Assembly (NCBI GenBank): GCA_028693235.1
Contig: JAQUVW010000003.1
Span: forward strand, 182,069 to 246,068
Source of the DNA: Candidatus Gastranaerophilales bacterium
Lineage (GTDB): Bacteria; Cyanobacteriota; Vampirovibrionia; Gastranaerophilales; Gastranaerophilaceae
DNA length: 64,000 nt
Direction of reading: 5' to 3'
The position numbers were made by a program, and so were the translations under genes. This document shows, piece by piece, positions 1-64,000 of this stretch; the first letter of the stretch is position 1; the number at the start of each line of letters is the position of its first letter. The notes beneath the pieces are model-generated. The model saw nothing but the letters and a program-made list of their open reading frames with translations, was not told where the DNA came from and did no database searches.

Positions 1-267
1 GTTGTTGAAGCTTCTATTTTAGACAAAAACAACCAACCTCAAAAAATTGATGTTAACAATCCAAACCCGAACAAAAAATACATCGCAATCTACGACGACT
101 ATGTTTGTAACGGCGGCGACAAATTTGATATGCTAAAGAAAATTGACACTCCAGCACTTCTTGAAAAGTACGATTATGACAAAGACAAAGTAGCTGTTGA
201 CTATATCAAAAAACTCAACGGTCAGCCTTTTGAAATCGTAAAAGACGGAAGAATTAAATTTTTATAA
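1..267 (+). CDS. 3' end of a gene entering from the left edge; C-terminal part resembles the 5'-nucleotidase/UshA C-terminal domain
   Basis: Frame 1 open from base 1 to TAA 265-267 (...YIAIYDDYVCNGGDKFDML...VDYIKKLNGQPFEIVKDGRIKFL*); absent from ORF track because there is no start in the window; hairpin plus T-run follows. Confidence 0.45.
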   Translation, partial: VVEASILDKNNQPQKIDVNNPNPNKKYIAIYDDYVCNGGDKFDMLKKIDTPALLEKYDYDKDKVAVDYIKKLNGQPFEIVKDGRIKFL

Positions 268-273
268 AACAAA

Positions 274-301
274 ATAGAGCTTTTAAAGCTCTATTTTTTT
301 T
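274..301. terminator. Rho-independent terminator usable in both directions between convergent genes
   Basis: Perfect palindrome atagagcttt/aaagctctat with A-run upstream and T-run downstream. Confidence 0.7.
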
Positions 302-605
302 AGTTAAAAGCTTTCAATGTAAGCCAAAAGAAAATAGACAAAAGCAATGCTATAATCATTGCGATTTTTTCTGCTTTAATCAAGCCGTTAAATCCAACAT
401 CATTTTTATTCAACAATTTGATTTTTTGCATGCAAAAAGAATTGGCACAAATTAACGTAGCAAAATAGATAACACAACCCACCATTTTTAGCCTGACTCC
501 CGGCTCTGCAAACGCTATAAAGCAAGCAACTACAAGATACCACAGAGAAAATAAGGCTATCAACGCAAAATAAAAATATGAAATTTTAAATAAAATTTTC
601 TGCAT
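300..605 (-). CDS. Small integral membrane protein, function unknown
   Basis: 101-aa ORF, three hydrophobic helices (e.g. YFYFALIALFSLWYLVVACFIAF); ends at the bidirectional terminator. Confidence 0.5.
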   Translation of the reverse strand: MQKILFKISYFYFALIALFSLWYLVVACFIAFAEPGVRLKMVGCVIYFATLICANSFCMQKIKLLNKNDVGFNGLIKAEKIAMIIALLLSIFFWLTLKAFN

Positions 606-736
606 AGAACTATTTTATCACATTTTTTTTAAGGACAGCAAATCCGATTTTAGAATTATTAAAATTCGCAAATTTTTTATAAATTCAAGCAATCTTAGCA
701 CCTAAAAATTTTTTATAAATATAGAAAAGGTACGCT

Positions 737-1276
737 ATGGTTTCGATTAAGCCAATAAAAAACAATCCTATAATTGAACTTATGGACAAAGTTTGGGTCA
801 ATAAGACACCATTTTATTGCCAACAAATTTCAGATTCATTCTATAGAGGCTCTGAACCTTCTGAAAAAGAAATGAAAATGCTTGCTGAAAAAGGGGTTAA
901 AAAAATCCTGAACTTAAAATCTGTAACAAAAAAAGAACTGGCTGCTCTAACTGAACAAGCGAAAAAAAACGGGCTGGAATACATTAATATTCCACTCAAT
1001 CCTTTCCATATAAAAAATACATTTCCATACATAATTGAAGCAATTGAATCAGCAACAAAGGAGAATCCTCTTTTTATACACTGCACATTCGGGCGGGACC
1101 GAACCGGATTTGTATCCGCTCTCGTAAAATACACAAAACAAGGACTCCCAATGCCTGACGCCATCAAAGATATGGAAGCCCATGGCTTTAGAAAAACACT
1201 ATTTTTCAATGTCGAAAACTTTTTAAAAAAATTCGACTCAGCGATGAAAGGCTGCAGCCGCACTGCTATGCAATAG
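737..1276 (+). CDS. Protein-tyrosine / dual-specificity phosphatase-like protein
   Basis: CX5R P-loop HCTFGRDRTG at the expected position of a ~180-aa PTP fold; aaagg RBS before the ATG. Confidence 0.7.
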   Translation: MVSIKPIKNNPIIELMDKVWVNKTPFYCQQISDSFYRGSEPSEKEMKMLAEKGVKKILNLKSVTKKELAALTEQAKKNGLEYINIPLNPFHIKNTFPYIIEAIESATKENPLFIHCTFGRDRTGFVSALVKYTKQGLPMPDAIKDMEAHGFRKTLFFNVENFLKKFDSAMKGCSRTAMQ

Positions 1277-1278
1277 CT

Positions 1279-1635
1279 TTAACCTTTAAAATCTGACGGA
1301 ATGTGTTTTTCCCAATCTGTATCCATATTTTTGATGAACTTATGTGCGTCTATCACATCATCATAACTAATCGGAGCCGGTCCTTCTAAAATCTCCAATT
1401 TCAAATCTGAATCTTTTATTTTTTCAGGTTTCAAATCAATAGACTCTAGTCCCAAAAACGCAAGCCCGAAAGCTTTTTTGCAATGCCTACAAACAATTTG
1501 CACAACATACAAATTATCTTCTTCACGCATGATTTTTATTGAATCTTCGTCAAAGTCGCTCTTACAATTTGAGCAACATAATCCTGAAAACAATCGTTTT
1601 ATCTTTAACTTATCCATAAAATTTACCATCCTCAT
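1279..1635 (-). CDS. Small zinc-ribbon protein, function unknown
   Basis: 118-aa ORF with two CxxC pairs (CSNC ... CRHC); tail-to-tail with the phosphatase gene. Confidence 0.45.
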   Translation of the reverse strand: MRMVNFMDKLKIKRLFSGLCCSNCKSDFDEDSIKIMREEDNLYVVQIVCRHCKKAFGLAFLGLESIDLKPEKIKDSDLKLEILEGPAPISYDDVIDAHKFIKNMDTDWEKHIPSDFKG

Positions 1636-1741
1636 TATACTTCATAAATACTATTTTTTTGCCCTTTTGCTCATTTCATGTTTAGAAATCACAAAGCTGG
1701 GAACTATATCTATGTGTAGATATTAGATAGGAAGTTTTGTT

Positions 1742-1837
1742 ATGGATGCATTTTATGTTGTTTTGTTCGGATTGGTTATGTACCTAGGTTTGATTGCTAT
1801 TCCTTCAATTTTGGAAAAGCACGCTCCTCAACATTAA
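1742..1837 (+). CDS. Candidate 31-aa hydrophobic micro-protein
   Basis: ATG 1742 preceded by aggaag RBS; MDAFYVVLFGLVMYLGLIAIPSILEKHAPQH*; followed by a strong terminator; below the ORF-track size cutoff. Confidence 0.3.
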   Translation: MDAFYVVLFGLVMYLGLIAIPSILEKHAPQH

Positions 1838-1854
1838 GCCGAATATCAAAAACT

Positions 1855-1890
1855 AAAAACATGCCTGCAGCTTTGTAGGCATGTTTTTTG
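1855..1890. terminator. Bidirectional Rho-independent terminator (cysS on the minus strand; micro-ORF on the plus strand)
   Basis: Stem aacatgcct/aggcatgtt, A-run upstream and T-run downstream. Confidence 0.7.
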
Positions 1891-1971
1891 TTCCTACCTC
1901 GTATTACACAAGGCTTTAGACATTAAAAAAGTATAATTGTTGCATCAATCATCAAAATGTAACGGATTATT

Positions 1972-3414
1972 TTATTTTTCTTGCCAGATAGTACCGTCTT
2001 TATTATCCTTTAGGATAATATTTATGCTATCTAAAAGGTTTCTGATTTTATCAGCAACGTCCCAATTTTTATTTGAACGAGCTTCATTTCTGACAGCTAT
2101 AACTCTTTCCATAAGAGCGTTTCCTGTTAATTTTTTATCTGTTTCAGGCAAAAAATCAAAGTCTGCGACAATATTATCCAATCTTTCTGAAAGCTCAGAT
2201 TCAGATAATTCATCTTTTTCGACTTTGAAGCCCATAACATTTGTCAATTTTACGAGTGCTGAGACAGCTTGTAAGGCACCTTGTTTATCATTTGCGTCTT
2301 TACACTTATTGGCAGCAGTTGCGAGGTCAAAAAGAACCGCTAACGCCTTTGAAGTGTTAAAGTCATTATCCATTGCTTCCTTGAATTGTTCAATTTCAGG
2401 GACATCAATATCTTCTAGCAAATTAGCTTCGCCGACATATTTCACCCCATCGTTGTAAGCTGTTTTTAATCGTTTAAATCCTGCTTGAGCACCGGCTAAC
2501 GCCATATCATTAAACTCAACCGGCATTCTATAATGATTTGTTAAAATGAAAAATCTGATTGTATTTGAATCATAGTTTTCAAGCAATGCGTCAATGCTGA
2601 CAAAATTCTTTAGCGACTTCGACATTTTTTCTTTATTAATAGTTACAAATCCGTTATGAAGCCAATATTTGACAAATCTGCACCCATTTGCACACTCTGA
2701 CTGTGCTATTTCATTTTCATGATGAGGGAAAATCAAATCCGCACCACCGGCATGAATATCAATTTCCTTAGCCAAATGCTTGCGAGCCATTGCACTACAC
2801 TCAATATGCCACCCCGGTCTGCCAAGTCCCCATGGACTCTTAAATCCGTCAATTTCATCTTTTTTCCACAACGCAAAGTCCAAAACATCTTCTTTTTTAG
2901 ATGACGCTTCAACTCTTGCACCTGCAACCAAGTCATCAATCGGTTGTTTGCTCAATTTGCCGTAATCTTTAAACTTCTTAACTCTGAAATAAACGTCTCC
3001 ATCAACCTCATAAGCAAAACCTTTATTTATAAGATCTTTCACGATTGCTATCATTTCACCGATAGTTTTTGTCGCAAAAGGTTCAATATCAGGCTTCAAT
3101 ATGTTTAATTTGTCCATACTGTCTGAAAAAATTTTATAATATTTTTGAGAAATTTCTTGTTGCGTAGAATTTTCAGCCTTTGCTTTAGCCAAAATTTTAT
3201 CATCTACATCCGTCACATTCCTACAATACCTGACGTCATAGCCTAAAAATTTCAAATATCGATAAACCATATCCCAAGTAATATAGCATCTGGCATGTCC
3301 TAAATGCGGATGGTCATAAACAGTAGGTCCACAGACATACATATTAACTTTGCCCTCTGTAATAGGACTAAATTCTTCTGTTTGGTTACTAAATGAGTTA
3401 TGTACTTTTAGCAT
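1972..3414 (-). CDS. cysS: Cysteine--tRNA ligase
   Basis: 480 aa; class I HIGH motif (HLGH) and KMSKS present; typical CysRS N-terminus and length. Confidence 0.95.
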   Translation of the reverse strand: MLKVHNSFSNQTEEFSPITEGKVNMYVCGPTVYDHPHLGHARCYITWDMVYRYLKFLGYDVRYCRNVTDVDDKILAKAKAENSTQQEISQKYYKIFSDSMDKLNILKPDIEPFATKTIGEMIAIVKDLINKGFAYEVDGDVYFRVKKFKDYGKLSKQPIDDLVAGARVEASSKKEDVLDFALWKKDEIDGFKSPWGLGRPGWHIECSAMARKHLAKEIDIHAGGADLIFPHHENEIAQSECANGCRFVKYWLHNGFVTINKEKMSKSLKNFVSIDALLENYDSNTIRFFILTNHYRMPVEFNDMALAGAQAGFKRLKTAYNDGVKYVGEANLLEDIDVPEIEQFKEAMDNDFNTSKALAVLFDLATAANKCKDANDKQGALQAVSALVKLTNVMGFKVEKDELSESELSERLDNIVADFDFLPETDKKLTGNALMERVIAVRNEARSNKNWDVADKIRNLLDSINIILKDNKDGTIWQEK

Positions 3415-3416
3415 AA

Positions 3417-3467
3417 TAAAATCCCTTCGCTCTACAAAAAATATTGTACTACAAAGGGATTTTTTTA
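3417..3467 (-). terminator. Hairpin plus T-run downstream of the GH13 gene; its 3' arm overlaps the cysS RBS
   Basis: Minus strand reads aatccctt...aagggatt followed by tttt; aaggga of the 3' arm lies ~10 nt before the cysS ATG. Confidence 0.4.
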
Positions 3468-3492
3468 TAAATTGTTCTATCGTTTAGTGAAT

Positions 3493-6400
3493 CTATTCAG
3501 CTTTATACAAAACTAATGAGTTGTAATCATCAGGTCTGATTGTGATTTTTCCGCCGTCTTCTGCTTTTAGAACATAGTGACCGCCTTCTTTTGCGACTAC
3601 AAATGTTCTGTCTTTATCAGCCAAATTTGTACTCTTAAAGATAGTGCCTTCTGTCAAGCCGCCTGCAAGTCCCTCTTTAGGAGCCCTATTCTTTGCAGTT
3701 TTGATTTGGTCTCCATCAGCATGGTTGTAATTTTCAGAACCGCCATCAAGTCTGATAGAATCAAGATTGACTTCTTCACGTTTTATCGAATCATGTGCAT
3801 TAACACTTAAACCCGCCAATGAATATGCAGTAATTACAGCCTGTCCTTTGTCATTGTATCTCAAGACAGAATACGTATCATTGTCCATTGGCAATGAAAC
3901 AGGAATTCCATCATTCAATGGTGCTAATTCGGGTTTGTTTCTATAATCCAAAATCGCATTCATTTTCTTTTCGTATTTTGCAACTTCTTCATTATAGTAT
4001 TTTTGATTTTTAGGGTCGGTTCTTTCCCAAACAAGCGTATTTCTATTTTGTTGATAATAGTTTTTAGCTTTGGTTTCGTAGCCTGTTGTTCCGATTTTAT
4101 CACCGCCAAAGTCCGTAACATCACCGGGGAGTGTAACCATCATCTTGTAAATACTGTAGTTCTTTTCAAATGCAGGTTTCATAACATTATTAAATACCGC
4201 ATCTTTTATAATTTTTTCATCTTTTTCGTTTATTTTTAATCCATTGGATTTTGCTTGCTCAAAAACATTATCAAGAGCTTTATCAACAGGTCTTGCACCA
4301 AAAGCATCAGGTTTAAATTTTTCACCTTTGAATTTTCCTGAAGCAATCTCAGCAATTGCTTTATCTAAAGAAGCTTTAATATCATCGTTAAGAGTATTTT
4401 TCAAAGATTTATCTGCTGCAGCTTGAGCCAATCCGTCTTTTAGAGCCTTGCCCATTGCAATTGCTGGTGATGAAACTTTATCATAATTGATAGAAATATC
4501 ATCTTTGCCCAATACTTCTGCCGCAATTTTTTGATCATTTGCATCAGTCATAGGAGAATAGAACAATCCCATATCTAAAGCCAATGAGTGCAAAATTCTC
4601 GGTTTATCATGGTTTCCTACAAATGTATATGAATGAAGAACACCTTCAAGCGGAGTTTGATAGAAAAAGCCAGGATTTTCACTCCAACCTTCAATCAAAT
4701 TTTTTCTTGTTTCTACAGGATTTCCATACTTACTATTGGTTTCACCAGTTTCAGCAGATTTGTTAAACAGCTCAGGTACAGAAGAGAAGAAATAAGTATA
4801 ATTGGCTGTTGTTGTAATGCCTGTATCACGAATAAATTTAGCCTCTGCATCCCAAGGTCCTGAGAATCTGCCATCAGGATTTTTGTTAAATAACTGCTCT
4901 AAATCAGTTATTTCAGCTGCTGTATAAGAATGAGGATTAACCTCTGTAACAGCTTTATTATATGCTTTCCAGAAATCTATAGCTTTGTCAAAAGTTTCAC
5001 CTGCTCCATCAGTGCCGTTTCTTACAGAATCAATGGGAGCTACATCTTTTGCAGCATCAATTCTCCAGTTCAAGCCTGTTTCTGTTCTATCAACCAATGC
5101 TTCTGCTAACAAATAAGAATTTACATCTGCACCTTTTAATCGTTTTTTTAAGGCTGCAGTTAATTCTTTTTTGTCTTCATCACTAATTTTAGCAAAATTT
5201 TCACTCATTTTATCGATTAAAGCGTCAGCATTTTCTTCAGGCGAATTCATATCTATACCCAAAGAGCCTAATGTAATATCCGCAGGGTTAATTTTAGACA
5301 AATCCAACTCGCCGTTTTTATCAAATTCAATAGGAGCATTAGGTGCTATAGATTTAATCAAAGCATATTGTGTCACATCATCCATTACATCTTTAATAAC
5401 AAACTTACCTAATGCATTTGGAGAACTGCCATCTGACAAATCCATTCCCAACCCTTTCAATATTTTAATTGAAAAGGAAGCTATATCATTAGCCAAGAAG
5501 CTATCTGCTTTATCATAAATTTGTTGATATTTCGGTTTTAAATTAGGATTTCCTTTTTGATACAAATCAAATCTTGAAACGCCGAGCTCATCTTTATTTG
5601 AAGCTCTTTTTGCAATATACGGAGATGTCAAAACTGCCAACAAATCATTATTTGCAGGAAGTGCTTCCAATGGATAATCCATTATTTTTTTGGCTAGAGT
5701 ATTTATTACAGTATCGTTTGACTCAAGTGTTTTGGATTCGTATCTCCCATTTATAATATTTCTTATAACAGGTGAAGTCATTGCCTCTATTGAAGATTTC
5801 GGCAAATTACCTGCTTTAACTTCGTCTTGAATTTTTTGCATATATGCTTTTGCTGACGGCTCCTTTACGCCTCTCAACAATGAAGCAGCATAAGAAGTCG
5901 TCGTATCTGCTGTCAATTGAGTCCAATATTTTCCTGATGACAATGCATAATCTTGAACAGCCCAAACGCCTTCTTCCATTGCTTCCATTGCCTCTTTACG
6001 TTCTTCTTTTGGTAAAGAATCAACGTATTTTTTGACATCTTCTGTACCATAAGAGAAATTCAATTTTGCAATATCGACATTTCCGTCCCAAGCAACAAAG
6101 CCACCCTCATTTTTTTGGTCGATTTTGAAATTATCAAATTGCATTATGTTTTTTACAGCGTCCATGCTTTGCAAACTGGCATCTTTACCGTTTAAAGCTA
6201 TATATTTATCTATATTTTGCTTTAATTGTTCAGGCTTAACTTCAAACGAATATGGATACACTGTATCGTCATGAGCTGTTATATCATAGTTATTATCTGT
6301 ATTATTTTTTGCGTACGTATTAATCAGATTATTGTCAGTCATTTGTTTTTTATCAGCCAATCTGGTATCAAAAAACTGAACGTATGTCGGTTTCTTCACG

Positions 6401-7431
6401 TCGTATTCTTTGTTTGCTTTTGAGGTATTACCCAACTCAAAAGGTGAATTCACAACCTTGTAGCCTAAGTAATCAGCTTGTTTTGGCAAAACACCCATTG
6501 CCATTACGCCATCATTTAGTCCATTTATTTTGAACCAATTATAAAATGGTGAATCTTTTCCCCATTTTAAAACATCTGTAAAATGGATACCTTCTAATCC
6601 TTCGTTGACCAAAGCAGCATCTGAAACCCAGTTTATTCCACGTTTAAACATTTCTTTTTGAAGGTCTTTATAGTCATTCATATCACCAAGTTGAGGTGCG
6701 AGTTGATATGCATTTTGTGTCCAATACAAGTGAGAGGAAACCGTATCTTTAGTAACAGGCATGCCTACAATTCTTGTATAGCCTTCTTTTTCAAGCTTAT
6801 CTAATTTTTGGATTAAACCAGCAAAATTTCCGCCAAGTTTATTGGTATGAGTTCTGGTAGAAGCCAAAGCATTTGCTCGCAAAGCCTCTGAATATGAAAT
6901 TTTACCGTCTTTTTCACGTGTATAACCGGGATTATATTGGTCTAACATAACAAGTTGCATTTTCCCCGGGCGATTTATAACAGCACCGTTGTTCAACACA
7001 ACATTTAATTTTGCCGCATCGTCAGAATGTTCAATCCTTTTGTCCTCTATTACATATCCGGGGTCAAAGGCAAATTTTTTATTGTTTTCATCATTTTTAT
7101 CAGTCAAAACGTATCTGTATGCAAAAGCTTCGGTTTTATCGCCAAACAACTTATCAGGTGCAACGTTTGGGGCTTCACCTTTTTCATTCAAGCTAAAAGC
7201 AATTGGCTCTTTTGACGCCAAGGAATAGTCGCCATTTTTATCTTTGGCAACTCTATATAATTCTAGCTTTGCACTATATTTATCAGTATCATAGGGCAGA
7301 AAGAACTTTTGTTGCACTGCTCCATAATTATCGACGAACTTCTTTTGTCCTCCGAAAGATACTTCATTTTTCTTGTTATGATTGAATGATGAACCATTAA
7401 CTATATTCACAAAAAACTCCTTGTCATGCAA
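3493..7431 (-). CDS. Very large (1312 aa) glycoside hydrolase family 13 (alpha-amylase superfamily) protein
   Basis: GH13 conserved regions readable: DAALVNEG (I), GLNWRIDAAKD (II, nucleophile Asp), AEITD (III), FVGNHDKPR (IV); no obvious N-terminal signal peptide. Confidence 0.75.
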   Translation of the reverse strand: MHDKEFFVNIVNGSSFNHNKKNEVSFGGQKKFVDNYGAVQQKFFLPYDTDKYSAKLELYRVAKDKNGDYSLASKEPIAFSLNEKGEAPNVAPDKLFGDKTEAFAYRYVLTDKNDENNKKFAFDPGYVIEDKRIEHSDDAAKLNVVLNNGAVINRPGKMQLVMLDQYNPGYTREKDGKISYSEALRANALASTRTHTNKLGGNFAGLIQKLDKLEKEGYTRIVGMPVTKDTVSSHLYWTQNAYQLAPQLGDMNDYKDLQKEMFKRGINWVSDAALVNEGLEGIHFTDVLKWGKDSPFYNWFKINGLNDGVMAMGVLPKQADYLGYKVVNSPFELGNTSKANKEYDVKKPTYVQFFDTRLADKKQMTDNNLINTYAKNNTDNNYDITAHDDTVYPYSFEVKPEQLKQNIDKYIALNGKDASLQSMDAVKNIMQFDNFKIDQKNEGGFVAWDGNVDIAKLNFSYGTEDVKKYVDSLPKEERKEAMEAMEEGVWAVQDYALSSGKYWTQLTADTTTSYAASLLRGVKEPSAKAYMQKIQDEVKAGNLPKSSIEAMTSPVIRNIINGRYESKTLESNDTVINTLAKKIMDYPLEALPANNDLLAVLTSPYIAKRASNKDELGVSRFDLYQKGNPNLKPKYQQIYDKADSFLANDIASFSIKILKGLGMDLSDGSSPNALGKFVIKDVMDDVTQYALIKSIAPNAPIEFDKNGELDLSKINPADITLGSLGIDMNSPEENADALIDKMSENFAKISDEDKKELTAALKKRLKGADVNSYLLAEALVDRTETGLNWRIDAAKDVAPIDSVRNGTDGAGETFDKAIDFWKAYNKAVTEVNPHSYTAAEITDLEQLFNKNPDGRFSGPWDAEAKFIRDTGITTTANYTYFFSSVPELFNKSAETGETNSKYGNPVETRKNLIEGWSENPGFFYQTPLEGVLHSYTFVGNHDKPRILHSLALDMGLFYSPMTDANDQKIAAEVLGKDDISINYDKVSSPAIAMGKALKDGLAQAAADKSLKNTLNDDIKASLDKAIAEIASGKFKGEKFKPDAFGARPVDKALDNVFEQAKSNGLKINEKDEKIIKDAVFNNVMKPAFEKNYSIYKMMVTLPGDVTDFGGDKIGTTGYETKAKNYYQQNRNTLVWERTDPKNQKYYNEEVAKYEKKMNAILDYRNKPELAPLNDGIPVSLPMDNDTYSVLRYNDKGQAVITAYSLAGLSVNAHDSIKREEVNLDSIRLDGGSENYNHADGDQIKTAKNRAPKEGLAGGLTEGTIFKSTNLADKDRTFVVAKEGGHYVLKAEDGGKITIRPDDYNSLVLYKAE

Positions 7432-7458
7432 AAGTCAGATATGTATATTAATTCCTGT

Positions 7459-7482
7459 AAACGCAATTTCTTGCGTTTTTTT
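7459..7482 (+). terminator. Terminator-like hairpin on the plus strand with no upstream plus-strand gene
   Basis: aacgcaa-tttc-ttgcgtt followed by ttttttt, in the divergent intergenic region. Confidence 0.3.
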
Positions 7483-7658
7483 AGGGGATTTGTTAAGAAA
7501 ATTTTACACTAATTTAATCAATAATATACTTCACTTTTATATTTTAGCATTATTATTAATTATTGTTAAGTTTTAAACAAAAAAAAAGTAAAAATAGTCA
7601 ATTTGAAATGTTTATTGCTATTTTATATATATGTTACTAATTTTTAGAGGTGGAAACA

Positions 7659-8543
7659 ATGAGTTTACCTGTTTCTAATTTGAATAATCAACCGGTTCAA
7701 CAATCAAACACCCAACCTGAACCGCCGAAAAATATTGCACCTCAAATTGCTGCACCAACTCCGGCAGACCCTGTTGCTGCAAAAAAAATCCAAGAAAATA
7801 CCGCTAAAGCAACCGAAGGAATGGCTCTTGCAAAACCTAATATCGGCAGTGTAGCTCCACCTGATGATATGTACCAATATTCTGTTAATCAAGATTTAAC
7901 CAACAAATATAATAAAGCAAAAGAAATCAGACAACAAAACCCCTTAGCTTCAAGCAGTTTGGCTGGCGGAAACCAAAAATCCGGAGGCGGTTTCTTTAAA
8001 AACCTTCTTCTACTTGCCGGTGCTGCAACTGGAATCGTGTTTGCCGCTAAAAAATTCAAACTTTCAAAAGTAGCGTCAGAAGGAATTACAGGTGCTAAAG
8101 GACTTAAAAACCATTTAGATGAAATTATAAATCAAACAAAATCAAGCTCTTTAAAAGCTTTCAATCTCAAAAAATCATCAATTAGAGTTACTGATGAAGC
8201 AGCTAAAGATGTCAAAGACATACTTGCAACTACGAGAAAAATCGCAACCGAAGCAAGAAATGTCGAAGGCAAAACGCCTAAAATTATCATTAAATTAAAA
8301 GAAGGTGCAGGCGATGCTCAAAAAGTAATCAAAGAAGCTATCTCAAAAAACAAAATCCACGGACTCCCTAATGACATTTTGAAAAAAATTGAATACATAG
8401 ATTTAGACTATGTAGCTTCTGATAAAAAATCAACCGACATTCTAATTGAAACGTTGACAAGCAAATTTACAGATACCGCTGCACCAATGGGTGAAGGGCT
8501 CGGGAAATTCGGAAAGTTTATCAAAGATTTCTTAAATGATTAG
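7659..8543 (+). CDS. Hypothetical protein with Pro/Gln-rich N-terminus and one transmembrane helix
   Basis: ATG 7659 with agagg RBS preferred over the track GTG 7650; TM segment LLLLAGAATGIVFAA; no recognisable catalytic motif. Confidence 0.5.
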   Translation: MSLPVSNLNNQPVQQSNTQPEPPKNIAPQIAAPTPADPVAAKKIQENTAKATEGMALAKPNIGSVAPPDDMYQYSVNQDLTNKYNKAKEIRQQNPLASSSLAGGNQKSGGGFFKNLLLLAGAATGIVFAAKKFKLSKVASEGITGAKGLKNHLDEIINQTKSSSLKAFNLKKSSIRVTDEAAKDVKDILATTRKIATEARNVEGKTPKIIIKLKEGAGDAQKVIKEAISKNKIHGLPNDILKKIEYIDLDYVASDKKSTDILIETLTSKFTDTAAPMGEGLGKFGKFIKDFLND

Positions 8544-8553
8544 CAAATCTTTT

Positions 8554-9138
8554 TTACAAAACGCCTTTTGTTGAAGGTATCACGTCTTTTTTTGCTACAT
8601 CAATTGTTGTCGCTACTTTTATTGCTCTTGCAAATGATTTGAATATAGCTTCAACCTTGTGATGAGGGTCAACACCGTCTAACACATTGATATGTATAGT
8701 TGAAAGGCTTGATTGTGCAAAGCTTTGAAAGAAATGAGGAACCAAAATAATCTCAAAATCTGATGTTTTTTCCTCTTTAAAGTCTGCATCTACTTTAGAA
8801 AAAATCCTACCCGATAAATCAATCACACATTGAGCTAAAGCCTCATCCATCGGAATAGTTTTTTCACCATAGCGATTGATTCCCCTTTTATCACCCAGAG
8901 CTTCAAGAAAAGCTGAACCTATTGTAATAGCAACATCTTCCACTATGTGATGGGGGTCAGAATCAAGTGACTGTACGTCAATTTTAATATCAAATCCCGA
9001 ATGTGCCGCAAGCTGCTCCAACATATGGTCAAAAAACCTAATCCCCGTCGAAATATTTTTTTCACCTTTTCCGTCAAGATTAATCTCGACTTTAACCCTT
9101 GTTTCTAAGGTATTACGCTCTTTAGCACTATATCTCAT
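8554..9138 (-). CDS. hisB: Imidazoleglycerol-phosphate dehydratase (monofunctional)
   Basis: 194 aa; duplicated DPHH...E metal motifs (DSDPHHIVEDV, VDPHHKVEAIFK). Confidence 0.9.
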   Translation of the reverse strand: MRYSAKERNTLETRVKVEINLDGKGEKNISTGIRFFDHMLEQLAAHSGFDIKIDVQSLDSDPHHIVEDVAITIGSAFLEALGDKRGINRYGEKTIPMDEALAQCVIDLSGRIFSKVDADFKEEKTSDFEIILVPHFFQSFAQSSLSTIHINVLDGVDPHHKVEAIFKSFARAIKVATTIDVAKKDVIPSTKGVL

Positions 9139-10852
9139 ATATTTTCTCCATTGCGTTAATTAGTTCATTAACATCGTGCAAAACAGTTTTTGCACCTTTT
9201 TTCATAAGGTCAGATTTCAACAAATCAGATTTATCTTGAGGAGGCAAAACCCCTACCCCATAGACATTTGCAGACTCTGCACAAATCATATCATCAACTG
9301 TATCGCCTATATAAAATATTTCATTGGCAAGTATTTTATTTTTTATAATCTCAACACCATTAGGTTTTGGCTTTTGACAATCGATAGGCAAGTCGTCCAT
9401 TGTCACAATCGGGAAAAACAAATTTTCCATTCCGTTTTTCTTTAGAGCAAAAAAAGCTTCTTGCCTCGGGCGACCTGTAAATACGGCAAAATTACACATT
9501 TCATTAAGTTTCGCCAAAACTGCTTTATCAATCAACAGTTCTTCGTTGTTTATAAACCCTTTACCTTCAGCCCAATAAAAATCTTGAAATTTTTCTATGA
9601 GTTTTGTTTTTTCAATATTTATAGCGTTTTTTTGAAGCAAATACTCAGTCAAATCCCAATCATTATTAAGACCGCCAAGATTTTTAGCTTGTTGAATTTC
9701 TTCAAATGATATTTCTTTTTCTGCAAAAAATTCAAATGTTTTTTTAACAGCCAATCGATAAGACTGACCAGCATCAATCAAAACGCCGTCCATATCAAAA
9801 ATCACAACTCGTTGTTTTTTTAATTTGTGAACAACTTTTTGAGCGAGTTCCGGTTGTGGAGCAGTCACCCTGAGTGCATTTTTCAAAAAGCCATTGGTCC
9901 AATGTTTAACTTTTATGCCGTCTTTTTCCAAATTTTTCGCAATATAATCAGCTTTTTCGCCACACTCTACATATATAAAATTGGCACTTGAAGGATAGAC
10001 TTTCATTCCGATAGAAGAAAAACCTTCCGCTAATATTTCTCTTGATTTTATAATTTCTTTTTTTACTTTTTCAAATCTGTCCAAATCACTTAAAGCAGCA
10101 CAGCCCGCTATTGTAGCAATATTATTGACACTATAAGGGCTAACAACTTTTTTTAAATCCGCTATGTTTTTCTCGTTTGAAATAATATAGCCAAGTCTTA
10201 ATCCAGCTAAGGCAAAATCTTTTGAAAAAGACTTAACAAGCAAAATATTGTCATAATTATGAACAAAATTCTTGTAACTTGTTTCGCAATAATTACCATA
10301 AGTTTCATCAATCAAAACGACTTTATCTTTAGATGCCTCAAGGATTTTTTCCATATCAGATTGACAAATCGCCTCTCCTGTCGGATTATTAGGCGTTGTC
10401 AAATAGACAATCCTTACATCATTAGTTGTCAATTCTTTCAAAAAATCATCTATCGGAAATTTCCATTTCTTTTTATAAGGAACTTCTATAAGCTTTCCGC
10501 CCAAGATATTTGAATAAATAATAGGCATTGCAAATGTTGGAGTAACTGTCAAAACTATATCATTTTTATCGAGATAAGTTTGAAAAACAGAATATATAGC
10601 CTCATCAGCACCGTTTGTAACTTTAATATTATCAATATTAAAACCTGTGTAATCAGCTATTTTTTGGGATATTTCGCCATAAAAAGGATAGAAACAAATA
10701 TCCTCCGGAGCAACATTCTTTATCGCTTCTAAAACCTTGGGCGAGGGTCCATATAAATTTTCATTTGAATCAATTTTAAGGTTCCACTCCTTAGTAAAGA
10801 GCGGAACCTCATAAGCTTGCATATTTTCAATTGATTTTTTCGGTTTAATCAT
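9128..10852 (-). CDS. hisC: Fusion protein: histidinol-phosphate aminotransferase (N) + HAD-superfamily phosphatase (C)
   Basis: N-half: KIDSNENLYGPSP and PLP-lysine motif SFSKDFALAGLRLGY; C-half: HAD motif I VVIFDMDGVLID and motif IV YIGDTVDDM; 11-nt overlap with hisB. Confidence 0.85.
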   Translation of the reverse strand: MIKPKKSIENMQAYEVPLFTKEWNLKIDSNENLYGPSPKVLEAIKNVAPEDICFYPFYGEISQKIADYTGFNIDNIKVTNGADEAIYSVFQTYLDKNDIVLTVTPTFAMPIIYSNILGGKLIEVPYKKKWKFPIDDFLKELTTNDVRIVYLTTPNNPTGEAICQSDMEKILEASKDKVVLIDETYGNYCETSYKNFVHNYDNILLVKSFSKDFALAGLRLGYIISNEKNIADLKKVVSPYSVNNIATIAGCAALSDLDRFEKVKKEIIKSREILAEGFSSIGMKVYPSSANFIYVECGEKADYIAKNLEKDGIKVKHWTNGFLKNALRVTAPQPELAQKVVHKLKKQRVVIFDMDGVLIDAGQSYRLAVKKTFEFFAEKEISFEEIQQAKNLGGLNNDWDLTEYLLQKNAINIEKTKLIEKFQDFYWAEGKGFINNEELLIDKAVLAKLNEMCNFAVFTGRPRQEAFFALKKNGMENLFFPIVTMDDLPIDCQKPKPNGVEIIKNKILANEIFYIGDTVDDMICAESANVYGVGVLPPQDKSDLLKSDLMKKGAKTVLHDVNELINAMEKIYEI

Positions 10853-10887
10853 AGTTGAATTATACTACAAATCACATTTTTCTGTAA

Positions 10888-11631
10888 TTAGTATTTTTCA
10901 GCAGTAAACTCAGCGTTTACGGCAGCTTTAACTTTAATCTTGCCTGCTTCAATCGGAGTATTTGTAACAGAAGCCATTTCGGCACCATTAGCTCTCAACA
11001 TTGAAGAAAAAGAAACATTGCTGGAATATTGAACACTTGAACTTGTTTGAGCACTTTTCAAGCCTGTTATTTTCATATTCATTGATTTTGCAACAGTATT
11101 TGCTTGTTCTTGAGCTTTTTTCATAACCTCCGGATACAAATCGTTACATAAATTTTGTTCATTTTCTAATCTAAAAGCCAAGCTATCCATACGGTTTGCA
11201 CCTTTTGCAACTGCCAAATCGATTAACTCACCTACTTTTTTAACCTCTTTTGTTTTTATTTTTACAGAATTCATAACTGTATATGAATTTACTGTACGTT
11301 TATCATCTTTTCCGTAGTTATAATTAGGTTGCACTGAAAATTGGCTGGTTGTAATAGTATCTCCGCCTTGAAGATTCAATTTTGCTTTCAAAGCATCTAC
11401 GACTTGAGATACTGCCACTTTATTTTTTGCTGTAGCATCTGCTACTGTTTTTGCAGTCGTTTCAACAGCAAAAGACATTTCAGCTGAATTTGGGTCAACA
11501 TCCTTCGTAGCAGAGCTGCTTACTGATATAACGCCAACATTCTTTACCGGAGGGCAATTAGCTGCGTCAGCATATTGATTTGCACAAAAGGCAAACAAGC
11601 ACAACATTGCTGTAGTCAATAATTTTTTCAT
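10888..11631 (-). CDS. Secreted SIMPL/DUF541-like protein
   Basis: Signal peptide MKKLLTTAMLCLFAFCANQYADA; ISVSSSATKDVDPNSAEMSFAVE pattern typical of the SIMPL family. Confidence 0.55.
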   Translation of the reverse strand: MKKLLTTAMLCLFAFCANQYADAANCPPVKNVGVISVSSSATKDVDPNSAEMSFAVETTAKTVADATAKNKVAVSQVVDALKAKLNLQGGDTITTSQFSVQPNYNYGKDDKRTVNSYTVMNSVKIKTKEVKKVGELIDLAVAKGANRMDSLAFRLENEQNLCNDLYPEVMKKAQEQANTVAKSMNMKITGLKSAQTSSSVQYSSNVSFSSMLRANGAEMASVTNTPIEAGKIKVKAAVNAEFTAEKY

Positions 11632-11637
11632 AGTTAC

Positions 11638-12048
11638 CTACTTTCTAATCTCGTCTAAGGAGTCTGATTTGTCGTTATTTTCTACTTTTTTTTCTTCATT
11701 TTTAATATTTTTAGGCATATTTACGGGATTAGGAGCATTAGCTTTTACTCGCTCCATAATATCTTTTATTTGCTCTTCATTTAATGCAGGGTGTGAAGAA
11801 ACACCGATTAAAGGATGGTTGTTATTTATAGCATAAACAGTCAGTGCAACTATTGCCCACAAAATAACGCCGTGGACTAAGTGCATAGAGGGCATTGTAT
11901 AAAAGAAAGAAGCACAATAATTCCACAAGTGCATAAACACCCACCCGGGAAAAATCAAAAAGCCTGCAACCAAACAACCTATAACAAATATCGCAGTCAA
12001 AACGCCTCTAAAGCCATTTATCTTTATAACTTTAAAATTCTTATTCAT
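11638..12048 (-). CDS. Small membrane protein, function unknown
   Basis: 136 aa, two to three hydrophobic helices, charged C-terminal tail. Confidence 0.45.
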   Translation of the reverse strand: MNKNFKVIKINGFRGVLTAIFVIGCLVAGFLIFPGWVFMHLWNYCASFFYTMPSMHLVHGVILWAIVALTVYAINNNHPLIGVSSHPALNEEQIKDIMERVKANAPNPVNMPKNIKNEEKKVENNDKSDSLDEIRK

Positions 12049-12054
12049 CTTACC

Positions 12055-14058
12055 TCAACCACTTACGAGCTCATTAAATTCTTGCTCATTTAATATTATA
12101 ATACCTAAAGCGGTAGCTTTGTCAAATTTCGACCCGGGATTTTCGCCGGCTACAACATACGAAGTCTTTTTACTTACACTGCTTGAGAGTTTTCCGCCTT
12201 GAGATTTTATAACTTCTTCGAAATCAGAACGAGGCTTTGAAAGAGTACCTGTTATGACAAAAGTTTTACCATTAAATTTGTCAGACAATTTTTGAACTGA
12301 TGTTCCCTCAGGTTTCACGCCATAGGCTTCAAGTTTTTGTAATATTTCTTGATTTCTATCATCAGAAAAATAATCGATTACACTTTTTGCAACTTTTTCG
12401 CCAACACCATCTATTGCTGTCAAATCAGTTAGAGAAGCTTTTTTAAGCAATTCCAACGTAGGAAATTCTTCAGCGATAAGATCTCCTGTTTCTTTGCCCA
12501 CCAGTTTTATACTCAAAGCAGTTAAAAACCTGCTTAAAGGTCTATGTTTACTATTTTCAATGGAGGCTAAAAGGTTGTTTGCTGATTTTTCTTTTATCAA
12601 ATCCAGAGAAATCAATTGTTCTTTTGTCAAAGTATAAATATCAGAAACATCTTTGACCAATCCTTTATCATAAAGCTGTTCAACAATAGATTCGCCCATT
12701 CCGTCAATATCCATACCGTCTTTTGACGCCCAATATTCGATTCTGCCTTTTACCTGAGCAGGGCAACCCCAATAATTTGAGCAATATATATTAACTTCGC
12801 CTTCAGGTTTTACCAAACTCGTTCCACAAATAGGACAAGTTTGTGGAATTGTGCACTCAGTTGCCTCACGATTGGAGTCACAAGCGACTATTTTCGGTAT
12901 AATTTCAGCTGCTTTTTTTACTAAAACCTTATCTCCGACATTCACCTTTAATCTGCAAACTTCATCAAAATTATGGATACTCGCACGTTTCACAGTGGTT
13001 CCGGCAAGTTGAACAGGCGTCAAATTAGCAACAGGAGTCACAACGCCTGTTTTCCCAACTGAGAACTCGATACTTTCAACAGTAGACCAAATTTCCTCAG
13101 GCGGAAACTTGAACGCAGTAGCCCACTTTGGAGCCCTTGCAGTGAACCCAAGTTCATTTTGTTTATGCAAATCATTGACTTTTACAACAACTCCATCCGT
13201 TGCGTAATCAAGCTTCTTTCGAGATTCGCCGATATCTTCACAATACTCTATAACAGGCTCAATCCCTTTTTGAGAAACCAAATTCAAATCATTCACACTA
13301 AATCCTAAATCTTTCAGCAATTGCAAAGTTTCGTAATGAGATTTTATTTCTGGCATATCTATCAAAACTGCCGCATAGCCCCAAAAATGTAAATCTCTCT
13401 GTTCTGTAATATTTGCGTCAAGTTGCCTCAAAGACCCGGCTGCAGCATTCCGAGGATTTGCAAATTCTTTTTTTCCTAAATTCCTCTGAATTTCATTTAT
13501 TCTATTAAAAGATGATACGGGCATATAGACTTCGCCCCTCACCTCTATATCAACAGGGCGTGTAAGCTTGTGGGGAATACCTTTTACCCTTTTTATATTT
13601 TCAGTAATATTCTCCCCTACAGCACCGTCACCTCGAGTCGCCCCAAGAACTAACTCGCCTTTTTCATAACTCAACGCAACTGCCAATCCATCAATCTTTA
13701 ACTCCGCAACCAATTCGGTATTGTTCTCTTGAGGATATTCTTTCTTGACTTTTTCATACCATTTAGAAAGCTCGTCATAACTGTTTGAATTGTCTAAGCT
13801 ATACAATCTATACTTATGTTTAACAGGCGGAAGTTTTTCAGAAATACCTCCACCGACTTTTTGTGTCGGACTGTCTTTTGTCAACAAATCAGGGAAAAGA
13901 CCCTCTAGCTTTTTCAACTCGCGAAACAAAGCATCATATTGTGCGTCAGTAATTTCCGGCGTATCCTTTTTATAATATGCCTCGTTGTGATATTTTATCT
14001 CTTTTTTTAATTCATCTATACGATTTTTAGCGTCAAGCTTGTCGTTTTCAGTTGTCAT
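12055..14058 (-). CDS. ligA: NAD-dependent DNA ligase
   Basis: 667 aa; adenylation motif ELKIDGLA, four-Cys zinc finger, HhH and C-terminal BRCT-like region. Confidence 0.95.
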   Translation of the reverse strand: MTTENDKLDAKNRIDELKKEIKYHNEAYYKKDTPEITDAQYDALFRELKKLEGLFPDLLTKDSPTQKVGGGISEKLPPVKHKYRLYSLDNSNSYDELSKWYEKVKKEYPQENNTELVAELKIDGLAVALSYEKGELVLGATRGDGAVGENITENIKRVKGIPHKLTRPVDIEVRGEVYMPVSSFNRINEIQRNLGKKEFANPRNAAAGSLRQLDANITEQRDLHFWGYAAVLIDMPEIKSHYETLQLLKDLGFSVNDLNLVSQKGIEPVIEYCEDIGESRKKLDYATDGVVVKVNDLHKQNELGFTARAPKWATAFKFPPEEIWSTVESIEFSVGKTGVVTPVANLTPVQLAGTTVKRASIHNFDEVCRLKVNVGDKVLVKKAAEIIPKIVACDSNREATECTIPQTCPICGTSLVKPEGEVNIYCSNYWGCPAQVKGRIEYWASKDGMDIDGMGESIVEQLYDKGLVKDVSDIYTLTKEQLISLDLIKEKSANNLLASIENSKHRPLSRFLTALSIKLVGKETGDLIAEEFPTLELLKKASLTDLTAIDGVGEKVAKSVIDYFSDDRNQEILQKLEAYGVKPEGTSVQKLSDKFNGKTFVITGTLSKPRSDFEEVIKSQGGKLSSSVSKKTSYVVAGENPGSKFDKATALGIIILNEQEFNELVSG

Positions 14059-14104
14059 GATTGTATAATTATTCTATGTATTACTATAAAAAAATATTAG
14101 GTCT

Positions 14105-15472
14105 ATGAGCATTATAAAATTAATTAAAAATTACGGCAAGAAAAAAAGGTTATTATTTACAACACCATCACATAACCAAGGAATTTTTATCCCCCCTAAA
14201 TGTAAAAATCTTTTGGGCGAAAAATATTTCAAATCCGACTACTCCGAAATTGAAGGCTTTGACAACCTCTCCGCCCCAACAGGAGCAATAAAAGAAGCAC
14301 AAAAAAAAGCTGCCCAAATATATGAAGCAGGTAACTCTTTTTTCTTAACAAACGGCTCAACATCAGGTATATTGGCTTCGATGATTGCCACTTTAGCACA
14401 AAATGATTCCGTTTTAATTGCAAGAAATTGTCACAAATCTATATACAGCGGGCTCGTTTTAACAGGTGCATACCCAATATGGCTCACGCCACAATTTGAC
14501 AAAGAATGGGGAATTTTCAAACCGATTAAATACACGGACGTTGAAAAAGCTCTAAACGAAAACCCGCAGATTAAAGTTTTTATAATGACAAATCCAAGCT
14601 ACGAGGGCGTTATATCTAACGTAAACAAAATCGCTGAAATTTGTAATGAAAAAAATGTAATCTTGATTGTCGACGAGGCCCACGGGGCTTTATGGAATTT
14701 TGACAAAACGATAGGAACTCCTGCTATTTATTCTAAAGCTGATATCACAATTCAATCTTTACATAAAACTGCAGGTGCAATCAATCCTGCGGCGATTATG
14801 CATTTGAGCTTTGACAGCAAGGTTCCATCTGAAAAAATCCAAAAAGCATTGAATTTGATTAACACAACATCACCCTCATATCCGCTCCTACTAGACATAG
14901 AATCTACTATAGACTTTCTTGGTTCGAAAGCAGGTAAAAAACAAATTGCAAAGTTAATCGACGAAATTGTAAAGTTCAAAAATGACTTGTCAAAACAGGA
15001 AAATCTGCACATCTACTACGACAACAACGATATAACTAAAATATTAGTCAAAATAGACGGGCTTTCAGGCTTTGAACTTTCTGACATCTTATTTAATAAA
15101 TACAAAATCGAAGATGAACTTGCAAATGACAAATCCGTTTTATTTTTGACCGGAATAGGAACAGACAAGAAAAAATTAACAAAATTAAAAAAAGCACTGG
15201 CTAAAATTAGCAAAAAAGCTCTTAAAGAAAATAAAATAATTGATGACAATTCAAATTATGTAAATATCGAGCCAAAGGTAGTTTTTGCCCCCGCAAATGT
15301 TTACAACCAAGACTCAATAGAATTTCAAAAAGAAGATGCTGTGGGAAAAATTGCAAACGAACTTATCGTAAATTATCCCCCAGGAATGCCGATTTTAATC
15401 CCGGGAGAATTGGTACAAGAAGCTCATCTTCCTTTTTTAAAAGATAAAGATACACTTAAAGTTTTGAACTAA
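14105..15472 (+). CDS. PLP-dependent Orn/Lys/Arg decarboxylase family protein
   Basis: 455 aa; PLP-lysine motif IQSLHKTAGA and DEAHGA motif typical of the fold-I basic amino-acid decarboxylases. Confidence 0.7.
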   Translation: MSIIKLIKNYGKKKRLLFTTPSHNQGIFIPPKCKNLLGEKYFKSDYSEIEGFDNLSAPTGAIKEAQKKAAQIYEAGNSFFLTNGSTSGILASMIATLAQNDSVLIARNCHKSIYSGLVLTGAYPIWLTPQFDKEWGIFKPIKYTDVEKALNENPQIKVFIMTNPSYEGVISNVNKIAEICNEKNVILIVDEAHGALWNFDKTIGTPAIYSKADITIQSLHKTAGAINPAAIMHLSFDSKVPSEKIQKALNLINTTSPSYPLLLDIESTIDFLGSKAGKKQIAKLIDEIVKFKNDLSKQENLHIYYDNNDITKILVKIDGLSGFELSDILFNKYKIEDELANDKSVLFLTGIGTDKKKLTKLKKALAKISKKALKENKIIDDNSNYVNIEPKVVFAPANVYNQDSIEFQKEDAVGKIANELIVNYPPGMPILIPGELVQEAHLPFLKDKDTLKVLN

Positions 15473-18400
15473 TCAGGAAGTTTATCTAAAAAGCTCGGAA
15501 CTTCACTATTCTCACGTCTGATAGAATGATATTGTTCAGGACTCGCCTCTGGTTTGAAAGTTTGAGGTTTAGGACGTGTTGAAGATTGAACCTCCGGCAA
15601 TTCACCATTTTTGCTCAACACTAACCATTTAAATGATTTAACTGATTTTACACTTTCAGCATTACCAATTATTTTAACAGTAAAATCTTTCGTCTTCAAC
15701 TGCGTTTTCGGCGTCAAATCAGGAATTTTTGCAATTGTCGATTGAGGAACAGCCAAATTATAATTGTTATAAAAAATATTTGGCAAAGAAACATTGTTTA
15801 ATTGAGGAATATTGCTTGCAATGTTAGCCAAAGACAACTGCCCCAATGGTCCCAAGACATTTGCAACTTCATGAGAAACCTTACCCAATATTTCAATATC
15901 AGCCCAATTATTAAGCATATTATATCGTCCTGACAGATACATGCTCATATTGGGACCCGATGAAACACATCTGTTTATTTTTGCATACCCGTCATAAAAC
16001 GATACATTCGCCTTTAAATATTTAACTCGTCCTGTATCTTTTGGAGCAACCGCCTGTGCTAGCAGATTAATCGTAGATTTCATAATACTTTGGGATATCA
16101 AATTTTGTGCATACAAGAAATGTTCAAACCGACCTAATGGGCCTAAATGAGCGTTATAAACTGCAATACTAGACGTTCCTGATAACGATTTAATCTTTTG
16201 TCTTTTATCAAGTCCGTACATATTAACATTTGAATAAAAATCCATTTTGCCTGAAATATCTGGCAATGATAAAAAAGCATTCCCCGCAGTTGCTGCATCT
16301 AAAGATTTTCCGCCCAGATTTAATTTCAAATTTGTACTTCTGAAATTATAATCAATATTTCCCCAAAAGCTTCCGCCATAAGCACTGCCTGTAACTTTTT
16401 GAAGCTTTAAATTATTATTATTCAAACTTAAATTCGTATTTATGTTTTGAGCCTTCACTCCATCTGCATGGAATTTCGAAATAACTGCACTTCCTGATTT
16501 TATTTGCAACGGAACATTCACCCTAGGGTATGCAACGTTATTAAACAGAGGTCCAAAAGTTTCCAAAATATCATCAATATCTAAATTGGGAGCATTGATT
16601 TTTACATTATTTACAACAATTTTCTTGCCTAAATGCGGCATTCCGTTTGCATTCAAGGAAACAAGCGTATTACCTATCTTTAAATAAGGAACTTTAACTA
16701 AAAAATTGTTATTATCAAATTCAGCTGTGCAATTTTGGACATTTATTTTTGACGCAGGCACATTAAAACGATAAACAAAAGCACTACCTTTGATTTTCGG
16801 ATTAAATAGAGAGCCATTCATTGCTACATCTGTTTTGAAAGAAATTTCAGACCCGGGAATACCAGCCACAGAAGCGGTTAAAGATTCGGGAACTACAACC
16901 TTTACACCATCTAAAACAGGATTTAAGAAATCAGACACCTTGCCTGAAACCATTACAATTCGCTTTGCTCCGGTCAAGTTTTTGGCAAAATCACTGCTCA
17001 ACTGAAAACTTTTGACATTATATAAAGAGCAGTCATTTATCGCTATTTTATTATGATTAATCTCTGCGTCAAGATTCAAAATCCCGGGCTTATTGAGCAT
17101 TTCCTTAATTACAAGAGCTGAAACGTAATTAGAAGAATCCGTTGCAAACTGCAATTTTACCCTTTGAGAATTAAAATTACCCTTCAATTCAGCTATAACA
17201 GGAAGTGTCCCCTTAATACCTGCCGGAAATTTTTTAACAGATGAAAGCGATTTATACAAATCAGTTGACTTGACTTTGCCATTAAGATTTAATTCAAACT
17301 TTGGCTCTTTGAAATTTTGTATTTCACCTTTAAAATTCGCCCCGGAATTTCCCCAAGTAAGCTCTGATGGGTTTATTACGGCTTTGTCCTTATCAAATTC
17401 AATCTCTGTTTTTCTCGATAAAATATTTGTTTTAAATTTACGAGAAAAAACAACAGAATTTGTTGTCTTGAGTGAGCCTGTTATTTTCTTCTTTTCATAT
17501 TTTACAACAGCATCACCTTGAGCAATTTTTATAGTAAAACCGTTCTTCAAATCTTCTATTTGCAATTTTTTTAATACAGAAGTTACATTAATATCAAACT
17601 GCGTCAACTTGCCTGATATTAAAGCATTAAAAGACAAACTGCCATTTTCTACTGAAAGTCCTTTGAGTTTGTATAAAAAAGCAAATTCGTTTAACAAATT
17701 TTTTATAGGTAAATTATTTGCCTTAACTAACATATTAACAACGGCATGAGAGTCTATATTTCCGGAAATATTTATTGGCGTGTTATTCAACAACGCCTTT
17801 GCTTGTTTGACATTAATTTCATTATTTTCAAAACTGATTCCCGCATTTGCCTGCGTAATTTTAAAAGGCGTATGCTTACTTAAAACCGAGCAGTTCAAAA
17901 TTTCGGCGTTACCACTTGATTCCATTCTTTTGAAATTACTTTTTATCCGAAAATCAAGATTAGCCAAACCGGAAATTTTATAATTTCTTAATTCGTTTTT
18001 AATATTAAAACTATCCAAAATTGCAATTGACAAATCTTCTAAATTTGCCAAATCCGCCCGCATTGCCTTGACGGTCAAATCAATATCCTTGTGTGAACCA
18101 AAGCTGATACTACCCTTTGCTAAAGCTTCATCAACCTGACTTGTCCTCAATAATGCATCTAATAAAACTTCTTTACCTGAAAATTTTAACTTAATTTTAT
18201 TACCGGAAAGTTTTCTCTCATCTATTTTAACCGCAAGATTGGTAAGTGCCATATCGCCGTCAATAAAAGGAATTTCTTTGTCCTCCCTTATTTTCAAATG
18301 AGCATAAACATCCGATTGAACCGCATATTTTTTTAAATTAAAAAAAGGACTGACTGTAAAAAAATGCCCCGATGGATTTTTCGTCAAAAAAGTGTCTATA

Positions 18401-19041
18401 TCCAAATCATAATTCAATATATTTGTGTCAGACTGTTTCAAAGTGCCTTTTGTCTTTAACTTAAGACTTTCATTTAATCTTAAATCGCTCAAAAATAAAG
18501 ACTCGCCTTGAAGCAAAAAAGGATGGAAAAAATTTACATCATTGATTTTTACCTTATATCTGCTCATCTTTATGTCAGGAATTGATTCATGCAAACTAAA
18601 AGCGAATTTTGTACCCGATTTTTTTTCTATAGGTTTAAAATATCTCTCAATAGAAGTCGAAGCGTCGGAATACATTGAAATTGAAGCTATAGGGCGAGTT
18701 AAAATAATTTTATTAATTTTAATTTTTCTTACAACCAACGGAATTACTTCGATTTTCGCATTTGCATCTTTGACTTTTAAAAAATTTGAACCGTTAGGAT
18801 AATCAACTTTTACATGATGCAAATATAAATTCAAATACGGACTGAACGCCATTTTTAAATCTATGTTTTCTGCACTGTAAGTAAAACCAGTAGTCTTATG
18901 AAGTTCATCAAAAATCACAGCCTTATACTTATTTACATCAAGAATTTGAGGTAAAACAATTAAAACAGCTGAATATACACCGACAAAAAAACAAATCGCT
19001 GAAGCAAACGCTGTAAATAAAAACTTTTTATTAATGTTCAT
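15469..19041 (-). CDS. AsmA/TamB-like large envelope-biogenesis protein
   Basis: ~1190 aa; single N-terminal TM anchor, then long beta-rich repetitive sequence; ATG 19041 preferred over the track TTG 19056; begins right after the atpG stop. Confidence 0.6.
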   Translation of the reverse strand: MNINKKFLFTAFASAICFFVGVYSAVLIVLPQILDVNKYKAVIFDELHKTTGFTYSAENIDLKMAFSPYLNLYLHHVKVDYPNGSNFLKVKDANAKIEVIPLVVRKIKINKIILTRPIASISMYSDASTSIERYFKPIEKKSGTKFAFSLHESIPDIKMSRYKVKINDVNFFHPFLLQGESLFLSDLRLNESLKLKTKGTLKQSDTNILNYDLDIDTFLTKNPSGHFFTVSPFFNLKKYAVQSDVYAHLKIREDKEIPFIDGDMALTNLAVKIDERKLSGNKIKLKFSGKEVLLDALLRTSQVDEALAKGSISFGSHKDIDLTVKAMRADLANLEDLSIAILDSFNIKNELRNYKISGLANLDFRIKSNFKRMESSGNAEILNCSVLSKHTPFKITQANAGISFENNEINVKQAKALLNNTPINISGNIDSHAVVNMLVKANNLPIKNLLNEFAFLYKLKGLSVENGSLSFNALISGKLTQFDINVTSVLKKLQIEDLKNGFTIKIAQGDAVVKYEKKKITGSLKTTNSVVFSRKFKTNILSRKTEIEFDKDKAVINPSELTWGNSGANFKGEIQNFKEPKFELNLNGKVKSTDLYKSLSSVKKFPAGIKGTLPVIAELKGNFNSQRVKLQFATDSSNYVSALVIKEMLNKPGILNLDAEINHNKIAINDCSLYNVKSFQLSSDFAKNLTGAKRIVMVSGKVSDFLNPVLDGVKVVVPESLTASVAGIPGSEISFKTDVAMNGSLFNPKIKGSAFVYRFNVPASKINVQNCTAEFDNNNFLVKVPYLKIGNTLVSLNANGMPHLGKKIVVNNVKINAPNLDIDDILETFGPLFNNVAYPRVNVPLQIKSGSAVISKFHADGVKAQNINTNLSLNNNNLKLQKVTGSAYGGSFWGNIDYNFRSTNLKLNLGGKSLDAATAGNAFLSLPDISGKMDFYSNVNMYGLDKRQKIKSLSGTSSIAVYNAHLGPLGRFEHFLYAQNLISQSIMKSTINLLAQAVAPKDTGRVKYLKANVSFYDGYAKINRCVSSGPNMSMYLSGRYNMLNNWADIEILGKVSHEVANVLGPLGQLSLANIASNIPQLNNVSLPNIFYNNYNLAVPQSTIAKIPDLTPKTQLKTKDFTVKIIGNAESVKSVKSFKWLVLSKNGELPEVQSSTRPKPQTFKPEASPEQYHSIRRENSEVPSFLDKLPD

Positions 19042-19056
19042 TGGCAAAACCCACAA

Positions 19057-19968
19057 CTACTTCAATGAATCAGCACCACTTACGACTTCTGTAATCTCTT
19101 GAGTAATTGCTGTTTGACGAGCTTTATTATAATCTACGGTCAATGTTCTAATCATTTCTTCCGCATTATTGCAAGCCGCAGACATCGCTGTCATTCTTGA
19201 CGCAAGCTCACTTGCAGTAGACTCTAACAAAGCTTGAAATATAGTATTTGCAACAAATAATGGTAAGGTTTTTTGCATAATTTGTGACAAACCTGGCTCA
19301 AAGTCCATTTCCAAATCAATATACCCTGCTTCCTTAGTCTTTTCAACTAAAGGCAAGATATGCCAATCTTCGACAGAATAAGACATCATATTTCTAAATC
19401 TGGTTGTGACAATATCGATAGAATCGATTTCTTTATCAATAAAAGACTTCGCAATGTCTTCCGCAATAACAGTAGCAGCAGCAGACGTAGGATCGGTGAA
19501 TTTTGTATAAGAAGTTAAAATTTCAAAATCCAAATCCTTCGGAGCATGTTTCAATGGTCCAAGCCCCTTTAATCCCACAACAAAAAGTTTGCACTTTTTA
19601 CCTTGCTCGTTATATTCCTTGATTTTTTTCAAAGTATGACGGACAACATTTGCATTAAAAGCACCTGCTAACCCTTTGTTGGAAGTAACAACTAAAAGCC
19701 CAACATTTTTTTGCTCTCTTTTTTCTAAAAGAGCGGGATAATTATCCAATGCGTTTTCGCCTGCATAATCCTTATCCATAAGGTAATTTAAAGAGCCTAA
19801 GAGCTTATATAGCATCTCGCCCAATTCTTTTGTAAAAGGACGGGATGCCTTAACTCTGTTTTCAGACTTTTTAACTTTTGCAGCAGCAACCATCTTCATT
19901 GCACGAGTAATCTTTTGAGTATTATTGATACTGCTTATTCTATCTCTTATGTTCTTTAAATTTGCCAT
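19057..19968 (-). CDS. atpG: F1 ATP synthase gamma subunit
   Basis: 303 aa; N-term MANLKNIRDRISSINNTQKITRAMKMVAAAK and C-term helix ITQEITEVVSGA are canonical. Confidence 0.95.
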   Translation of the reverse strand: MANLKNIRDRISSINNTQKITRAMKMVAAAKVKKSENRVKASRPFTKELGEMLYKLLGSLNYLMDKDYAGENALDNYPALLEKREQKNVGLLVVTSNKGLAGAFNANVVRHTLKKIKEYNEQGKKCKLFVVGLKGLGPLKHAPKDLDFEILTSYTKFTDPTSAAATVIAEDIAKSFIDKEIDSIDIVTTRFRNMMSYSVEDWHILPLVEKTKEAGYIDLEMDFEPGLSQIMQKTLPLFVANTIFQALLESTASELASRMTAMSAACNNAEEMIRTLTVDYNKARQTAITQEITEVVSGADSLK

Positions 19969-19982
19969 TTAATTATTACCTG

Positions 19983-21500
19983 TTAACTGAATAAGTTAGC
20001 TTTAAATTTGTCGATATGTTCTTTTAAATTAGCCTTGTCTTCATCACTCAAAGCAGCTCCATCATTTAATCTTACCGCTAAGTCTTGAAGATTTGCATCA
20101 AAGTATTCAAACCAATCTTTTTTGAATTTCACCATATTTTTATTATCGATATTATCCAAGAAGCCTTCGTTGACCGCAAACAATATGCTGACCTGTTGAG
20201 CAACACTCAATGGTGAATACTGCGGCTGTTTCAACACTTCAGTTAGTTTTTGACCTCTTAACAATTGGTCTTGAGTCGTTTTATCAAGGTCACTTGCAAA
20301 CTGAGCAAAAGCCTCAAGTTCTCTAAACTGAGCCAAGTCAAGCCTCAACTTACCTGCAACTTGCTTAATAGCTTTTGTTTGAGCGGCTCCGCCTACACGT
20401 GATACCGAGATACCTGCGTTAATAGCCGGTCTCATACCTGAGTTAAACAAACCTGTTTCCAAGAATATTTGCCCGTCTGTAATAGAAATTACATTGGTCG
20501 GAATATACGCTGAAACGTCACCTGCTTGAGTTTCGATGATTGGCAAAGCTGTGATACTTCCACCACCTAACTCATCATTCAATTTTACAGCTCTTTCAAG
20601 CAATCTTGAATGCAAGTAGAAAACATCACCTGGGTAAGCTTCACGACCTGGTGGTCTACGAAGAAGCAAACTCATTGCACGGTATGCCTGTGCGTGTTTG
20701 GTCAAATCATCATATATAATTAAAACAGCTTTACCCTGTTCCATAAATTCTTCTGCAATGGCAACACCTGCAAATGGAGCAATATATTGTAAAGGTGCAG
20801 ATTCGTTAGCGGTAGCTGAAACAATAATTGAATAATCCATTGCTCCGTATTTATCTAATGTTTTCGCTAATTGAGCAACCGTTGATGCCTTTTGACCTAT
20901 TGCAACATATATACAAATAACATCTTGCCCTTTTTGATTGATAATAGTATCAATAGCAATAGCAGTTTTGCCTGTTTGCCTATCGCCAATTATAAGTTCA
21001 CGTTGACCACGACCGATTGGAGTTAAGGCATCAATCGCTGTAAGCCCTGTTTGCAAAGGTTCGTGAACCGATTTTCTTGCAACTATACCTGGGGCTACTT
21101 TTTCGATTGGTCTTGTTTTGTCTGATGTGATATCACCTTTTCCATCTATTGCTTTTCCTGTAGGGTCAATTATTCTACCGATTAAAGCATCGCCAACCGG
21201 TACAGAAGCAATTCTGCCCGTTGTTTTTGCTATCATTCCTTCTTTAATTTGAGAATATTCTCCTAAGATTACAACACCTGCATTATCTTCTTCAAGGTTT
21301 AAAATAATCCCGAGAGTGCCTTTTCCGTCATCAAATTCAATAAGTTCACTCGCCATTGCATTTCGCAAACCGTAAATACGAGCGATTCCGTCACCTACCT
21401 CAAGCACTGTGCCAATGTTATTAACATCAACTGCACTTTGATAGTTTTGAATTTTGTTTCGGATAATAGATGTAATTTCATCCGGTCGAATTGTTGACAT
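19983..21500 (-). CDS. atpA: F1 ATP synthase alpha subunit
   Basis: 505 aa; Walker A GDRQTGKT; full-length alpha-type sequence. Confidence 0.97.
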
Positions 21501-21510
21501 AATGTATTCC

Positions 21511-22059
21511 TTATATTAATTGTTTTTGCAAACCTTTTAGTTTTGTTTTCAAACTTGAATCGATAATTTTTCCGTTAATATCTATCACCAAACCTGCAAT
21601 GATTTCGGGATTTATAAGGTAATCAGCTATAACTTTTTTTTGCGTTTTGTTTTCAATTTTGGAAATTAACTTATTTTTCAAATCACCATTCATTTCAACT
21701 GCAGATGTAACTTTGATTTTTAAAATATTATTCATTTCATCCAGCATCTCAATATAATTTGAAACAACAGACTCAAGGACGTCAAATCGTTTATTTTCAA
21801 GAAGCAATACAAAGAAATTGTAGACTATATTTGAAACATTTTCTTTAAAAATGGTATTTATTGCATCGATTTTGTCCTCTGTAGAAATTATTGGATTTTC
21901 CAAAAAATCCTTCAAATCAGGTGATTGTTTACAAGTATCAACGACAAATTTCAAATTTGATAAGACTTCATCCTGCATTGAAGAAGCCTTTGCTTCATCA
22001 AATAGAGCTTTTGCATACCTTTTTGCTATTCTATTTTGTTTTAAATTAATATTCGCCAT
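21511..22059 (-). CDS. atpH: F1 ATP synthase delta (OSCP) subunit
   Basis: 182 aa; position between b and alpha; OSCP-like N-terminus ([11 protein letters not shown]). Confidence 0.85.
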
Positions 22060-22562
22060 TATAAACCTGCTCCATCGAGTTCATCTATAGCTTCCATGAT
22101 GAATTTTGTATGCAAATCCATATCTTGAGCCAACATATTTTTCATATTTTTTGTAGCAAGCTCAATTGAAGCACCTGAAACTCCTTTGGTCAAAGCCGAA
22201 GTAATCTTGTTACGTTCTGAGTCTACAGCCTTTTCAACTCCATCTTCAATGTGTTTAATTTGTTGAGTTGCCTCATCTAGAATTTTTGATTCTAAAGATT
22301 TCAAGCTGTTTTTAGCAATATTTTCAATGTTTTCAAGCTCTTTAGGAAGGGCTTCTCTTTCAATTTCAGCTGATTTCAAATTTTTATGTGCAGACTTTTT
22401 CTTATTTTCAGATAACTTAATACCTGTTTCTATTTTTGTCCTCAAATTTTCTACTGCATCAGCAACATTAAGCTTTTTGAGAACATAAACAATTAAAGCA
22501 ACCAAGATTGCAAAATTAAGAGTATTTGAATGCACTATATTTGAAAAAGATAAATCAAGCAT
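22059..22562 (-). CDS. atpF: Fo ATP synthase subunit b
   Basis: 167 aa; N-terminal TM helix then long charged helix; second of two tandem b-type genes. Confidence 0.8.
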   Translation of the reverse strand: MLDLSFSNIVHSNTLNFAILVALIVYVLKKLNVADAVENLRTKIETGIKLSENKKKSAHKNLKSAEIEREALPKELENIENIAKNSLKSLESKILDEATQQIKHIEDGVEKAVDSERNKITSALTKGVSGASIELATKNMKNMLAQDMDLHTKFIMEAIDELDGAGL

Positions 22563-23028
22563 TTTTCATTGCCTCATTGACTAGATTTTCATCGTATTCA
22601 AAATTATCGACGTTTTTTCCCAAGATTTTTTCAGCAACATTTTTAGATAAGTCATAAACGCTGTTTTTTAATTCATTTGAGGCTTGTTCTTTTTCTGTTG
22701 ACAAGTTAGCTTTAGCCTCTTGAATCTTATCTTTAGAAGTTTTGGTTGCATTTTGAATAAGATTTTCTTTATTTTTCTTAGACTGCTCAACGCCATCAGA
22801 AACAAGCTTGCGAGAATTTTTTTGAGCACCAACAATCTTTTCATTTTTGTCATCTAAAAGGGCTTGAGTTTTTTCTTTAACAGAATTTGCCTCATTATAA
22901 TTATCATCAATATAAGCTTTTCTTTCGTCCATGATTTTTTTGACAGGCTTATAGAATATCCAATTCATTATCAAAGTGAATATTATAAAACTTACAGCTG
23001 AAATTATAAAAGTAGCATTAAATTCCAT
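22555..23028 (-). CDS. atpF2: Fo ATP synthase subunit b'
   Basis: 157 aa; same TM-plus-coiled-helix architecture; sits between c and b as in cyanobacterial atp1 operons. Confidence 0.75.
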   Translation of the reverse strand: MEFNATFIISAVSFIIFTLIMNWIFYKPVKKIMDERKAYIDDNYNEANSVKEKTQALLDDKNEKIVGAQKNSRKLVSDGVEQSKKNKENLIQNATKTSKDKIQEAKANLSTEKEQASNELKNSVYDLSKNVAEKILGKNVDNFEYDENLVNEAMKNA

Positions 23029-23034
23029 TTTTTA

Positions 23035-23280
23035 TTATCCAATCATACCTGACAATTTCAATGCGATAATCAATGCATAAATGGCACAAGCTTCTGCCAA
23101 AGCAGCACCTACCAAGAAGAAGCCGACTGCTTTGCCTGCGACTTCAGGTTGTCTTGCGATAGCGTCCATAAGACCTTTTGTTGCAATACCTATTCCAAGC
23201 CCTGCACCAATAGCACCAAAGCCGATTGCGACACCTGCTCCTAATTGAGCTAAATCTGAAATTGTTTGTACATCTGCCAT
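23035..23280 (-). CDS. atpE: Fo ATP synthase subunit c
   Basis: 81 aa hairpin proteolipid with ARQPE loop and conserved carboxylate helix (LAEACAIYAL). Confidence 0.95.
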   Translation of the reverse strand: MADVQTISDLAQLGAGVAIGFGAIGAGLGIGIATKGLMDAIARQPEVAGKAVGFFLVGAALAEACAIYALIIALKLSGMIG

Positions 23281-23300
23281 ATTTTTTCTCCTTTTACAAA

Positions 23301-23984
23301 TTAATGTTCATCTGAAACTGCTGACGAAACATAAACAAGCGTCAACATAGTAAATACAAGTGCTTGAACTGTAGCCACAAGCAACTCAAATATCATTATC
23401 GGCAATGGTAACAAATATGCAAATATACCGATTAATGCCGTAATAAGTATCTCGCCTGCCAAAACATTTCCAAATAACCGTAAAGCCAATGTCAACGGAC
23501 GAGTAATCATTTCTAACAAGTCAACCAAGGTCAATATTATTTTATCAAATCCAAAGCCGTGGAATATAAGTTTGAAACCTTTTTTGCGAATTCCCGCAAA
23601 AACATAATATATCAAAACAATTATAGCTAAGGCACCTGTCAAATTTATATCGTTAGTCGGGGAAGCAAACTCTCCAGCCTTTAAATGATAGAGTTTCCAA
23701 GGCAATTGCCCCATCAAATTTGAGACCAATATAAACAAAAACAACGAAGCAACCAAAGGAACATGTTTAGCACCCTCTTTTCCGCCAATCATCATATCCG
23801 TCAGCCCATAAAAAGCACCTAAAATGCCTTCTGCAAGAGCTTGGAGTTTGTTTGGGATTAATGCCAATTTCCTTGTTGCGAGCAAAGCAAACAAAATCAA
23901 TACAGCCATAGCTATCCACATAGTAGTAACAGTATCCATATTTACTGCCCATGAACCTATGTGCGTTACCCAATGCTCGCTCAT
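23301..23984 (-). CDS. atpB: Fo ATP synthase subunit a
   Basis: 227 aa polytopic protein with LALRLFGNVLAGE motif (essential Arg). Confidence 0.92.
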   Translation of the reverse strand: MSEHWVTHIGSWAVNMDTVTTMWIAMAVLILFALLATRKLALIPNKLQALAEGILGAFYGLTDMMIGGKEGAKHVPLVASLFLFILVSNLMGQLPWKLYHLKAGEFASPTNDINLTGALAIIVLIYYVFAGIRKKGFKLIFHGFGFDKIILTLVDLLEMITRPLTLALRLFGNVLAGEILITALIGIFAYLLPLPIMIFELLVATVQALVFTMLTLVYVSSAVSDEH

Positions 23985-24063
23985 ATATTTACCTCATAAG
24001 AGAGTGTATCTACCTATAAAAGATACTAACCTTTTATAACTTCGATTAGTTTACCACTATTAA

Positions 24064-24531
24064 TCACTTTTTGGCAATCTTTTTTTGTTCAATTTTTAAC
24101 AAATATTTTTTAACTTCTATCGCCAAAGAGAATCCACCGATTTTGCCTGTTGAAGAAATAACCCTATGGCAAGGAATGATGATAGGTACAGGATTTTTCC
24201 CTGTCGCATTGCCAACTGCTCTAGAAGCTTTTTCTACGCCGATTTTCTTTGCCAAATCAGCATAAGAGATTGTAGTTCCATAAGGAATTAGAGATATTTC
24301 CTGCCAAACTTTCTGCTGAAAAACAGTTCCAAAAGATATTTCTATTGGAATTTCAAAATTTTCACGTTTAACATTTAAATATTCTTCAATTTGTTTTATT
24401 ACAAAATTGTTAAACTCACAATTTACAAACTCGCTATATAAATTAATATTAGCGTCAATTTTAACAAGCTTTTCCGCTTTTGAAACGATAACAAATTTGC
24501 CTATTTCTGAATTAAATAATGTCGTTTTCAT
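24064..24531 (-). CDS. ogt: Methylated-DNA--protein-cysteine methyltransferase
   Basis: 155 aa; active-site PCHRV and upstream YGTTISYADLA HTH segment. Confidence 0.9.
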   Translation of the reverse strand: MKTTLFNSEIGKFVIVSKAEKLVKIDANINLYSEFVNCEFNNFVIKQIEEYLNVKRENFEIPIEISFGTVFQQKVWQEISLIPYGTTISYADLAKKIGVEKASRAVGNATGKNPVPIIIPCHRVISSTGKIGGFSLAIEVKKYLLKIEQKKIAKK

Positions 24532-24553
24532 AAAATTATTGTATCATTATTCC

Positions 24554-26926
24554 ATGGCTAAAACACATATTACAATAATATTTGTCCTGTATTATATTCT
24601 TGGAATTATAGCATTTTTCCAAGGACAAATACCTTTATTTACAACTGTTTTATTAATTTTGACATTATTTTTAATCTTTAAAAACATAATAAATGCAAAA
24701 TCTGGAGTTATTTTCGCAATATTATTTGCTTTTGGCGTTATAAACACTGATTTGCATATCAACGACACTGATGCCATTTACAATTACGCTCCAAGTACCG
24801 CAACAATAAAAGCGAGAATAGTCAGCATACCAACCTCTAACAGTAAATTTCGCTCAAAATTTTACGCAAAAATACAAGAAATAACCCCGCTGTTTGAAAA
24901 AGCACAAGCCACAAAGGCTAAAACTATTGTTACAATATACGATTCACCGCAAAAATTAAACACCCTCAAAATAGGCGATACAATTGAGGTTAAAGGTAAA
25001 TTAATAAAACCGCAACCGGCAGGAAATCCTTATCAATTTGATTACGCAAAATATTTGAAAAATGTAAATACTTATACCTTATTTATCGCTCAAGAAAACA
25101 GCTTCAAGACTATAAAAACTGCTGATACACCTTACTGGAAATTTTTACAAAATCTGAATGAAAAACGAAGCAAAATAATAACTATCCATAAAAATTACAT
25201 AAAAAGCCCAAACATTGAGCTCTTAGGCGGAATCGTTTTTGGCGATGATGCTGTAAATCCACCCGACAACTTAAAAGAATCTTTCCTTAACTCAGGCTTA
25301 CTACACATTTTGGCTGCATCAGGAATGAATGTGACTTTGATTTTCGGTATTTGGTTTTTCATCGCTCAAAAATTTAAAATACACTATAAATTATCAATTC
25401 TGACCGGCATTTTGCTTATAATCTTTTACACCTGTATGACAGGTTTTGGGCCTTCCATTATGAGAGCAACTCTAATGCTTATTTTCATATTACTCGGCAA
25501 ATTAATCAACAGAGACGCCGACACACTCTCCCTTTTGTTTTTTGTAGCTGGATTAATGCTTATCCTAGACCCTGCAATGATTAACAATATTGGTTTTCAG
25601 CTATCATTTGTGGTAACTTTCGGGCTTTTATTCACTTGCCCTGTAATATTTTCAAAAATAGAAAACAAGTTGTGGAACATAGTGGCAAGTGCAGTCCTTG
25701 TTCCTGTTATAGCTCAATTATACGCTGCTCCTATTCAGATGTACTACTTTAACACTTTTGCTTTATATTCCGTTTTGGCAAATATTGCCATTATTCCATT
25801 TTTGACATTAGTAAGTTTTGCCGGGTTCATAAGCTCAATAATTGCAATGATTCCAAGAGTCGGTATATTATTTTGTAGGCTTTCTGATTTTGTAATTAAT
25901 CCGTTCTTGACCTCAATTGTGAAAATTTCTGACTATTTTTCTCATTTGCCAAACGCATTAACTACAGTTATCCAACCATCATTTCTTCAATTATTCGTTT
26001 ATTATTCCGCTTTAATCTTAATAACTTCATATTTTATAAAAAAGTTTAACAAAAAAATTTTTATATTTATTTTAACAATAATACTCGTTCTTTTTTCTTT
26101 CTCAATATTTTCAAAACCGAATAACCACACAGAAGTAATCTTCTTCAACGTAGGTAACGCTGATGCTATTTTAATAAAAAGCCCGCACAACAAATATATA
26201 TTAATAGATACAGGCAAACAGCCGTACAAAATGGGCTCGTCATCTCAAGCTCAACAAATAATTTTAAAATACCTGAACTCAAAAGGAATAAAAAACCTCG
26301 ATACCCTTATCATCACTCACTACGACTCCGACCATGCCGGTGGTGCCATTCCTTTATTAAAAAATACAAATATAAAAAATATTTATGTAGCACAAAAAGC
26401 AAAAGAAACAAACCTCTCGGTAAAAATTAAGCAAGCTGCAAAAGACAAAAATATTTCGCTAAAAACAAATACTAACTGCACGATTTTGCAAGATAAAAAT
26501 TTTCTTATAGAAGATATTACTCCCATACAACACGGAACCTCAGACAATGAAGGCTCCAGAATAACCTTGCTTACTTCATACGGACAAAAAATATTATTTA
26601 TGGCTGATGCAAATGCTTTTACATTTAAGAAATTACCACAAGACAAAATTAAAAATATCAAAATAATCAAACTTGGTCACCACGGAGCAAAAAACACCGT
26701 AACAAGTGATATGCTTCAAAAGACAAGTGCTAAACAAATTGTAATTTCAACTGGTTACAACATATACGGTCACCCAAACAAAAACACCATAGAAACACTA
26801 AAAACAAACCAATCAGACATCTTAAGAACCGACCATTCAAATTGTATCAAAGCTGAAATAAACAAAAACGGCACAGAAATCTATGTATTTAATCAAACAC
26901 GAAAAAAATTCGAAAAACACGACTAA
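24554..26926 (+). CDS. comEC: DNA internalization competence protein ComEC/Rec2 with C-terminal metallo-beta-lactamase domain
   Basis: Polytopic competence domain plus MBL motif ITHYDSDHAGG; ATG 24554 (MAKTHITIIF) chosen because the track start 24407 overlaps ogt. Confidence 0.85.
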   Translation: MAKTHITIIFVLYYILGIIAFFQGQIPLFTTVLLILTLFLIFKNIINAKSGVIFAILFAFGVINTDLHINDTDAIYNYAPSTATIKARIVSIPTSNSKFRSKFYAKIQEITPLFEKAQATKAKTIVTIYDSPQKLNTLKIGDTIEVKGKLIKPQPAGNPYQFDYAKYLKNVNTYTLFIAQENSFKTIKTADTPYWKFLQNLNEKRSKIITIHKNYIKSPNIELLGGIVFGDDAVNPPDNLKESFLNSGLLHILAASGMNVTLIFGIWFFIAQKFKIHYKLSILTGILLIIFYTCMTGFGPSIMRATLMLIFILLGKLINRDADTLSLLFFVAGLMLILDPAMINNIGFQLSFVVTFGLLFTCPVIFSKIENKLWNIVASAVLVPVIAQLYAAPIQMYYFNTFALYSVLANIAIIPFLTLVSFAGFISSIIAMIPRVGILFCRLSDFVINPFLTSIVKISDYFSHLPNALTTVIQPSFLQLFVYYSALILITSYFIKKFNKKIFIFILTIILVLFSFSIFSKPNNHTEVIFFNVGNADAILIKSPHNKYILIDTGKQPYKMGSSSQAQQIILKYLNSKGIKNLDTLIITHYDSDHAGGAIPLLKNTNIKNIYVAQKAKETNLSVKIKQAAKDKNISLKTNTNCTILQDKNFLIEDITPIQHGTSDNEGSRITLLTSYGQKILFMADANAFTFKKLPQDKIKNIKIIKLGHHGAKNTVTSDMLQKTSAKQIVISTGYNIYGHPNKNTIETLKTNQSDILRTDHSNCIKAEINKNGTEIYVFNQTRKKFEKHD

Positions 26927-26928
26927 AA

Positions 26929-27741
26929 TCAGATATTATTGGATTTATTCAAATAAAATTTATTAGGAACATACCCGTCAACATTAAGTTTATAAAGCAA
27001 ATTGAGCCCTATCAAGGTCAAATCAGGATTTACATAATCAAATTGACGTACAAGATACTTACTGATAATAGAAGAATACCCACCGGTTGCAATAACTGTA
27101 GCTTTTTCGCCGAGTTCTTTTTCACATTGAGAAATCAAGCCATCCACCATAGCCGCATGTCCTCTGACGATACCTGAAAGCATTGCGTCTATAGTATTAT
27201 GCCCGATTGTATTTTCAGGAGCCTCGATATTAACTTTCGGCAATTTTGATGTAAATTCACTCAAAGCATCTGCTTGAATTTTCATACCTGCAGCAATTAT
27301 TCCACCGATAAACTCGTTATTTTTATTAACAATATCAAAAGAAGTAGCCGTCCCAAAATCAACAACTATAACAGGCGAACCATATAAAACAGAAGCAGCA
27401 AAACCATTCACAATTCTATCTGCACCTATTTCTTTAGGATTATCAATTTTTATACTTACACCCGTTTCAATTTTATGGCTAACAACAAGAGAATCAATAT
27501 TCAAATACTTTTTGACAGCAAATTGCAAACGGTCTGTCAACGGAAGCACAACACTCGAAATAATAGAAGTATCAATTTTGTCCAACAATCCCGAATCTTC
27601 CACAAGTTTCTTAATTATAATGCCATATTCGTCTTCAGAGCGTTTTTTATCAGAAGCAATTCTCCAAGATGTAACAAATTTGTCACCATCAAAGACACCT
27701 GCTGTTATCTGTGTATTTCCTATATCTAAAGCAAAAAGCAT
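26929..27741 (-). CDS. coaX: Type III pantothenate kinase
   Basis: 270 aa; ALDIGNTQIT phosphate-1 motif and ASKHA-fold pattern (VVDFGTATSFD). Confidence 0.9.
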   Translation of the reverse strand: MLFALDIGNTQITAGVFDGDKFVTSWRIASDKKRSEDEYGIIIKKLVEDSGLLDKIDTSIISSVVLPLTDRLQFAVKKYLNIDSLVVSHKIETGVSIKIDNPKEIGADRIVNGFAASVLYGSPVIVVDFGTATSFDIVNKNNEFIGGIIAAGMKIQADALSEFTSKLPKVNIEAPENTIGHNTIDAMLSGIVRGHAAMVDGLISQCEKELGEKATVIATGGYSSIISKYLVRQFDYVNPDLTLIGLNLLYKLNVDGYVPNKFYLNKSNNI

Positions 27742-27839
27742 TTTTTATTCCTCTGTTCTACTGCAAATATTTTATCAAAAAAACGATTTATGCTACAATA
27801 TTTGCGAAATATTTTTCGCAACTTAACAATAAGGCAAAT

Positions 27840-28136
27840 ATGAATATTCTTTTACAATCATTTCAAATACATTCTATGAGTATTTTTGAAGCGGCAATGC
27901 TTATCTGCTTCGGTGCAAGTTGGCCTTTTGCTGTTCGTAAAACCTTTTTAACCAAACAGGTTAAAGGTAAAAGCAAACTTTTTCTTAGCTTAATTATAAT
28001 AGGCTATATTTGCGGAATGATTCACAAAATACTTTACAGTATGGATATTGTATTTTGGCTGTATGTGATAAACTTATTATTAGTCGCCACAGACTTTGCA
28101 CTGGTTTTGAAATACAGAAAAGAGCAACAGGATTAA
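27840..28136 (+). CDS. Small three-helix membrane protein, function unknown
   Basis: ATG 27840 (MNILLQSFQ...) chosen; the upstream part of the track ORF overlaps coaX antisense. Confidence 0.45.
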   Translation: MNILLQSFQIHSMSIFEAAMLICFGASWPFAVRKTFLTKQVKGKSKLFLSLIIIGYICGMIHKILYSMDIVFWLYVINLLLVATDFALVLKYRKEQQD

Positions 28137-28138
28137 AT

Positions 28139-29089
28139 ATGAAAAAATCATTAATATTCAATTTACTATTTATAATAGCAATGGCAGGACTTTCACTCCC
28201 TGTTAATGCCGAAGAAACATCAACTTTAGCCCCGATTGATGACGTAACAATGGAAAGAATCAGTCGCATAGGTTTCGTCAAAATGTTTAATCAAGACCCA
28301 AAAGCTGAAATTGATGACTTTTTTCAAAAACACACAAAATATTCTACTAACAAAAAGCTTCAAAGACTTCAAGAAATGTATGCTGACAGCTTCGTAAACG
28401 CTGACGGCTTTGACAAAAAAACTTATTTCGATATGGTGGAAAAAACTTGGGAACTATATCCTGTTATGAACTACAGTTATTCAATCAAAGACATTATCCT
28501 TGACGGGGATTATGCAATAGTTCAACTCAAGGAAAATGCACAAGGTGAAGCGAAAGACAGCTTCGAAAATATAAACGAAAAAGGCATTGTCGAGTCCGAA
28601 TCTTACACTTTTTATTACTTACAAAAAATAAGCAAAGACTGGAAAATATTGTCCAGCACCATAATCAGCGAAACAACAGCTCTAAAATATGGCGACGCTA
28701 AAAATGCTAACGTAACAATTAGTGCCCCTCCGCAAGTTAAAGCAGGAGAATGCTATACAGCATCTTTAAACCTTGTTGCCCCTAAAGATACCATGGTTCT
28801 GGCCTCTATAAGCACAGAGCCCATTGTTTTCCCTCAAAAACAACCTCAAGATGTCTTTAGAAACGTAAAAAAAGATGGAATTTTAGAAAGAGTTTTCAAT
28901 GCAAATACTGACGGCTACAACGAATACGCAATAGCCTCCGTAGGAATTACTAAACCAACAATTAAACCGGGGAAAGATATCAAAATAGATATCTCTGGCA
29001 TGGCTTTTGTAATGTCAAGAATTAACGTTCTCAATGTAAAAGCACCAATAAGGAAAGCAAAAAATGAAACGCATTTCGCAATTAACTGA
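28139..29089 (+). CDS. Secreted protein, function unknown
   Basis: ATG 28139 gives a classical signal peptide MKKSLIFNLLFIIAMAGLSLPVNA-EE; no known motif. Confidence 0.5.
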   Translation: MKKSLIFNLLFIIAMAGLSLPVNAEETSTLAPIDDVTMERISRIGFVKMFNQDPKAEIDDFFQKHTKYSTNKKLQRLQEMYADSFVNADGFDKKTYFDMVEKTWELYPVMNYSYSIKDIILDGDYAIVQLKENAQGEAKDSFENINEKGIVESESYTFYYLQKISKDWKILSSTIISETTALKYGDAKNANVTISAPPQVKAGECYTASLNLVAPKDTMVLASISTEPIVFPQKQPQDVFRNVKKDGILERVFNANTDGYNEYAIASVGITKPTIKPGKDIKIDISGMAFVMSRINVLNVKAPIRKAKNETHFAIN

Positions 29090-29600
29090 TTATATTCTCA
29101 ATTTTTTCGCAAAATATGACAAAATTGACGTAAAAGCCCTAAAAATGATTGGCTTTTACATTGAAAAAACATTCTTGTTCATACTACTTGGCTTTACCGC
29201 CAAATATTACGCTTTGTATTGCACTGCACACAACATGTTCGTCGAGAACGAAAGAATGGAACTTACTGTTATGCAAAACACAGGAGCAGCTTTCAGTCTA
29301 TTTTCAAACGCTCCATGGCTTATCATTACGTTTTCAATATTCGTGCTTTTAGGAATTTTTTACTATATTATTAACGCCTACCAAACAAAAACTCCTTCAA
29401 AATTGTCAAGATTAAAATATAACGCCTTGGTACTTTTAACTGCAGGGATTTCAGGGAACTTGTTTGAACGAATATCTGACGGTTATGTAACCGATTATAT
29501 AAGATTAAAATATTTGAATTTCCCAATTTTCAATGCATTTGACATAATGATTACAATCGGAGCCATAATGTTGATTTGGGCAATTTATAAAGAGAAATAA
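29064..29600 (+). CDS. lspA: Lipoprotein signal peptidase (signal peptidase II)
   Basis: NTGAAFSLF and VTDYI...FNAFDIMITIG motifs containing the two catalytic Asp; the true start may be a later ATG. Confidence 0.8.
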   Translation: MKRISQLTDYILNFFAKYDKIDVKALKMIGFYIEKTFLFILLGFTAKYYALYCTAHNMFVENERMELTVMQNTGAAFSLFSNAPWLIITFSIFVLLGIFYYIINAYQTKTPSKLSRLKYNALVLLTAGISGNLFERISDGYVTDYIRLKYLNFPIFNAFDIMITIGAIMLIWAIYKEK

Positions 29601-29601
29601 A

Positions 29602-30525
29602 ATGCCTGAAATACTAACTTTTACCGCAACAGAAGATGAGGAAGGCAAAAGGCTCGACGCATTTTTGTCTGATGTAATTGAAAACAAATCTCGCTCTCAA
29701 ATTCAAGCATTAATCAAAAATTCACAAGTAAAGATTAATGGTTTAGACAAAAAGTCTGCGTATTTGCTCAAAGAAAACGATATAATTTTGCTCACATTAA
29801 GTGATGAAAAATCGATAATTATCGAACCGGAAAATATCCCTCTTGATATCCGCTACGAAGACGAAACAATGTTGGTGGTGAACAAGCCTAAAAATATGCT
29901 CACTCACCCGACCACTAAAGAAACAAGTGGGACATTAGTAAATGCTCTATTGTTCAAGTATAACTATGATGGGCTTTCCACCTTAAACGGCAAACTTCGC
30001 CCCGGGGTTATCCACCGCCTCGACAGAAACACTTCAGGACTTTTAATGATAGCGAAAACCGATTCTGCACACAATTTTTTAACAAAACAAATAAAAGAAA
30101 AAACTGCTATAAGAAAATATTTAGCAGTTATAAAAGGTAATTTAAAATCCCCTTCAGGCACTATAAAAACTGACATTGGACGTTCTAAAGCTCATCCTGA
30201 AAAAATGGCTGTTGTCGACACTGGGAAACCCTCAATAACACACTATAAAGAACTTGAACGCTTTAACGGTTACTCTTACATAGAGTTACAACTTGAAACA
30301 GGACGCACACACCAAATAAGAGTGCACATGAGCCATATTCATCACCCTATCGTTAATGATTCACTATACAACAATGCAAAAATAAAAGTGAAAACAACAG
30401 AACAAGTCCTTCAAGCCTATGACTTGACTTTTACCACACCTTTAAATAACACTGTAATTAATGTCAACATAGAACCTGACGAAGATATTAAAAAAGTATT
30501 GCGATTTTTAAGGAGTCAAAAATGA
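29602..30525 (+). CDS. rluD: RluA-family 23S rRNA pseudouridine synthase (RluD-like) with S4 domain
   Basis: HRLDRNTSGLL catalytic-Asp motif, TGRTHQIRVH motif, N-terminal S4-like RLD...S. Confidence 0.88.
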   Translation: MPEILTFTATEDEEGKRLDAFLSDVIENKSRSQIQALIKNSQVKINGLDKKSAYLLKENDIILLTLSDEKSIIIEPENIPLDIRYEDETMLVVNKPKNMLTHPTTKETSGTLVNALLFKYNYDGLSTLNGKLRPGVIHRLDRNTSGLLMIAKTDSAHNFLTKQIKEKTAIRKYLAVIKGNLKSPSGTIKTDIGRSKAHPEKMAVVDTGKPSITHYKELERFNGYSYIELQLETGRTHQIRVHMSHIHHPIVNDSLYNNAKIKVKTTEQVLQAYDLTFTTPLNNTVINVNIEPDEDIKKVLRFLRSQK

Positions 30526-30875
30526 AAAAAAATATATCAATTATTTTAGCTTTATTACTAATAGTCGGAATAAGCTATTTTTTAACACAAAATTTAGCCC
30601 CAACAATTACTCTATACTGCCCCTTTAAAAAAGGGGATTTCACTCTACCTTATTACCTTATAGCAACATCACACATAATAGAAGGCATTGTTTTGGGCAT
30701 ATTATTTTCAATAATATTTACAGCTAAAAATATCGACAATTTATCCGCCTACAAAAGAAAATGTGAAAAATTGTCCGTTCAATCTGATACCGATGACACT
30801 AAACTTAAAGCCTTGGAAACAAAAATTCAAACACTTGAAATAGCTCTCCAAAATGCATTGAAAAAAAATAATTGA
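30522..30875 (+). CDS. Small membrane protein with C-terminal coiled coil (LapA/DUF1049-like architecture)
   Basis: 117 aa, two TM helices then KLKALETKIQTLEIALQNALKK; ATGA overlap with rluD. Confidence 0.4.
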   Translation: MKKNISIILALLLIVGISYFLTQNLAPTITLYCPFKKGDFTLPYYLIATSHIIEGIVLGILFSIIFTAKNIDNLSAYKRKCEKLSVQSDTDDTKLKALETKIQTLEIALQNALKKNN

Positions 30876-31044
30876 AATATTACCAAACATTAAGGCTAAA
30901 AGTACCCCTAATCAATATAAATTGTTGACATTAGGCTTTGCTTATAGTTTTATATAGATAATTGGTTTAATGTCATGTTTAAGTTGTGCTGAACAAGAAA
31001 TATGATAAATAAGTGAAAAAACAACAATTACATAAGGAGAAATT

Positions 31045-31419
31045 ATGCCAACTATAGCTCAGTTAGTTCGTAAAGAACGCAAAAAGTTAACTGATAAAAC
31101 TAAATCACCAGCCTTGGTAAATTGCCCTCAAAGACGTGGCGTTTGCACAAGAGTTTATACAACTACTCCGAAAAAACCGAACTCAGCTTTGAGAAAGGTT
31201 GCCAGAGTTAGACTTACTAACGGATTTGAAGTTACATCTTATATCCCTGGTATCGGTCACAACCTACAAGAACACAGTGTTGTTCTTATTAGAGGTGGCA
31301 GAGTTAAAGACTTGCCGGGTGTTAGATACCACATAATTAGAGGTACATTAGATACTGCGGGCGTTGCCAACAGAAACAAAAGCAGATCTAAATATGGTGC
31401 TAAAAGAACTAAAAAATAA
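31045..31419 (+). CDS. rpsL: 30S ribosomal protein S12
   Basis: 124 aa; [13 protein letters not shown]..., [10 protein letters not shown] motif. Confidence 0.98.
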
Positions 31420-31438
31420 TTAGAAAGGTGATATAAAG

Positions 31439-31909
31439 ATGTCAAGACGTAGTAAACCCGAAAGAAGAGTTCCTGCCCCAGACGCAGTTTTTCATAATGT
31501 CGATATTGCTAAATTTATCAATAGATTGATGAGACGTGGCAAAAAATCTATCGCTGAAAAAATCTTCTATTCAACATTAGAAAATATTAAAGAAAAAACT
31601 AAAGAAGAACCTACTGAAATTTTCAAAAAAGCTTTAACTAACGCTACTCCTTTATTAGAAGTAAAAGCTAGAAGAATCGGTGGTTCAACATACCAAGTTC
31701 CTTTAGAAGTTAAAGCTGATAGAGGAATGGCTCTTGGTTCATCATGGTTGATTGAATCAGCTAAAAAACGTAACGGTAAATCTATGGTTGAAAAATTAAC
31801 CAGTGAATTGCTAGATGCTGCAAATGGCTCAGGTGCTGCTTGCAAAAAACGTGAAGATACTCACAAAATGGCTGAAGCTAACAAAGCTTTTGCTCACTAT
31901 AGATACTAA
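31439..31909 (+). CDS. rpsG: 30S ribosomal protein S7
   Basis: 156 aa; canonical S7 sequence ending KAFAHYRY. Confidence 0.98.
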   Translation: MSRRSKPERRVPAPDAVFHNVDIAKFINRLMRRGKKSIAEKIFYSTLENIKEKTKEEPTEIFKKALTNATPLLEVKARRIGGSTYQVPLEVKADRGMALGSSWLIESAKKRNGKSMVEKLTSELLDAANGSGAACKKREDTHKMAEANKAFAHYRY

Positions 31910-31933
31910 TACAATTAGTTACAAATATAAAAA

Positions 31934-31961
31934 CAGCTCCAATTCGTTGGGGCTGTTTTTT
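31934..31961. terminator. Bidirectional Rho-independent terminator between rpsG and ftsY
   Basis: Stem cagctcc/ggggctg (one G-U), A-run upstream, T-run downstream. Confidence 0.7.
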
Positions 31962-31980
31962 AATGTCTGACAATTTATAT

Positions 31981-32958
31981 TTATTTAAACAAAGCTTCGA
32001 TAAAATCTGTGGGAACAAAATCTTTAAGGTCTGTCATTTTTTCACCAACACCAACCAATTTTACAGGAAGATTAAGTTCTTTTGCAATTGAAATAATAAT
32101 ACCGCCTTTTGCACTTCCATCAAGCTTGGTCAAGGCTACGCTTGTTAAGTTTGCTACTTCTGCAAATATCTTCGCTTGAGCAAGTCCGTTTTGCCCTGTA
32201 TTTGCGTCAAGAACCAATATACTCTCTTTTAAAGACTCTGGGGCTAATTTATTAATCACAGCATAGACTTTTGATAATTCCTGCATAAGGTTATGCTTAT
32301 TTTGAAGCCTCCCTGCTGTATCAATCAACAAAACATCATAATTCTCATTTTGAGCTTTTTTTATGGCGTCATAGACTACGGCAGCAGAATCAATCCCATC
32401 TTTACGGTAAATATCTGCACCTGCTCTATCTGACCAAATATTCAACTGTTCTTCAGCAGCAGCTCTAAAAGTATCACCTGCAGCTACTAAAACTTTTTTA
32501 TTTAAATTTTTAAATCTATTTGCAAGTTTACCAATCAAGGTGGTTTTTCCTGCCCCATTTACACCAGTAATAAAATAGATATTTAATCCGTTATCAGAAA
32601 AATTAAGTTCTGAAGATTTATTATGGAGCAAAATGCTCTCAAATTCAGTCCTCAAAAATGATTTTACAGCAGAAGGTTTAATGGTATTTTGTTTTCGTAG
32701 CTTATCGACAATTTCAGAAGCTACACCGACGCCCAAATCTGCTTTTATCAACAATTCTTCCATATCGTCTAAGATAAATTCATCAAACTCTTCTTCATTT
32801 TGGACAGCGTCTACAACATTTCCAATCAAATTTTGAGTGGTATTCGAAATAGCTTTCTTCAATCCATCAAAAGAAATCCCGAAAAACGATGAACTATTTT
32901 TTTGTTCATCGTTTTCTTGTAATTCAGATTCGTTTTTCTTTTTAAAAAAATCAAACAT
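31981..32958 (-). CDS. ftsY: Signal recognition particle receptor FtsY
   Basis: 325 aa; GVNGAGKTT, DTAGR and TKLD GTPase motifs. Confidence 0.95.
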   Translation of the reverse strand: MFDFFKKKNESELQENDEQKNSSSFFGISFDGLKKAISNTTQNLIGNVVDAVQNEEEFDEFILDDMEELLIKADLGVGVASEIVDKLRKQNTIKPSAVKSFLRTEFESILLHNKSSELNFSDNGLNIYFITGVNGAGKTTLIGKLANRFKNLNKKVLVAAGDTFRAAAEEQLNIWSDRAGADIYRKDGIDSAAVVYDAIKKAQNENYDVLLIDTAGRLQNKHNLMQELSKVYAVINKLAPESLKESILVLDANTGQNGLAQAKIFAEVANLTSVALTKLDGSAKGGIIISIAKELNLPVKLVGVGEKMTDLKDFVPTDFIEALFK

Positions 32959-32970
32959 ATTAAACCTTAA

Positions 32971-33630
32971 TTATTTCAAATCGTTATCAATTACGACCTT
33001 GCCTAAAATGCCATTAACAAAAGAAGCACTGTCATCTGTAGAATATTTTTTAGCAAGTTCTACCGCTTCATCAATGATAACCTTCAAAGGAGCTTCTTTA
33101 ACAAAAAGCATTTCAGCTATTGCGATGCGGAGAATATCTTTATCAATTTTAACAAGTCTGTTAATATCCCAGCCGTGAGCAAACTTTTTGATTTGTTCAT
33201 CAATAGATTCGTGATTATCACGATAAGAATCAACAACCTTCAATATGTAATCTTTAACGTCTGAATTTTCTTGAAGAGCGGTCATTTCAGCGATTTCAAG
33301 AGCCATCATAGCTTTTTCTGAGACATTCATCAACTCATCAATTTTTCCTACCATATCAGAAGTCATGGGAAGAGCAACAGGTTTATCTGAAAGCCCTATA
33401 GGTCTTTCGAGATTAGTGGGGTCATTAGCCTCATATTCATCAATAAACTCCCTTATATCGAGGAGTGATTGACTTGCAATTTTCAAATCTTCAGTAGCAC
33501 TATTTGTAAGAGTCCTGACAGATTTTAAAATAATATCTTCAAATTCTTTTTCACTAAATGTGTCAAATTTTTTATTCAATTGAGAAAACAAAATCAAAGA
33601 TAGTTCTCTCGCTGCACGTCTGGCTTGCAT
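32971..33630 (-). CDS. nusB: NusB-family transcription antitermination protein, unusually long (219 aa)
   Basis: N-term ARRAARELSLILFSQL and C-term VIIDEAVELAKKYSTDDSASFVNGILGKV are NusB-like; an extra acidic segment lies in between. Confidence 0.7.
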   Translation of the reverse strand: MQARRAARELSLILFSQLNKKFDTFSEKEFEDIILKSVRTLTNSATEDLKIASQSLLDIREFIDEYEANDPTNLERPIGLSDKPVALPMTSDMVGKIDELMNVSEKAMMALEIAEMTALQENSDVKDYILKVVDSYRDNHESIDEQIKKFAHGWDINRLVKIDKDILRIAIAEMLFVKEAPLKVIIDEAVELAKKYSTDDSASFVNGILGKVVIDNDLK

Positions 33631-33718
33631 AACAATTGTCCTTATATATTTTTAATAATAACTTTAAATATATTAAGCCATAAAAACAGAATAAAGTATA
33701 GTTTTTTAATAAAAAACC

Positions 33719-33747
33719 TTGACTTTTGTGTTTGGACTTAATAATAT
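33719..33747 (+). promoter_or_regulatory. Sigma-70-type promoter for tRNA-Gln
   Basis: TTGACT (33719-33724), 17-nt spacer, TAATAT (33742-33747), ~15 nt before the tRNA 5' end. Confidence 0.6.
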
Positions 33748-33762
33748 AGATACATAAGCCAT

Positions 33763-33835
33763 TGGGGCGTCGCCAAGTGGTAAGGCACCTGGTTTTGGTC
33801 CAGGCATCTCGGAGGTTCGAATCCTTCCGCCCCAG
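33763..33835 (+). tRNA. tRNA-Gln (anticodon TTG); CCA not encoded
   Basis: Cloverleaf read by eye: acceptor tggggcg/cgcccca, anticodon arm cctgg-ttTTGgt-ccagg, T-loop ggttcgaat; very close to classical bacterial tRNA-Gln. Confidence 0.92.
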
Positions 33836-33846
33836 AATTTAAAAAA

Positions 33847-33871
33847 GACTTTCGATTGAAAGCCTTTTTTT
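33847..33871 (+). terminator. Short hairpin plus T-run after tRNA-Gln
   Basis: ctttc-gatt-gaaag then 7 T. Confidence 0.5.
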
Positions 33872-33954
33872 GTATATATAACCTTTCTAGGACATTTTGA
33901 TGAGAATTTGAGAGGCAAGAGTGCCACGTTTAGGCTAATTGAGCCTAGTTTTTA

Positions 33955-33987
33955 GTGTTGAGATTTAGCGTCAAAAAATGTCCGAAA
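33955..33987 (+). repeat. Left-end repeat copy 1 (gtgttgagatttagcgtcaaaaaatgtccgaaa)
   Basis: Shares GTGTTGAGAT..GTCAAAA with 34185-34209 and ~26/30 nt with 49284-49310, all in the same orientation. Confidence 0.7.
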
Positions 33988-34003
33988 CTTCCGTTTTCTT
34001 GCA

Positions 34004-34173
34004 CAGAATTGCACTAGAAATTTAAGATTTGTGATAATTCTTGGTTGCTCGCGTTAAACGTGTCTGCACGGCAAGGCTCAACGCCTTGACCGTTCCGCAC
34101 TCTGCTCGCAATCCGCTCCCCCACCCCGAGCGAGTCGTTTCTTGGACGAAATCATGTAAATAGTGCAATTCTG
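34004..34173. repeat. 13-bp perfect inverted repeat (cagaattgcacta 34004-34016 / tagtgcaattctg 34161-34173) enclosing GC-rich module A
   Basis: Arms read directly and are exact reverse complements; they bracket ~144 nt. Confidence 0.8.
34044..34146. repeat. GC-rich module A (non-coding, left end of island)
   Basis: Conspicuously G+C-rich block in AT-rich DNA; reverse strand contains GAGCGGATTGCGAGCAGAGTGCGGAACGG, related to modules B and C; internal hairpin caaggc-tcaac-gccttg. Confidence 0.6.
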
Positions 34174-34184
34174 CACTATCACTT

Positions 34185-34209
34185 GTGTTGAGATGTGTCA
34201 AAATATCTG
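34185..34209 (+). repeat. Left-end repeat copy 2 (gtgttgagatgtgtcaaaatatctg), followed by a third partial copy tgtgagatttgg
   Basis: Direct repeat of 33955-33987 on the other side of the IR-enclosed GC-rich module. Confidence 0.65.
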
Positions 34210-34286
34210 TGAGATTTGGATGAAAGACTTGATGTTTCTGCGAAACAGAGCAATTAATGTGTATGTAACCGAAAGGAGAAACACAC

Positions 34287-34484
34287 ATGGATATTGCTTA
34301 TGGAACCAAAATTCAAAACTTAAAAACTAATGAAATTGGTTTATTAATTAAAGTTTGGAAAAATAAATTTGCTGATGGCAAAATTGACTTCGCTACATGC
34401 GTGGATAAAAACGGAAAACGCTACAATATTGAATTAGATTTAATAACTCCAATTAAGGAGGTTGAAGATGATTCTAAAAAATAG
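34287..34484 (+). CDS. Small hypothetical protein (65 aa), first gene of the island
   Basis: ATG preceded by aaaggag RBS; no recognisable motif. Confidence 0.45.
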   Translation: MDIAYGTKIQNLKTNEIGLLIKVWKNKFADGKIDFATCVDKNGKRYNIELDLITPIKEVEDDSKK

Positions 34485-34701
34485 AAGAACCCGAGAAACA
34501 TTAGAAATTGAGTATGCTGAGTTTAGAAAAAAATTTGCTAAAGAGATTCAAATATCTTTTGAGAGCTACAAGCAAACACAGTTAAATAAATCATTTTACT
34601 GTTTCAAAGATGACAATTCAATGGAATTCAACTTTTACTTTCAAGTCCAATACAATTTCAACAGCTTTGGAAATTCAGCTTGGTATATAGAGAGGCTGTA
34701 A
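34468..34701 (+). CDS. Small hypothetical protein (77 aa)
   Basis: ATG 34468 preceded by aaggagg RBS (track start is TTG 34462); ends 1 nt before the transposase ATG. Confidence 0.45.
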   Translation: MILKNRRTRETLEIEYAEFRKKFAKEIQISFESYKQTQLNKSFYCFKDDNSMEFNFYFQVQYNFNSFGNSAWYIERL

Positions 34702-36540
34702 ATGGATATAAATTTTACACCAGAAAAGTCAAAACAAATTGCACTCGCAAGATTAGATTTAATTCACCAATGGCAAGAATTTAGAAGAAAATCTACAAAT
34801 AAATTATCTGCCGACTATGATTTTGTAAAATTACATAATTCTTCAAATTCATATTTATTTGAGATCTTAGGAAAAATATCGAGAGGAAGTTTGCATCGTT
34901 GGAATAATTTGTTAAATGGAAGTGAAGATTATACTTTACTTCTACCTCAGTATAAATATTCTTGTATTGTAGAATATCGAACAGTTTTAACCGACGAAGA
35001 AATCAGAATCTTTATGGGTTTGTTGCTACATCCGAACCGACTTTCAATCGGTAAAGCTACGGCATTGACAAAATACAAACTAAAACAACAAGGTCAAAAT
35101 TTTATCCCAGCCGATATAACATTCAGAAGATATGCAAAGTGGTTCAAAGACAACAATTATGACAAATGGATACTTGCCAGAGATGGTGAAAAAGCTCTGT
35201 CAGATAAAGTTGAACCATATATCAAACGTGATGCGAGTTTGCTTGAAGTCGGAGATATTTTAGTCGCCGACGGTCATAAATTAGCTTTTCAAGTGATAAA
35301 TCCATTCACAGGAAAACCCAAAATGGCGACATTAGTTGGATTTTTGGATTGGAAATCAACAGCTTTGGTTGGCTATGAAATTATGTTAGAGGAAAATACT
35401 CAATGTATAGCTTCCGCTCTCCGTAATTCAATAATAAATTTAGATATGATTCCCAAAGTTGTTTATCAAGATAACGGCAGAGCTTTTAGAGCAAAGTATT
35501 TTACAGACGATAAAGGGTTCTCGGAACTTGGTTTTAACGGATTGTACTCAAAACTCGGAATAGAAACAGTATTTGCAAGACCATATAATGCAAGGGCGAA
35601 AGTTATAGAACGATTTTTTAAAGAATTTCAAGAAGGTTTTGAAAAATTATTACCAAGTTATGTCGGCTCAGCAATTTCTGAAAAACCTGCGTACTTAAAA
35701 AGAAATGAAAGATTTCATGCAAATTTACATTCCGAATATGTACCGACAATTGAAGAAGCGGATTTTGGCAAGTGCGGAGTCGAACGAAGTGAACGAGCAC
35801 GTCCTGCGGCGGTGAACGGTGGAATGAAGCATTTTGCGAAGCAAAACTGCGGAATGAAATCCGAGTTCACCAAGCTGCCAACAATCCAAGACACAATAAA
35901 AATTATTGATATGTGGTTGAGTTTTAAAAATTCTCAACCTTGTCCAAATTCTCCTGACAAAATGATTGCAGAAGTTTTAGAAGATAGAAAGCGTCAAAAT
36001 ATAAACACTGATACATTGGACGATTTGATGTTAGCAACCGAAGTTAAGACAATTCAGAGAAATGGCATAAGATTTTTGAACTACGATTATTTTGATGAAC
36101 GACTTTATGGTTTCAAAAATAAAGTGCGGATAAAATACAACCTTTTTGATTTAACAAGTATCAAAGTTTTTACGATAAAAGGCGAATATCTTTGTAAGGC
36201 AGAGAGAGTAACCGAAACTCATCCGATGGCGAAGATTTTGGGTGACGTAAAAGATTTAGAAGATTACAAACAAAAAATTGAAAAACAACGGAAGTTAAGA
36301 AAGAAAACGATAAATTCAGTCAAGGAATTGTTATCTAATGATGAATGCAAATTTATTGAAACAAAAATTATAAAAAATGAAGAATTTTTAACACCCGTTA
36401 AAACGTCGTTTAAAAGCTCTTTAAATGGCGTTTATAAAAATAATTCTGAAAAATATGAATATCTTGTGAAAAATAATCCTCAAGATAAGTGGATTGAAGA
36501 ATTTAAACAAACAAAGGAGTACAAATTATTGTATGATTAG
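34702..36540 (+). CDS. DDE (rve-type) transposase of the MuA/TnsB/TniA class, carrying an in-frame GC-rich insertion
   Basis: Candidate catalytic D/D/E in VADGHKL, VYQDNGRAFRA, ARPYNARAKVIERFFKEF; Mu-transposase C-terminal barrel pattern GIRFLNYDYFDERLYGFKNKVRIKYNLFDLTSIKVF. Confidence 0.85.
   Translation: MDINFTPEKSKQIALARLDLIHQWQEFRRKSTNKLSADYDFVKLHNSSNSYLFEILGKISRGSLHRWNNLLNGSEDYTLLLPQYKYSCIVEYRTVLTDEEIRIFMGLLLHPNRLSIGKATALTKYKLKQQGQNFIPADITFRRYAKWFKDNNYDKWILARDGEKALSDKVEPYIKRDASLLEVGDILVADGHKLAFQVINPFTGKPKMATLVGFLDWKSTALVGYEIMLEENTQCIASALRNSIINLDMIPKVVYQDNGRAFRAKYFTDDKGFSELGFNGLYSKLGIETVFARPYNARAKVIERFFKEFQEGFEKLLPSYVGSAISEKPAYLKRNERFHANLHSEYVPTIEEADFGKCGVERSERARPAAVNGGMKHFAKQNCGMKSEFTKLPTIQDTIKIIDMWLSFKNSQPCPNSPDKMIAEVLEDRKRQNINTDTLDDLMLATEVKTIQRNGIRFLNYDYFDERLYGFKNKVRIKYNLFDLTSIKVFTIKGEYLCKAERVTETHPMAKILGDVKDLEDYKQKIEKQRKLRKKTINSVKELLSNDECKFIETKIIKNEEFLTPVKTSFKSSLNGVYKNNSEKYEYLVKNNPQDKWIEEFKQTKEYKLLYD
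35757..35880. repeat. GC-rich module B, in frame inside the transposase ORF
   Basis: gcggattttggcaagtgcggagtcgaacgaagtgaacgagc...ctgcggaatgaaatccgagttcacc; terminal inverted cggattt/aaatccg, internal hairpin ttttgc-gaa-gcaaaa; encodes an Ala/Arg/Gly-rich segment unlike the rest of the protein. Confidence 0.65.
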
Positions 36541-37213
36541 AAAATTTGTCAGAACGCAAAATGTTAAAAACTTTATAGGGCTTGTTGAAAATTTAATCAA
36601 TAAACCAAAGAACGTACCAAAAATGGCATTGGTTTATGGCGAACCCGGACTTGGTAAATCTCAAACTGCATTATGGCTAAGTTGCAAATATGATGCTATA
36701 TATTTGAGAGCAACAAATCTTATGACTGGTCGATGGTTACTTTAAGAACTGGTTAAAGAAATTGATGAAATACCGAGATTTTTGACTGCGGACAACTTCA
36801 ATTTACTTTGTAAAAAACTAAAACAGAAGCCAAAGCTGATTATCATTGATGAAATTGATTATTTGATGAATAATTCAAAAACAATAGAAACTTTGCGTGA
36901 TATTCATGATGAAACAGATTGCCCGATAATCTTTGTTGGGATGGGTTTAGCACATAGAAAACTTGAACGATACAAACATTTATATGATAGATTTTTAGAA
37001 ATTCTGCAATTCGAAACTTTTGAAGTAGCGGATTTAAAACAGATTTTTGATGAATTATCAGAAGTTACAGTAACTGCTGATGCAATTGAATATATCTATA
37101 AAAAATATAATCGTTTCAGGCAAATTATTCAGTTGATAAATCAGTTGGAAACTATTGCTAAAGAGAATAATTTTACTGAAATTACCGAAGAAACAGTGAG
37201 GCAGATAATATGA
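36533..37213 (+). pseudogene. TniB/TnsC/MuB-like AAA+ transposition ATPase interrupted by one in-frame TAA (36743-36745)
   Basis: Walker A GEPGLGKS before the stop and Walker B LIIIDEID after it, both in the same frame; the ATG overlaps the transposase stop. Confidence 0.75.
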
Positions 37214-37296
37214 AACGGATTTTCGGTAGGGCACCGTGTGAGCGAGAGCGAACCCAGCCCGTATGATGGAGCGGGACGTTACTCCCGCGACAACTC
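37214..37296. repeat. GC-rich module C (intergenic, after the ATPase)
   Basis: acggattttcggtagggcaccgtgtgagcgagagcgaaccc...ggagcgggacgttactcccgcg; aligns with module B from the CGGATTTT start; hairpin cggga-cgttac-tcccg. Confidence 0.6.
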
Positions 37297-37322
37297 GAAT
37301 AATTCAAGATGGAAAGGAAACT

Positions 37323-37880
37323 ATGGATATACTTAAATTAGCAAAACACCTAAAAGAATTTACGCTTGATGAAATTGAAATGATAGCTGAATGTGATTGT
37401 AAAACCGAACTTGAAAAGTTGTTAAGTGAACATAAAATAGCGTTTAAAAATAAAAAATACGAATACATTGAAAAACAAAATGAGGAATATTCAATATTTA
37501 TAAATAAAAAATCTAAAAATATAAATTATGAATTTACGGACGCCGTACACGATTTTTTAGAAAATTATGCAAAAAAATATTGTAAATCTGGTACTTGTAA
37601 AAACTACAGAACCATTTTTAATTATGGAATTTTACCATTTTTCAAAAATAAACATATTGGGGATATTCAAATTAATGATGTAAAAATTTTTTATAAAAAA
37701 TGTCAGGAATTAAATTTCAAATCAAGACGGATAAAAAACACTTTAGCTCTTTTAAATCAATTATTAAAATATTTTCAGGAGCAAGGATTTATAAAAAGTA
37801 GATGTATTTTTCAAGTAAAACGACTGACAGCCAAAAACGAATTTAATAAAAATAGGTTAATTTTTAAGGAGAATTTATGA
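37323..37880 (+). CDS. Stand-alone tyrosine-recombinase core-binding (phage integrase N-terminal SAM-like) domain protein; no catalytic domain
   Basis: FTDAVHDFLENYAKKYCKSGTCKNYRTIFNYGILPFFKNKHIGDIQINDVKIFYKK...IKNTLALLNQLLKYFQEQGFI fits the four-helix core-binding pattern; the ORF ends ~25 aa later; ATG 37323 with ggaaagga RBS. Confidence 0.55.
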   Translation: MDILKLAKHLKEFTLDEIEMIAECDCKTELEKLLSEHKIAFKNKKYEYIEKQNEEYSIFINKKSKNINYEFTDAVHDFLENYAKKYCKSGTCKNYRTIFNYGILPFFKNKHIGDIQINDVKIFYKKCQELNFKSRRIKNTLALLNQLLKYFQEQGFIKSRCIFQVKRLTAKNEFNKNRLIFKENL

Positions 37881-38296
37881 GTAAAAAACGACATTACAAC
37901 GAAGCAGAACGACTTTTTATATGTGATGGATTGTCAGCAGATGAAATAGCAAGAAAATTTGAGATTTCACGCAGAACAATTTTTTATTGGAAGAAGGAAT
38001 ATAATTGGGATAAGAAGCGAGCGGATTATTTGTTCAACAATACCAGAATGAGCTTTGAAATCAATGATTTTACAAGAAAGTTGATGGATAAAATTATGAC
38101 GGATATTGATAACAATAGACAAGTTAGCCAGTCAGAAATTTATACGGTTTTAAACTTAATAAAACGCATGCTAGAAATCAAAAATTACGAAGACGAAATC
38201 GTCAAAGCTAAAAAAGAAGAAAAACCGAAAGAACTGACGCCTGAATTGATTATGCAAATAAACAAAGATATTCTTGGTTGGGACGGAACTTATTAA
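37877..38296 (+). CDS. HTH DNA-binding protein (small-terminase-like / DUF1804-like N-terminus)
   Basis: AERLFICDGLSADEIARKFEISRRTIFYWKKEYNWDKKR is a helix-turn-helix followed by a W-rich motif; ATGA overlap with the upstream gene. Confidence 0.45.
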   Translation: MSKKRHYNEAERLFICDGLSADEIARKFEISRRTIFYWKKEYNWDKKRADYLFNNTRMSFEINDFTRKLMDKIMTDIDNNRQVSQSEIYTVLNLIKRMLEIKNYEDEIVKAKKEEKPKELTPELIMQINKDILGWDGTY

Positions 38297-38361
38297 TTAT
38301 ATTGAATCTACAAATTCTATTTAATATTTATGCTATTATTGATTATGGAATTAGTGTTCAA

Positions 38362-39354
38362 ATGAGGTTTTTAGTGAATAGTAACGGCCAAAACGAAATC
38401 ATAATTTATCAAGCTAAAAACGGCAAAACTCAAATTGATGTAAAACTTCAAGATGAGACAGTTTGGCTTACGCAAAAACAAATGGCTGAATTGTTTGATA
38501 AAAATGTAAGAACCGTAAACGAACACATTAATAATATTTTTAAAGAAGGTGAATTGAATAAAATTGCAGTTATCCGGAATTTCCGGATAACTGCAATTGA
38601 CGGCAAACAGTACGATACAAACTTCTATAATCTTGATGTGATTATTTCTGTCGGCTATAGAGTAAAGTCTTTGAGAGGTACGCAATTCCGTATTTGGGCG
38701 AACAGTATTTTGAAAGATTATTTAGTTAAAGGCTACGCTGTTAATGAAAAAGTTTTACAAACTCAAAGAGAAAAAATTACGGCTTTGCAAACTTCGATAA
38801 ATTTGCTTTCAAGAAGTTTGACTAATCAAATTGAAACAGTTGATGCGGCTCAACAGGTTGCAATTATTTTGGATAAATTTGCAAAAGGGCTTGATTTGCT
38901 TGATAATTTTGACCACAAAACACTTGATACTAAAGGCGAAACAAAACGTGAAGCAATTAGAATTTCAACAAAAGAATTTTTGTCTGTTGTAAATAAAATG
39001 AAATCAGAATTTGCGTCTGATGTTTTTGCAAACCCTAAAGACGATAGTTTTGATAGTTCTGTTAATCAGATTTACCAAACTTTTGACGGCACAGAACTTT
39101 ATCCGACTTTGGAAGAAAAAGCTTCTATGTTGTTGTATTTGATAACAAAAAATCATTCATTTTCTGACGGCAACAAACGTATCGCTGCAAGTTGTTTCTT
39201 GTATTTTTTGGATAAAAATGACATTCTGTATAAAAATAATTTGCCAACGATTGATAATGCAACCCTATTTGCATTGACGATTTTAATTGCCGAAAGTAAT
39301 CCTACAGAAATGGAAACAATGAAACAAATTGTTGTTAGTGTGTTGAATGGATAA
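38362..39354 (+). CDS. RhuM-family N-terminal domain fused to a Fic/Doc-type domain
   Basis: N-term IIIYQAKNGKTQIDVKLQDETVWLTQKQMAELFDKNVRTVNEHINNIF (RhuM pattern); C-term HSFSDGNKRIAA matches the Doc-type motif HxFx(D/N)(A/G)NKR. Confidence 0.7.
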   Translation: MRFLVNSNGQNEIIIYQAKNGKTQIDVKLQDETVWLTQKQMAELFDKNVRTVNEHINNIFKEGELNKIAVIRNFRITAIDGKQYDTNFYNLDVIISVGYRVKSLRGTQFRIWANSILKDYLVKGYAVNEKVLQTQREKITALQTSINLLSRSLTNQIETVDAAQQVAIILDKFAKGLDLLDNFDHKTLDTKGETKREAIRISTKEFLSVVNKMKSEFASDVFANPKDDSFDSSVNQIYQTFDGTELYPTLEEKASMLLYLITKNHSFSDGNKRIAASCFLYFLDKNDILYKNNLPTIDNATLFALTILIAESNPTEMETMKQIVVSVLNG

Positions 39355-39362
39355 AGATAAAC

Positions 39363-39611
39363 TTATTTATAAGTTTCTAATTTTTTACCTGTTTTTGAAT
39401 ACTTTGTAACAGTTCCATTCGAAGATTTTTTATAGACGAATTCAGTTTGTCCTTTTTTATTGTACTGAACAGTTTTTCCATTTGAATAAGTTTTTGTATA
39501 ACCGGTTGTTTGACCTTTTGAATTCTTGATATATTTTTTTGTTGTCGTACTTGCAAAAGCTGTTGATACAAATATTGTACAAATTAATGTTAATAGCAAA
39601 ATCTTTTTCAT
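39363..39611 (-). CDS. Small secreted Lys/Thr/Gly-repeat protein (82 aa)
   Basis: ATG 39611 with aaagga RBS; signal peptide MKKILLLTLICTIFVSTAFA; repeated K-x-G-x-T units. Confidence 0.45.
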   Translation of the reverse strand: MKKILLLTLICTIFVSTAFASTTTKKYIKNSKGQTTGYTKTYSNGKTVQYNKKGQTEFVYKKSSNGTVTKYSKTGKKLETYK

Positions 39612-39624
39612 AATGTTTATTCCT

Positions 39625-40137
39625 TTATTCAATGCAAATATTTTTTACATAATTATAAAATGTGTCAACAATTTCTTTTAAAATTAGCTCTGAAGATATT
39701 TCTTCGGATAATACAAATTCTTCGTTATAGCCTGATGTATTTAAAAATAATACGGATACCCCCATAGTATCATTCAATGTATTTATAGAATATTGAAATA
39801 AAATTTCATGAATTTCACATTTTTCATCAATATTATTAAGAGTAAGTAAAATTGTAATTGTGTTATTTCCAATATCATTTTCTTGTTGTTCTATGTTTAA
39901 TTTAATATTTTCAGGTAGTTCAATTTCTTCTTTCCATTTTTTCAATTTTAGAAAGGCATTTTTAATTGATGTTTTAAATAATTCAATATTAGTACTCTTT
40001 TTGGATAAGTTTTCAAATTCACTATGAGTCTTTTTATAATTAAAAAATATATCAGAAATTTTATTATGCCCATTTAATGATTTTAAATCTTTAAATGTAT
40101 TAATCATTTTTTCTTTTAGTTCATTCGTTTTTATCAT
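39625..40137 (-). CDS. Hypothetical cytoplasmic protein (170 aa)
   Basis: Clean ORF immediately upstream of the small secreted protein gene; no recognisable motif. Confidence 0.45.
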   Translation of the reverse strand: MIKTNELKEKMINTFKDLKSLNGHNKISDIFFNYKKTHSEFENLSKKSTNIELFKTSIKNAFLKLKKWKEEIELPENIKLNIEQQENDIGNNTITILLTLNNIDEKCEIHEILFQYSINTLNDTMGVSVLFLNTSGYNEEFVLSEEISSELILKEIVDTFYNYVKNICIE

Positions 40138-40213
40138 TTTTATTTTCCTTTTTCTTTTATTTACAAGTAATTATTATATGAAAGATTTTTCTAGTTAGGT
40201 ATTAGATAGGTGG

Positions 40214-40984
40214 TTAGTTAATTTCTAAACCTAAAATTTCAGTTATATATTTATTGATATAATATTTTGGGGTATTAGGTTTAATACTACGAAGATAATC
40301 TTTTACAATTATCATTTTATAATCATTTATCGACAATTTATAATCAATATTCAACTGTTCAAAAAAAGGCTCATAATCTTCTTCTGTAATCAGTTTTTTC
40401 TTTATAGCACTAAGTAAATCGTTCACGATTAATTTCTTTGTACATTTATACATCTTTTCAGAAATTTGAATCAAATTTTTTGAAATTAAACATATAAAAT
40501 CCTCAAACGAGTCTGCATTAATTACTTGATAATTTAAGTGTGCAGATAAATTTCTTTTATCAAATATTGCTTGATTATTTTTACATAGTGTAGAAGTTTT
40601 ATCAAAGCCAAGTATATGAAAAAAGCAATTTATAGCTGATTTTTCTTTGTTTTTAAATGTATAAATATCAATTTTCTCATCTCTTTTGATTTCGATTTTT
40701 TGACCATCACTAGAATTCAAACAGGATTCCGTTAATTGTAAATAATTTAATAGTTCTAAATGTTTTGAATCACAATTATACAATCTAACAAGAAAATAAT
40801 GTAAAACATAATTGTAAAAATGTGCTAAATTAATTACTGCATCATTATAAAAATCGGCTTCTTTTACAACTAATAGATTAGTAAACATTCTGAGAAAAAA
40901 GTCGTTTGACATTATTATTGGTAAATAATCTTTTAACTCATACAGTTCTTCTTCCAAATCAATTATTGTTTTCACAGGTATCAC
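40214..40984 (-). CDS. HEPN-like (Rx4H; Abi_2/DUF4145-like) protein coupled to the R-M operon
   Basis: Motif KRNLSAH (R-x4-H) mid-protein in a helical context; the start overlaps the end of the hsdM-S gene by 26 nt. Confidence 0.45.
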   Translation of the reverse strand: MIPVKTIIDLEEELYELKDYLPIIMSNDFFLRMFTNLLVVKEADFYNDAVINLAHFYNYVLHYFLVRLYNCDSKHLELLNYLQLTESCLNSSDGQKIEIKRDEKIDIYTFKNKEKSAINCFFHILGFDKTSTLCKNNQAIFDKRNLSAHLNYQVINADSFEDFICLISKNLIQISEKMYKCTKKLIVNDLLSAIKKKLITEEDYEPFFEQLNIDYKLSINDYKMIIVKDYLRSIKPNTPKYYINKYITEILGLEIN

Positions 40985-43418
40985 CCCAGATGGATTGGAT
41001 TTTGGTGTTGATTTTGGCTTGATGAAGTTTGATTAATTTTTTACATTCTTCAACAGCTGTTTCTTCTTCTTCGATTTTGGCTACGATTTCTTGTTGTTCT
41101 TCGAGAGCAATTAACGGAATTTCCAAATCGGAAATATAGCCTTTATTTAAATTTTGCTGTCTTGCCCCAGCTCTATGTAGCATATAATCTTCACGTTTTG
41201 ATGAAAAATAAAGATACAAAAAATACATATTGATTTTCGTATTAGGTTTTACTCCTGAAATTGCCTGATTAAAAGCCCCATCCCTGTCTAATATTGACAT
41301 TTTGAATGCCGCTGTATCATACATTCCAATTAATAAAGAACCTTTAGGGAAAAGCTTTGCATTTGAGTCTTTTAATCCCAAATTAGTTATCTTATCAACA
41401 GAATCCGTAGTGTAAGAATTGTTTAACTCTCCAGATGAATACCAAGGAATACTTCCATTATACCAGTATTCATTATTGCTTCTCGAAGGTGTACCACCTG
41501 ATTGGATATCACATATATCGCCAAGTTTAACTTTTCTCCAATTTGGATTAATTGGAAGAGTTGGTTTCCAATTATCGACTACTTTTTGAGCTCCGTCGAT
41601 TACGGCTTGATATCCGTCCAATTCCTTAACTATTTCTTCTTGAACCTCTAATGGTGGAAGTGGAATTTGAATGAGTGCGACTTCCTTGTTCATTAATTTC
41701 GGATTTCCTAATTTTACAACATAATTTTTTGCAACAACATTTAACACTCTTGCTACATAAGTCATATTTAAATTTTTAGGATTTATCGCTTTTAATGTTC
41801 CACATACATTTGTACAATTGAATTTCCCACTACGACTAAATACAGTTCCTGCATTAGCTCCATCCGTTGTCCATGTCGCATAATCACCTTCAAAATCAAA
41901 AGTGTTAATATATCCGAGCACTCCATTATCTGCTGTTTGAGAGGAATATACAGGATAAGTTCCTTTATTGTTTTCAATATCTTTTTTGCTAATTACTCTT
42001 CCTCTTCCCAATAAGCATATTTTATCTATTCTTACCATATCCCATTTACAATTTGAGTAGTCTTTTGTTTCTTTATAGCGGGAGGCAGTTAGATTATATT
42101 CACCATTTTCTGACAGCTTTGATTTTTCTACGATTGTTGCTAAAGGGTTCTTGTTTATTGATTGGATTGCTTCGCTATCGCTCGCAATGGCACTATTTTG
42201 CCATTGTTGGATTAATTCTGTTGCTTTAGGTAAGTCGTTTTTGTCGATTTCTCTGCGTTGAGCACCTAAATCATATCCGTCATTTTTAATTTCTACAAAT
42301 AAAATTTTATCCGTCTTTTTAGCAAGTTGTCTATCTAGTAGCAAAATTGATGTTTTAACACCTGAATACGGTTGAAAAATACCACTTGGCAAACTTACAA
42401 CGGCATACAAATAATTTTCATCAACAAGTTTTTTTCTTAAATTTTTGTAGGCATTTGCTGATTGAAAAACTATTCCTTCTGGCACAATTATTCCTGCTCG
42501 ACCTGTAGAATTAAGATGTTCCATAATATAATCGACAAACAAAACTTCCGAACGGTTTGCTTTTATTCCAAATTTATTGTGTGGCTTAATCCCTCCTTTT
42601 GGAGTCATAAATGGAGGGTTTGCGAAAATCACATCAAAATAATTATCCCATTTTGTTTGGTTTGTCAAAGTATCGTATTCATAAATTTTAGGTTGTTTGA
42701 ATTTATGCAAATACATATTTACAAGTGCAAGTTTTACCATATCAGGAGAAATATCATAACCTTGAATATTTTCTGTCAAAGTTTTTAGTTCTGTTGGATT
42801 CAAAGGTATATTTGTATTTTCTGAAGTTTTTAAAATATGCTTATACGCTGAAATCAAGAATCCTGATGTACCACAAGCCGGATCTAAAATTGTATCATCT
42901 TTTGTTGGATTAACCACATCTACTATAAAATCAATGATATGTCTTGGAGTTCTAAACTGCCCCGCATCACCTTGAGAGCCCATTATCGAAAGTAAATATT
43001 CAAATCCGTTACCCAAATTTTCGCTATTATTATAATCCAAATCATTGATTTCTTTTAAAAACAAAGTAAGAGTTTGACCGTCACGAAAAGGCAAGTATGC
43101 ACCTTTGAAAATGTTTCTGAAAAGTTCGGGGATTTGTTTTGCAAGTGGCAATTTTTCAAGTGCTTCTGTGTATAAATTCATTCGTGCTTCATTGCCTAGC
43201 TGTTTTGACATAAGTTTTGACCAAGCATATTCATTCAAGTCGTCAGTAAAAAATTCACGTTCGCCACCAAATTCAACCGTTTCTAAGTCCATATCGTCCA
43301 TGAACTTATAAATCATTGCAATCGTAATTTGCTCAATCTGAGCTTGTGGATTAGGGATTTTTCCAACCAAAACATCTCTTGCGTTATCTATCGTTCTTTT
43401 TATATCTTTTGTTAACAT
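40959..43418 (-). CDS. Type I R-M methyltransferase fused to a complete two-TRD specificity subunit (HsdM-HsdS fusion)
   Basis: N-half: DPACGTSGFL (SAM motif I), FANPPF (motif IV); C-half: two target-recognition-like halves, each followed by a conserved helix (LPPLEVQEEIVKELD..., IPLIALEEQQEIVAKIEEEE...) in one uninterrupted 819-aa ORF. Confidence 0.8.
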   Translation of the reverse strand: MLTKDIKRTIDNARDVLVGKIPNPQAQIEQITIAMIYKFMDDMDLETVEFGGEREFFTDDLNEYAWSKLMSKQLGNEARMNLYTEALEKLPLAKQIPELFRNIFKGAYLPFRDGQTLTLFLKEINDLDYNNSENLGNGFEYLLSIMGSQGDAGQFRTPRHIIDFIVDVVNPTKDDTILDPACGTSGFLISAYKHILKTSENTNIPLNPTELKTLTENIQGYDISPDMVKLALVNMYLHKFKQPKIYEYDTLTNQTKWDNYFDVIFANPPFMTPKGGIKPHNKFGIKANRSEVLFVDYIMEHLNSTGRAGIIVPEGIVFQSANAYKNLRKKLVDENYLYAVVSLPSGIFQPYSGVKTSILLLDRQLAKKTDKILFVEIKNDGYDLGAQRREIDKNDLPKATELIQQWQNSAIASDSEAIQSINKNPLATIVEKSKLSENGEYNLTASRYKETKDYSNCKWDMVRIDKICLLGRGRVISKKDIENNKGTYPVYSSQTADNGVLGYINTFDFEGDYATWTTDGANAGTVFSRSGKFNCTNVCGTLKAINPKNLNMTYVARVLNVVAKNYVVKLGNPKLMNKEVALIQIPLPPLEVQEEIVKELDGYQAVIDGAQKVVDNWKPTLPINPNWRKVKLGDICDIQSGGTPSRSNNEYWYNGSIPWYSSGELNNSYTTDSVDKITNLGLKDSNAKLFPKGSLLIGMYDTAAFKMSILDRDGAFNQAISGVKPNTKINMYFLYLYFSSKREDYMLHRAGARQQNLNKGYISDLEIPLIALEEQQEIVAKIEEEETAVEECKKLIKLHQAKINTKIQSIWGDTCENNN

Positions 43419-43451
43419 ATTCAGTTATTCCTTTCGCCTCTAGTGATGAGG

Positions 43452-45932
43452 TTACATATATTTATTTAGAACGATATTATCTTTAATGTATTCAGGCAAA
43501 GTCGCTCTAAAACCGTTCAAATGTTTATAATCTTCCATCGTGAAGCCTGCGTAAAAATTCAACTCTTGAAACTTTTTGCATTCAATAATATTTCTAAATT
43601 GTCCGTCAGTTGCGTACGCTTTTATAAAATTTTTGATATAGGGAACATATTCAGACTCAGGTTTGTAAATAGAAATGTACTTGTCACATTCATCTTCAAG
43701 CAATTCATCTTGGTTCTTAAATTTATTAATAAGTCCAAAAGCACGTTGCAAAACTTCTATCCAAGAAAGTCGTCTGTCAAGATTCTCTGATTTTCTCAAC
43801 TTATCCAAAGTAACAAATAAATTTGGTTTGTTTTCGTATTTTTCTTTTACAATATGTTCTGCTTGTTGCCAATCTTCATTATTTACAGCCGTTTTAATAT
43901 CCTCATCTTGTGTAAATGTTTCTTTTGCTTGTTGGAATAATTCTCTATCAATTTTCATTCCATCAAGTCCGATAGATATTTCCTTTAATTCTTTTAATTT
44001 ATCTGGGTCAAATATTTCAAGAGTTTCTAATGGAGGTTTTCCACCACCTGTTCCACCTTCGCCACTTCTTTCTCTTGGAAGTTTTAATTCTTCATCATAA
44101 TTGAATTCGTGTTCAAAATATTCACAATTTGCGAAGAAATCAAAGAGTTTAAAATATTCTTTTTCTTTGTATTCAGTCGGTTTTGTTGTAGGGTATTTAA
44201 AAGTGTTTTTTCTTGTACCACGACCTTTTATCTGAACAAAATCGGTAGGTGAGAAAATTGGACGCATTAATGCTAAGTTTAAAATATTTTGGCAATCATA
44301 GCCTGTTGTCATCATTCCGACAGTTACACAAATTCTTGTTTTTGAGGATTTATAATCATCTAAAAATCTTGAGTTTCCGTTTAAATTATCATTAGAAAAA
44401 TATGTTGTCATATCTTGAGCTGTAGGCACACAAGATGTAACTTGAACTGCAAAATCAGAGTTATACTTACCTTCCCAGATTTTGTGCGCCATTTGATTTA
44501 ATATTTGTGTAATTTTTGCACAATGGTCTTGGCTTACGCAAAATACAATCGTTTTACCAAATTCACCGGAAATAGGGTCTTTTAATCCATTTTCTAATAA
44601 TGTTTTACAGAATTGAATATTTGTATTTTCTGAGAAAAATTTCTTTTCAAAATCTCTTGCAAATACTTGTTGTTCTTCCTCGTCCCCGTCATCAGTAATC
44701 TGTACAACCGAATAACCTTTTTCTGAAAGAATTTCTGTTGTAATTTCAGTTCTGGCGTCAACAACTTTTGGATTGATTAAAAATTTATCTCTAACACCAT
44801 CAAGCAAGCTATATCTAAAAGTTGGTTCACCACTTTCGCAGCCAAAAGTTTTATATGTATCAAGTAAAATTCTTCTTTCCAACGCCTTAGGGTCTTCAAA
44901 TTTTAGTTTTTTAGTATCAACATTTCTTATATAATCTTTTGGTGTTGCAGTTAATCCTAATTTATAGCCGATGAAATATTCAAATACTGCCCTTGAATTT
45001 CCTCCAATGCAACGATGGCTTTCATCAGAAATTACAAGGTCAAAATCGGTTGGAGAAAATATTCTTTTGTACCTATCATCAACTAAAAGGCTTTGAATAG
45101 TAGTAATTACGACTTCTGCTTTTCGCCAATCGTTTCTGACTTCTTTATAAATTACACAAGTATAATCTTTTAAATAATCATCAAAATTCTTTTTAACCTG
45201 TTTTTCAAGTTCGATTCTATCAACCAAAAATAAGACTCTTTTGGCGTTCCCTGTTTTTAAAAATAATTTAATAATACCTGCAGAAGTTAATGTTTTACCG
45301 GTACCTGTTGCCATTTCAAATAGAAATCTGTTATTATCCTCTTTTGCTGATTGCTGTAATGCTTTTATTGCATTGATTTGGTAATCTCTTAAAAGTCTAT
45401 AACCATTATCAAAACAGAATTTCTTGCGTTTTGATTCATCAATATAATCAGGTTCTTTTAGCAAATTCGGATTTTGCATAAGTGCAACATATTCTTTTGT
45501 AATATTTTCAAAATACAAAGTCTTAGTATTGGGCTTGAAACCTGTTCTTTGCTCTAAGGATTCTTGCGTAGGCATTGATGTTATAATTTCAGGATTACCG
45601 ATTTCGATATCCCAAAGATAATGAATATTTCCGTTTGAAAGAATTACAAACCTAATATTTTGACTCATTGCATAAGCTCGTGCTTGGTCTTTTGCAAAAA
45701 GCGGATTTATATCTTCACGTTTTGCTTCTAAAACACAAAGTGGGAAACCTTTAGAATCAAACAATAAATAATCTAAAAGTCCGGTTTTAAACTTATCATC
45801 TCTTTTTATTTTGGTTGAATATTCTAAATCGACATTAGCTCTGCCTTTTTCATCATCAATCAAACGCCACTCAGCATCTTCAAGTAATTTATTAATTTTT
45901 ATTCTTGCTTTAGCCTCAGATTCTGTTTTCAT
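43452..45932 (-). CDS. hsdR: Type I restriction enzyme R subunit
   Basis: N-terminal PD-(D/E)xK (DYLLFDS...VLEAKRE), helicase motif I MATGTGKT, motif II DESH, EcoEI-R-like C-terminal domain; ATG 45932 with aggtg RBS preferred over the track GTG. Confidence 0.88.
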   Translation of the reverse strand: MKTESEAKARIKINKLLEDAEWRLIDDEKGRANVDLEYSTKIKRDDKFKTGLLDYLLFDSKGFPLCVLEAKREDINPLFAKDQARAYAMSQNIRFVILSNGNIHYLWDIEIGNPEIITSMPTQESLEQRTGFKPNTKTLYFENITKEYVALMQNPNLLKEPDYIDESKRKKFCFDNGYRLLRDYQINAIKALQQSAKEDNNRFLFEMATGTGKTLTSAGIIKLFLKTGNAKRVLFLVDRIELEKQVKKNFDDYLKDYTCVIYKEVRNDWRKAEVVITTIQSLLVDDRYKRIFSPTDFDLVISDESHRCIGGNSRAVFEYFIGYKLGLTATPKDYIRNVDTKKLKFEDPKALERRILLDTYKTFGCESGEPTFRYSLLDGVRDKFLINPKVVDARTEITTEILSEKGYSVVQITDDGDEEEQQVFARDFEKKFFSENTNIQFCKTLLENGLKDPISGEFGKTIVFCVSQDHCAKITQILNQMAHKIWEGKYNSDFAVQVTSCVPTAQDMTTYFSNDNLNGNSRFLDDYKSSKTRICVTVGMMTTGYDCQNILNLALMRPIFSPTDFVQIKGRGTRKNTFKYPTTKPTEYKEKEYFKLFDFFANCEYFEHEFNYDEELKLPRERSGEGGTGGGKPPLETLEIFDPDKLKELKEISIGLDGMKIDRELFQQAKETFTQDEDIKTAVNNEDWQQAEHIVKEKYENKPNLFVTLDKLRKSENLDRRLSWIEVLQRAFGLINKFKNQDELLEDECDKYISIYKPESEYVPYIKNFIKAYATDGQFRNIIECKKFQELNFYAGFTMEDYKHLNGFRATLPEYIKDNIVLNKYM

Positions 45933-46017
45933 AAACACCTATTTAGGATTAAGTATAGTTATATGAATATCACAAAAACTAATATTTTAATACCTAATTT
46001 AAAATATGTAAATATTT

Positions 46018-46054
46018 TTGTTTTCAAATTGTTTCGCAACTAAATTGAAAACAA
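46018..46054. promoter_or_regulatory. Palindromic candidate operator between divergent hsdR and merR-family genes
   Basis: ttgttttcaaatt (46018-46030) and aaattgaaaacaa (46042-46054) are 12/13 complementary, 11-nt spacer. Confidence 0.5.
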
Positions 46055-46091
46055 TTTCTGTAGCAAATAACATGCTAGAAAGTGAGGTGAA

Positions 46092-46451
46092 ATGTTAGAT
46101 TTAAATAAACCAATATTAAAAGTAAGCCAAGTTGCAAAAGAAATAAACCTATCTGCTGATAGATTAAGAACTTATGATGAAGAAAAATTGGTTATTCCAT
46201 ATCGTGAAAATAATAATACACGATTATATAGTTATAATGATGTGTATTGGCTAACAAGTTTGAGAAAATTAATAGGGAAAAATAATCTTTCAATATTAGG
46301 TTTTAAAGAAATTTTACGTCTAACATATTCAATATCCGATTCTGATTTTGAAAAATTTGTAAAAAGACAGAAAAAAGATTCTATTTGGCACATTATTGCC
46401 GACATGCGCCAAAATCCTAATTATTTGAAATTGAAAGAGTTTTATAGTTAA
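46092..46451 (+). CDS. MerR-family transcriptional regulator
   Basis: N-terminal winged HTH VSQVAKEINLSADRLRTYDEEKLVIPYRENNNTRLYSYNDVYWL. Confidence 0.75.
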   Translation: MLDLNKPILKVSQVAKEINLSADRLRTYDEEKLVIPYRENNNTRLYSYNDVYWLTSLRKLIGKNNLSILGFKEILRLTYSISDSDFEKFVKRQKKDSIWHIIADMRQNPNYLKLKEFYS

Positions 46452-46617
46452 ATTTTTACTTAAAAACATTTATGAAGCTAAAATAAAAAAACAGGAAAAT
46501 CAAAGGGGCATTAGGGTTTATAAATTATACGATTTAACCTCTGCTGAAGTCAAAATAATCGACAATAACACTAAAATATTCAAAAAATATTTTAATTATG
46601 AAATAGATGAAAAATAA
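46435..46617 (+). pseudogene. Possible 3' remnant of an R-M/BREX-type methyltransferase or specificity gene
   Basis: Start-less open frame ending ...RGIRVYKLYDLTSAEVKIIDNN...*; the (V)Y.LY.LT..E...I motif is a common C-terminus of type IIG/BREX methyltransferase proteins. Confidence 0.3.
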
Positions 46618-46739
46618 AATGATATTTTTTATTAAGAATAACATTATAATAATATCAATATTATTTCTATTACTATTGTACATTTAAAGAAAAATTATTA
46701 TACTAATAATTTATAAAATATTTGTTGTAGAATTTTACT

Positions 46740-47756
46740 ATGGTTAATGTAAAAAAGACAAAAAAGAAAACAAGAAATGCCTCAGCTTCGATTTTTGGTT
46801 GGGATTTTCAAACAAATGCTGCAATTTTACTAATGCTTGAAAATATAAAACGTGCAGATAGTGTAAAAGTAGAGAGCCAAACTGAAGATATAGAAATAAA
46901 ATTAACAGACGGAAACATTATATATTCCCAAGCAAAATCAATACTAAATGCAGATGATACTGCAAATTTATCAAAAAAGTTAAAAGATGCAATAAAAACT
47001 TTAAATGATGCGAGCAAAAATGATAACGTTGAAAAATTAATATATATAACTAACCATTCTAATCCGTTAAGTGATCAATCTACAGTTGGCTATTTTAGTA
47101 CAACATCCCAAATTCCTTATATAGATTTACCGAAAAAATGCAGAAACAAAATTGATAAAATTATTAAAGATGGTAAATATGATATAGATACAAATAAAAT
47201 ATATATTGCAGTTTTACCTTTTATCGGGAGTGAAGAAAATAATCGGTACAAAGAAATAAAAAGGGCCGTTTTTGAATTTATAGGTCAACTTAATATGATA
47301 ACTAATATAGATAGTAAGAAAATATTAGATACATGGCAAAAAGAATATTTTTTTAATTCTACTGTTCCTGATGACACAATTACAATAACAAAGAAAAAGA
47401 TGATGTGGACATTGATTGTTCAAATGTGCGAAATGGATATAGGGGATGAAATTCTTGAAGATTGCGATTCTGCTCAAATACAAGAAATAAAAAACAATTA
47501 CAATAGCATTATCAACATAATGTCTGATGACTTCTCATTGGTTTCCAAAGTTCTTGGAAAGTATTCTGATTATAAAATTAAAGGAGAAGGGAATTTACAG
47601 TCTTTTATTAGGACAAAATACAAAGATTTTGAAAATGAATTTATAGATAATTATTTATCTACGGAAGATAGAAAATGTTTAATTCAAATCATATTAAAAA
47701 AAATTATTTTAAAAAGATTTCATATAGAAAAAATAAAGGAGGCTGCTAATTTATGA
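46740..47756 (+). CDS. Cap4/DUF4297-like PD-(D/E)xK nuclease (LmuA-like effector)
   Basis: N-terminal FGWDFQTNAAILLMLENIK...VKVESQTEDIEIKLTDGNIIYSQAKS matches the G(F/W)xFQ...E..D(I/V)...Q(A/V)K pattern of DUF4297. Confidence 0.6.
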   Translation: MVNVKKTKKKTRNASASIFGWDFQTNAAILLMLENIKRADSVKVESQTEDIEIKLTDGNIIYSQAKSILNADDTANLSKKLKDAIKTLNDASKNDNVEKLIYITNHSNPLSDQSTVGYFSTTSQIPYIDLPKKCRNKIDKIIKDGKYDIDTNKIYIAVLPFIGSEENNRYKEIKRAVFEFIGQLNMITNIDSKKILDTWQKEYFFNSTVPDDTITITKKKMMWTLIVQMCEMDIGDEILEDCDSAQIQEIKNNYNSIINIMSDDFSLVSKVLGKYSDYKIKGEGNLQSFIRTKYKDFENEFIDNYLSTEDRKCLIQIILKKIILKRFHIEKIKEAANL

Positions 47757-49216
47757 ATATAGAGTCTCTTAAAATCCAAAAAGGATTATTTCATTGGTTT
47801 TTTAATTTTAATTCTATTGTTACACTGATAAATAGTGAAAATAATAGTACGGGCAAAACGACTCTTTTACGGTTTTTACTTTATGCAATGGGTTTTTCTA
47901 TACCGAGTACAAAAGGTTTAAAAATGGAAGAATATACTTGTTATTTGAAGGTAACAAGCGATTCAAATGAGCATTTTGATATTACAAGAACACAAAATTA
48001 TTGTTCTTTAAAAATGATTGATAATAAAATTGAATATTATTCGTTGCCGGCAGATAAAGATATTTTATTATCAAAAATTTTTGGTATAGAAAATTTAAAT
48101 ATAATTAATAATATACTCGGAATAATGTATGTTGACCAAGAAAAAGGTTGGACTTTACTTAATAGGGGCGTTGTTATTGGTAGTAATCATTTTAACATTC
48201 ATAATTTTGTACAAGGTCTTGGTAATATAGATTGCAGTGAACTTTATAATAATTTAAATTATTTAACTTATCAGTTAAATAAATATAAGAGTATGTTTGA
48301 TGTTGCAAATTATCAACTACAAATCCAAGACATAACCCAAAGTAAAAAATACGACTCCTTAGATGATGAAATTAATAAAAAAATCGTAACACTTCAAATA
48401 CAAAAAAAGCCACTCGTTTTGGAATTAGAAGAATTAAAAAAGGTTTTAAACAAAAATAAAAATTTCAAAAATTATATTTCAAAGATGCAATTATCTGTTC
48501 AAAATAAAGATGGTATTAAAATCCCAGTTAATGCTAAAACAATTATTGGTTATACCGACAATAATGAATATATTTCAACAAAAGTTAATATATTAAAAAC
48601 TCAAATCGTAAAAATTGATAATAAAATAAAATTCTTAATTAATGAAAAAAAACAAGTAATGCCGTTAATGTCTGTAAAAACTCTAATCGAGCAATTTGAT
48701 AATGATATTTCAAAAATCAATATAAATTATAATGCTGTAAAAAATATGATAAATAAAATTAATATAGAGAAAAGAAATATAGAAACAGAAATAGACATTA
48801 AAACTAAATCCGAAACTGAAATAGTTAATATGCTAAACAATATTATAAGAAAATATACGGAAGAATTAGGCGTAAACTCTTCATACCTTAGTCCGAGAAA
48901 GGACTATATTTTTACATCTGATTTGAAAAGTTTAAGTGGTGCAGTTTTTCATAAAATAGTGTTTGCTTTTAAATTAGCTTATGTATTTTGCTTAGAACAA
49001 TATGCACATATAAATATTCCTATAATTTTAGATTCTCCTCGAGGAAAAGAAATAGATGATTGCAACATTGAAGAAATGATTAAGATTTTAAAACGTGATT
49101 TTAGCAATCATCAAATTATTATTGCTTCTATTTATAAATACAATTTTAGTAAAATTAATTTTATTAACCTGAATAATGGTTTATTAGAACTAAATAGTCA
49201 ATATTTTATGAAATAG
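47753..49216 (+). CDS. SMC/ABC-type ATPase with central coiled coil (LmuB/DUF3732-like, short)
   Basis: N-terminal Walker A NNSTGKTTLLRFLLYAMGF, long K/N/I-rich coiled-coil middle, C-terminal signature-like SLSGA and Walker B IPIILDSP; ATGA overlap with the nuclease gene. Confidence 0.6.
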   Translation: MNIESLKIQKGLFHWFFNFNSIVTLINSENNSTGKTTLLRFLLYAMGFSIPSTKGLKMEEYTCYLKVTSDSNEHFDITRTQNYCSLKMIDNKIEYYSLPADKDILLSKIFGIENLNIINNILGIMYVDQEKGWTLLNRGVVIGSNHFNIHNFVQGLGNIDCSELYNNLNYLTYQLNKYKSMFDVANYQLQIQDITQSKKYDSLDDEINKKIVTLQIQKKPLVLELEELKKVLNKNKNFKNYISKMQLSVQNKDGIKIPVNAKTIIGYTDNNEYISTKVNILKTQIVKIDNKIKFLINEKKQVMPLMSVKTLIEQFDNDISKININYNAVKNMINKINIEKRNIETEIDIKTKSETEIVNMLNNIIRKYTEELGVNSSYLSPRKDYIFTSDLKSLSGAVFHKIVFAFKLAYVFCLEQYAHINIPIILDSPRGKEIDDCNIEEMIKILKRDFSNHQIIIASIYKYNFSKINFINLNNGLLELNSQYFMK

Positions 49217-49228
49217 AGTTTAAAACAA

Positions 49229-49264
49229 CATATATCTTCATCTCAAAGTTAATTTTATATCAAT
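49229..49264. repeat. Right-end repeat copy R1 (catatatcttcatctcaaagttaattttatatcaat)
   Basis: ~27/35 identical to 49377-49410; its reverse complement contains ACTTTGAGAT, resembling the left-end TTGAGAT motifs. Confidence 0.6.
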
Positions 49265-49283
49265 AAGACTGATTAATTAAATT

Positions 49284-49310
49284 AAGATTTAGCGTCCAAA
49301 AAGTTCCGAA
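49284..49310 (+). repeat. Copy of the left-end repeat at the right side (aagatttagcgtccaaaaagttccgaa), same orientation as 33955-33987
   Basis: Direct comparison: agatttagcgtc(c)aaaaa(a)(t)gt(t)ccgaa. Confidence 0.65.
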
Positions 49311-49376
49311 TATAAAATACCGGCTATCTTACAAATGAAAATTTGAATAATTTACGCCTGTTATTATTTTAAGCTA

Positions 49377-49410
49377 CATATCTCTATCTCAAAGTCAATC
49401 TAATATCATT
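49377..49410. repeat. Right-end repeat copy R2 (catatctctatctcaaagtcaatctaatatcatt)
   Basis: Second copy, ~148 bp after R1; followed by ...tattACA at 49425-49427. Confidence 0.6.
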
Positions 49411-49508
49411 ACAACTTGTTTATTACAGTAGCCAATCTATGTGAACAAATATGGTTGCAGCATTCCAGTTTTTTCATTACACAACTCTTTTATTAATTCT
49501 AAATCTTT

Positions 49509-50516
49509 TTACATATTTTTGATTTTGCTTATCTCTAGAGATAATTTTTTATTTTTTCCAATAGGCAATTTAAAGTTTACGATTTTTTTGATTTTTATCT
49601 TTGATGATTCAGGCTTTTGTTTTTGTAGCCAATCATTTAAAAATGGTGTTTTTACTAAAACCTTAAAGAATTCATCTGCACGAGTGCAATCGGGATTTTT
49701 CCATGGTTTTATTTGTGTCGCATAATGCAGTTAAATTGGATGTTGCATAGCGTCTTTAATATCTTGTGCTGTATGAATTAGGTCATTTTCAAAATCTTCA
49801 TCCGTTTTATATAAATCATAAACATAAGTGCAAACAACACTGTTAAGCGGCATTAATTTTATTTTAGGATAACAACATAAGTTAATAACATCTTGCTCCG
49901 GCTGCATAATTCTATATGCGTTTTTTGTGGCACAATCTATAAAATTTTCCCCCATATTATCTCTACGCATTTTACTTAAATTAAAAATATAATATCCCGC
50001 ACTAACCAAAATTTGGCTTTGTTCTTCTTCTGAAAAATTTTTTTCATAATTGCTCTTTACACATTGATAAACCCAGCTATTTTTTTTAAGTGCTCCTTTG
50101 CACCCTGCAAAATAAAAATCCTCATTTACATCAAAATCAATATAGGTTTTTGAAATATCGCCAAGCCAAACAACATCGACATCTGTGATAATAATTTTTT
50201 CATATTGCGGAAAAATACTTGCTGGTAAAAATTTGTAAAACATTTCTTTTGAATAATGTCCTTTAATGTTTAAGTTTTTCCACAAGTTATCAAATTTGTT
50301 TTCCATATTAATAAATTCTAATGTTGCGTTTAAAAAAGGGGCGATTGTTTCTTGTAATTTTTTTTGATTTTCTTGTGTAATATCTGTATGCAAAACATAT
50401 AATTTATAATTATAATTTTTATCAGCATTATCAAGCATTGAATAAAAAGACACACTGGCAGGCAGTGCATAATTGTCATCAAAACAGTGCATTACTGGAA
50501 TTATTTTATTGTTCAT
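49509..50516 (-). pseudogene. Family 8 glycosyltransferase (LPS glycosyltransferase-like) interrupted by one in-frame TAA (49731-49733)
   Basis: N-part: IPVMHCFDDNYALPASVSFYS, DxD in IIITDVDVV; after the stop the same frame continues LHYATQIKPWKNPDC...FFKVLVKTPF for 73 codons, which is the conserved GT8 HY..x.KPW region. Confidence 0.7.
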
Positions 50517-50806
50517 TTCGTTTTTTCCTCCAATTATTTGTATAGGTGGATATTTGATTGTAGAGCTTTATTTCATCATCTTTTTTAAACCAATAAATTA
50601 AAATATGATTAGTTAAGTATAATCTAAATAGCATCTTACATCTTTTACTATGTTCTCGGCAAGTTTTTGATAGCGTTCATAAACTGTCGGGAATTCTAAG
50701 AAACCTCTAAAAATAGTCTTGACAAAGAGCACACTATAGTAGTGATAAATTTCCGAGCTCCCCAGATAAAACTTTGTTTAACGGATAGGTTCAATTTGAT
50801 TTATAT

Positions 50807-50832
50807 AGAAAAAAGAGCCCGAAAGCTCTTTC
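50807..50832 (-). terminator. Terminator downstream of tRNA-Pro
   Basis: Stem aagagc/gctctt with a T-run on the minus strand. Confidence 0.6.
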
Positions 50833-50836
50833 TTAA

Positions 50837-50913
50837 TGGTCGGGATGACACGATTTGAACGTGCGACCCCCTCGTCCCAAACGAGGTGCGCTACCAAGCT
50901 GCGCCACATCCCG
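50837..50913 (-). tRNA. tRNA-Pro (anticodon TGG), CCA encoded
   Basis: Reverse complement folds as acceptor cgggatg/catcccg, anticodon arm cctcg-ttTGGga-cgagg, T-arm gcacg-ttcaaat-cgtgt, then ACCA. Confidence 0.92.
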
Positions 50914-51061
50914 TAACAGTTATACTCATTTTAGCAATAACATATAATTGCGTCAAGCACATTTTTAGATTTATATTCTATGGTAAGCTTTTATTATTAT
51001 CAATAATTTGGTATAATCACAAACGTATGATTAAAAAGAGAGAGCTCAAGAGGTTTTTATT

Positions 51062-51742
51062 TTGACAAACGAATTACGATACATCGGACACAGTGCATTT
51101 TACATAAAAACAGAAAATAGCGGCATATTAATTGACCCCTTCATCTCCCAAAATCCATACGCAAAATTCGATTTAAACCACAACAAAATTACACATATTA
51201 TACTAACCCATGGGCATGGTGACCATTTGGGCGATGCCATCCCAATTGCAAAAAAAACAGGTGCGACAATAATTGCAATTTTCGAACTCGCAAATTATTG
51301 TGCCCAACGTGGGGCAAAAGCAATGCCTGTCGGAATGGGAGCTGAATTAAGTTTTGAATGGGGAAAAATGATTTTCGTACCGGCTTTTCATTCAAGCTCA
51401 ACTCCAGACGGTCAATACGCAGGAATGCCGACAGGTGTAATTTTTGAAATTGATGGTGTAAAAATCTATCACGCTGGCGATACAGCTTTAAATACAGAAA
51501 TGAAACTTATAGGCGAACTATATGAACCATATTATTCATTACTCCCTATTGGCGGACTTTTCACTATGGGGATAAACGAAGCCGCTATGGCTGCAAGAAT
51601 GCTAAGAACAAAGGAAGTTATCCCTATGCACTACAACACCTTTGAGGCAATAAAAGCAAATCCGACAGAACTTGAGGTTTTACTTGAAAGACAAGGACAA
51701 AAAGCTACAATTTTAAAACCAAACGAGGCTGTTGAATTATAA
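51062..51742 (+). CDS. Metallo-beta-lactamase-fold hydrolase (UPF0173-like)
   Basis: LRYIGHSAFYIKT...LTHGHGDHLGD...YHAGDT motifs; TTG start with agagg RBS. Confidence 0.75.
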   Translation: MTNELRYIGHSAFYIKTENSGILIDPFISQNPYAKFDLNHNKITHIILTHGHGDHLGDAIPIAKKTGATIIAIFELANYCAQRGAKAMPVGMGAELSFEWGKMIFVPAFHSSSTPDGQYAGMPTGVIFEIDGVKIYHAGDTALNTEMKLIGELYEPYYSLLPIGGLFTMGINEAAMAARMLRTKEVIPMHYNTFEAIKANPTELEVLLERQGQKATILKPNEAVEL

Positions 51743-52740
51743 TGCCATACAAAAAATATAAAAATAAATTATCATTATTTATTGTACCAACCGGAATTGG
51801 GGCAAGTATAGGAGGATATGCAGGTGATGCCAGTCCATACGCCCAAAAAATCGCTAAAACATTCCCGCTAATTGTAAACCCCAATGTTGTAAACGCTGCC
51901 TGTTTTTCAGGAATACGTGAAAACATGTTTTATGTAGAAGGTTGGTCAATTGGTCAGTTTATGAAAGGTAATTTATCACTAAAACCATCTACTAACAACT
52001 CAATTGGCATAATCTTTGATAAAGCAATTTCAAATGGAATTTTAAACATCCATTTAAACACCATTGGTGCCGTAAAAACCGTTTATTCCTGCAATATAAT
52101 GGGGTACGAAATCACAGAAGAAGAATGCGGAATTGAATATTTCATGACGCCGGCCGGAGTTTCATCGGGGAGAGTGCAAAACAATGAAACAATGCTCAAG
52201 GCTGCAAAAAAATTAATTGAGAGAGGAGCTCAAACGATTGCAGTGGTTTGCAAGTTCGAAGAACCACCTGAAGACAATTACAAATTCGGCAATTCTCCTG
52301 ATATAGTAGGAGGAATTGAGGCGATAATATCACATTATCTGACAAAAGAATTGATGATACCCGTAGTACACGCACCTGCATTTGAAGAAATTGATATAAC
52401 GACTGATCTTGTAGACGCAAGAGCTTCAGCTGAATACATAACTCCTACTTTTTTGCCGTGCTTATTGCTTGGACTCCAAAATGCACCTCTTATTTTCAAT
52501 GGTTACAATGATTCTTTATTAAATTGCAATGATATCCGCTCAATTATAGTTCCTCACACGGCTATTGGCTCATCAGTTGTCCTCGACGCTATTGCTAAAA
52601 ACATTCCGATACTTGCTGTCAAAGAAAATTCTACCGTACTTGATATAAACGATTGTGCTTTAGACCTTCAAAATGCTATAATAGGAGTTGATAGATATAA
52701 AGATTGCTATAATTTTTTAAGAGAGGTTATTCCGACATGA
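51742..52740 (+). CDS. Conserved hypothetical protein (recalls the cyanobacterial/plastid DUF3326 family)
   Basis: N-terminal VPTGIGASIGGYAGDA glycine-rich motif; 1-nt overlap with the upstream gene and ATGA overlap with the downstream gene; family label is from memory only. Confidence 0.4.
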   Translation: MPYKKYKNKLSLFIVPTGIGASIGGYAGDASPYAQKIAKTFPLIVNPNVVNAACFSGIRENMFYVEGWSIGQFMKGNLSLKPSTNNSIGIIFDKAISNGILNIHLNTIGAVKTVYSCNIMGYEITEEECGIEYFMTPAGVSSGRVQNNETMLKAAKKLIERGAQTIAVVCKFEEPPEDNYKFGNSPDIVGGIEAIISHYLTKELMIPVVHAPAFEEIDITTDLVDARASAEYITPTFLPCLLLGLQNAPLIFNGYNDSLLNCNDIRSIIVPHTAIGSSVVLDAIAKNIPILAVKENSTVLDINDCALDLQNAIIGVDRYKDCYNFLREVIPT

Positions 52741-53534
52741 TGAACAATAAAAAAGCCGTTTCTTTAAGCGAACTTCTTATAATGATTTCAATTCTAATTA
52801 TAGTTTCAACCATTGTTGTTATTTGGGTAAACCCATTCGTTCCTGACTATCAAGCAAACTATTATCAAACCTTTGGCAACTTAAAAAAAGTTGTTTCAGA
52901 AATGATTTCATTATCACCTGATAAAAAAATGAAAAAATCCGATAAAGAACTTTGCTCCAATATTTTAAATGCAATTGACACAGAAGGCTCAGCTGACACG
53001 TGTGAAGCATTGTACCCTGCAAATATTAAAGAACCGTTCCTATCACTTAATGCTGAAAATATTGTTGACCCTACATTTACTCTTGCTAACGGACAACGCT
53101 ACTATTTGTCCCCGATTGTCGAAACAGAGGATTATTATTATAGAATTTTGGCGATAGATTTGAATGGAGCTAAGGCACCAAATAAACCGGATATCGATAT
53201 TGTTTCTTTCGTTATTTTTGAAAACGGAGAAATTCTACCACTTGGCGACGCTGCGGAAAATCAAGATTACATAAAAGTAAAAGTAAAAGTTTTTAACATT
53301 AAAAACGATAAAAATCCTGTTTATGTACTTAAAGATACAAATAAAAAAACAGCTCTAACTTATAGACAAGGATATTGTGCGGCTGATACACCTTCAATAT
53401 ACGGCGATTATTGTAAATCTAATGTGTCTTATAAGATAAAAAGAGACATAAATAATGATTGTTTACGAACAAACAATACTAAAACATTTTGTCAGGTAAA
53501 TTATGTCAAACCGTTGTATAACTTACGAAAATAG
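52737..53534 (+). CDS. Pilin/pseudopilin-like protein with degenerate N-terminal methylation motif
   Basis: N-term KKAVSLSELLIMISILIIVSTIVV (Glu at +5 retained); shares AIDLNGAKAPNKPD and C-terminal T(K/T)TFC(Q/R)V motifs with the next gene. Confidence 0.55.
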   Translation: MMNNKKAVSLSELLIMISILIIVSTIVVIWVNPFVPDYQANYYQTFGNLKKVVSEMISLSPDKKMKKSDKELCSNILNAIDTEGSADTCEALYPANIKEPFLSLNAENIVDPTFTLANGQRYYLSPIVETEDYYYRILAIDLNGAKAPNKPDIDIVSFVIFENGEILPLGDAAENQDYIKVKVKVFNIKNDKNPVYVLKDTNKKTALTYRQGYCAADTPSIYGDYCKSNVSYKIKRDINNDCLRTNNTKTFCQVNYVKPLYNLRK

Positions 53535-53548
53535 GGTACTATATTAAT

Positions 53549-54418
53549 ATGCAGATTTGTAAGTTTTTAAAGAATAAATGTGCTTTTACTTTGGCTGAAG
53601 TTTTAGTAATGCTTCTACTAGTTGGCGTATTAGTTTCTTTAGGGACTCAAGTCGTTGTACAAAGGCAAAATAACTATAAACACCTATATATAGCTGCTTA
53701 CAAAAACCTTAAAGACATTGCAGGCGAAATGGTTGCAACAAGTCCAACAAAAAAGATTTCTTATGGGTACACAGAAACAGGAACAACTGTAAATTTTTGC
53801 CAAAAAATGGCAGATATATTCAGTACAGAAGCAGGTACAACACCTTGTTCAAATACTTATAACAATGTGACCAGTCTTACTACACCTGATAAGCCCTCAA
53901 TCGTTTTAATTAACGGCATGAGATTATATATACCTACTGCGTTCGTTACACCGGGTACAACTAATTATTTTAATGAGCAAGTTGCTTATATTGCAGTTGA
54001 TTTAAACGGTGAAAAAGGACCAAACCAGATTGATTCCCAATCTTACACAGGAAAAAGGACTCCCGATATCGTCTTTTTTGCAATAACAGATGGCGGAGTT
54101 GTAATGCCGATGTCCCCCTTAGCTGATGACCCCAACCACTTCTTAGCCAATGTCCAATTATGCACATACGAAAACGGATGTAGCACGGATTTAACTAAAG
54201 ATTTAAAATATACTTATCTCCCAATAAGAGAAGCAATAAGTAGAGCTGCCGAGTTTCCATCTCCTATAAGTGGTACAAAGGCTTACAATAACGATACGTC
54301 AACCTTCTTTAAAAAAAGTTATACAGTTGATACAGACTGTGAAAAAACAAACACCACAACATTTTGTAGAGTTTTACCAATATTACCGTTCTTTAGCGAA
54401 CTGGATTTGGCTATATAA
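53549..54418 (+). CDS. Type IV pilin/pseudopilin-like protein (prepilin-type N-terminal cleavage/methylation domain)
   Basis: KCAFTLAEVLVMLLLVGVLVSL; paralogue of the preceding gene (AVDLNGEKGPNQID, TTTFCRV). Confidence 0.65.
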   Translation: MQICKFLKNKCAFTLAEVLVMLLLVGVLVSLGTQVVVQRQNNYKHLYIAAYKNLKDIAGEMVATSPTKKISYGYTETGTTVNFCQKMADIFSTEAGTTPCSNTYNNVTSLTTPDKPSIVLINGMRLYIPTAFVTPGTTNYFNEQVAYIAVDLNGEKGPNQIDSQSYTGKRTPDIVFFAITDGGVVMPMSPLADDPNHFLANVQLCTYENGCSTDLTKDLKYTYLPIREAISRAAEFPSPISGTKAYNNDTSTFFKKSYTVDTDCEKTNTTTFCRVLPILPFFSELDLAI

Positions 54419-54431
54419 AACATAAAAACTT

Positions 54432-56906
54432 TTATAATATATCAATCGGGTCAATATCAACTACGAGCTTTATGTCCTGCGGAAGCTTAATTTTTTGCAA
54501 GAATGAAGATATAAAAAAGTGACCTTTTTTATCCATTTTATTTTTTATAAGTATTTGAAAACGGTATTCATTGTTTATTCGCTCCAAAATACAACTTGAA
54601 GGTCCTAAGACAATAAGCCTTTCTGAAATACCGTGTTTATCAATAATTGTATTGAGTCTTAAAACTATCTCTTGGGCAGATTTTTCAGCTCTAAAATTAT
54701 TTTCTGAGCTTATTACTATTTTCAAAATTTGACTAAAAGGAGGATAGTCAAATGCACTCCGAGAGTCTATTTCTTCACTGTAGAAAGAAGAATAATCTTG
54801 TTCTTTAGCAGTTTCAATAGCATAAAAATCGGGGTTATATGTTTGAAAAAAGACTTTTCCTGAAAACTCACCCCTACCGGCTCTGCCTGCAACTTGGGTA
54901 AGGAGCTGAAATCCACGTTCTGAGGACCTATAATCAGGAAGATTAAAACTTGAATCAGAATTAATAACCCCAACCAATGTAACATTTGGATTGTCCAAGC
55001 CTTTTGCAATCATTTGAGTACCAATTAAAATATCAATTTCACCGTTAGAAAACTTATCCAAAATGTCAATATGCCCACTTTTAGTAGTCAAGACATCAGA
55101 ATCAAGACGGTCAATTCTAGCATCTGGAAACAATTTTTGAACGATAGATTCTACTCTTTGTGTACCTATACCATAGCCACGAATTGCGTCTGAACCGCAT
55201 TTAGGGCAAACTGCGGGCATTGGACCTTGATGGTTACACCAGTGGCATTTTAATATTTTTTCAGCTTCATGCCATATCATCGGGATTGAACAATTAGGAC
55301 ATTCAATAATTTCACCACAATTTTTACATAATATTTGCGTAGAAAAGCCGCGTCTATTCATTAAAAGCATTGTTTGTTTATTTTCTGATAAATTATCATC
55401 AATTGCTCGAATTAAAGTTCTCGAAAAAATACTTTTATTTTGCTTGATAAACTCATCTCGCATGTCAATGATTGAAACCTTTGCCATTGGTGCATCATTA
55501 AACCGCTTTGTTAAAGTAACTAAATTGTTTGTATTCTTTGCAAAATAATATGTTTGCACATCAGGTGTAGCACTACCGAGAATTAAAGCAGAATTATAGA
55601 ATTCAGCAAGTTTTGAAGCAACAGTTTTTGCATTATATCTTGGAGCAGGCGAAGTTTGTTTATAAGAAGCCTCGTGCTCCTCGTCAATTATTATCAATCC
55701 GATATTTTGGAGGGGAGCAAATACAGCTGAACGTGCACCTGCTAATATTTTTATCTCATTGTTTCGAAGCTTTTGCCAAACATCATATCTCTCGCCATCT
55801 GAAATACTGCTATGCCAAATAGCAACATCATTAATTCCAAACCTTTTTGCCAAACGTCTTGTTAATTGTGAAGCCAATGCAATCTCTGGTGCTAAAAACA
55901 ATACATTTTTTCCTTGTTTTAAGACTTTATCGATTAATTTGAAATAAACTTCAGTTTTTCCTGAAGCAGTAACACCATATAACAAAATCGGAGACGTTTC
56001 GTGATTATCAATTTTTGACTCAATAAAAGAAAAAGCAGAATTTTGTTCCTCATTTAACTCGGGAGCTATCTCTTTATTTGATATTTTCAAAATATTTAAC
56101 GGGTTTCTGTAAACTTCTACATCAAAAAACTCTGCAAAACCTTTTTCTACAAGTTTTTTGGTAGTAACACGAGAGGTACCAAAATCTTTTTCAAAGTCAA
56201 TAAGTTTAACTTGTTTTTCTTTTTCCAATCCATCCAAAAGCCTTAATTGGGGCTTGGTTGCCCCGTCTTTATGTATAAATTTTATGTACTTTTCGTATTG
56301 AGTTTTTTGAGTATTCTCATCTAAAATGTTTTCAATTTTTATAAGATTAAATTTTTCAAGTTTTCTTACAGCTCTATAAAACTTTGAATAAGGGATTTTA
56401 ACATGTTTTTGGACATAAGAAGCAGAATTTGGCGTATCTAACTTCAAAAAATTAAATATCGTTTCTTCCTCCTTAGAAAGTTTTATAGTTGCGTCATATT
56501 CAATTTTGGTGATATTTCTTTTATTTTGCTTAAAGAATTTCATAGGAACGGCAAGTGCAAGAACCGCTGCCAAATCACAACAATAATAGTTGGCGACCCA
56601 TTCTAAAAGTTTTAAATATTCAAGTGAAAAAACAGGTCTTTTATCAAGAATTTCAACTATAGACTTTGCTTTAATATTGGAATCAAGATAATTAGAAAAC
56701 CCAACAACAAAAGCATTTACAAGCCCCTTAGTGCCAAATGGAACCAAAACAGGAAGCCCGATTTTCATATCTTGTTGTAACTCATCAGGTATTAGGTAAC
56801 TAAAAGTTCTCGTGCCTAAACCAGCTATATCAACAAGAGTTAGGGCATATTTATATAATATGCCCGTATTTATATTATCAACATGTGTTTCAGGATTATT
56901 CAGCAT
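54432..56906 (-). CDS. priA: Primosomal protein N' (replication restart helicase)
   Basis: 824 aa; Walker A GVTASGKTE, DEEHE box, Cys-rich zinc region CKNCGEIIECPNC...CHWCNH...CPKCGS. Confidence 0.93.
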   Translation of the reverse strand: MLNNPETHVDNINTGILYKYALTLVDIAGLGTRTFSYLIPDELQQDMKIGLPVLVPFGTKGLVNAFVVGFSNYLDSNIKAKSIVEILDKRPVFSLEYLKLLEWVANYYCCDLAAVLALAVPMKFFKQNKRNITKIEYDATIKLSKEEETIFNFLKLDTPNSASYVQKHVKIPYSKFYRAVRKLEKFNLIKIENILDENTQKTQYEKYIKFIHKDGATKPQLRLLDGLEKEKQVKLIDFEKDFGTSRVTTKKLVEKGFAEFFDVEVYRNPLNILKISNKEIAPELNEEQNSAFSFIESKIDNHETSPILLYGVTASGKTEVYFKLIDKVLKQGKNVLFLAPEIALASQLTRRLAKRFGINDVAIWHSSISDGERYDVWQKLRNNEIKILAGARSAVFAPLQNIGLIIIDEEHEASYKQTSPAPRYNAKTVASKLAEFYNSALILGSATPDVQTYYFAKNTNNLVTLTKRFNDAPMAKVSIIDMRDEFIKQNKSIFSRTLIRAIDDNLSENKQTMLLMNRRGFSTQILCKNCGEIIECPNCSIPMIWHEAEKILKCHWCNHQGPMPAVCPKCGSDAIRGYGIGTQRVESIVQKLFPDARIDRLDSDVLTTKSGHIDILDKFSNGEIDILIGTQMIAKGLDNPNVTLVGVINSDSSFNLPDYRSSERGFQLLTQVAGRAGRGEFSGKVFFQTYNPDFYAIETAKEQDYSSFYSEEIDSRSAFDYPPFSQILKIVISSENNFRAEKSAQEIVLRLNTIIDKHGISERLIVLGPSSCILERINNEYRFQILIKNKMDKKGHFFISSFLQKIKLPQDIKLVVDIDPIDIL

Positions 56907-57147
56907 TTTCTTCTGACATTAACTCTTTTTTTGCTTCTTCAATAGCATCTTTTAGTAAATCAAGATTGTCAGGAGATACGGTAACACCTTTTTTTGTAGG
57001 ATTCCAAGTTGCACCATCGTCGGTAGTATAATAAATTCTCATATCAAGGTAGCTTTTTCCTTTATATGAATTTATACCGATTTGTAGTTGTTCCGTAGCA
57101 TTTCTCGGAATAGTTGCCAACAATTTTGGTTCAGTCGCAGTAGTCAT
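56896..57147 (-). CDS. PC4/YdbC-like single-stranded DNA-binding protein
   Basis: 83 aa; LQIGINSYKGKSYLDMRIYYTTDDGATWNPTKKGVTVS fits the PC4-fold pattern; overlaps the priA start by 11 nt. Confidence 0.5.
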   Translation of the reverse strand: MTTATEPKLLATIPRNATEQLQIGINSYKGKSYLDMRIYYTTDDGATWNPTKKGVTVSPDNLDLLKDAIEEAKKELMSEENAE

Positions 57148-57159
57148 ATTTCCTTCTTT

Positions 57160-59427
57160 CTATAAACCCAAAGTTTTTTTGTAATCAGGGATTTTAAATA
57201 TTGTGTTATTTGCATCTTTGTCTGTAAACTTTTGATATTCTTCCATTGAAATATCTTTTGCGTTGTCGTATAAATTTTTATCCATCAAATTATTATATTT
57301 TTCAGTCAAATCACCTGAATAATTTCCAAGTTTTTGAGCATATTTTTTAATGTCTTCTTTGTTTTTACCAGCCCCGTATGCCTTTGTTTTTGCGTCAGTA
57401 CCAGATGGGCGAATTTCGATAAATTTGTCGTCGAACTCAAGATATGTTCCATCACCAACGAATTTTATATCAATTAAGTTTTCAAATTTCAAATCTTTAA
57501 AAGTGTCGGATAAAATAACTTTCACATCATCAACACCAATATTTCCACGATTTTTCGCAATAGCCATAGCCAAATAGAACAAATCATTTTTAGTTCTTTT
57601 AGCTTCTCCAATAACTTTTGATTCGGTTAATTTTTGAATATCAGGTTCAGATTCGTTGTAATAAGCGATATCTTCACGAACGTCATATCTACCTATTATT
57701 TCATTTTCATCAAATAAATTAGATAAAGCTTGAGAGAACGTTTCATTTTGTTTTTCAAGTTTAGCAGCTAACGCAGAAGCCACAATTATTGCCTCTGTCG
57801 CACTTTTTTCTCTCATTGCAATAGCAACTCTGCCAGCTTTTGATTTGATTAATTCTTCTGCACCGATAATCATTCCGCCTGATTCTTCGCCTGCAAAAAT
57901 CACTCTCGGATTTTTTCCAAGATTAGCATCATTGCCGAATACATCTGTAATAACTACATCTTCATTTGGGAAATCGGTAATTTGTTTTTCGACTTTTTTC
58001 ATAATGTTAGCAATTTCTTTGAACCCTACAGGGACATTGATAACTTTAACATCATTGGCTTTAGCCCACTCATCCCAAGATTTTGCAGAAGCAGTAGTTT
58101 TTATTATAAATCTTGGATGGTTATTCCATTGACCTGATTCTTTAAGCTGTTTTGCCCAAAAGTCCATTATTAACAAGAATGATTGATTTGCAGTCAATAT
58201 TGAAAGAACTCTGCCTTCATCCAATTTAACATAATCAATTCCGGCTTTTTTAATTTTATCTATATTTTTTTCATTTTCAATTTGAGCAACTGTTAATCTG
58301 TCATGGTCCGGGTCTGTAATAAATACAGGCGTTGAAACAGAAAAATCTTTTAGTTTTTCATCATATTTAAGCGTTTTAATAACAGGGAAATAAGGATTTC
58401 CTTCTTTATCTTTAGATAAAACCGTCGCATCAACCGAATAATCATAGAAGCACTTATTGCCCTTCGGATCTTCATCATATTTGCCTATCCCGTGGAAAAA
58501 AGCATCTTCTTCAATATTCATCCAAACATATTTGTCTGAAATACCCAATTTTTCAAGCAATTTACTCAATGTTCGATAAGCACTTCCTCCGACATTTTCA
58601 ATCACAATTTTTTCTTTTAGTTTTTTTATGAGGTCTATATTTTCAATGTTCGCAACTCCGTTTTGTAAATATTCTTTGTATAAATCAATACCGTCATTTA
58701 TAGATTTCATAAAGGAATCATTAATATTTTTATCATCATTTGCAGCAATTTTTATTTCGTAAGAGCCATCTTTTTCGACTTTTTCAAAAATTTCTTTAAT
58801 TTTATCAACAAATCTCATTGATTCTTCAGGCAAATATTGACTACCTTGAGAGTTCAAGTCTTTAGTTGCATTTTTCACACTGATACCGTGACTGGAAGTA
58901 ATATACTCGCCACCCATAAGGTCCAATTTAAATGCGAGAAAAGAAGCCATCCAAATAGGCATTGTTTTACGTTCAAAAGTTGTTAAGGTTTCGATGTCTT
59001 GAGCGGCTTGAATTCTGGCAATCAAGTCAAGAAATTTTTCCGAATTATATCGAACTTCTCTGCCGACCAATTTTAACATTTTTTTGCCGTTATATCTATC
59101 TCTTGCCACTAATGCCTTTGCATAAGTCGCAAGCATAACACCTATTAAGTTAATAGGGAAACGAGAATCATGAGGATACAAAATATTTTGAGGTCCTCTG
59201 ATTCCTGCAGTTGAAACTGCCGCTTCTTTGGCATAATTTTTAAACCAACTATTTAAATTCAAGCCCTCTGGATTTTTATCCTTATCATAAGGTTCCAAGT
59301 GCTCTTTTTTTAGAGTAAAGACAAATTCATCAGGATTTGAAATGTCTAATATATTGTTATTTTTTATATAATCAGGTGTATTTTTTTCAACTGATTCAAA
59401 TAATTTTTTTTCAAGTTCGTTTTGCAT
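57160..59427 (-). CDS. Large (755 aa) alpha-D-phosphohexomutase-superfamily protein
   Basis: Metal loop FITDPDHDRL, sugar loop GEESGG, phosphate loop IRPSGTDAKTKAY; catalytic loop is ITSSHG rather than T(A/G)SHNP. Confidence 0.65.
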   Translation of the reverse strand: MQNELEKKLFESVEKNTPDYIKNNNILDISNPDEFVFTLKKEHLEPYDKDKNPEGLNLNSWFKNYAKEAAVSTAGIRGPQNILYPHDSRFPINLIGVMLATYAKALVARDRYNGKKMLKLVGREVRYNSEKFLDLIARIQAAQDIETLTTFERKTMPIWMASFLAFKLDLMGGEYITSSHGISVKNATKDLNSQGSQYLPEESMRFVDKIKEIFEKVEKDGSYEIKIAANDDKNINDSFMKSINDGIDLYKEYLQNGVANIENIDLIKKLKEKIVIENVGGSAYRTLSKLLEKLGISDKYVWMNIEEDAFFHGIGKYDEDPKGNKCFYDYSVDATVLSKDKEGNPYFPVIKTLKYDEKLKDFSVSTPVFITDPDHDRLTVAQIENEKNIDKIKKAGIDYVKLDEGRVLSILTANQSFLLIMDFWAKQLKESGQWNNHPRFIIKTTASAKSWDEWAKANDVKVINVPVGFKEIANIMKKVEKQITDFPNEDVVITDVFGNDANLGKNPRVIFAGEESGGMIIGAEELIKSKAGRVAIAMREKSATEAIIVASALAAKLEKQNETFSQALSNLFDENEIIGRYDVREDIAYYNESEPDIQKLTESKVIGEAKRTKNDLFYLAMAIAKNRGNIGVDDVKVILSDTFKDLKFENLIDIKFVGDGTYLEFDDKFIEIRPSGTDAKTKAYGAGKNKEDIKKYAQKLGNYSGDLTEKYNNLMDKNLYDNAKDISMEEYQKFTDKDANNTIFKIPDYKKTLGL

Positions 59428-59511
59428 AGAATATCCTTGTGTTTATTATCTTTCGCAAACACAATGATATCATAAAACAACTCAAAAAACTAAATATACC
59501 TTAAATACTAA

Positions 59512-59817
59512 TTAACAATATATAGCTTTTTGAATATCTGATTTATTTTCGGAATTAAAGATTGAACCACCTAAATTTATACTGTTATCTTGAGGCTTAA
59601 CTCCATTCGCTTCCAAATATTTATTATATGCGGCTTTTGCTTTTTTAGCATTTGTCATATTTATATCCATATCCGTCATGCCTGAGTTTATACCTTCTTT
59701 TTTACAAAATTCATTAAAAGTCATAACTCCTTCCGGAAGTTTTTGACCTGACAACATTTTTTTAGAAAGCTCTTTGTCTTTCCCAAGCATACCGATAGAA
59801 TTTTGTGTATTGAGCAT
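59512..59817 (-). CDS. Hypothetical protein (101 aa)
   Basis: ATG 59817 with aaggggg RBS preferred over the track start 59856; no motif recognised. Confidence 0.4.
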   Translation of the reverse strand: MLNTQNSIGMLGKDKELSKKMLSGQKLPEGVMTFNEFCKKEGINSGMTDMDINMTNAKKAKAAYNKYLEANGVKPQDNSINLGGSIFNSENKSDIQKAIYC

Positions 59818-59873
59818 ATAGTCCCCCTTAAAATTAAATAATCCCCTATATATCAATTAAGGTTATTTTGCAT

Positions 59874-59912
59874 AAAAAATTTACAAGATTTTCCAATCTT
59901 GTAAATTTTTAT
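59874..59912 (-). terminator. Strong Rho-independent terminator after ileS
   Basis: 13-bp stem aatttacaagatt/aatcttgtaaatt, loop ttcc, T-run on the minus strand. Confidence 0.8.
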
Positions 59913-59934
59913 TAATATAAATAAATAGAATAGA

Positions 59935-62775
59935 TTAAACTTGATAACTTATAGCATCATAGCAATCTTGACATATTGTAGGATGTCCCTCGACCGTACC
60001 AAGTTCTCTATATTTCCAGCAACGTTCGCATTTTTCGCCAAGTGCTTTTGTAACATAGATTTTATATCCGTCTTCTTCAAGCTCATTCATTGTTCCATCA
60101 GGTTTTTTATCCGCCAAAATTGCTTGAGAGGTAATAAATATGTTGCATAATTCATTTTCATATTTTTGAATTAAATCTTTTTTGTCTGTTTCAATCCAAA
60201 CTGCAACCTCTAAAGAACTTCCGATTTTTTTATCCGCTCTTAAAGGTTCAATAGCTTTAGTTGCGATTTCACGAAGTTTTAAGATTTCATTAAACTCAGC
60301 ATCTAAATCATTATTTTCCCATTCAGGCTTGAATTCTGGCCAATTTGTAAGAAGCACACTTTCTAAACCGCCTTTTTGAGAATCTGGAACGCTTGTCCAG
60401 ATATCTTCTGCTTGATGAGGCATTACCGGCACTAATATTTTAGTAATAGCTTGTGACATTTCATACAATACTGTTTGACAAGCTCTTCTTGAAAGGGATT
60501 TTTTACCTTGAGTGTATAATCTGTCTTTTACAATATCAAGATAGAATGAGCTCAAGTCAATAGCTGCAAAGTTTTGCAAATGTTGGAAATATTTATAAAA
60601 TTCATAACTTTCAAAAGCTTCGGTAACATTTTTAATCAAAACATTTAGCTTATGAAGTGCAAATTTATCAATATTTTTAAGTTCATCATAATTCACATAA
60701 TCAACTGACGGGTCAAAATCGAACAAATTACCCAATAAAAATCTTGCAGTATTTCTGGTTTTTTTGAAGATTTCAACAAGCTGTTTGATAATATTGTCAC
60801 CAATTTTGATGTCATTTCGATAGTCGACAGAAGCTGCCCACAACCTCAAAATATCAGCACCATAGTTTTTGATTATATCATCAGGTCTGATGTAATTTCC
60901 AAGAGATTTGGACATTTTGCGTCCGTCTTCGCCGAAAACGAACCCGTGAGTCAAAACTTGTTTATACGGAGCTTTTTCTTGAGTTGCGATTGATGTCAAT
61001 AATGATGACTGGAACCAACCTCTGTGTTGGTCAGAGCCTTCAAGGTACATATCAACCGGAGTATGTCCAAGCTCAGCGTTTCTCTTTTCAACAACTGCTT
61101 TCCAAGAAACACCGGAATCGAACCAAACATCCATAATATCTTTTTCTTTAGTAAAATGAACGCCACCACACTTAGGACACTTAAAGCCTTGTGGCATAAG
61201 TTCTTTTTCAGAATATTTAACCCAAGCGTCAGAGCTTTCTTTGTCAAACATATCTGCTACATGATTAATGGTTTCATCAGTAACAATAACCTCACCACAA
61301 TCATCACAATAGAACACAGGAATAGGAACGCCCCAAGCTCTTTGCCTTGATATGCACCAGTCTGTACGACCTTCTACCATGTTAGAAATTCTACTTTCTC
61401 CTGAAGCCGGTATCCATTTAACGTCTTTTATAGCTTTCAAAGTTTGATTTCTAAATTTGTCCATTTTCACAAACCATTGATCTGTGGCTCTGTAAATGAC
61501 AGGGTTTTTACATCTCCAACAGTGCGGATAGCTGTGAGTAATATCTTGTTTAAAAACCAAAGCACTTGTAGACTCAAGCTTATCCATTATAATATTGTGA
61601 CCTTTATAATAAGGTACACCAAGCAAATCATTGTCATTAAAGTCTTTAGACTCAACCCAGATACCTTTAGAGTTTAACGGTGAGAATGTTTCAATTCCAT
61701 ATCGTTGGCAAGCTTCCCAGTCTTCAAGACCGTGTCCAGGAGCTGTATGAACGCAGCCGGTACCTGCTTCTAAAGTAACGTGGTCGCCTAATATAATCGG
61801 ACTTTTTATATTTGAATATAACGGGTGGGTAGTTTTTAGATGTTCAAAATCAGCACCTTTACCGCCGCCAATTGACTTAACTTCATTTTTGTCCCATTCA
61901 ACGGCTGAAACAAACGTATCTAGCAAATCGGTTGCGACTAAGTAATTTGCCCCCTTATACTCAAAGATTGTATATTCTAATCTTGAATTTAGACAAATCG
62001 CTCTATTTGATGGGATTGTCCAAGGAGTTGTTGTCCAAATAATCGCATATAAATCATTGTTTGAATTTACATTTGCAACTTGGTAGGCTTTAGCTTTCTC
62101 TTCTTCATCAAATTTGAATCTTACATAAATTGAAGTTGATGTAATGTCAGCATATTCGACTTCTGCTTCTGCAAGTGCCGTTTCACAAGAAGCACACCAA
62201 TATACAGGTTTTTTACCTTTTTCGATGTAGCCTTTTTTGAACATTTCGCCAAAAACTCTTATTTGTTCAGCTTCATATTCAGCTGCAATAGTCAAATAAG
62301 GATGTTCCCAATCACCCCAAACGCCTAATCGTTTGAATTCTGATTCTTGTCCTTTTAGATTTTTAAGAGCAAACTCTCTGCATTTAGTTCTAAGTTCAGC
62401 CGGAGTTAAAGCTTCACGTCCACCTTTAATTTTTTTAACAACTGCATTTTCAATAGGAAGTCCATGTCCGTCATAACCGGGTACATAAGGAGCATAATAA
62501 CCTCTTTGGGATTTATATTTAATCAAAATATCTTTTAAAATTTTATTGAGAGCAGTACCAACGTGGATTTTTTCAGAGCTCAAATACGGAGGACCGTCAT
62601 GCAAAATAAAACTTTTTGTTTTATCTCTTTGAGCAAGGTTTTTTTCGTAAATATTATTTTCTTCCCAAAATTTTTGAGTTTGAAGTTCTTTTTGAGTAGC
62701 ATTTGCACGCATTTGTAGTGAAGTTTGCGGCAAATTTATTGTATCTTTGTATTCCACTTTTGTACTTTCAGCCAT
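59935..62775 (-). CDS. ileS: Isoleucine--tRNA ligase
   Basis: 946 aa; KMSKS present, class I HIGH-region variant (KIHVGTALNK), editing domain, C-terminal Cys zinc cluster (CERCWKY...CQDC). Confidence 0.96.
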   Translation of the reverse strand: MAESTKVEYKDTINLPQTSLQMRANATQKELQTQKFWEENNIYEKNLAQRDKTKSFILHDGPPYLSSEKIHVGTALNKILKDILIKYKSQRGYYAPYVPGYDGHGLPIENAVVKKIKGGREALTPAELRTKCREFALKNLKGQESEFKRLGVWGDWEHPYLTIAAEYEAEQIRVFGEMFKKGYIEKGKKPVYWCASCETALAEAEVEYADITSTSIYVRFKFDEEEKAKAYQVANVNSNNDLYAIIWTTTPWTIPSNRAICLNSRLEYTIFEYKGANYLVATDLLDTFVSAVEWDKNEVKSIGGGKGADFEHLKTTHPLYSNIKSPIILGDHVTLEAGTGCVHTAPGHGLEDWEACQRYGIETFSPLNSKGIWVESKDFNDNDLLGVPYYKGHNIIMDKLESTSALVFKQDITHSYPHCWRCKNPVIYRATDQWFVKMDKFRNQTLKAIKDVKWIPASGESRISNMVEGRTDWCISRQRAWGVPIPVFYCDDCGEVIVTDETINHVADMFDKESSDAWVKYSEKELMPQGFKCPKCGGVHFTKEKDIMDVWFDSGVSWKAVVEKRNAELGHTPVDMYLEGSDQHRGWFQSSLLTSIATQEKAPYKQVLTHGFVFGEDGRKMSKSLGNYIRPDDIIKNYGADILRLWAASVDYRNDIKIGDNIIKQLVEIFKKTRNTARFLLGNLFDFDPSVDYVNYDELKNIDKFALHKLNVLIKNVTEAFESYEFYKYFQHLQNFAAIDLSSFYLDIVKDRLYTQGKKSLSRRACQTVLYEMSQAITKILVPVMPHQAEDIWTSVPDSQKGGLESVLLTNWPEFKPEWENNDLDAEFNEILKLREIATKAIEPLRADKKIGSSLEVAVWIETDKKDLIQKYENELCNIFITSQAILADKKPDGTMNELEEDGYKIYVTKALGEKCERCWKYRELGTVEGHPTICQDCYDAISYQV

Positions 62776-62845
62776 AATTCCCTCTTTATATCATTTCACT
62801 ATGTCTAATATTTTATTACAAAAACTGTTAATTAGACAATTTTAT

Positions 62846-62854
62846 TGATATAAT
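62846..62854 (+). promoter_or_regulatory. Candidate extended -10 element (TGaTATAAT) for dapB
   Basis: tgatataat ~40 nt upstream of the dapB ATG; -35 is weak. Confidence 0.35.
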
Positions 62855-62893
62855 CATTGCGAGATATTTAAAAAAGTTACAAGAGGTAAAATT

Positions 62894-63688
62894 ATGATAA
62901 AAGTAGGCGTAGTTGGTTCACTGGGAAAAATGGGACGAGAAGTTGTAAAAGCTGTCACCGAAGCAACTGATATGGAGATTGTCTTGGCTATTGACGTAGT
63001 AGGTGAAGGCATCGATATCGGAGCGGCTGTTCTCGGCAAAGAAAACGGCGTAAAAGTCACTTCTGAATTAATTAACGCTATAAAAACAATTCAACCTGAT
63101 GTCATTGTTGATTTTACGCAACCTGCCACTATTTTTGAACACGTAAGCCTTTATTTGGCTAACCATACAAAATGTGTAATCGGAACTACGGGACTAAACG
63201 AAGACCAAATAGAAAAACTTAAAAAAATGTCAGAAGGCTTTGAAACTTCTTGTTTTATTGCACCTAATTTCACAACAGGTGCTGTCTTGATGATGATGTT
63301 TGCAAAGCAAGCCGCTAAGTATTTTAATAATGCTGAAATTATTGAACTTCATCACAATCAAAAGAAAGATGCTCCCTCTGGAACAGCTGTAAAAACAGCA
63401 CAAATAATGGCTGAAATAAACGAAAATTTTGCAACAGGAAACTGTCCTGAAAAAGAAACAATTGAAGGTGCAAGGGGTGCAAATGCAGCTAATAACATAC
63501 ATATTCACTCTGTGAGAATGCCGGGATACATAGCATCTCAAGAAGTCATCTTCGGAGCTTCAGGACAAATATTGACAATTCGCCACGATTCTATGGACAG
63601 AACTTGCTACATGGCAGGCGTTTTAATGGCAATCAGATACACAATGGATAAAACTGAATTCGTCTATGGTTTAGACAACGTAATGTAA
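62894..63688 (+). CDS. dapB: 4-hydroxy-tetrahydrodipicolinate reductase
   Basis: 264 aa; N-terminal GSLGKMGREV Rossmann motif and ELHHNQKKDAPSGTA signature. Confidence 0.93.
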   Translation: MIKVGVVGSLGKMGREVVKAVTEATDMEIVLAIDVVGEGIDIGAAVLGKENGVKVTSELINAIKTIQPDVIVDFTQPATIFEHVSLYLANHTKCVIGTTGLNEDQIEKLKKMSEGFETSCFIAPNFTTGAVLMMMFAKQAAKYFNNAEIIELHHNQKKDAPSGTAVKTAQIMAEINENFATGNCPEKETIEGARGANAANNIHIHSVRMPGYIASQEVIFGASGQILTIRHDSMDRTCYMAGVLMAIRYTMDKTEFVYGLDNVM

Positions 63689-63782
63689 CGCAAAATTCCT
63701 TAAAATAATATATAATAAACTTGTTTTTAGACAAAATTTAAGGCATAATCGTTCTTGTACGATTTTATAAAAAGGAAACGTT

Positions 63783-64000
63783 ATGAAAAAACCCGTAATT
63801 GCCGTATTAGGTGCAACAGGTGTTGTCGGCAGAGAGATTCTTAGTATTTTAGAAGAAAACAATGTTGAGTTCATCGACATAAAATTCCTCGCAAGCTCTA
63901 AAAGTGCGGGTAAAAAAATAACGTTTAAAAATAAAGAATATACCATTATTGAAGCTACTCCGGATGCTTTTGAAGGCGTTAATATCGTTTTGGCGTCAGC
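63783..64000 (+). CDS. asd: Aspartate-semialdehyde dehydrogenase, 5' part (runs off the right edge)
   Basis: MKKPVIAVLGATGVVGREILSILEE... NAD-binding N-terminus typical of Asd; open to the window end. Confidence 0.8.
   Translation, partial: MKKPVIAVLGATGVVGREILSILEENNVEFIDIKFLASSKSAGKKITFKNKEYTIIEATPDAFEGVNIVLAS

Follow-up and report, generated by a model that had tools for sequence, protein, structure and literature searches.

At the end of a genomic island in Candidatus Gastranaerophilales lie two overlapping genes that had been described, from their letters, as a nuclease and an SMC-like ATPase. This leads to the question whether the pair forms a defence system of a new kind or a variant of a known one. 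The window analysed is a stretch of 64,000 nucleotides (contig JAQUVW010000003.1 of assembly GCA_028693235.1). Within it, gene 1 (46740..47756, + strand, 338 aa) and gene 2 (47753..49216, + strand, 487 aa) are intact open reading frames with ATG starts, co-oriented neighbours that share 4 nt (ATGA). The translation of gene 1 contains FGWDFQTNAAILLML, VESQTEDIEIKL and YSQAKS, and that of gene 2 contains NSTGKTTLLRFLLYAMGF, SLSGA (aa 393-397) and IPIILDSP (aa 422-429). The overlap, both lengths and every motif quoted in the preliminary description were thus recovered from the ORF translations. A Candidatus Gastranaerophilales MAG carries annotated proteins identical to both (PHV37_06650 and PHV37_06655), and relatives are numerous, 800 for gene 1 among 50%-identity cluster representatives in an exhaustive search and more than 1830 for gene 2, indicating that the two genes are real and not chance ORFs.

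Standard databases were of little help. Pfam and NCBIfam gave no meaningful match to either protein, and single-sequence searches of the PDB returned nothing useful for gene 1 or gene 2, so that profiles were needed. A search of Rfam over the locus found the flanking tRNA only, and a scan for promoters and terminators yielded 38 sites against 32.6 expected, which is uninformative in the AT-rich DNA found here. On the other hand, both proteins match end to end the candidate system PDC-M46 (A + B) of PADLOC-DB v2, gene 1 to PDC-M46A with E 1.9e-104 (aa 10-337 on positions 3-334 of the 335 in the model) and gene 2 to PDC-M46B with E 1.3e-164 (aa 1-480 on positions 1-478 of 483). The locus is therefore a member of PDC-M46, and nothing structural sets it apart. 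PDC-M46 is an unpublished candidate system in PADLOC, which in one genome gave both labels, PDC-M46 and Lamassu, to the same genes (PMC11811056). In the searchable literature it stands without function, mechanism or explicit Lamassu assignment, and in the supplements of a Bacillus cereus paper it appears in a name table only. Full-length, high-identity hits to an already typed system had been named as what would make the pair known rather than novel. Full-length and very strong matches to a catalogued entry were indeed obtained, but the entry is itself only an unpublished candidate.

The nuclease and the ATPase

Gene 1 was predicted to encode a Cap4/DUF4297-like PD-(D/E)xK nuclease, and its fold bears this out. 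The AF2 model (pLDDT 89.7) has a mixed alpha/beta N-terminal domain, which by fold and conservation is a Cap4-type PD-(D/E)xK nuclease domain (aa 14-185, 46779..47294, + strand), followed by an all-helical C-terminal domain (aa 186-338, 47295..47753, + strand). Foldseek groups the model with LmuA, Cap4, HerA-DUF4297 and HamA, the best match being SeLmuA 9hr5 (2.8e-5), followed by HerA-DUF4297 9c1m, Cap4 6vm5 and HamA 8zue, with a probability of 1.00 each. The nuclease motifs are G20-x-x-F23-Q24, E45, E49-D50-x-E52 and Q64-x-K66; in 73 relatives, G20, F23, Q24, E45, D50, Q64 and K66 vary hardly or not at all. In a profile search against the PDB the best hit was BcLmuA 9ux7_C, with an E value of only 0.037 over 53 residues (profile positions 11-63). 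The profile alignment pairs K66 with K59 of BcLmuA, and the K59A mutant of BcLmuA is nuclease-dead (bioRxiv 10.1101/2025.06.23.660979). Pfam gave no DUF4297 or Cap4_nuclease (PF14130) match in gene 1, and none of the LmuA models of PADLOC matches it; in a Pfam scan of the family, PF14130 was reached by one of 57 gene 1 relatives with a marginal E value of 0.038.

The C-terminal domain of gene 1 consists of seven helices, modelled with high confidence (192-208, 218-229, 244-263, 265-280, 286-300, 308-324 and 326-336). C-terminal domains of short LmuA proteins are bundles of 5-6 helices that bind LmuB (PMC12663957), and by analogy this domain is presumed to dock on the coiled coil of the ATPase. 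Profile alignment detected no sequence similarity between it and the C-terminal domain of BcLmuA. The Cap4 of CBASS, the HamA of Hachiman and HerA-DUF4297 have the nuclease fold and the pattern G-x-x-(F/Y)-Q ... D ... (E/Q)xK in common with gene 1. Their partners or sensors are SAVED/CARF plus cyclase, the HamB helicase and the HerA hexamer, whereas here the nuclease is combined with a helical bundle and an SMC-like ATPase. Features of CBASS were not found at the locus, as the purely helical C-terminal domain of gene 1 holds no SAVED/CARF and the neighbours include no CD-NTase.

For gene 2, a Rad50/SMC-type head split by a coiled coil had been proposed. The AF2 model (pLDDT 85.6) contains precisely these parts, all encoded on the + strand: a head N-lobe (aa 1-157, 47753..48223), an antiparallel coiled coil (aa 162-352, 48236..48808) of two helices (162-245 and 271-352), an apex between them (aa 246-270, 48488..48562) and a head C-lobe (aa 355-487, 48815..49213). 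The N-lobe carries the Walker A motif N31-S-T-G34-K35-T36-T37 and a Q-loop, D128-Q129, inside an invariant DQEKGWTLLNRG block. G34, K35 and T36 are kept in 82 of 83 relatives and Q129 in all 83, and the lobe aligns to residues 14-142 of BcLmuB, including its GKSS and YIDQDDSW. The C-lobe has the signature L394-S395-G396-A397, a deviant Walker B (I-I-L-D427-S428), E433 and Q454; among the 83 relatives G396, D427 and E433 are without exception and S428 is found in 82. In the profile alignment ILDSP faces CMDSF of BcLmuB, and gene 2 fits the deviant Walker B of short Lamassu (hhhhDS), for which the consensus is hhhhD[Q/S/T/E] (PMC12663957). H453 of the putative H-loop is not conserved (H in 51 and N in 30 of the 83 relatives).

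The arms of the coiled coil, about 84 residues long, are broken midway at 196-202 and 303-310, judging from the secondary structure and dips in pLDDT of the AF2 model; an analogous kink is described for BcLmuB, at 210-225 and 351-357 (bioRxiv 10.1101/2025.06.23.660979). The apex is marked by the motif G254-x-x-I-P258-V259-N...T263..G266..D269, with strands modelled at 248-250 and 256-258 that form a beta-hairpin at 248-258. Its conservation among the 83 relatives is 0.59, as against 0.49-0.50 in the arms. A central CxxC Zn hook was found in none of these relatives. Because the CxxC count of the hook varies among short Lamassu (0, 1 or 2 copies; PMC12663957), the missing hook does not exclude gene 2 from Lamassu.

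The closest structure to gene 2 is BcLmuB. It was the top hit of the profile search against the PDB (9ux7_A, E 2.2e-12) and of Foldseek (2.8e-16), where SbcC and type II LmuB followed seven orders of magnitude behind at ~2e-9. The TM-scores of about 0.4 and the large rmsd are expected of flexible two-domain and coiled-coil models, and are no proof of a shared quaternary arrangement. LmuB models of PADLOC matched gene 2 only in part, the best with 1e-20 covering aa 271-467. Pfam gave no DUF3732 match for gene 2 at E<=1, nor was DUF3732 among the top families of 48 relatives, and a Pfam scan of family members returned AAA_23 and SMC_N only. Judged from sequence, the relation to LmuB is a significant remote homology that lies below family-level membership. 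The profile comparison outlined in the preliminary description thus yielded an SMC-like ATPase, through BcLmuB, and PDC-M46, but neither DUF4297 nor DUF3732 in Pfam. The ATPase had also been called short for an LmuB. With 487 aa, close to the median of 484 aa over 83 relatives (443-531 in extended ORF calls), it falls 60-170 aa short of all the full-length LmuB models and structures compared (550-657 aa), and the solved short LmuBs have 562-653 aa (typically ~600).

Relation to type I Lamassu

Type I Lamassu is defined as a two-gene system without LmuC (Doron 2018; clade S, PMC12663957; BcLmuAB, bioRxiv 10.1101/2025.06.23.660979). Among solved structures, the nearest to both proteins by profile, by Foldseek for gene 2 and by a reciprocal test is the type I system BcLmuAB (PDB 9UX7/9UX8) from Bacillus cellulasensis, which has the same lmuA-lmuB order and no LmuC. 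When fragments of BcLmuB were searched against PADLOC-DB, PDC-M46B was reached with 4e-13 and 9e-8, and BcLmuA 12-63 reached PDC-M46A with a weak 1e-4, in both cases right after the Lamassu models. BcLmuA (315 aa) and gene 1 (338 aa) both consist of a Cap4-type nuclease and then a helical C-terminal domain. BcLmuB (562 aa) and gene 2 are alike in the Rad50-like head, GK(S/T), the DQ Q-loop, the deviant Walker B 'DS' and the short kinked coiled coil, at an identity of ~17% (Foldseek). The Lamassu-like character suggested at the outset is supported by these searches, which put gene 2 nearest to type I LmuB and return the relation reciprocally in PADLOC-DB. Rather than something new in kind, the pair is a known system in shortened form, already catalogued as PDC-M46. 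Both genes are intact, and most likely they make up a relative, divergent and shortened, of type I Lamassu (two genes, no LmuC), with a mechanism that is probably like that of BcLmuAB.

Type II or short Lamassu (LmuACB, equivalent to ABC-3C; V. cholerae DdmABC and Salmonella enterica; PDB 9UXH, 9HQU, 9HR5 and 9NYG) gave fold matches to both proteins as well. Its LmuA is, like gene 1, a Cap4 nuclease, which is held in check as a monomer until DNA ends are sensed and is active as a tetramer, and the LmuB of the V. cholerae system is, like gene 2, without a Zn hook. However, type II Lamassu needs LmuC, its LmuB has 570-650 aa, and the structural match of gene 2 is weaker to type II LmuB (~2.5e-9) than to type I LmuB. 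No LmuC middle component is present at the locus, where the overlapping genes leave no room between them, or in any of 86 related loci with upstream DNA. ABC-three-component systems had been offered as an alternative relative; this does not hold, as they are type II Lamassu and need the middle component. Nor is the absence of LmuC unusual, as had been thought, since type I is defined by it.

By analogy with BcLmuAB, two ATPase protomers would dimerise via their coiled coils, with a beta-hairpin and not a Zn hook at the apex. The dimer would keep one nuclease monomer inactive by gripping the C-terminal domain of that monomer close to the distal coiled coil. When a phage or plasmid invades, the ATPase head would recognise its free dsDNA ends or replication intermediates, in a manner dependent on ATP binding. 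The freed nuclease would then oligomerise and degrade DNA indiscriminately, so that the infection is aborted. The stoichiometry of the complex, its trigger, the release of the nuclease and the defence phenotype are all inferred from this analogy.

BcLmuB uses a CQYC Zn hook, whereas gene 2 has the conserved beta-hairpin apex instead, and for want of this hook the geometry of dimerisation and of LmuA docking may differ. The distal arms of the coiled coil also appear to be a third shorter, with ~35-45 residues in the AF2 model of gene 2 and ~60 in the description of BcLmuB. It is conceivable, if doubtful, that PDC-M46 is a distinct and very compact Lamassu clade, in which a beta-hairpin replaces the Zn hook or hinge and the effector-docking distal coiled coil is about a third shorter. 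The more modest reading of the preliminary description, that the pair is a compact branch and not a typical Lamassu, is supported, the ATPase being short as stated. Counting against the relation to Lamassu, Pfam DUF3732 and DUF4297 and the LmuA models of PADLOC fail to detect the proteins.

The same differences could point further, as the altered apex and shorter arms may have changed the platform on which LmuA docks, and the C-terminal domain of gene 1 has no detectable sequence similarity to that of BcLmuA. The SMC-like ATPase and Cap4-fold nuclease might share Lamassu ancestry and work in another mode, in which, for example, the ATPase recruits a constitutively associated nuclease or loads it onto foreign DNA, which is then degraded directly, as by restriction or Wadjet. 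Release and oligomerisation of the nuclease and abortive infection would play no part in it. Such a mode is unlikely. Loss of the Zn hook is common in short Lamassu that act by sequestration and release, including that of V. cholerae (PMC12663957), and type I Lamassu shows the same order of domains and genes, an A protein of similar size and the same deviant Walker B.

Pairing, distribution and mobile carriage

The two genes are strictly linked. In all 82 scripted loci that include upstream DNA, a PDC-M46A homologue directly precedes PDC-M46B, and four further loci also hold the pair (86/86 in all), usually with a 4-nt overlap. A first search had given 81 A matches against more than 1830 for B and suggested effector swapping; this was rejected, as the same A family was found upstream in every locus examined. 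The imbalance was an artefact of word-index sensitivity, given the 800 A clusters of the exhaustive search. No third gene is conserved beside the pair, the commonest neighbour family occurring in 13 loci. A 112-aa ORF in lactic-acid-bacteria plasmids was considered as an LmuC candidate and proved to be a detached C-terminal part of A.

A MerR-family HTH gene (46092..46451, + strand; MerR_1 4.3e-11 in Pfam) lies 288 nt upstream of gene 1 on the same strand, and has a weak match to PADLOC mad1 (2.5e-8). These features would allow a three-part system with MerR as sensor or repressor, which is very improbable and largely refuted. No MerR-like sequence was found in 89 related loci, DNA homology to the closest related cassette starts only 25 nt before gene 1, and the MerR gene, divergent from the adjacent hsdR, would serve equally well as a regulator of restriction-modification. 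It was rejected as a third component, judged to be outside the system, and may belong with hsdR.

The family is patchily distributed, its 207 matches in 185,579 species genomes being spread across many phyla. This bears on the view of the pair as a housekeeping DNA-repair complex, a miniature analogue of SbcCD or Rad50-Mre11. These complexes recognise DNA ends, and in them, as in gene 2, an antiparallel coiled coil interrupts the ABC-ATPase head; in structure the heads of SbcC and Rad50 match gene 2 strongly (2e-9 and weaker), and Lamassu has been proposed to descend from SbcCD (PMC12663957). They differ from the pair in a much longer coiled coil that bears a Zn hook, in their canonical Walker B, in the Mre11/SbcD phosphoesterase and in the vertical inheritance of housekeeping genes. 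The partner here is a Cap4-fold nuclease and no Mre11/SbcD phosphoesterase, and the patchy spread, the always variable or mobile contexts and the low local G+C make a repair function hardly credible.

The pair had been placed at the extreme right end of an island, and a direct repeat agrees with this. One copy (33958-33986) lies 122 nt 3' of a tRNA-Gln (33762-33836) and the other (49282..49310, + strand) 66 nt past the stop codon of gene 2. The repeat bounds the island and does not belong to the system itself. The copies share an exact 18-nt match (at 33961 and 49285) and 86% identity over 29 nt; 0.59 matches would be expected by chance in such a search even with 3 mismatches allowed. G+C is 0.23-0.26 over 46-50 kb, compared with ~0.33 elsewhere. 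In a blastn comparison with the closest related element (L086), a 2.5-kb mobile cassette (46715..49215, + strand, 84.8% DNA identity) is the sole stretch of high identity, the shared transposon-like backbone being ~66% identical. The homology sets in 25 nt before the start codon of gene 1 and ends at the gene 2 stop codon.

Next to the pair in the window are MerR, a type I R-M system and a GT8 glycosyltransferase, and the defence-type neighbours of A-B pairs include R-M systems, Shedu-like (SduA_C) and Fic genes. Carriers include a Mu/TniB-type island, the end of a P2-like prophage, a Mob/TraG element, Ruminococcus phage NatCom_2329 and small lactic-acid-bacteria plasmids, and hosts include Gastranaerophilales, Clostridia, Bacteroidota, Spirochaetes and others. 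A tight 2.5-kb cassette in these positions, at the ends of an island and a prophage, in a phage genome and on plasmids, could mainly serve its carrier elements and not the host as such, by addiction, post-segregational killing or exclusion of rival plasmids and phages, and the V. cholerae Lamassu (DdmABC) does act against plasmids (PMC12663957). This is nevertheless improbable as the main role, as no antitoxin-like small gene is conserved beside the pair in the survey of neighbour families. It is also not truly exclusive of a Lamassu-like defence function, as carriage of defence systems by mobile elements is the rule.

No new principle is involved, as the logic, both folds and the arrangement of the operon are known from type I Lamassu. 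If validated, the family would add to Lamassu a two-gene form (338 + 487 aa) that is shorter and lacks the hook, and an orphan PADLOC candidate missed by standard domain databases would gain a mechanistic assignment. Should PDC-M46 prove to be a compact clade of its own, it would represent a new geometry for dimerisation and effector sequestration, possibly with a different trigger specificity, and an SMC-like immune sensor small enough to be tractable, spread in a 2.5-kb cassette by transposons, phages and plasmids of gut anaerobes. A sensor of this size may be a convenient model for the coupling of DNA-end sensing to effector release, and since phages, plasmids and transposon-like islands all carry the cassette, it has a bearing on conflicts among the mobile elements of gut microbiomes.

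Gene linkage and family assignment

Gene 1 (A, the LmuA-like nuclease, 338 aa) and gene 2 (B, the LmuB-like ATPase, 487 aa) are called as ORFs at positions 46740-47756 and 47753-49216 of the + strand and overlap by ATGA; the positions, the overlap and the peptide strings quoted in the preliminary description were all reproduced in the ORF translations. A Candidatus Gastranaerophilales MAG has identical proteins, annotated as hypothetical (PHV37_06650 and PHV37_06655). The G+C content is 0.23-0.26 over 46-50 kb compared with about 0.33 for the window.

In 82 of the 85 related loci collected by script, B is immediately preceded by a co-oriented A homologue, the two mostly overlapping by 4 nt; the remaining three are without upstream DNA. 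The pair is also present in four loci added later (L086-L089). A conserved third gene was not found: even the most frequent neighbour families (C5 DNA methyltransferase, serine recombinase) are found in 13 loci at most, and none of the related loci contains a counterpart of the window's upstream MerR gene. Because the pair is constant and its neighbours are not, it constitutes a self-contained two-gene module, i.e. the architecture of type I Lamassu. The lack of LmuC had been considered unusual, but is no anomaly for this two-gene type. In lactic-acid-bacteria plasmids (8 PLSDB records, ~30% identity) A is split into ORFs of 279 and 112 aa, both homologous to A, and the 112-aa ORF was rejected as an LmuC because of this homology. 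On the Leuconostoc citreum plasmid NZ_CP042394.1 (L089, 2749-5362) the split A, a 279-aa nuclease and a 112-aa C-terminal part, lies just upstream of B. A frameshift could account for the split; alternatively, effector and docking domain may be naturally separate here.

Neither protein matched DUF4297/Cap4_nuclease or DUF3732 in Pfam and NCBIfam, the only hit being SMC_N at E 0.1. In PADLOC-DB, both gave end-to-end matches to the candidate system PDC-M46 (A, 1.9e-104; B, 1.3e-164), whose linkage of A to B is obligate. The PADLOC LmuB models matched gene 2 partially and far more weakly than PDC-M46B (best 1e-20), and no LmuA model of PADLOC-DB matched gene 1. Since neither LmuA nor LmuB membership held up in the sequence tests at family level (Pfam, PADLOC LmuA, length), the pair was not filed as canonical Lamassu. 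The locus is a member of the already catalogued candidate family PDC-M46 and its novelty is limited. PDC systems are termed unpublished candidates, and in the sole paper found naming PDC-M46, PADLOC labelled the same genes of one genome both PDC-M46 and Lamassu (PMC11811056).

The nuclease and the ATPase

In the alignment of 57 relatives of gene 1, residues G20, F23, Q24, E45, D50, Q64 and K66 are invariant and E49 and E52 nearly so, and together they give the Cap4-type pattern G-x-x-(F/Y)-Q ... E-D-x-E ... Q-x-K. Against the PDB, the A-family profile had its top match in the "Lamassu protein LmuA" of 9UX7, the type I system of Bacillus cellulasensis (BcLmuAB). The match is marginal (E 0.037, 53 residues), and in this same marginal alignment K66 pairs with BcLmuA K59, whose exchange to alanine (K59A) yields a nuclease-dead and defence-defective protein (bioRxiv 10.1101/2025.06.23.660979). 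In the reverse test, the BcLmuA N-terminus matched PDC-M46A in PADLOC-DB at 1e-4, right behind the LmuA models. The confident AlphaFold2 model of gene 1 (pLDDT 89.7, pTM 0.87) contains an alpha/beta domain (aa 14-185) and a C-terminal seven-helix domain (aa 192-336). A Foldseek search with this model against the PDB gave Salmonella LmuA (2.8e-5), HerA-associated DUF4297 (1.3e-4), CBASS Cap4 (4e-4 and weaker) and Hachiman HamA (9e-3), each with a probability of 1.00. Structure and motif therefore support the proposed Cap4/DUF4297-like nuclease, whereas Pfam-level sequence membership does not. A few relatives of gene 1 (P0276, 576 aa; P0314, 438 aa) are much longer and match the nuclease domain only (profile positions 3-251 and 3-215); their C-terminal domains, and hence their partners, may be different.

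The gene 2 alignment comprised 48 relatives and was enlarged to 83 with genomic loci. Across these 48-83 relatives the Walker A residues G34-K35-T36, the signature L394-S395-G396-A397, the Walker B D427 and E433 are invariant or near-invariant, and the Q-loop sits within the invariant block DQEKGWTLLNRG; the catalytic residues of both proteins are intact. D427 is followed by S428 in 82 of the 83 relatives. This "DS" is the deviant Walker B described for BcLmuB (bioRxiv 10.1101/2025.06.23.660979), for VcLmuB and, with the consensus hhhhD[Q/S/T/E], for short Lamassu generally (PMC12663957). The AlphaFold2 model (pLDDT 85.6) shows a head N-lobe (aa 1-157), an ascending helix (aa 162-245, break at 196-202), a beta-hairpin apex (aa 248-258), a descending helix (aa 271-352, break at 303-310) and a head C-lobe (aa 355-487). 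BcLmuB was the only significant PDB match of the B-family profile (2.2e-12), with both head lobes and the middle aligned, and also the top Foldseek match of gene 2 (2.8e-16), followed by SbcC, type II LmuBs, SMC heads and Rad50 at 2e-9 and weaker. BcLmuB fragments taken from the profile alignment in turn matched PDC-M46B among the LmuB models of PADLOC-DB (4e-13 and 9e-8). Architecture, motifs and the BcLmuB match thus agree with the Rad50/SMC-type head split by a coiled coil recognized at the outset; both parts of the cassette are homologous to BcLmuAB, and the description and interpretation as a Lamassu-like pair of Cap4-like nuclease and SMC-like ATPase proved correct.

The ATPase is indeed short for an LmuB. 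Gene 2 and its relatives have a median length of ~484 aa, whereas the full-length PADLOC LmuB models span 550-657 positions, the solved LmuBs 562-653 residues, and short LmuB averages ~600 aa (PMC12663957). BcLmuB carries a CQYC Zn hook at 285-288 and kinks at 210-225 and 351-357 (bioRxiv 10.1101/2025.06.23.660979). In the gene 2 family, by contrast, a central CxxC is present in none of the 83 aligned relatives, and the apex displays a conserved G-x-x-I-P-V-N...T..G..D motif, with a conservation of 0.59 versus 0.49-0.50 in the coiled-coil arms. The distal arms, as estimated from the model and not by superposition, comprise ~35-45 residues compared with ~60 in BcLmuB. Among short Lamassu, Zn-hook loss already has precedents, one being the V. 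cholerae system (PMC12663957).

Island context and mobility

The pair adjoins the right repeat of a 15.3-kb island (33958-49310), in line with its placement at the extreme right end of an island. The bounding direct repeat (33958-33986 and 49282-49310; 29 nt, 86%) includes the exact 18-mer AGATTTAGCGTCMAAAAA at 33961 and 49285, and the copy on the left is 122 nt 3' of tRNA-Gln (33762-33836). As backbone genes the island has a Mu-type transposase (34702-36540), a TniB-like fragment (36782-37213; 143 aa, 229 aa in L086), an integrase fragment (37263-37880; 205 aa, 546 aa in L086) and a DUF1804-type HTH gene (37877-38296). As the mobility genes look degraded, the island may be immobilised. The low-G+C tract continues past the right end of the repeat-bounded island: immediately beyond the repeat comes a GT8 glycosyltransferase gene (49731-50516, - strand) with a G+C of 0.26-0.30, followed by tRNA-Pro (50837-50913).

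The cassette has a defence or mobile-element context. The other cargo is a RhuM/Fic gene and a type I R-M system. The RhuM/Fic-domain protein (38278-39354, + strand) gave a full-length match to the PADLOC candidate PDC-S23 (3.9e-126) and is a second candidate defence gene of the island. The R-M system (40959-45938, - strand) comprises a fused methylase-specificity protein of 819 aa (N6_Mtase and two Methylase_S) and an EcoAI-like HsdR of 828 aa. The MerR-family gene (46092-46451, + strand; weak PADLOC mad1 match) is transcribed divergently from hsdR and may regulate the type I R-M system. Directly downstream of the methylase gene on the same strand (-), ORFs of 170 aa (39625-40137) and 256 aa (40214-40984) had no Pfam or PADLOC match; they lie in the island's lowest-G+C part (0.23-0.26).

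The closest relative (L086, Logan contig SRR26820301; 85% protein identity) occupies the corresponding end of an element whose backbone (transposase, TniB, integrase and HTH genes) is shared with the island but whose R-M cargo is different: in the middle, a HinfI-type type II R-M system replaces the type I R-M and RhuM/Fic genes. Good nucleotide conservation is confined to 46715-49215 (84.8%), the backbone reaching ~66%, and homology ends at the gene 2 stop codon. The 85% for the cassette versus ~66% for the backbone suggests cassette exchange between related elements. Other copies reside at the end of a P2-like prophage, in a Mob/TraG element, beside Shedu-like (SduA_C) and Fic genes, on the eight lactic-acid-bacteria plasmids and in Ruminococcus phage NatCom_2329. 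In the complete genome of this phage (L088, PV036414.1) the A-B pair (1011-3517, 4-nt overlap) lies near the left end, shares 33% and 37% identity with the window proteins, and is followed by a DNA methyltransferase. A pattern scan of 185,579 species-representative genomes gave 207 matching places, mainly in Clostridia, but also in Gastranaerophilales, Bacteroidota, Spirochaetes, Fibrobacter and Alphaproteobacteria.

Proposed mechanism

Homology to BcLmuAB and to the type II, LmuC-containing LmuACB of Vc and Se suggests the stoichiometry, trigger, release and phenotype. A dimer of B would keep one A monomer inactive via the C-terminal domain of A. The B head would bind, in an ATP-dependent manner, dsDNA ends arising from phage or plasmid replication, upon which A would be freed and oligomerise, and its Cap4-type nuclease would degrade DNA and abort the infection. 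By analogy the PDC-M46 pair very probably works like Lamassu, and the reading that fits PDC-M46 best is that of a shortened type I Lamassu variant lacking the hook.
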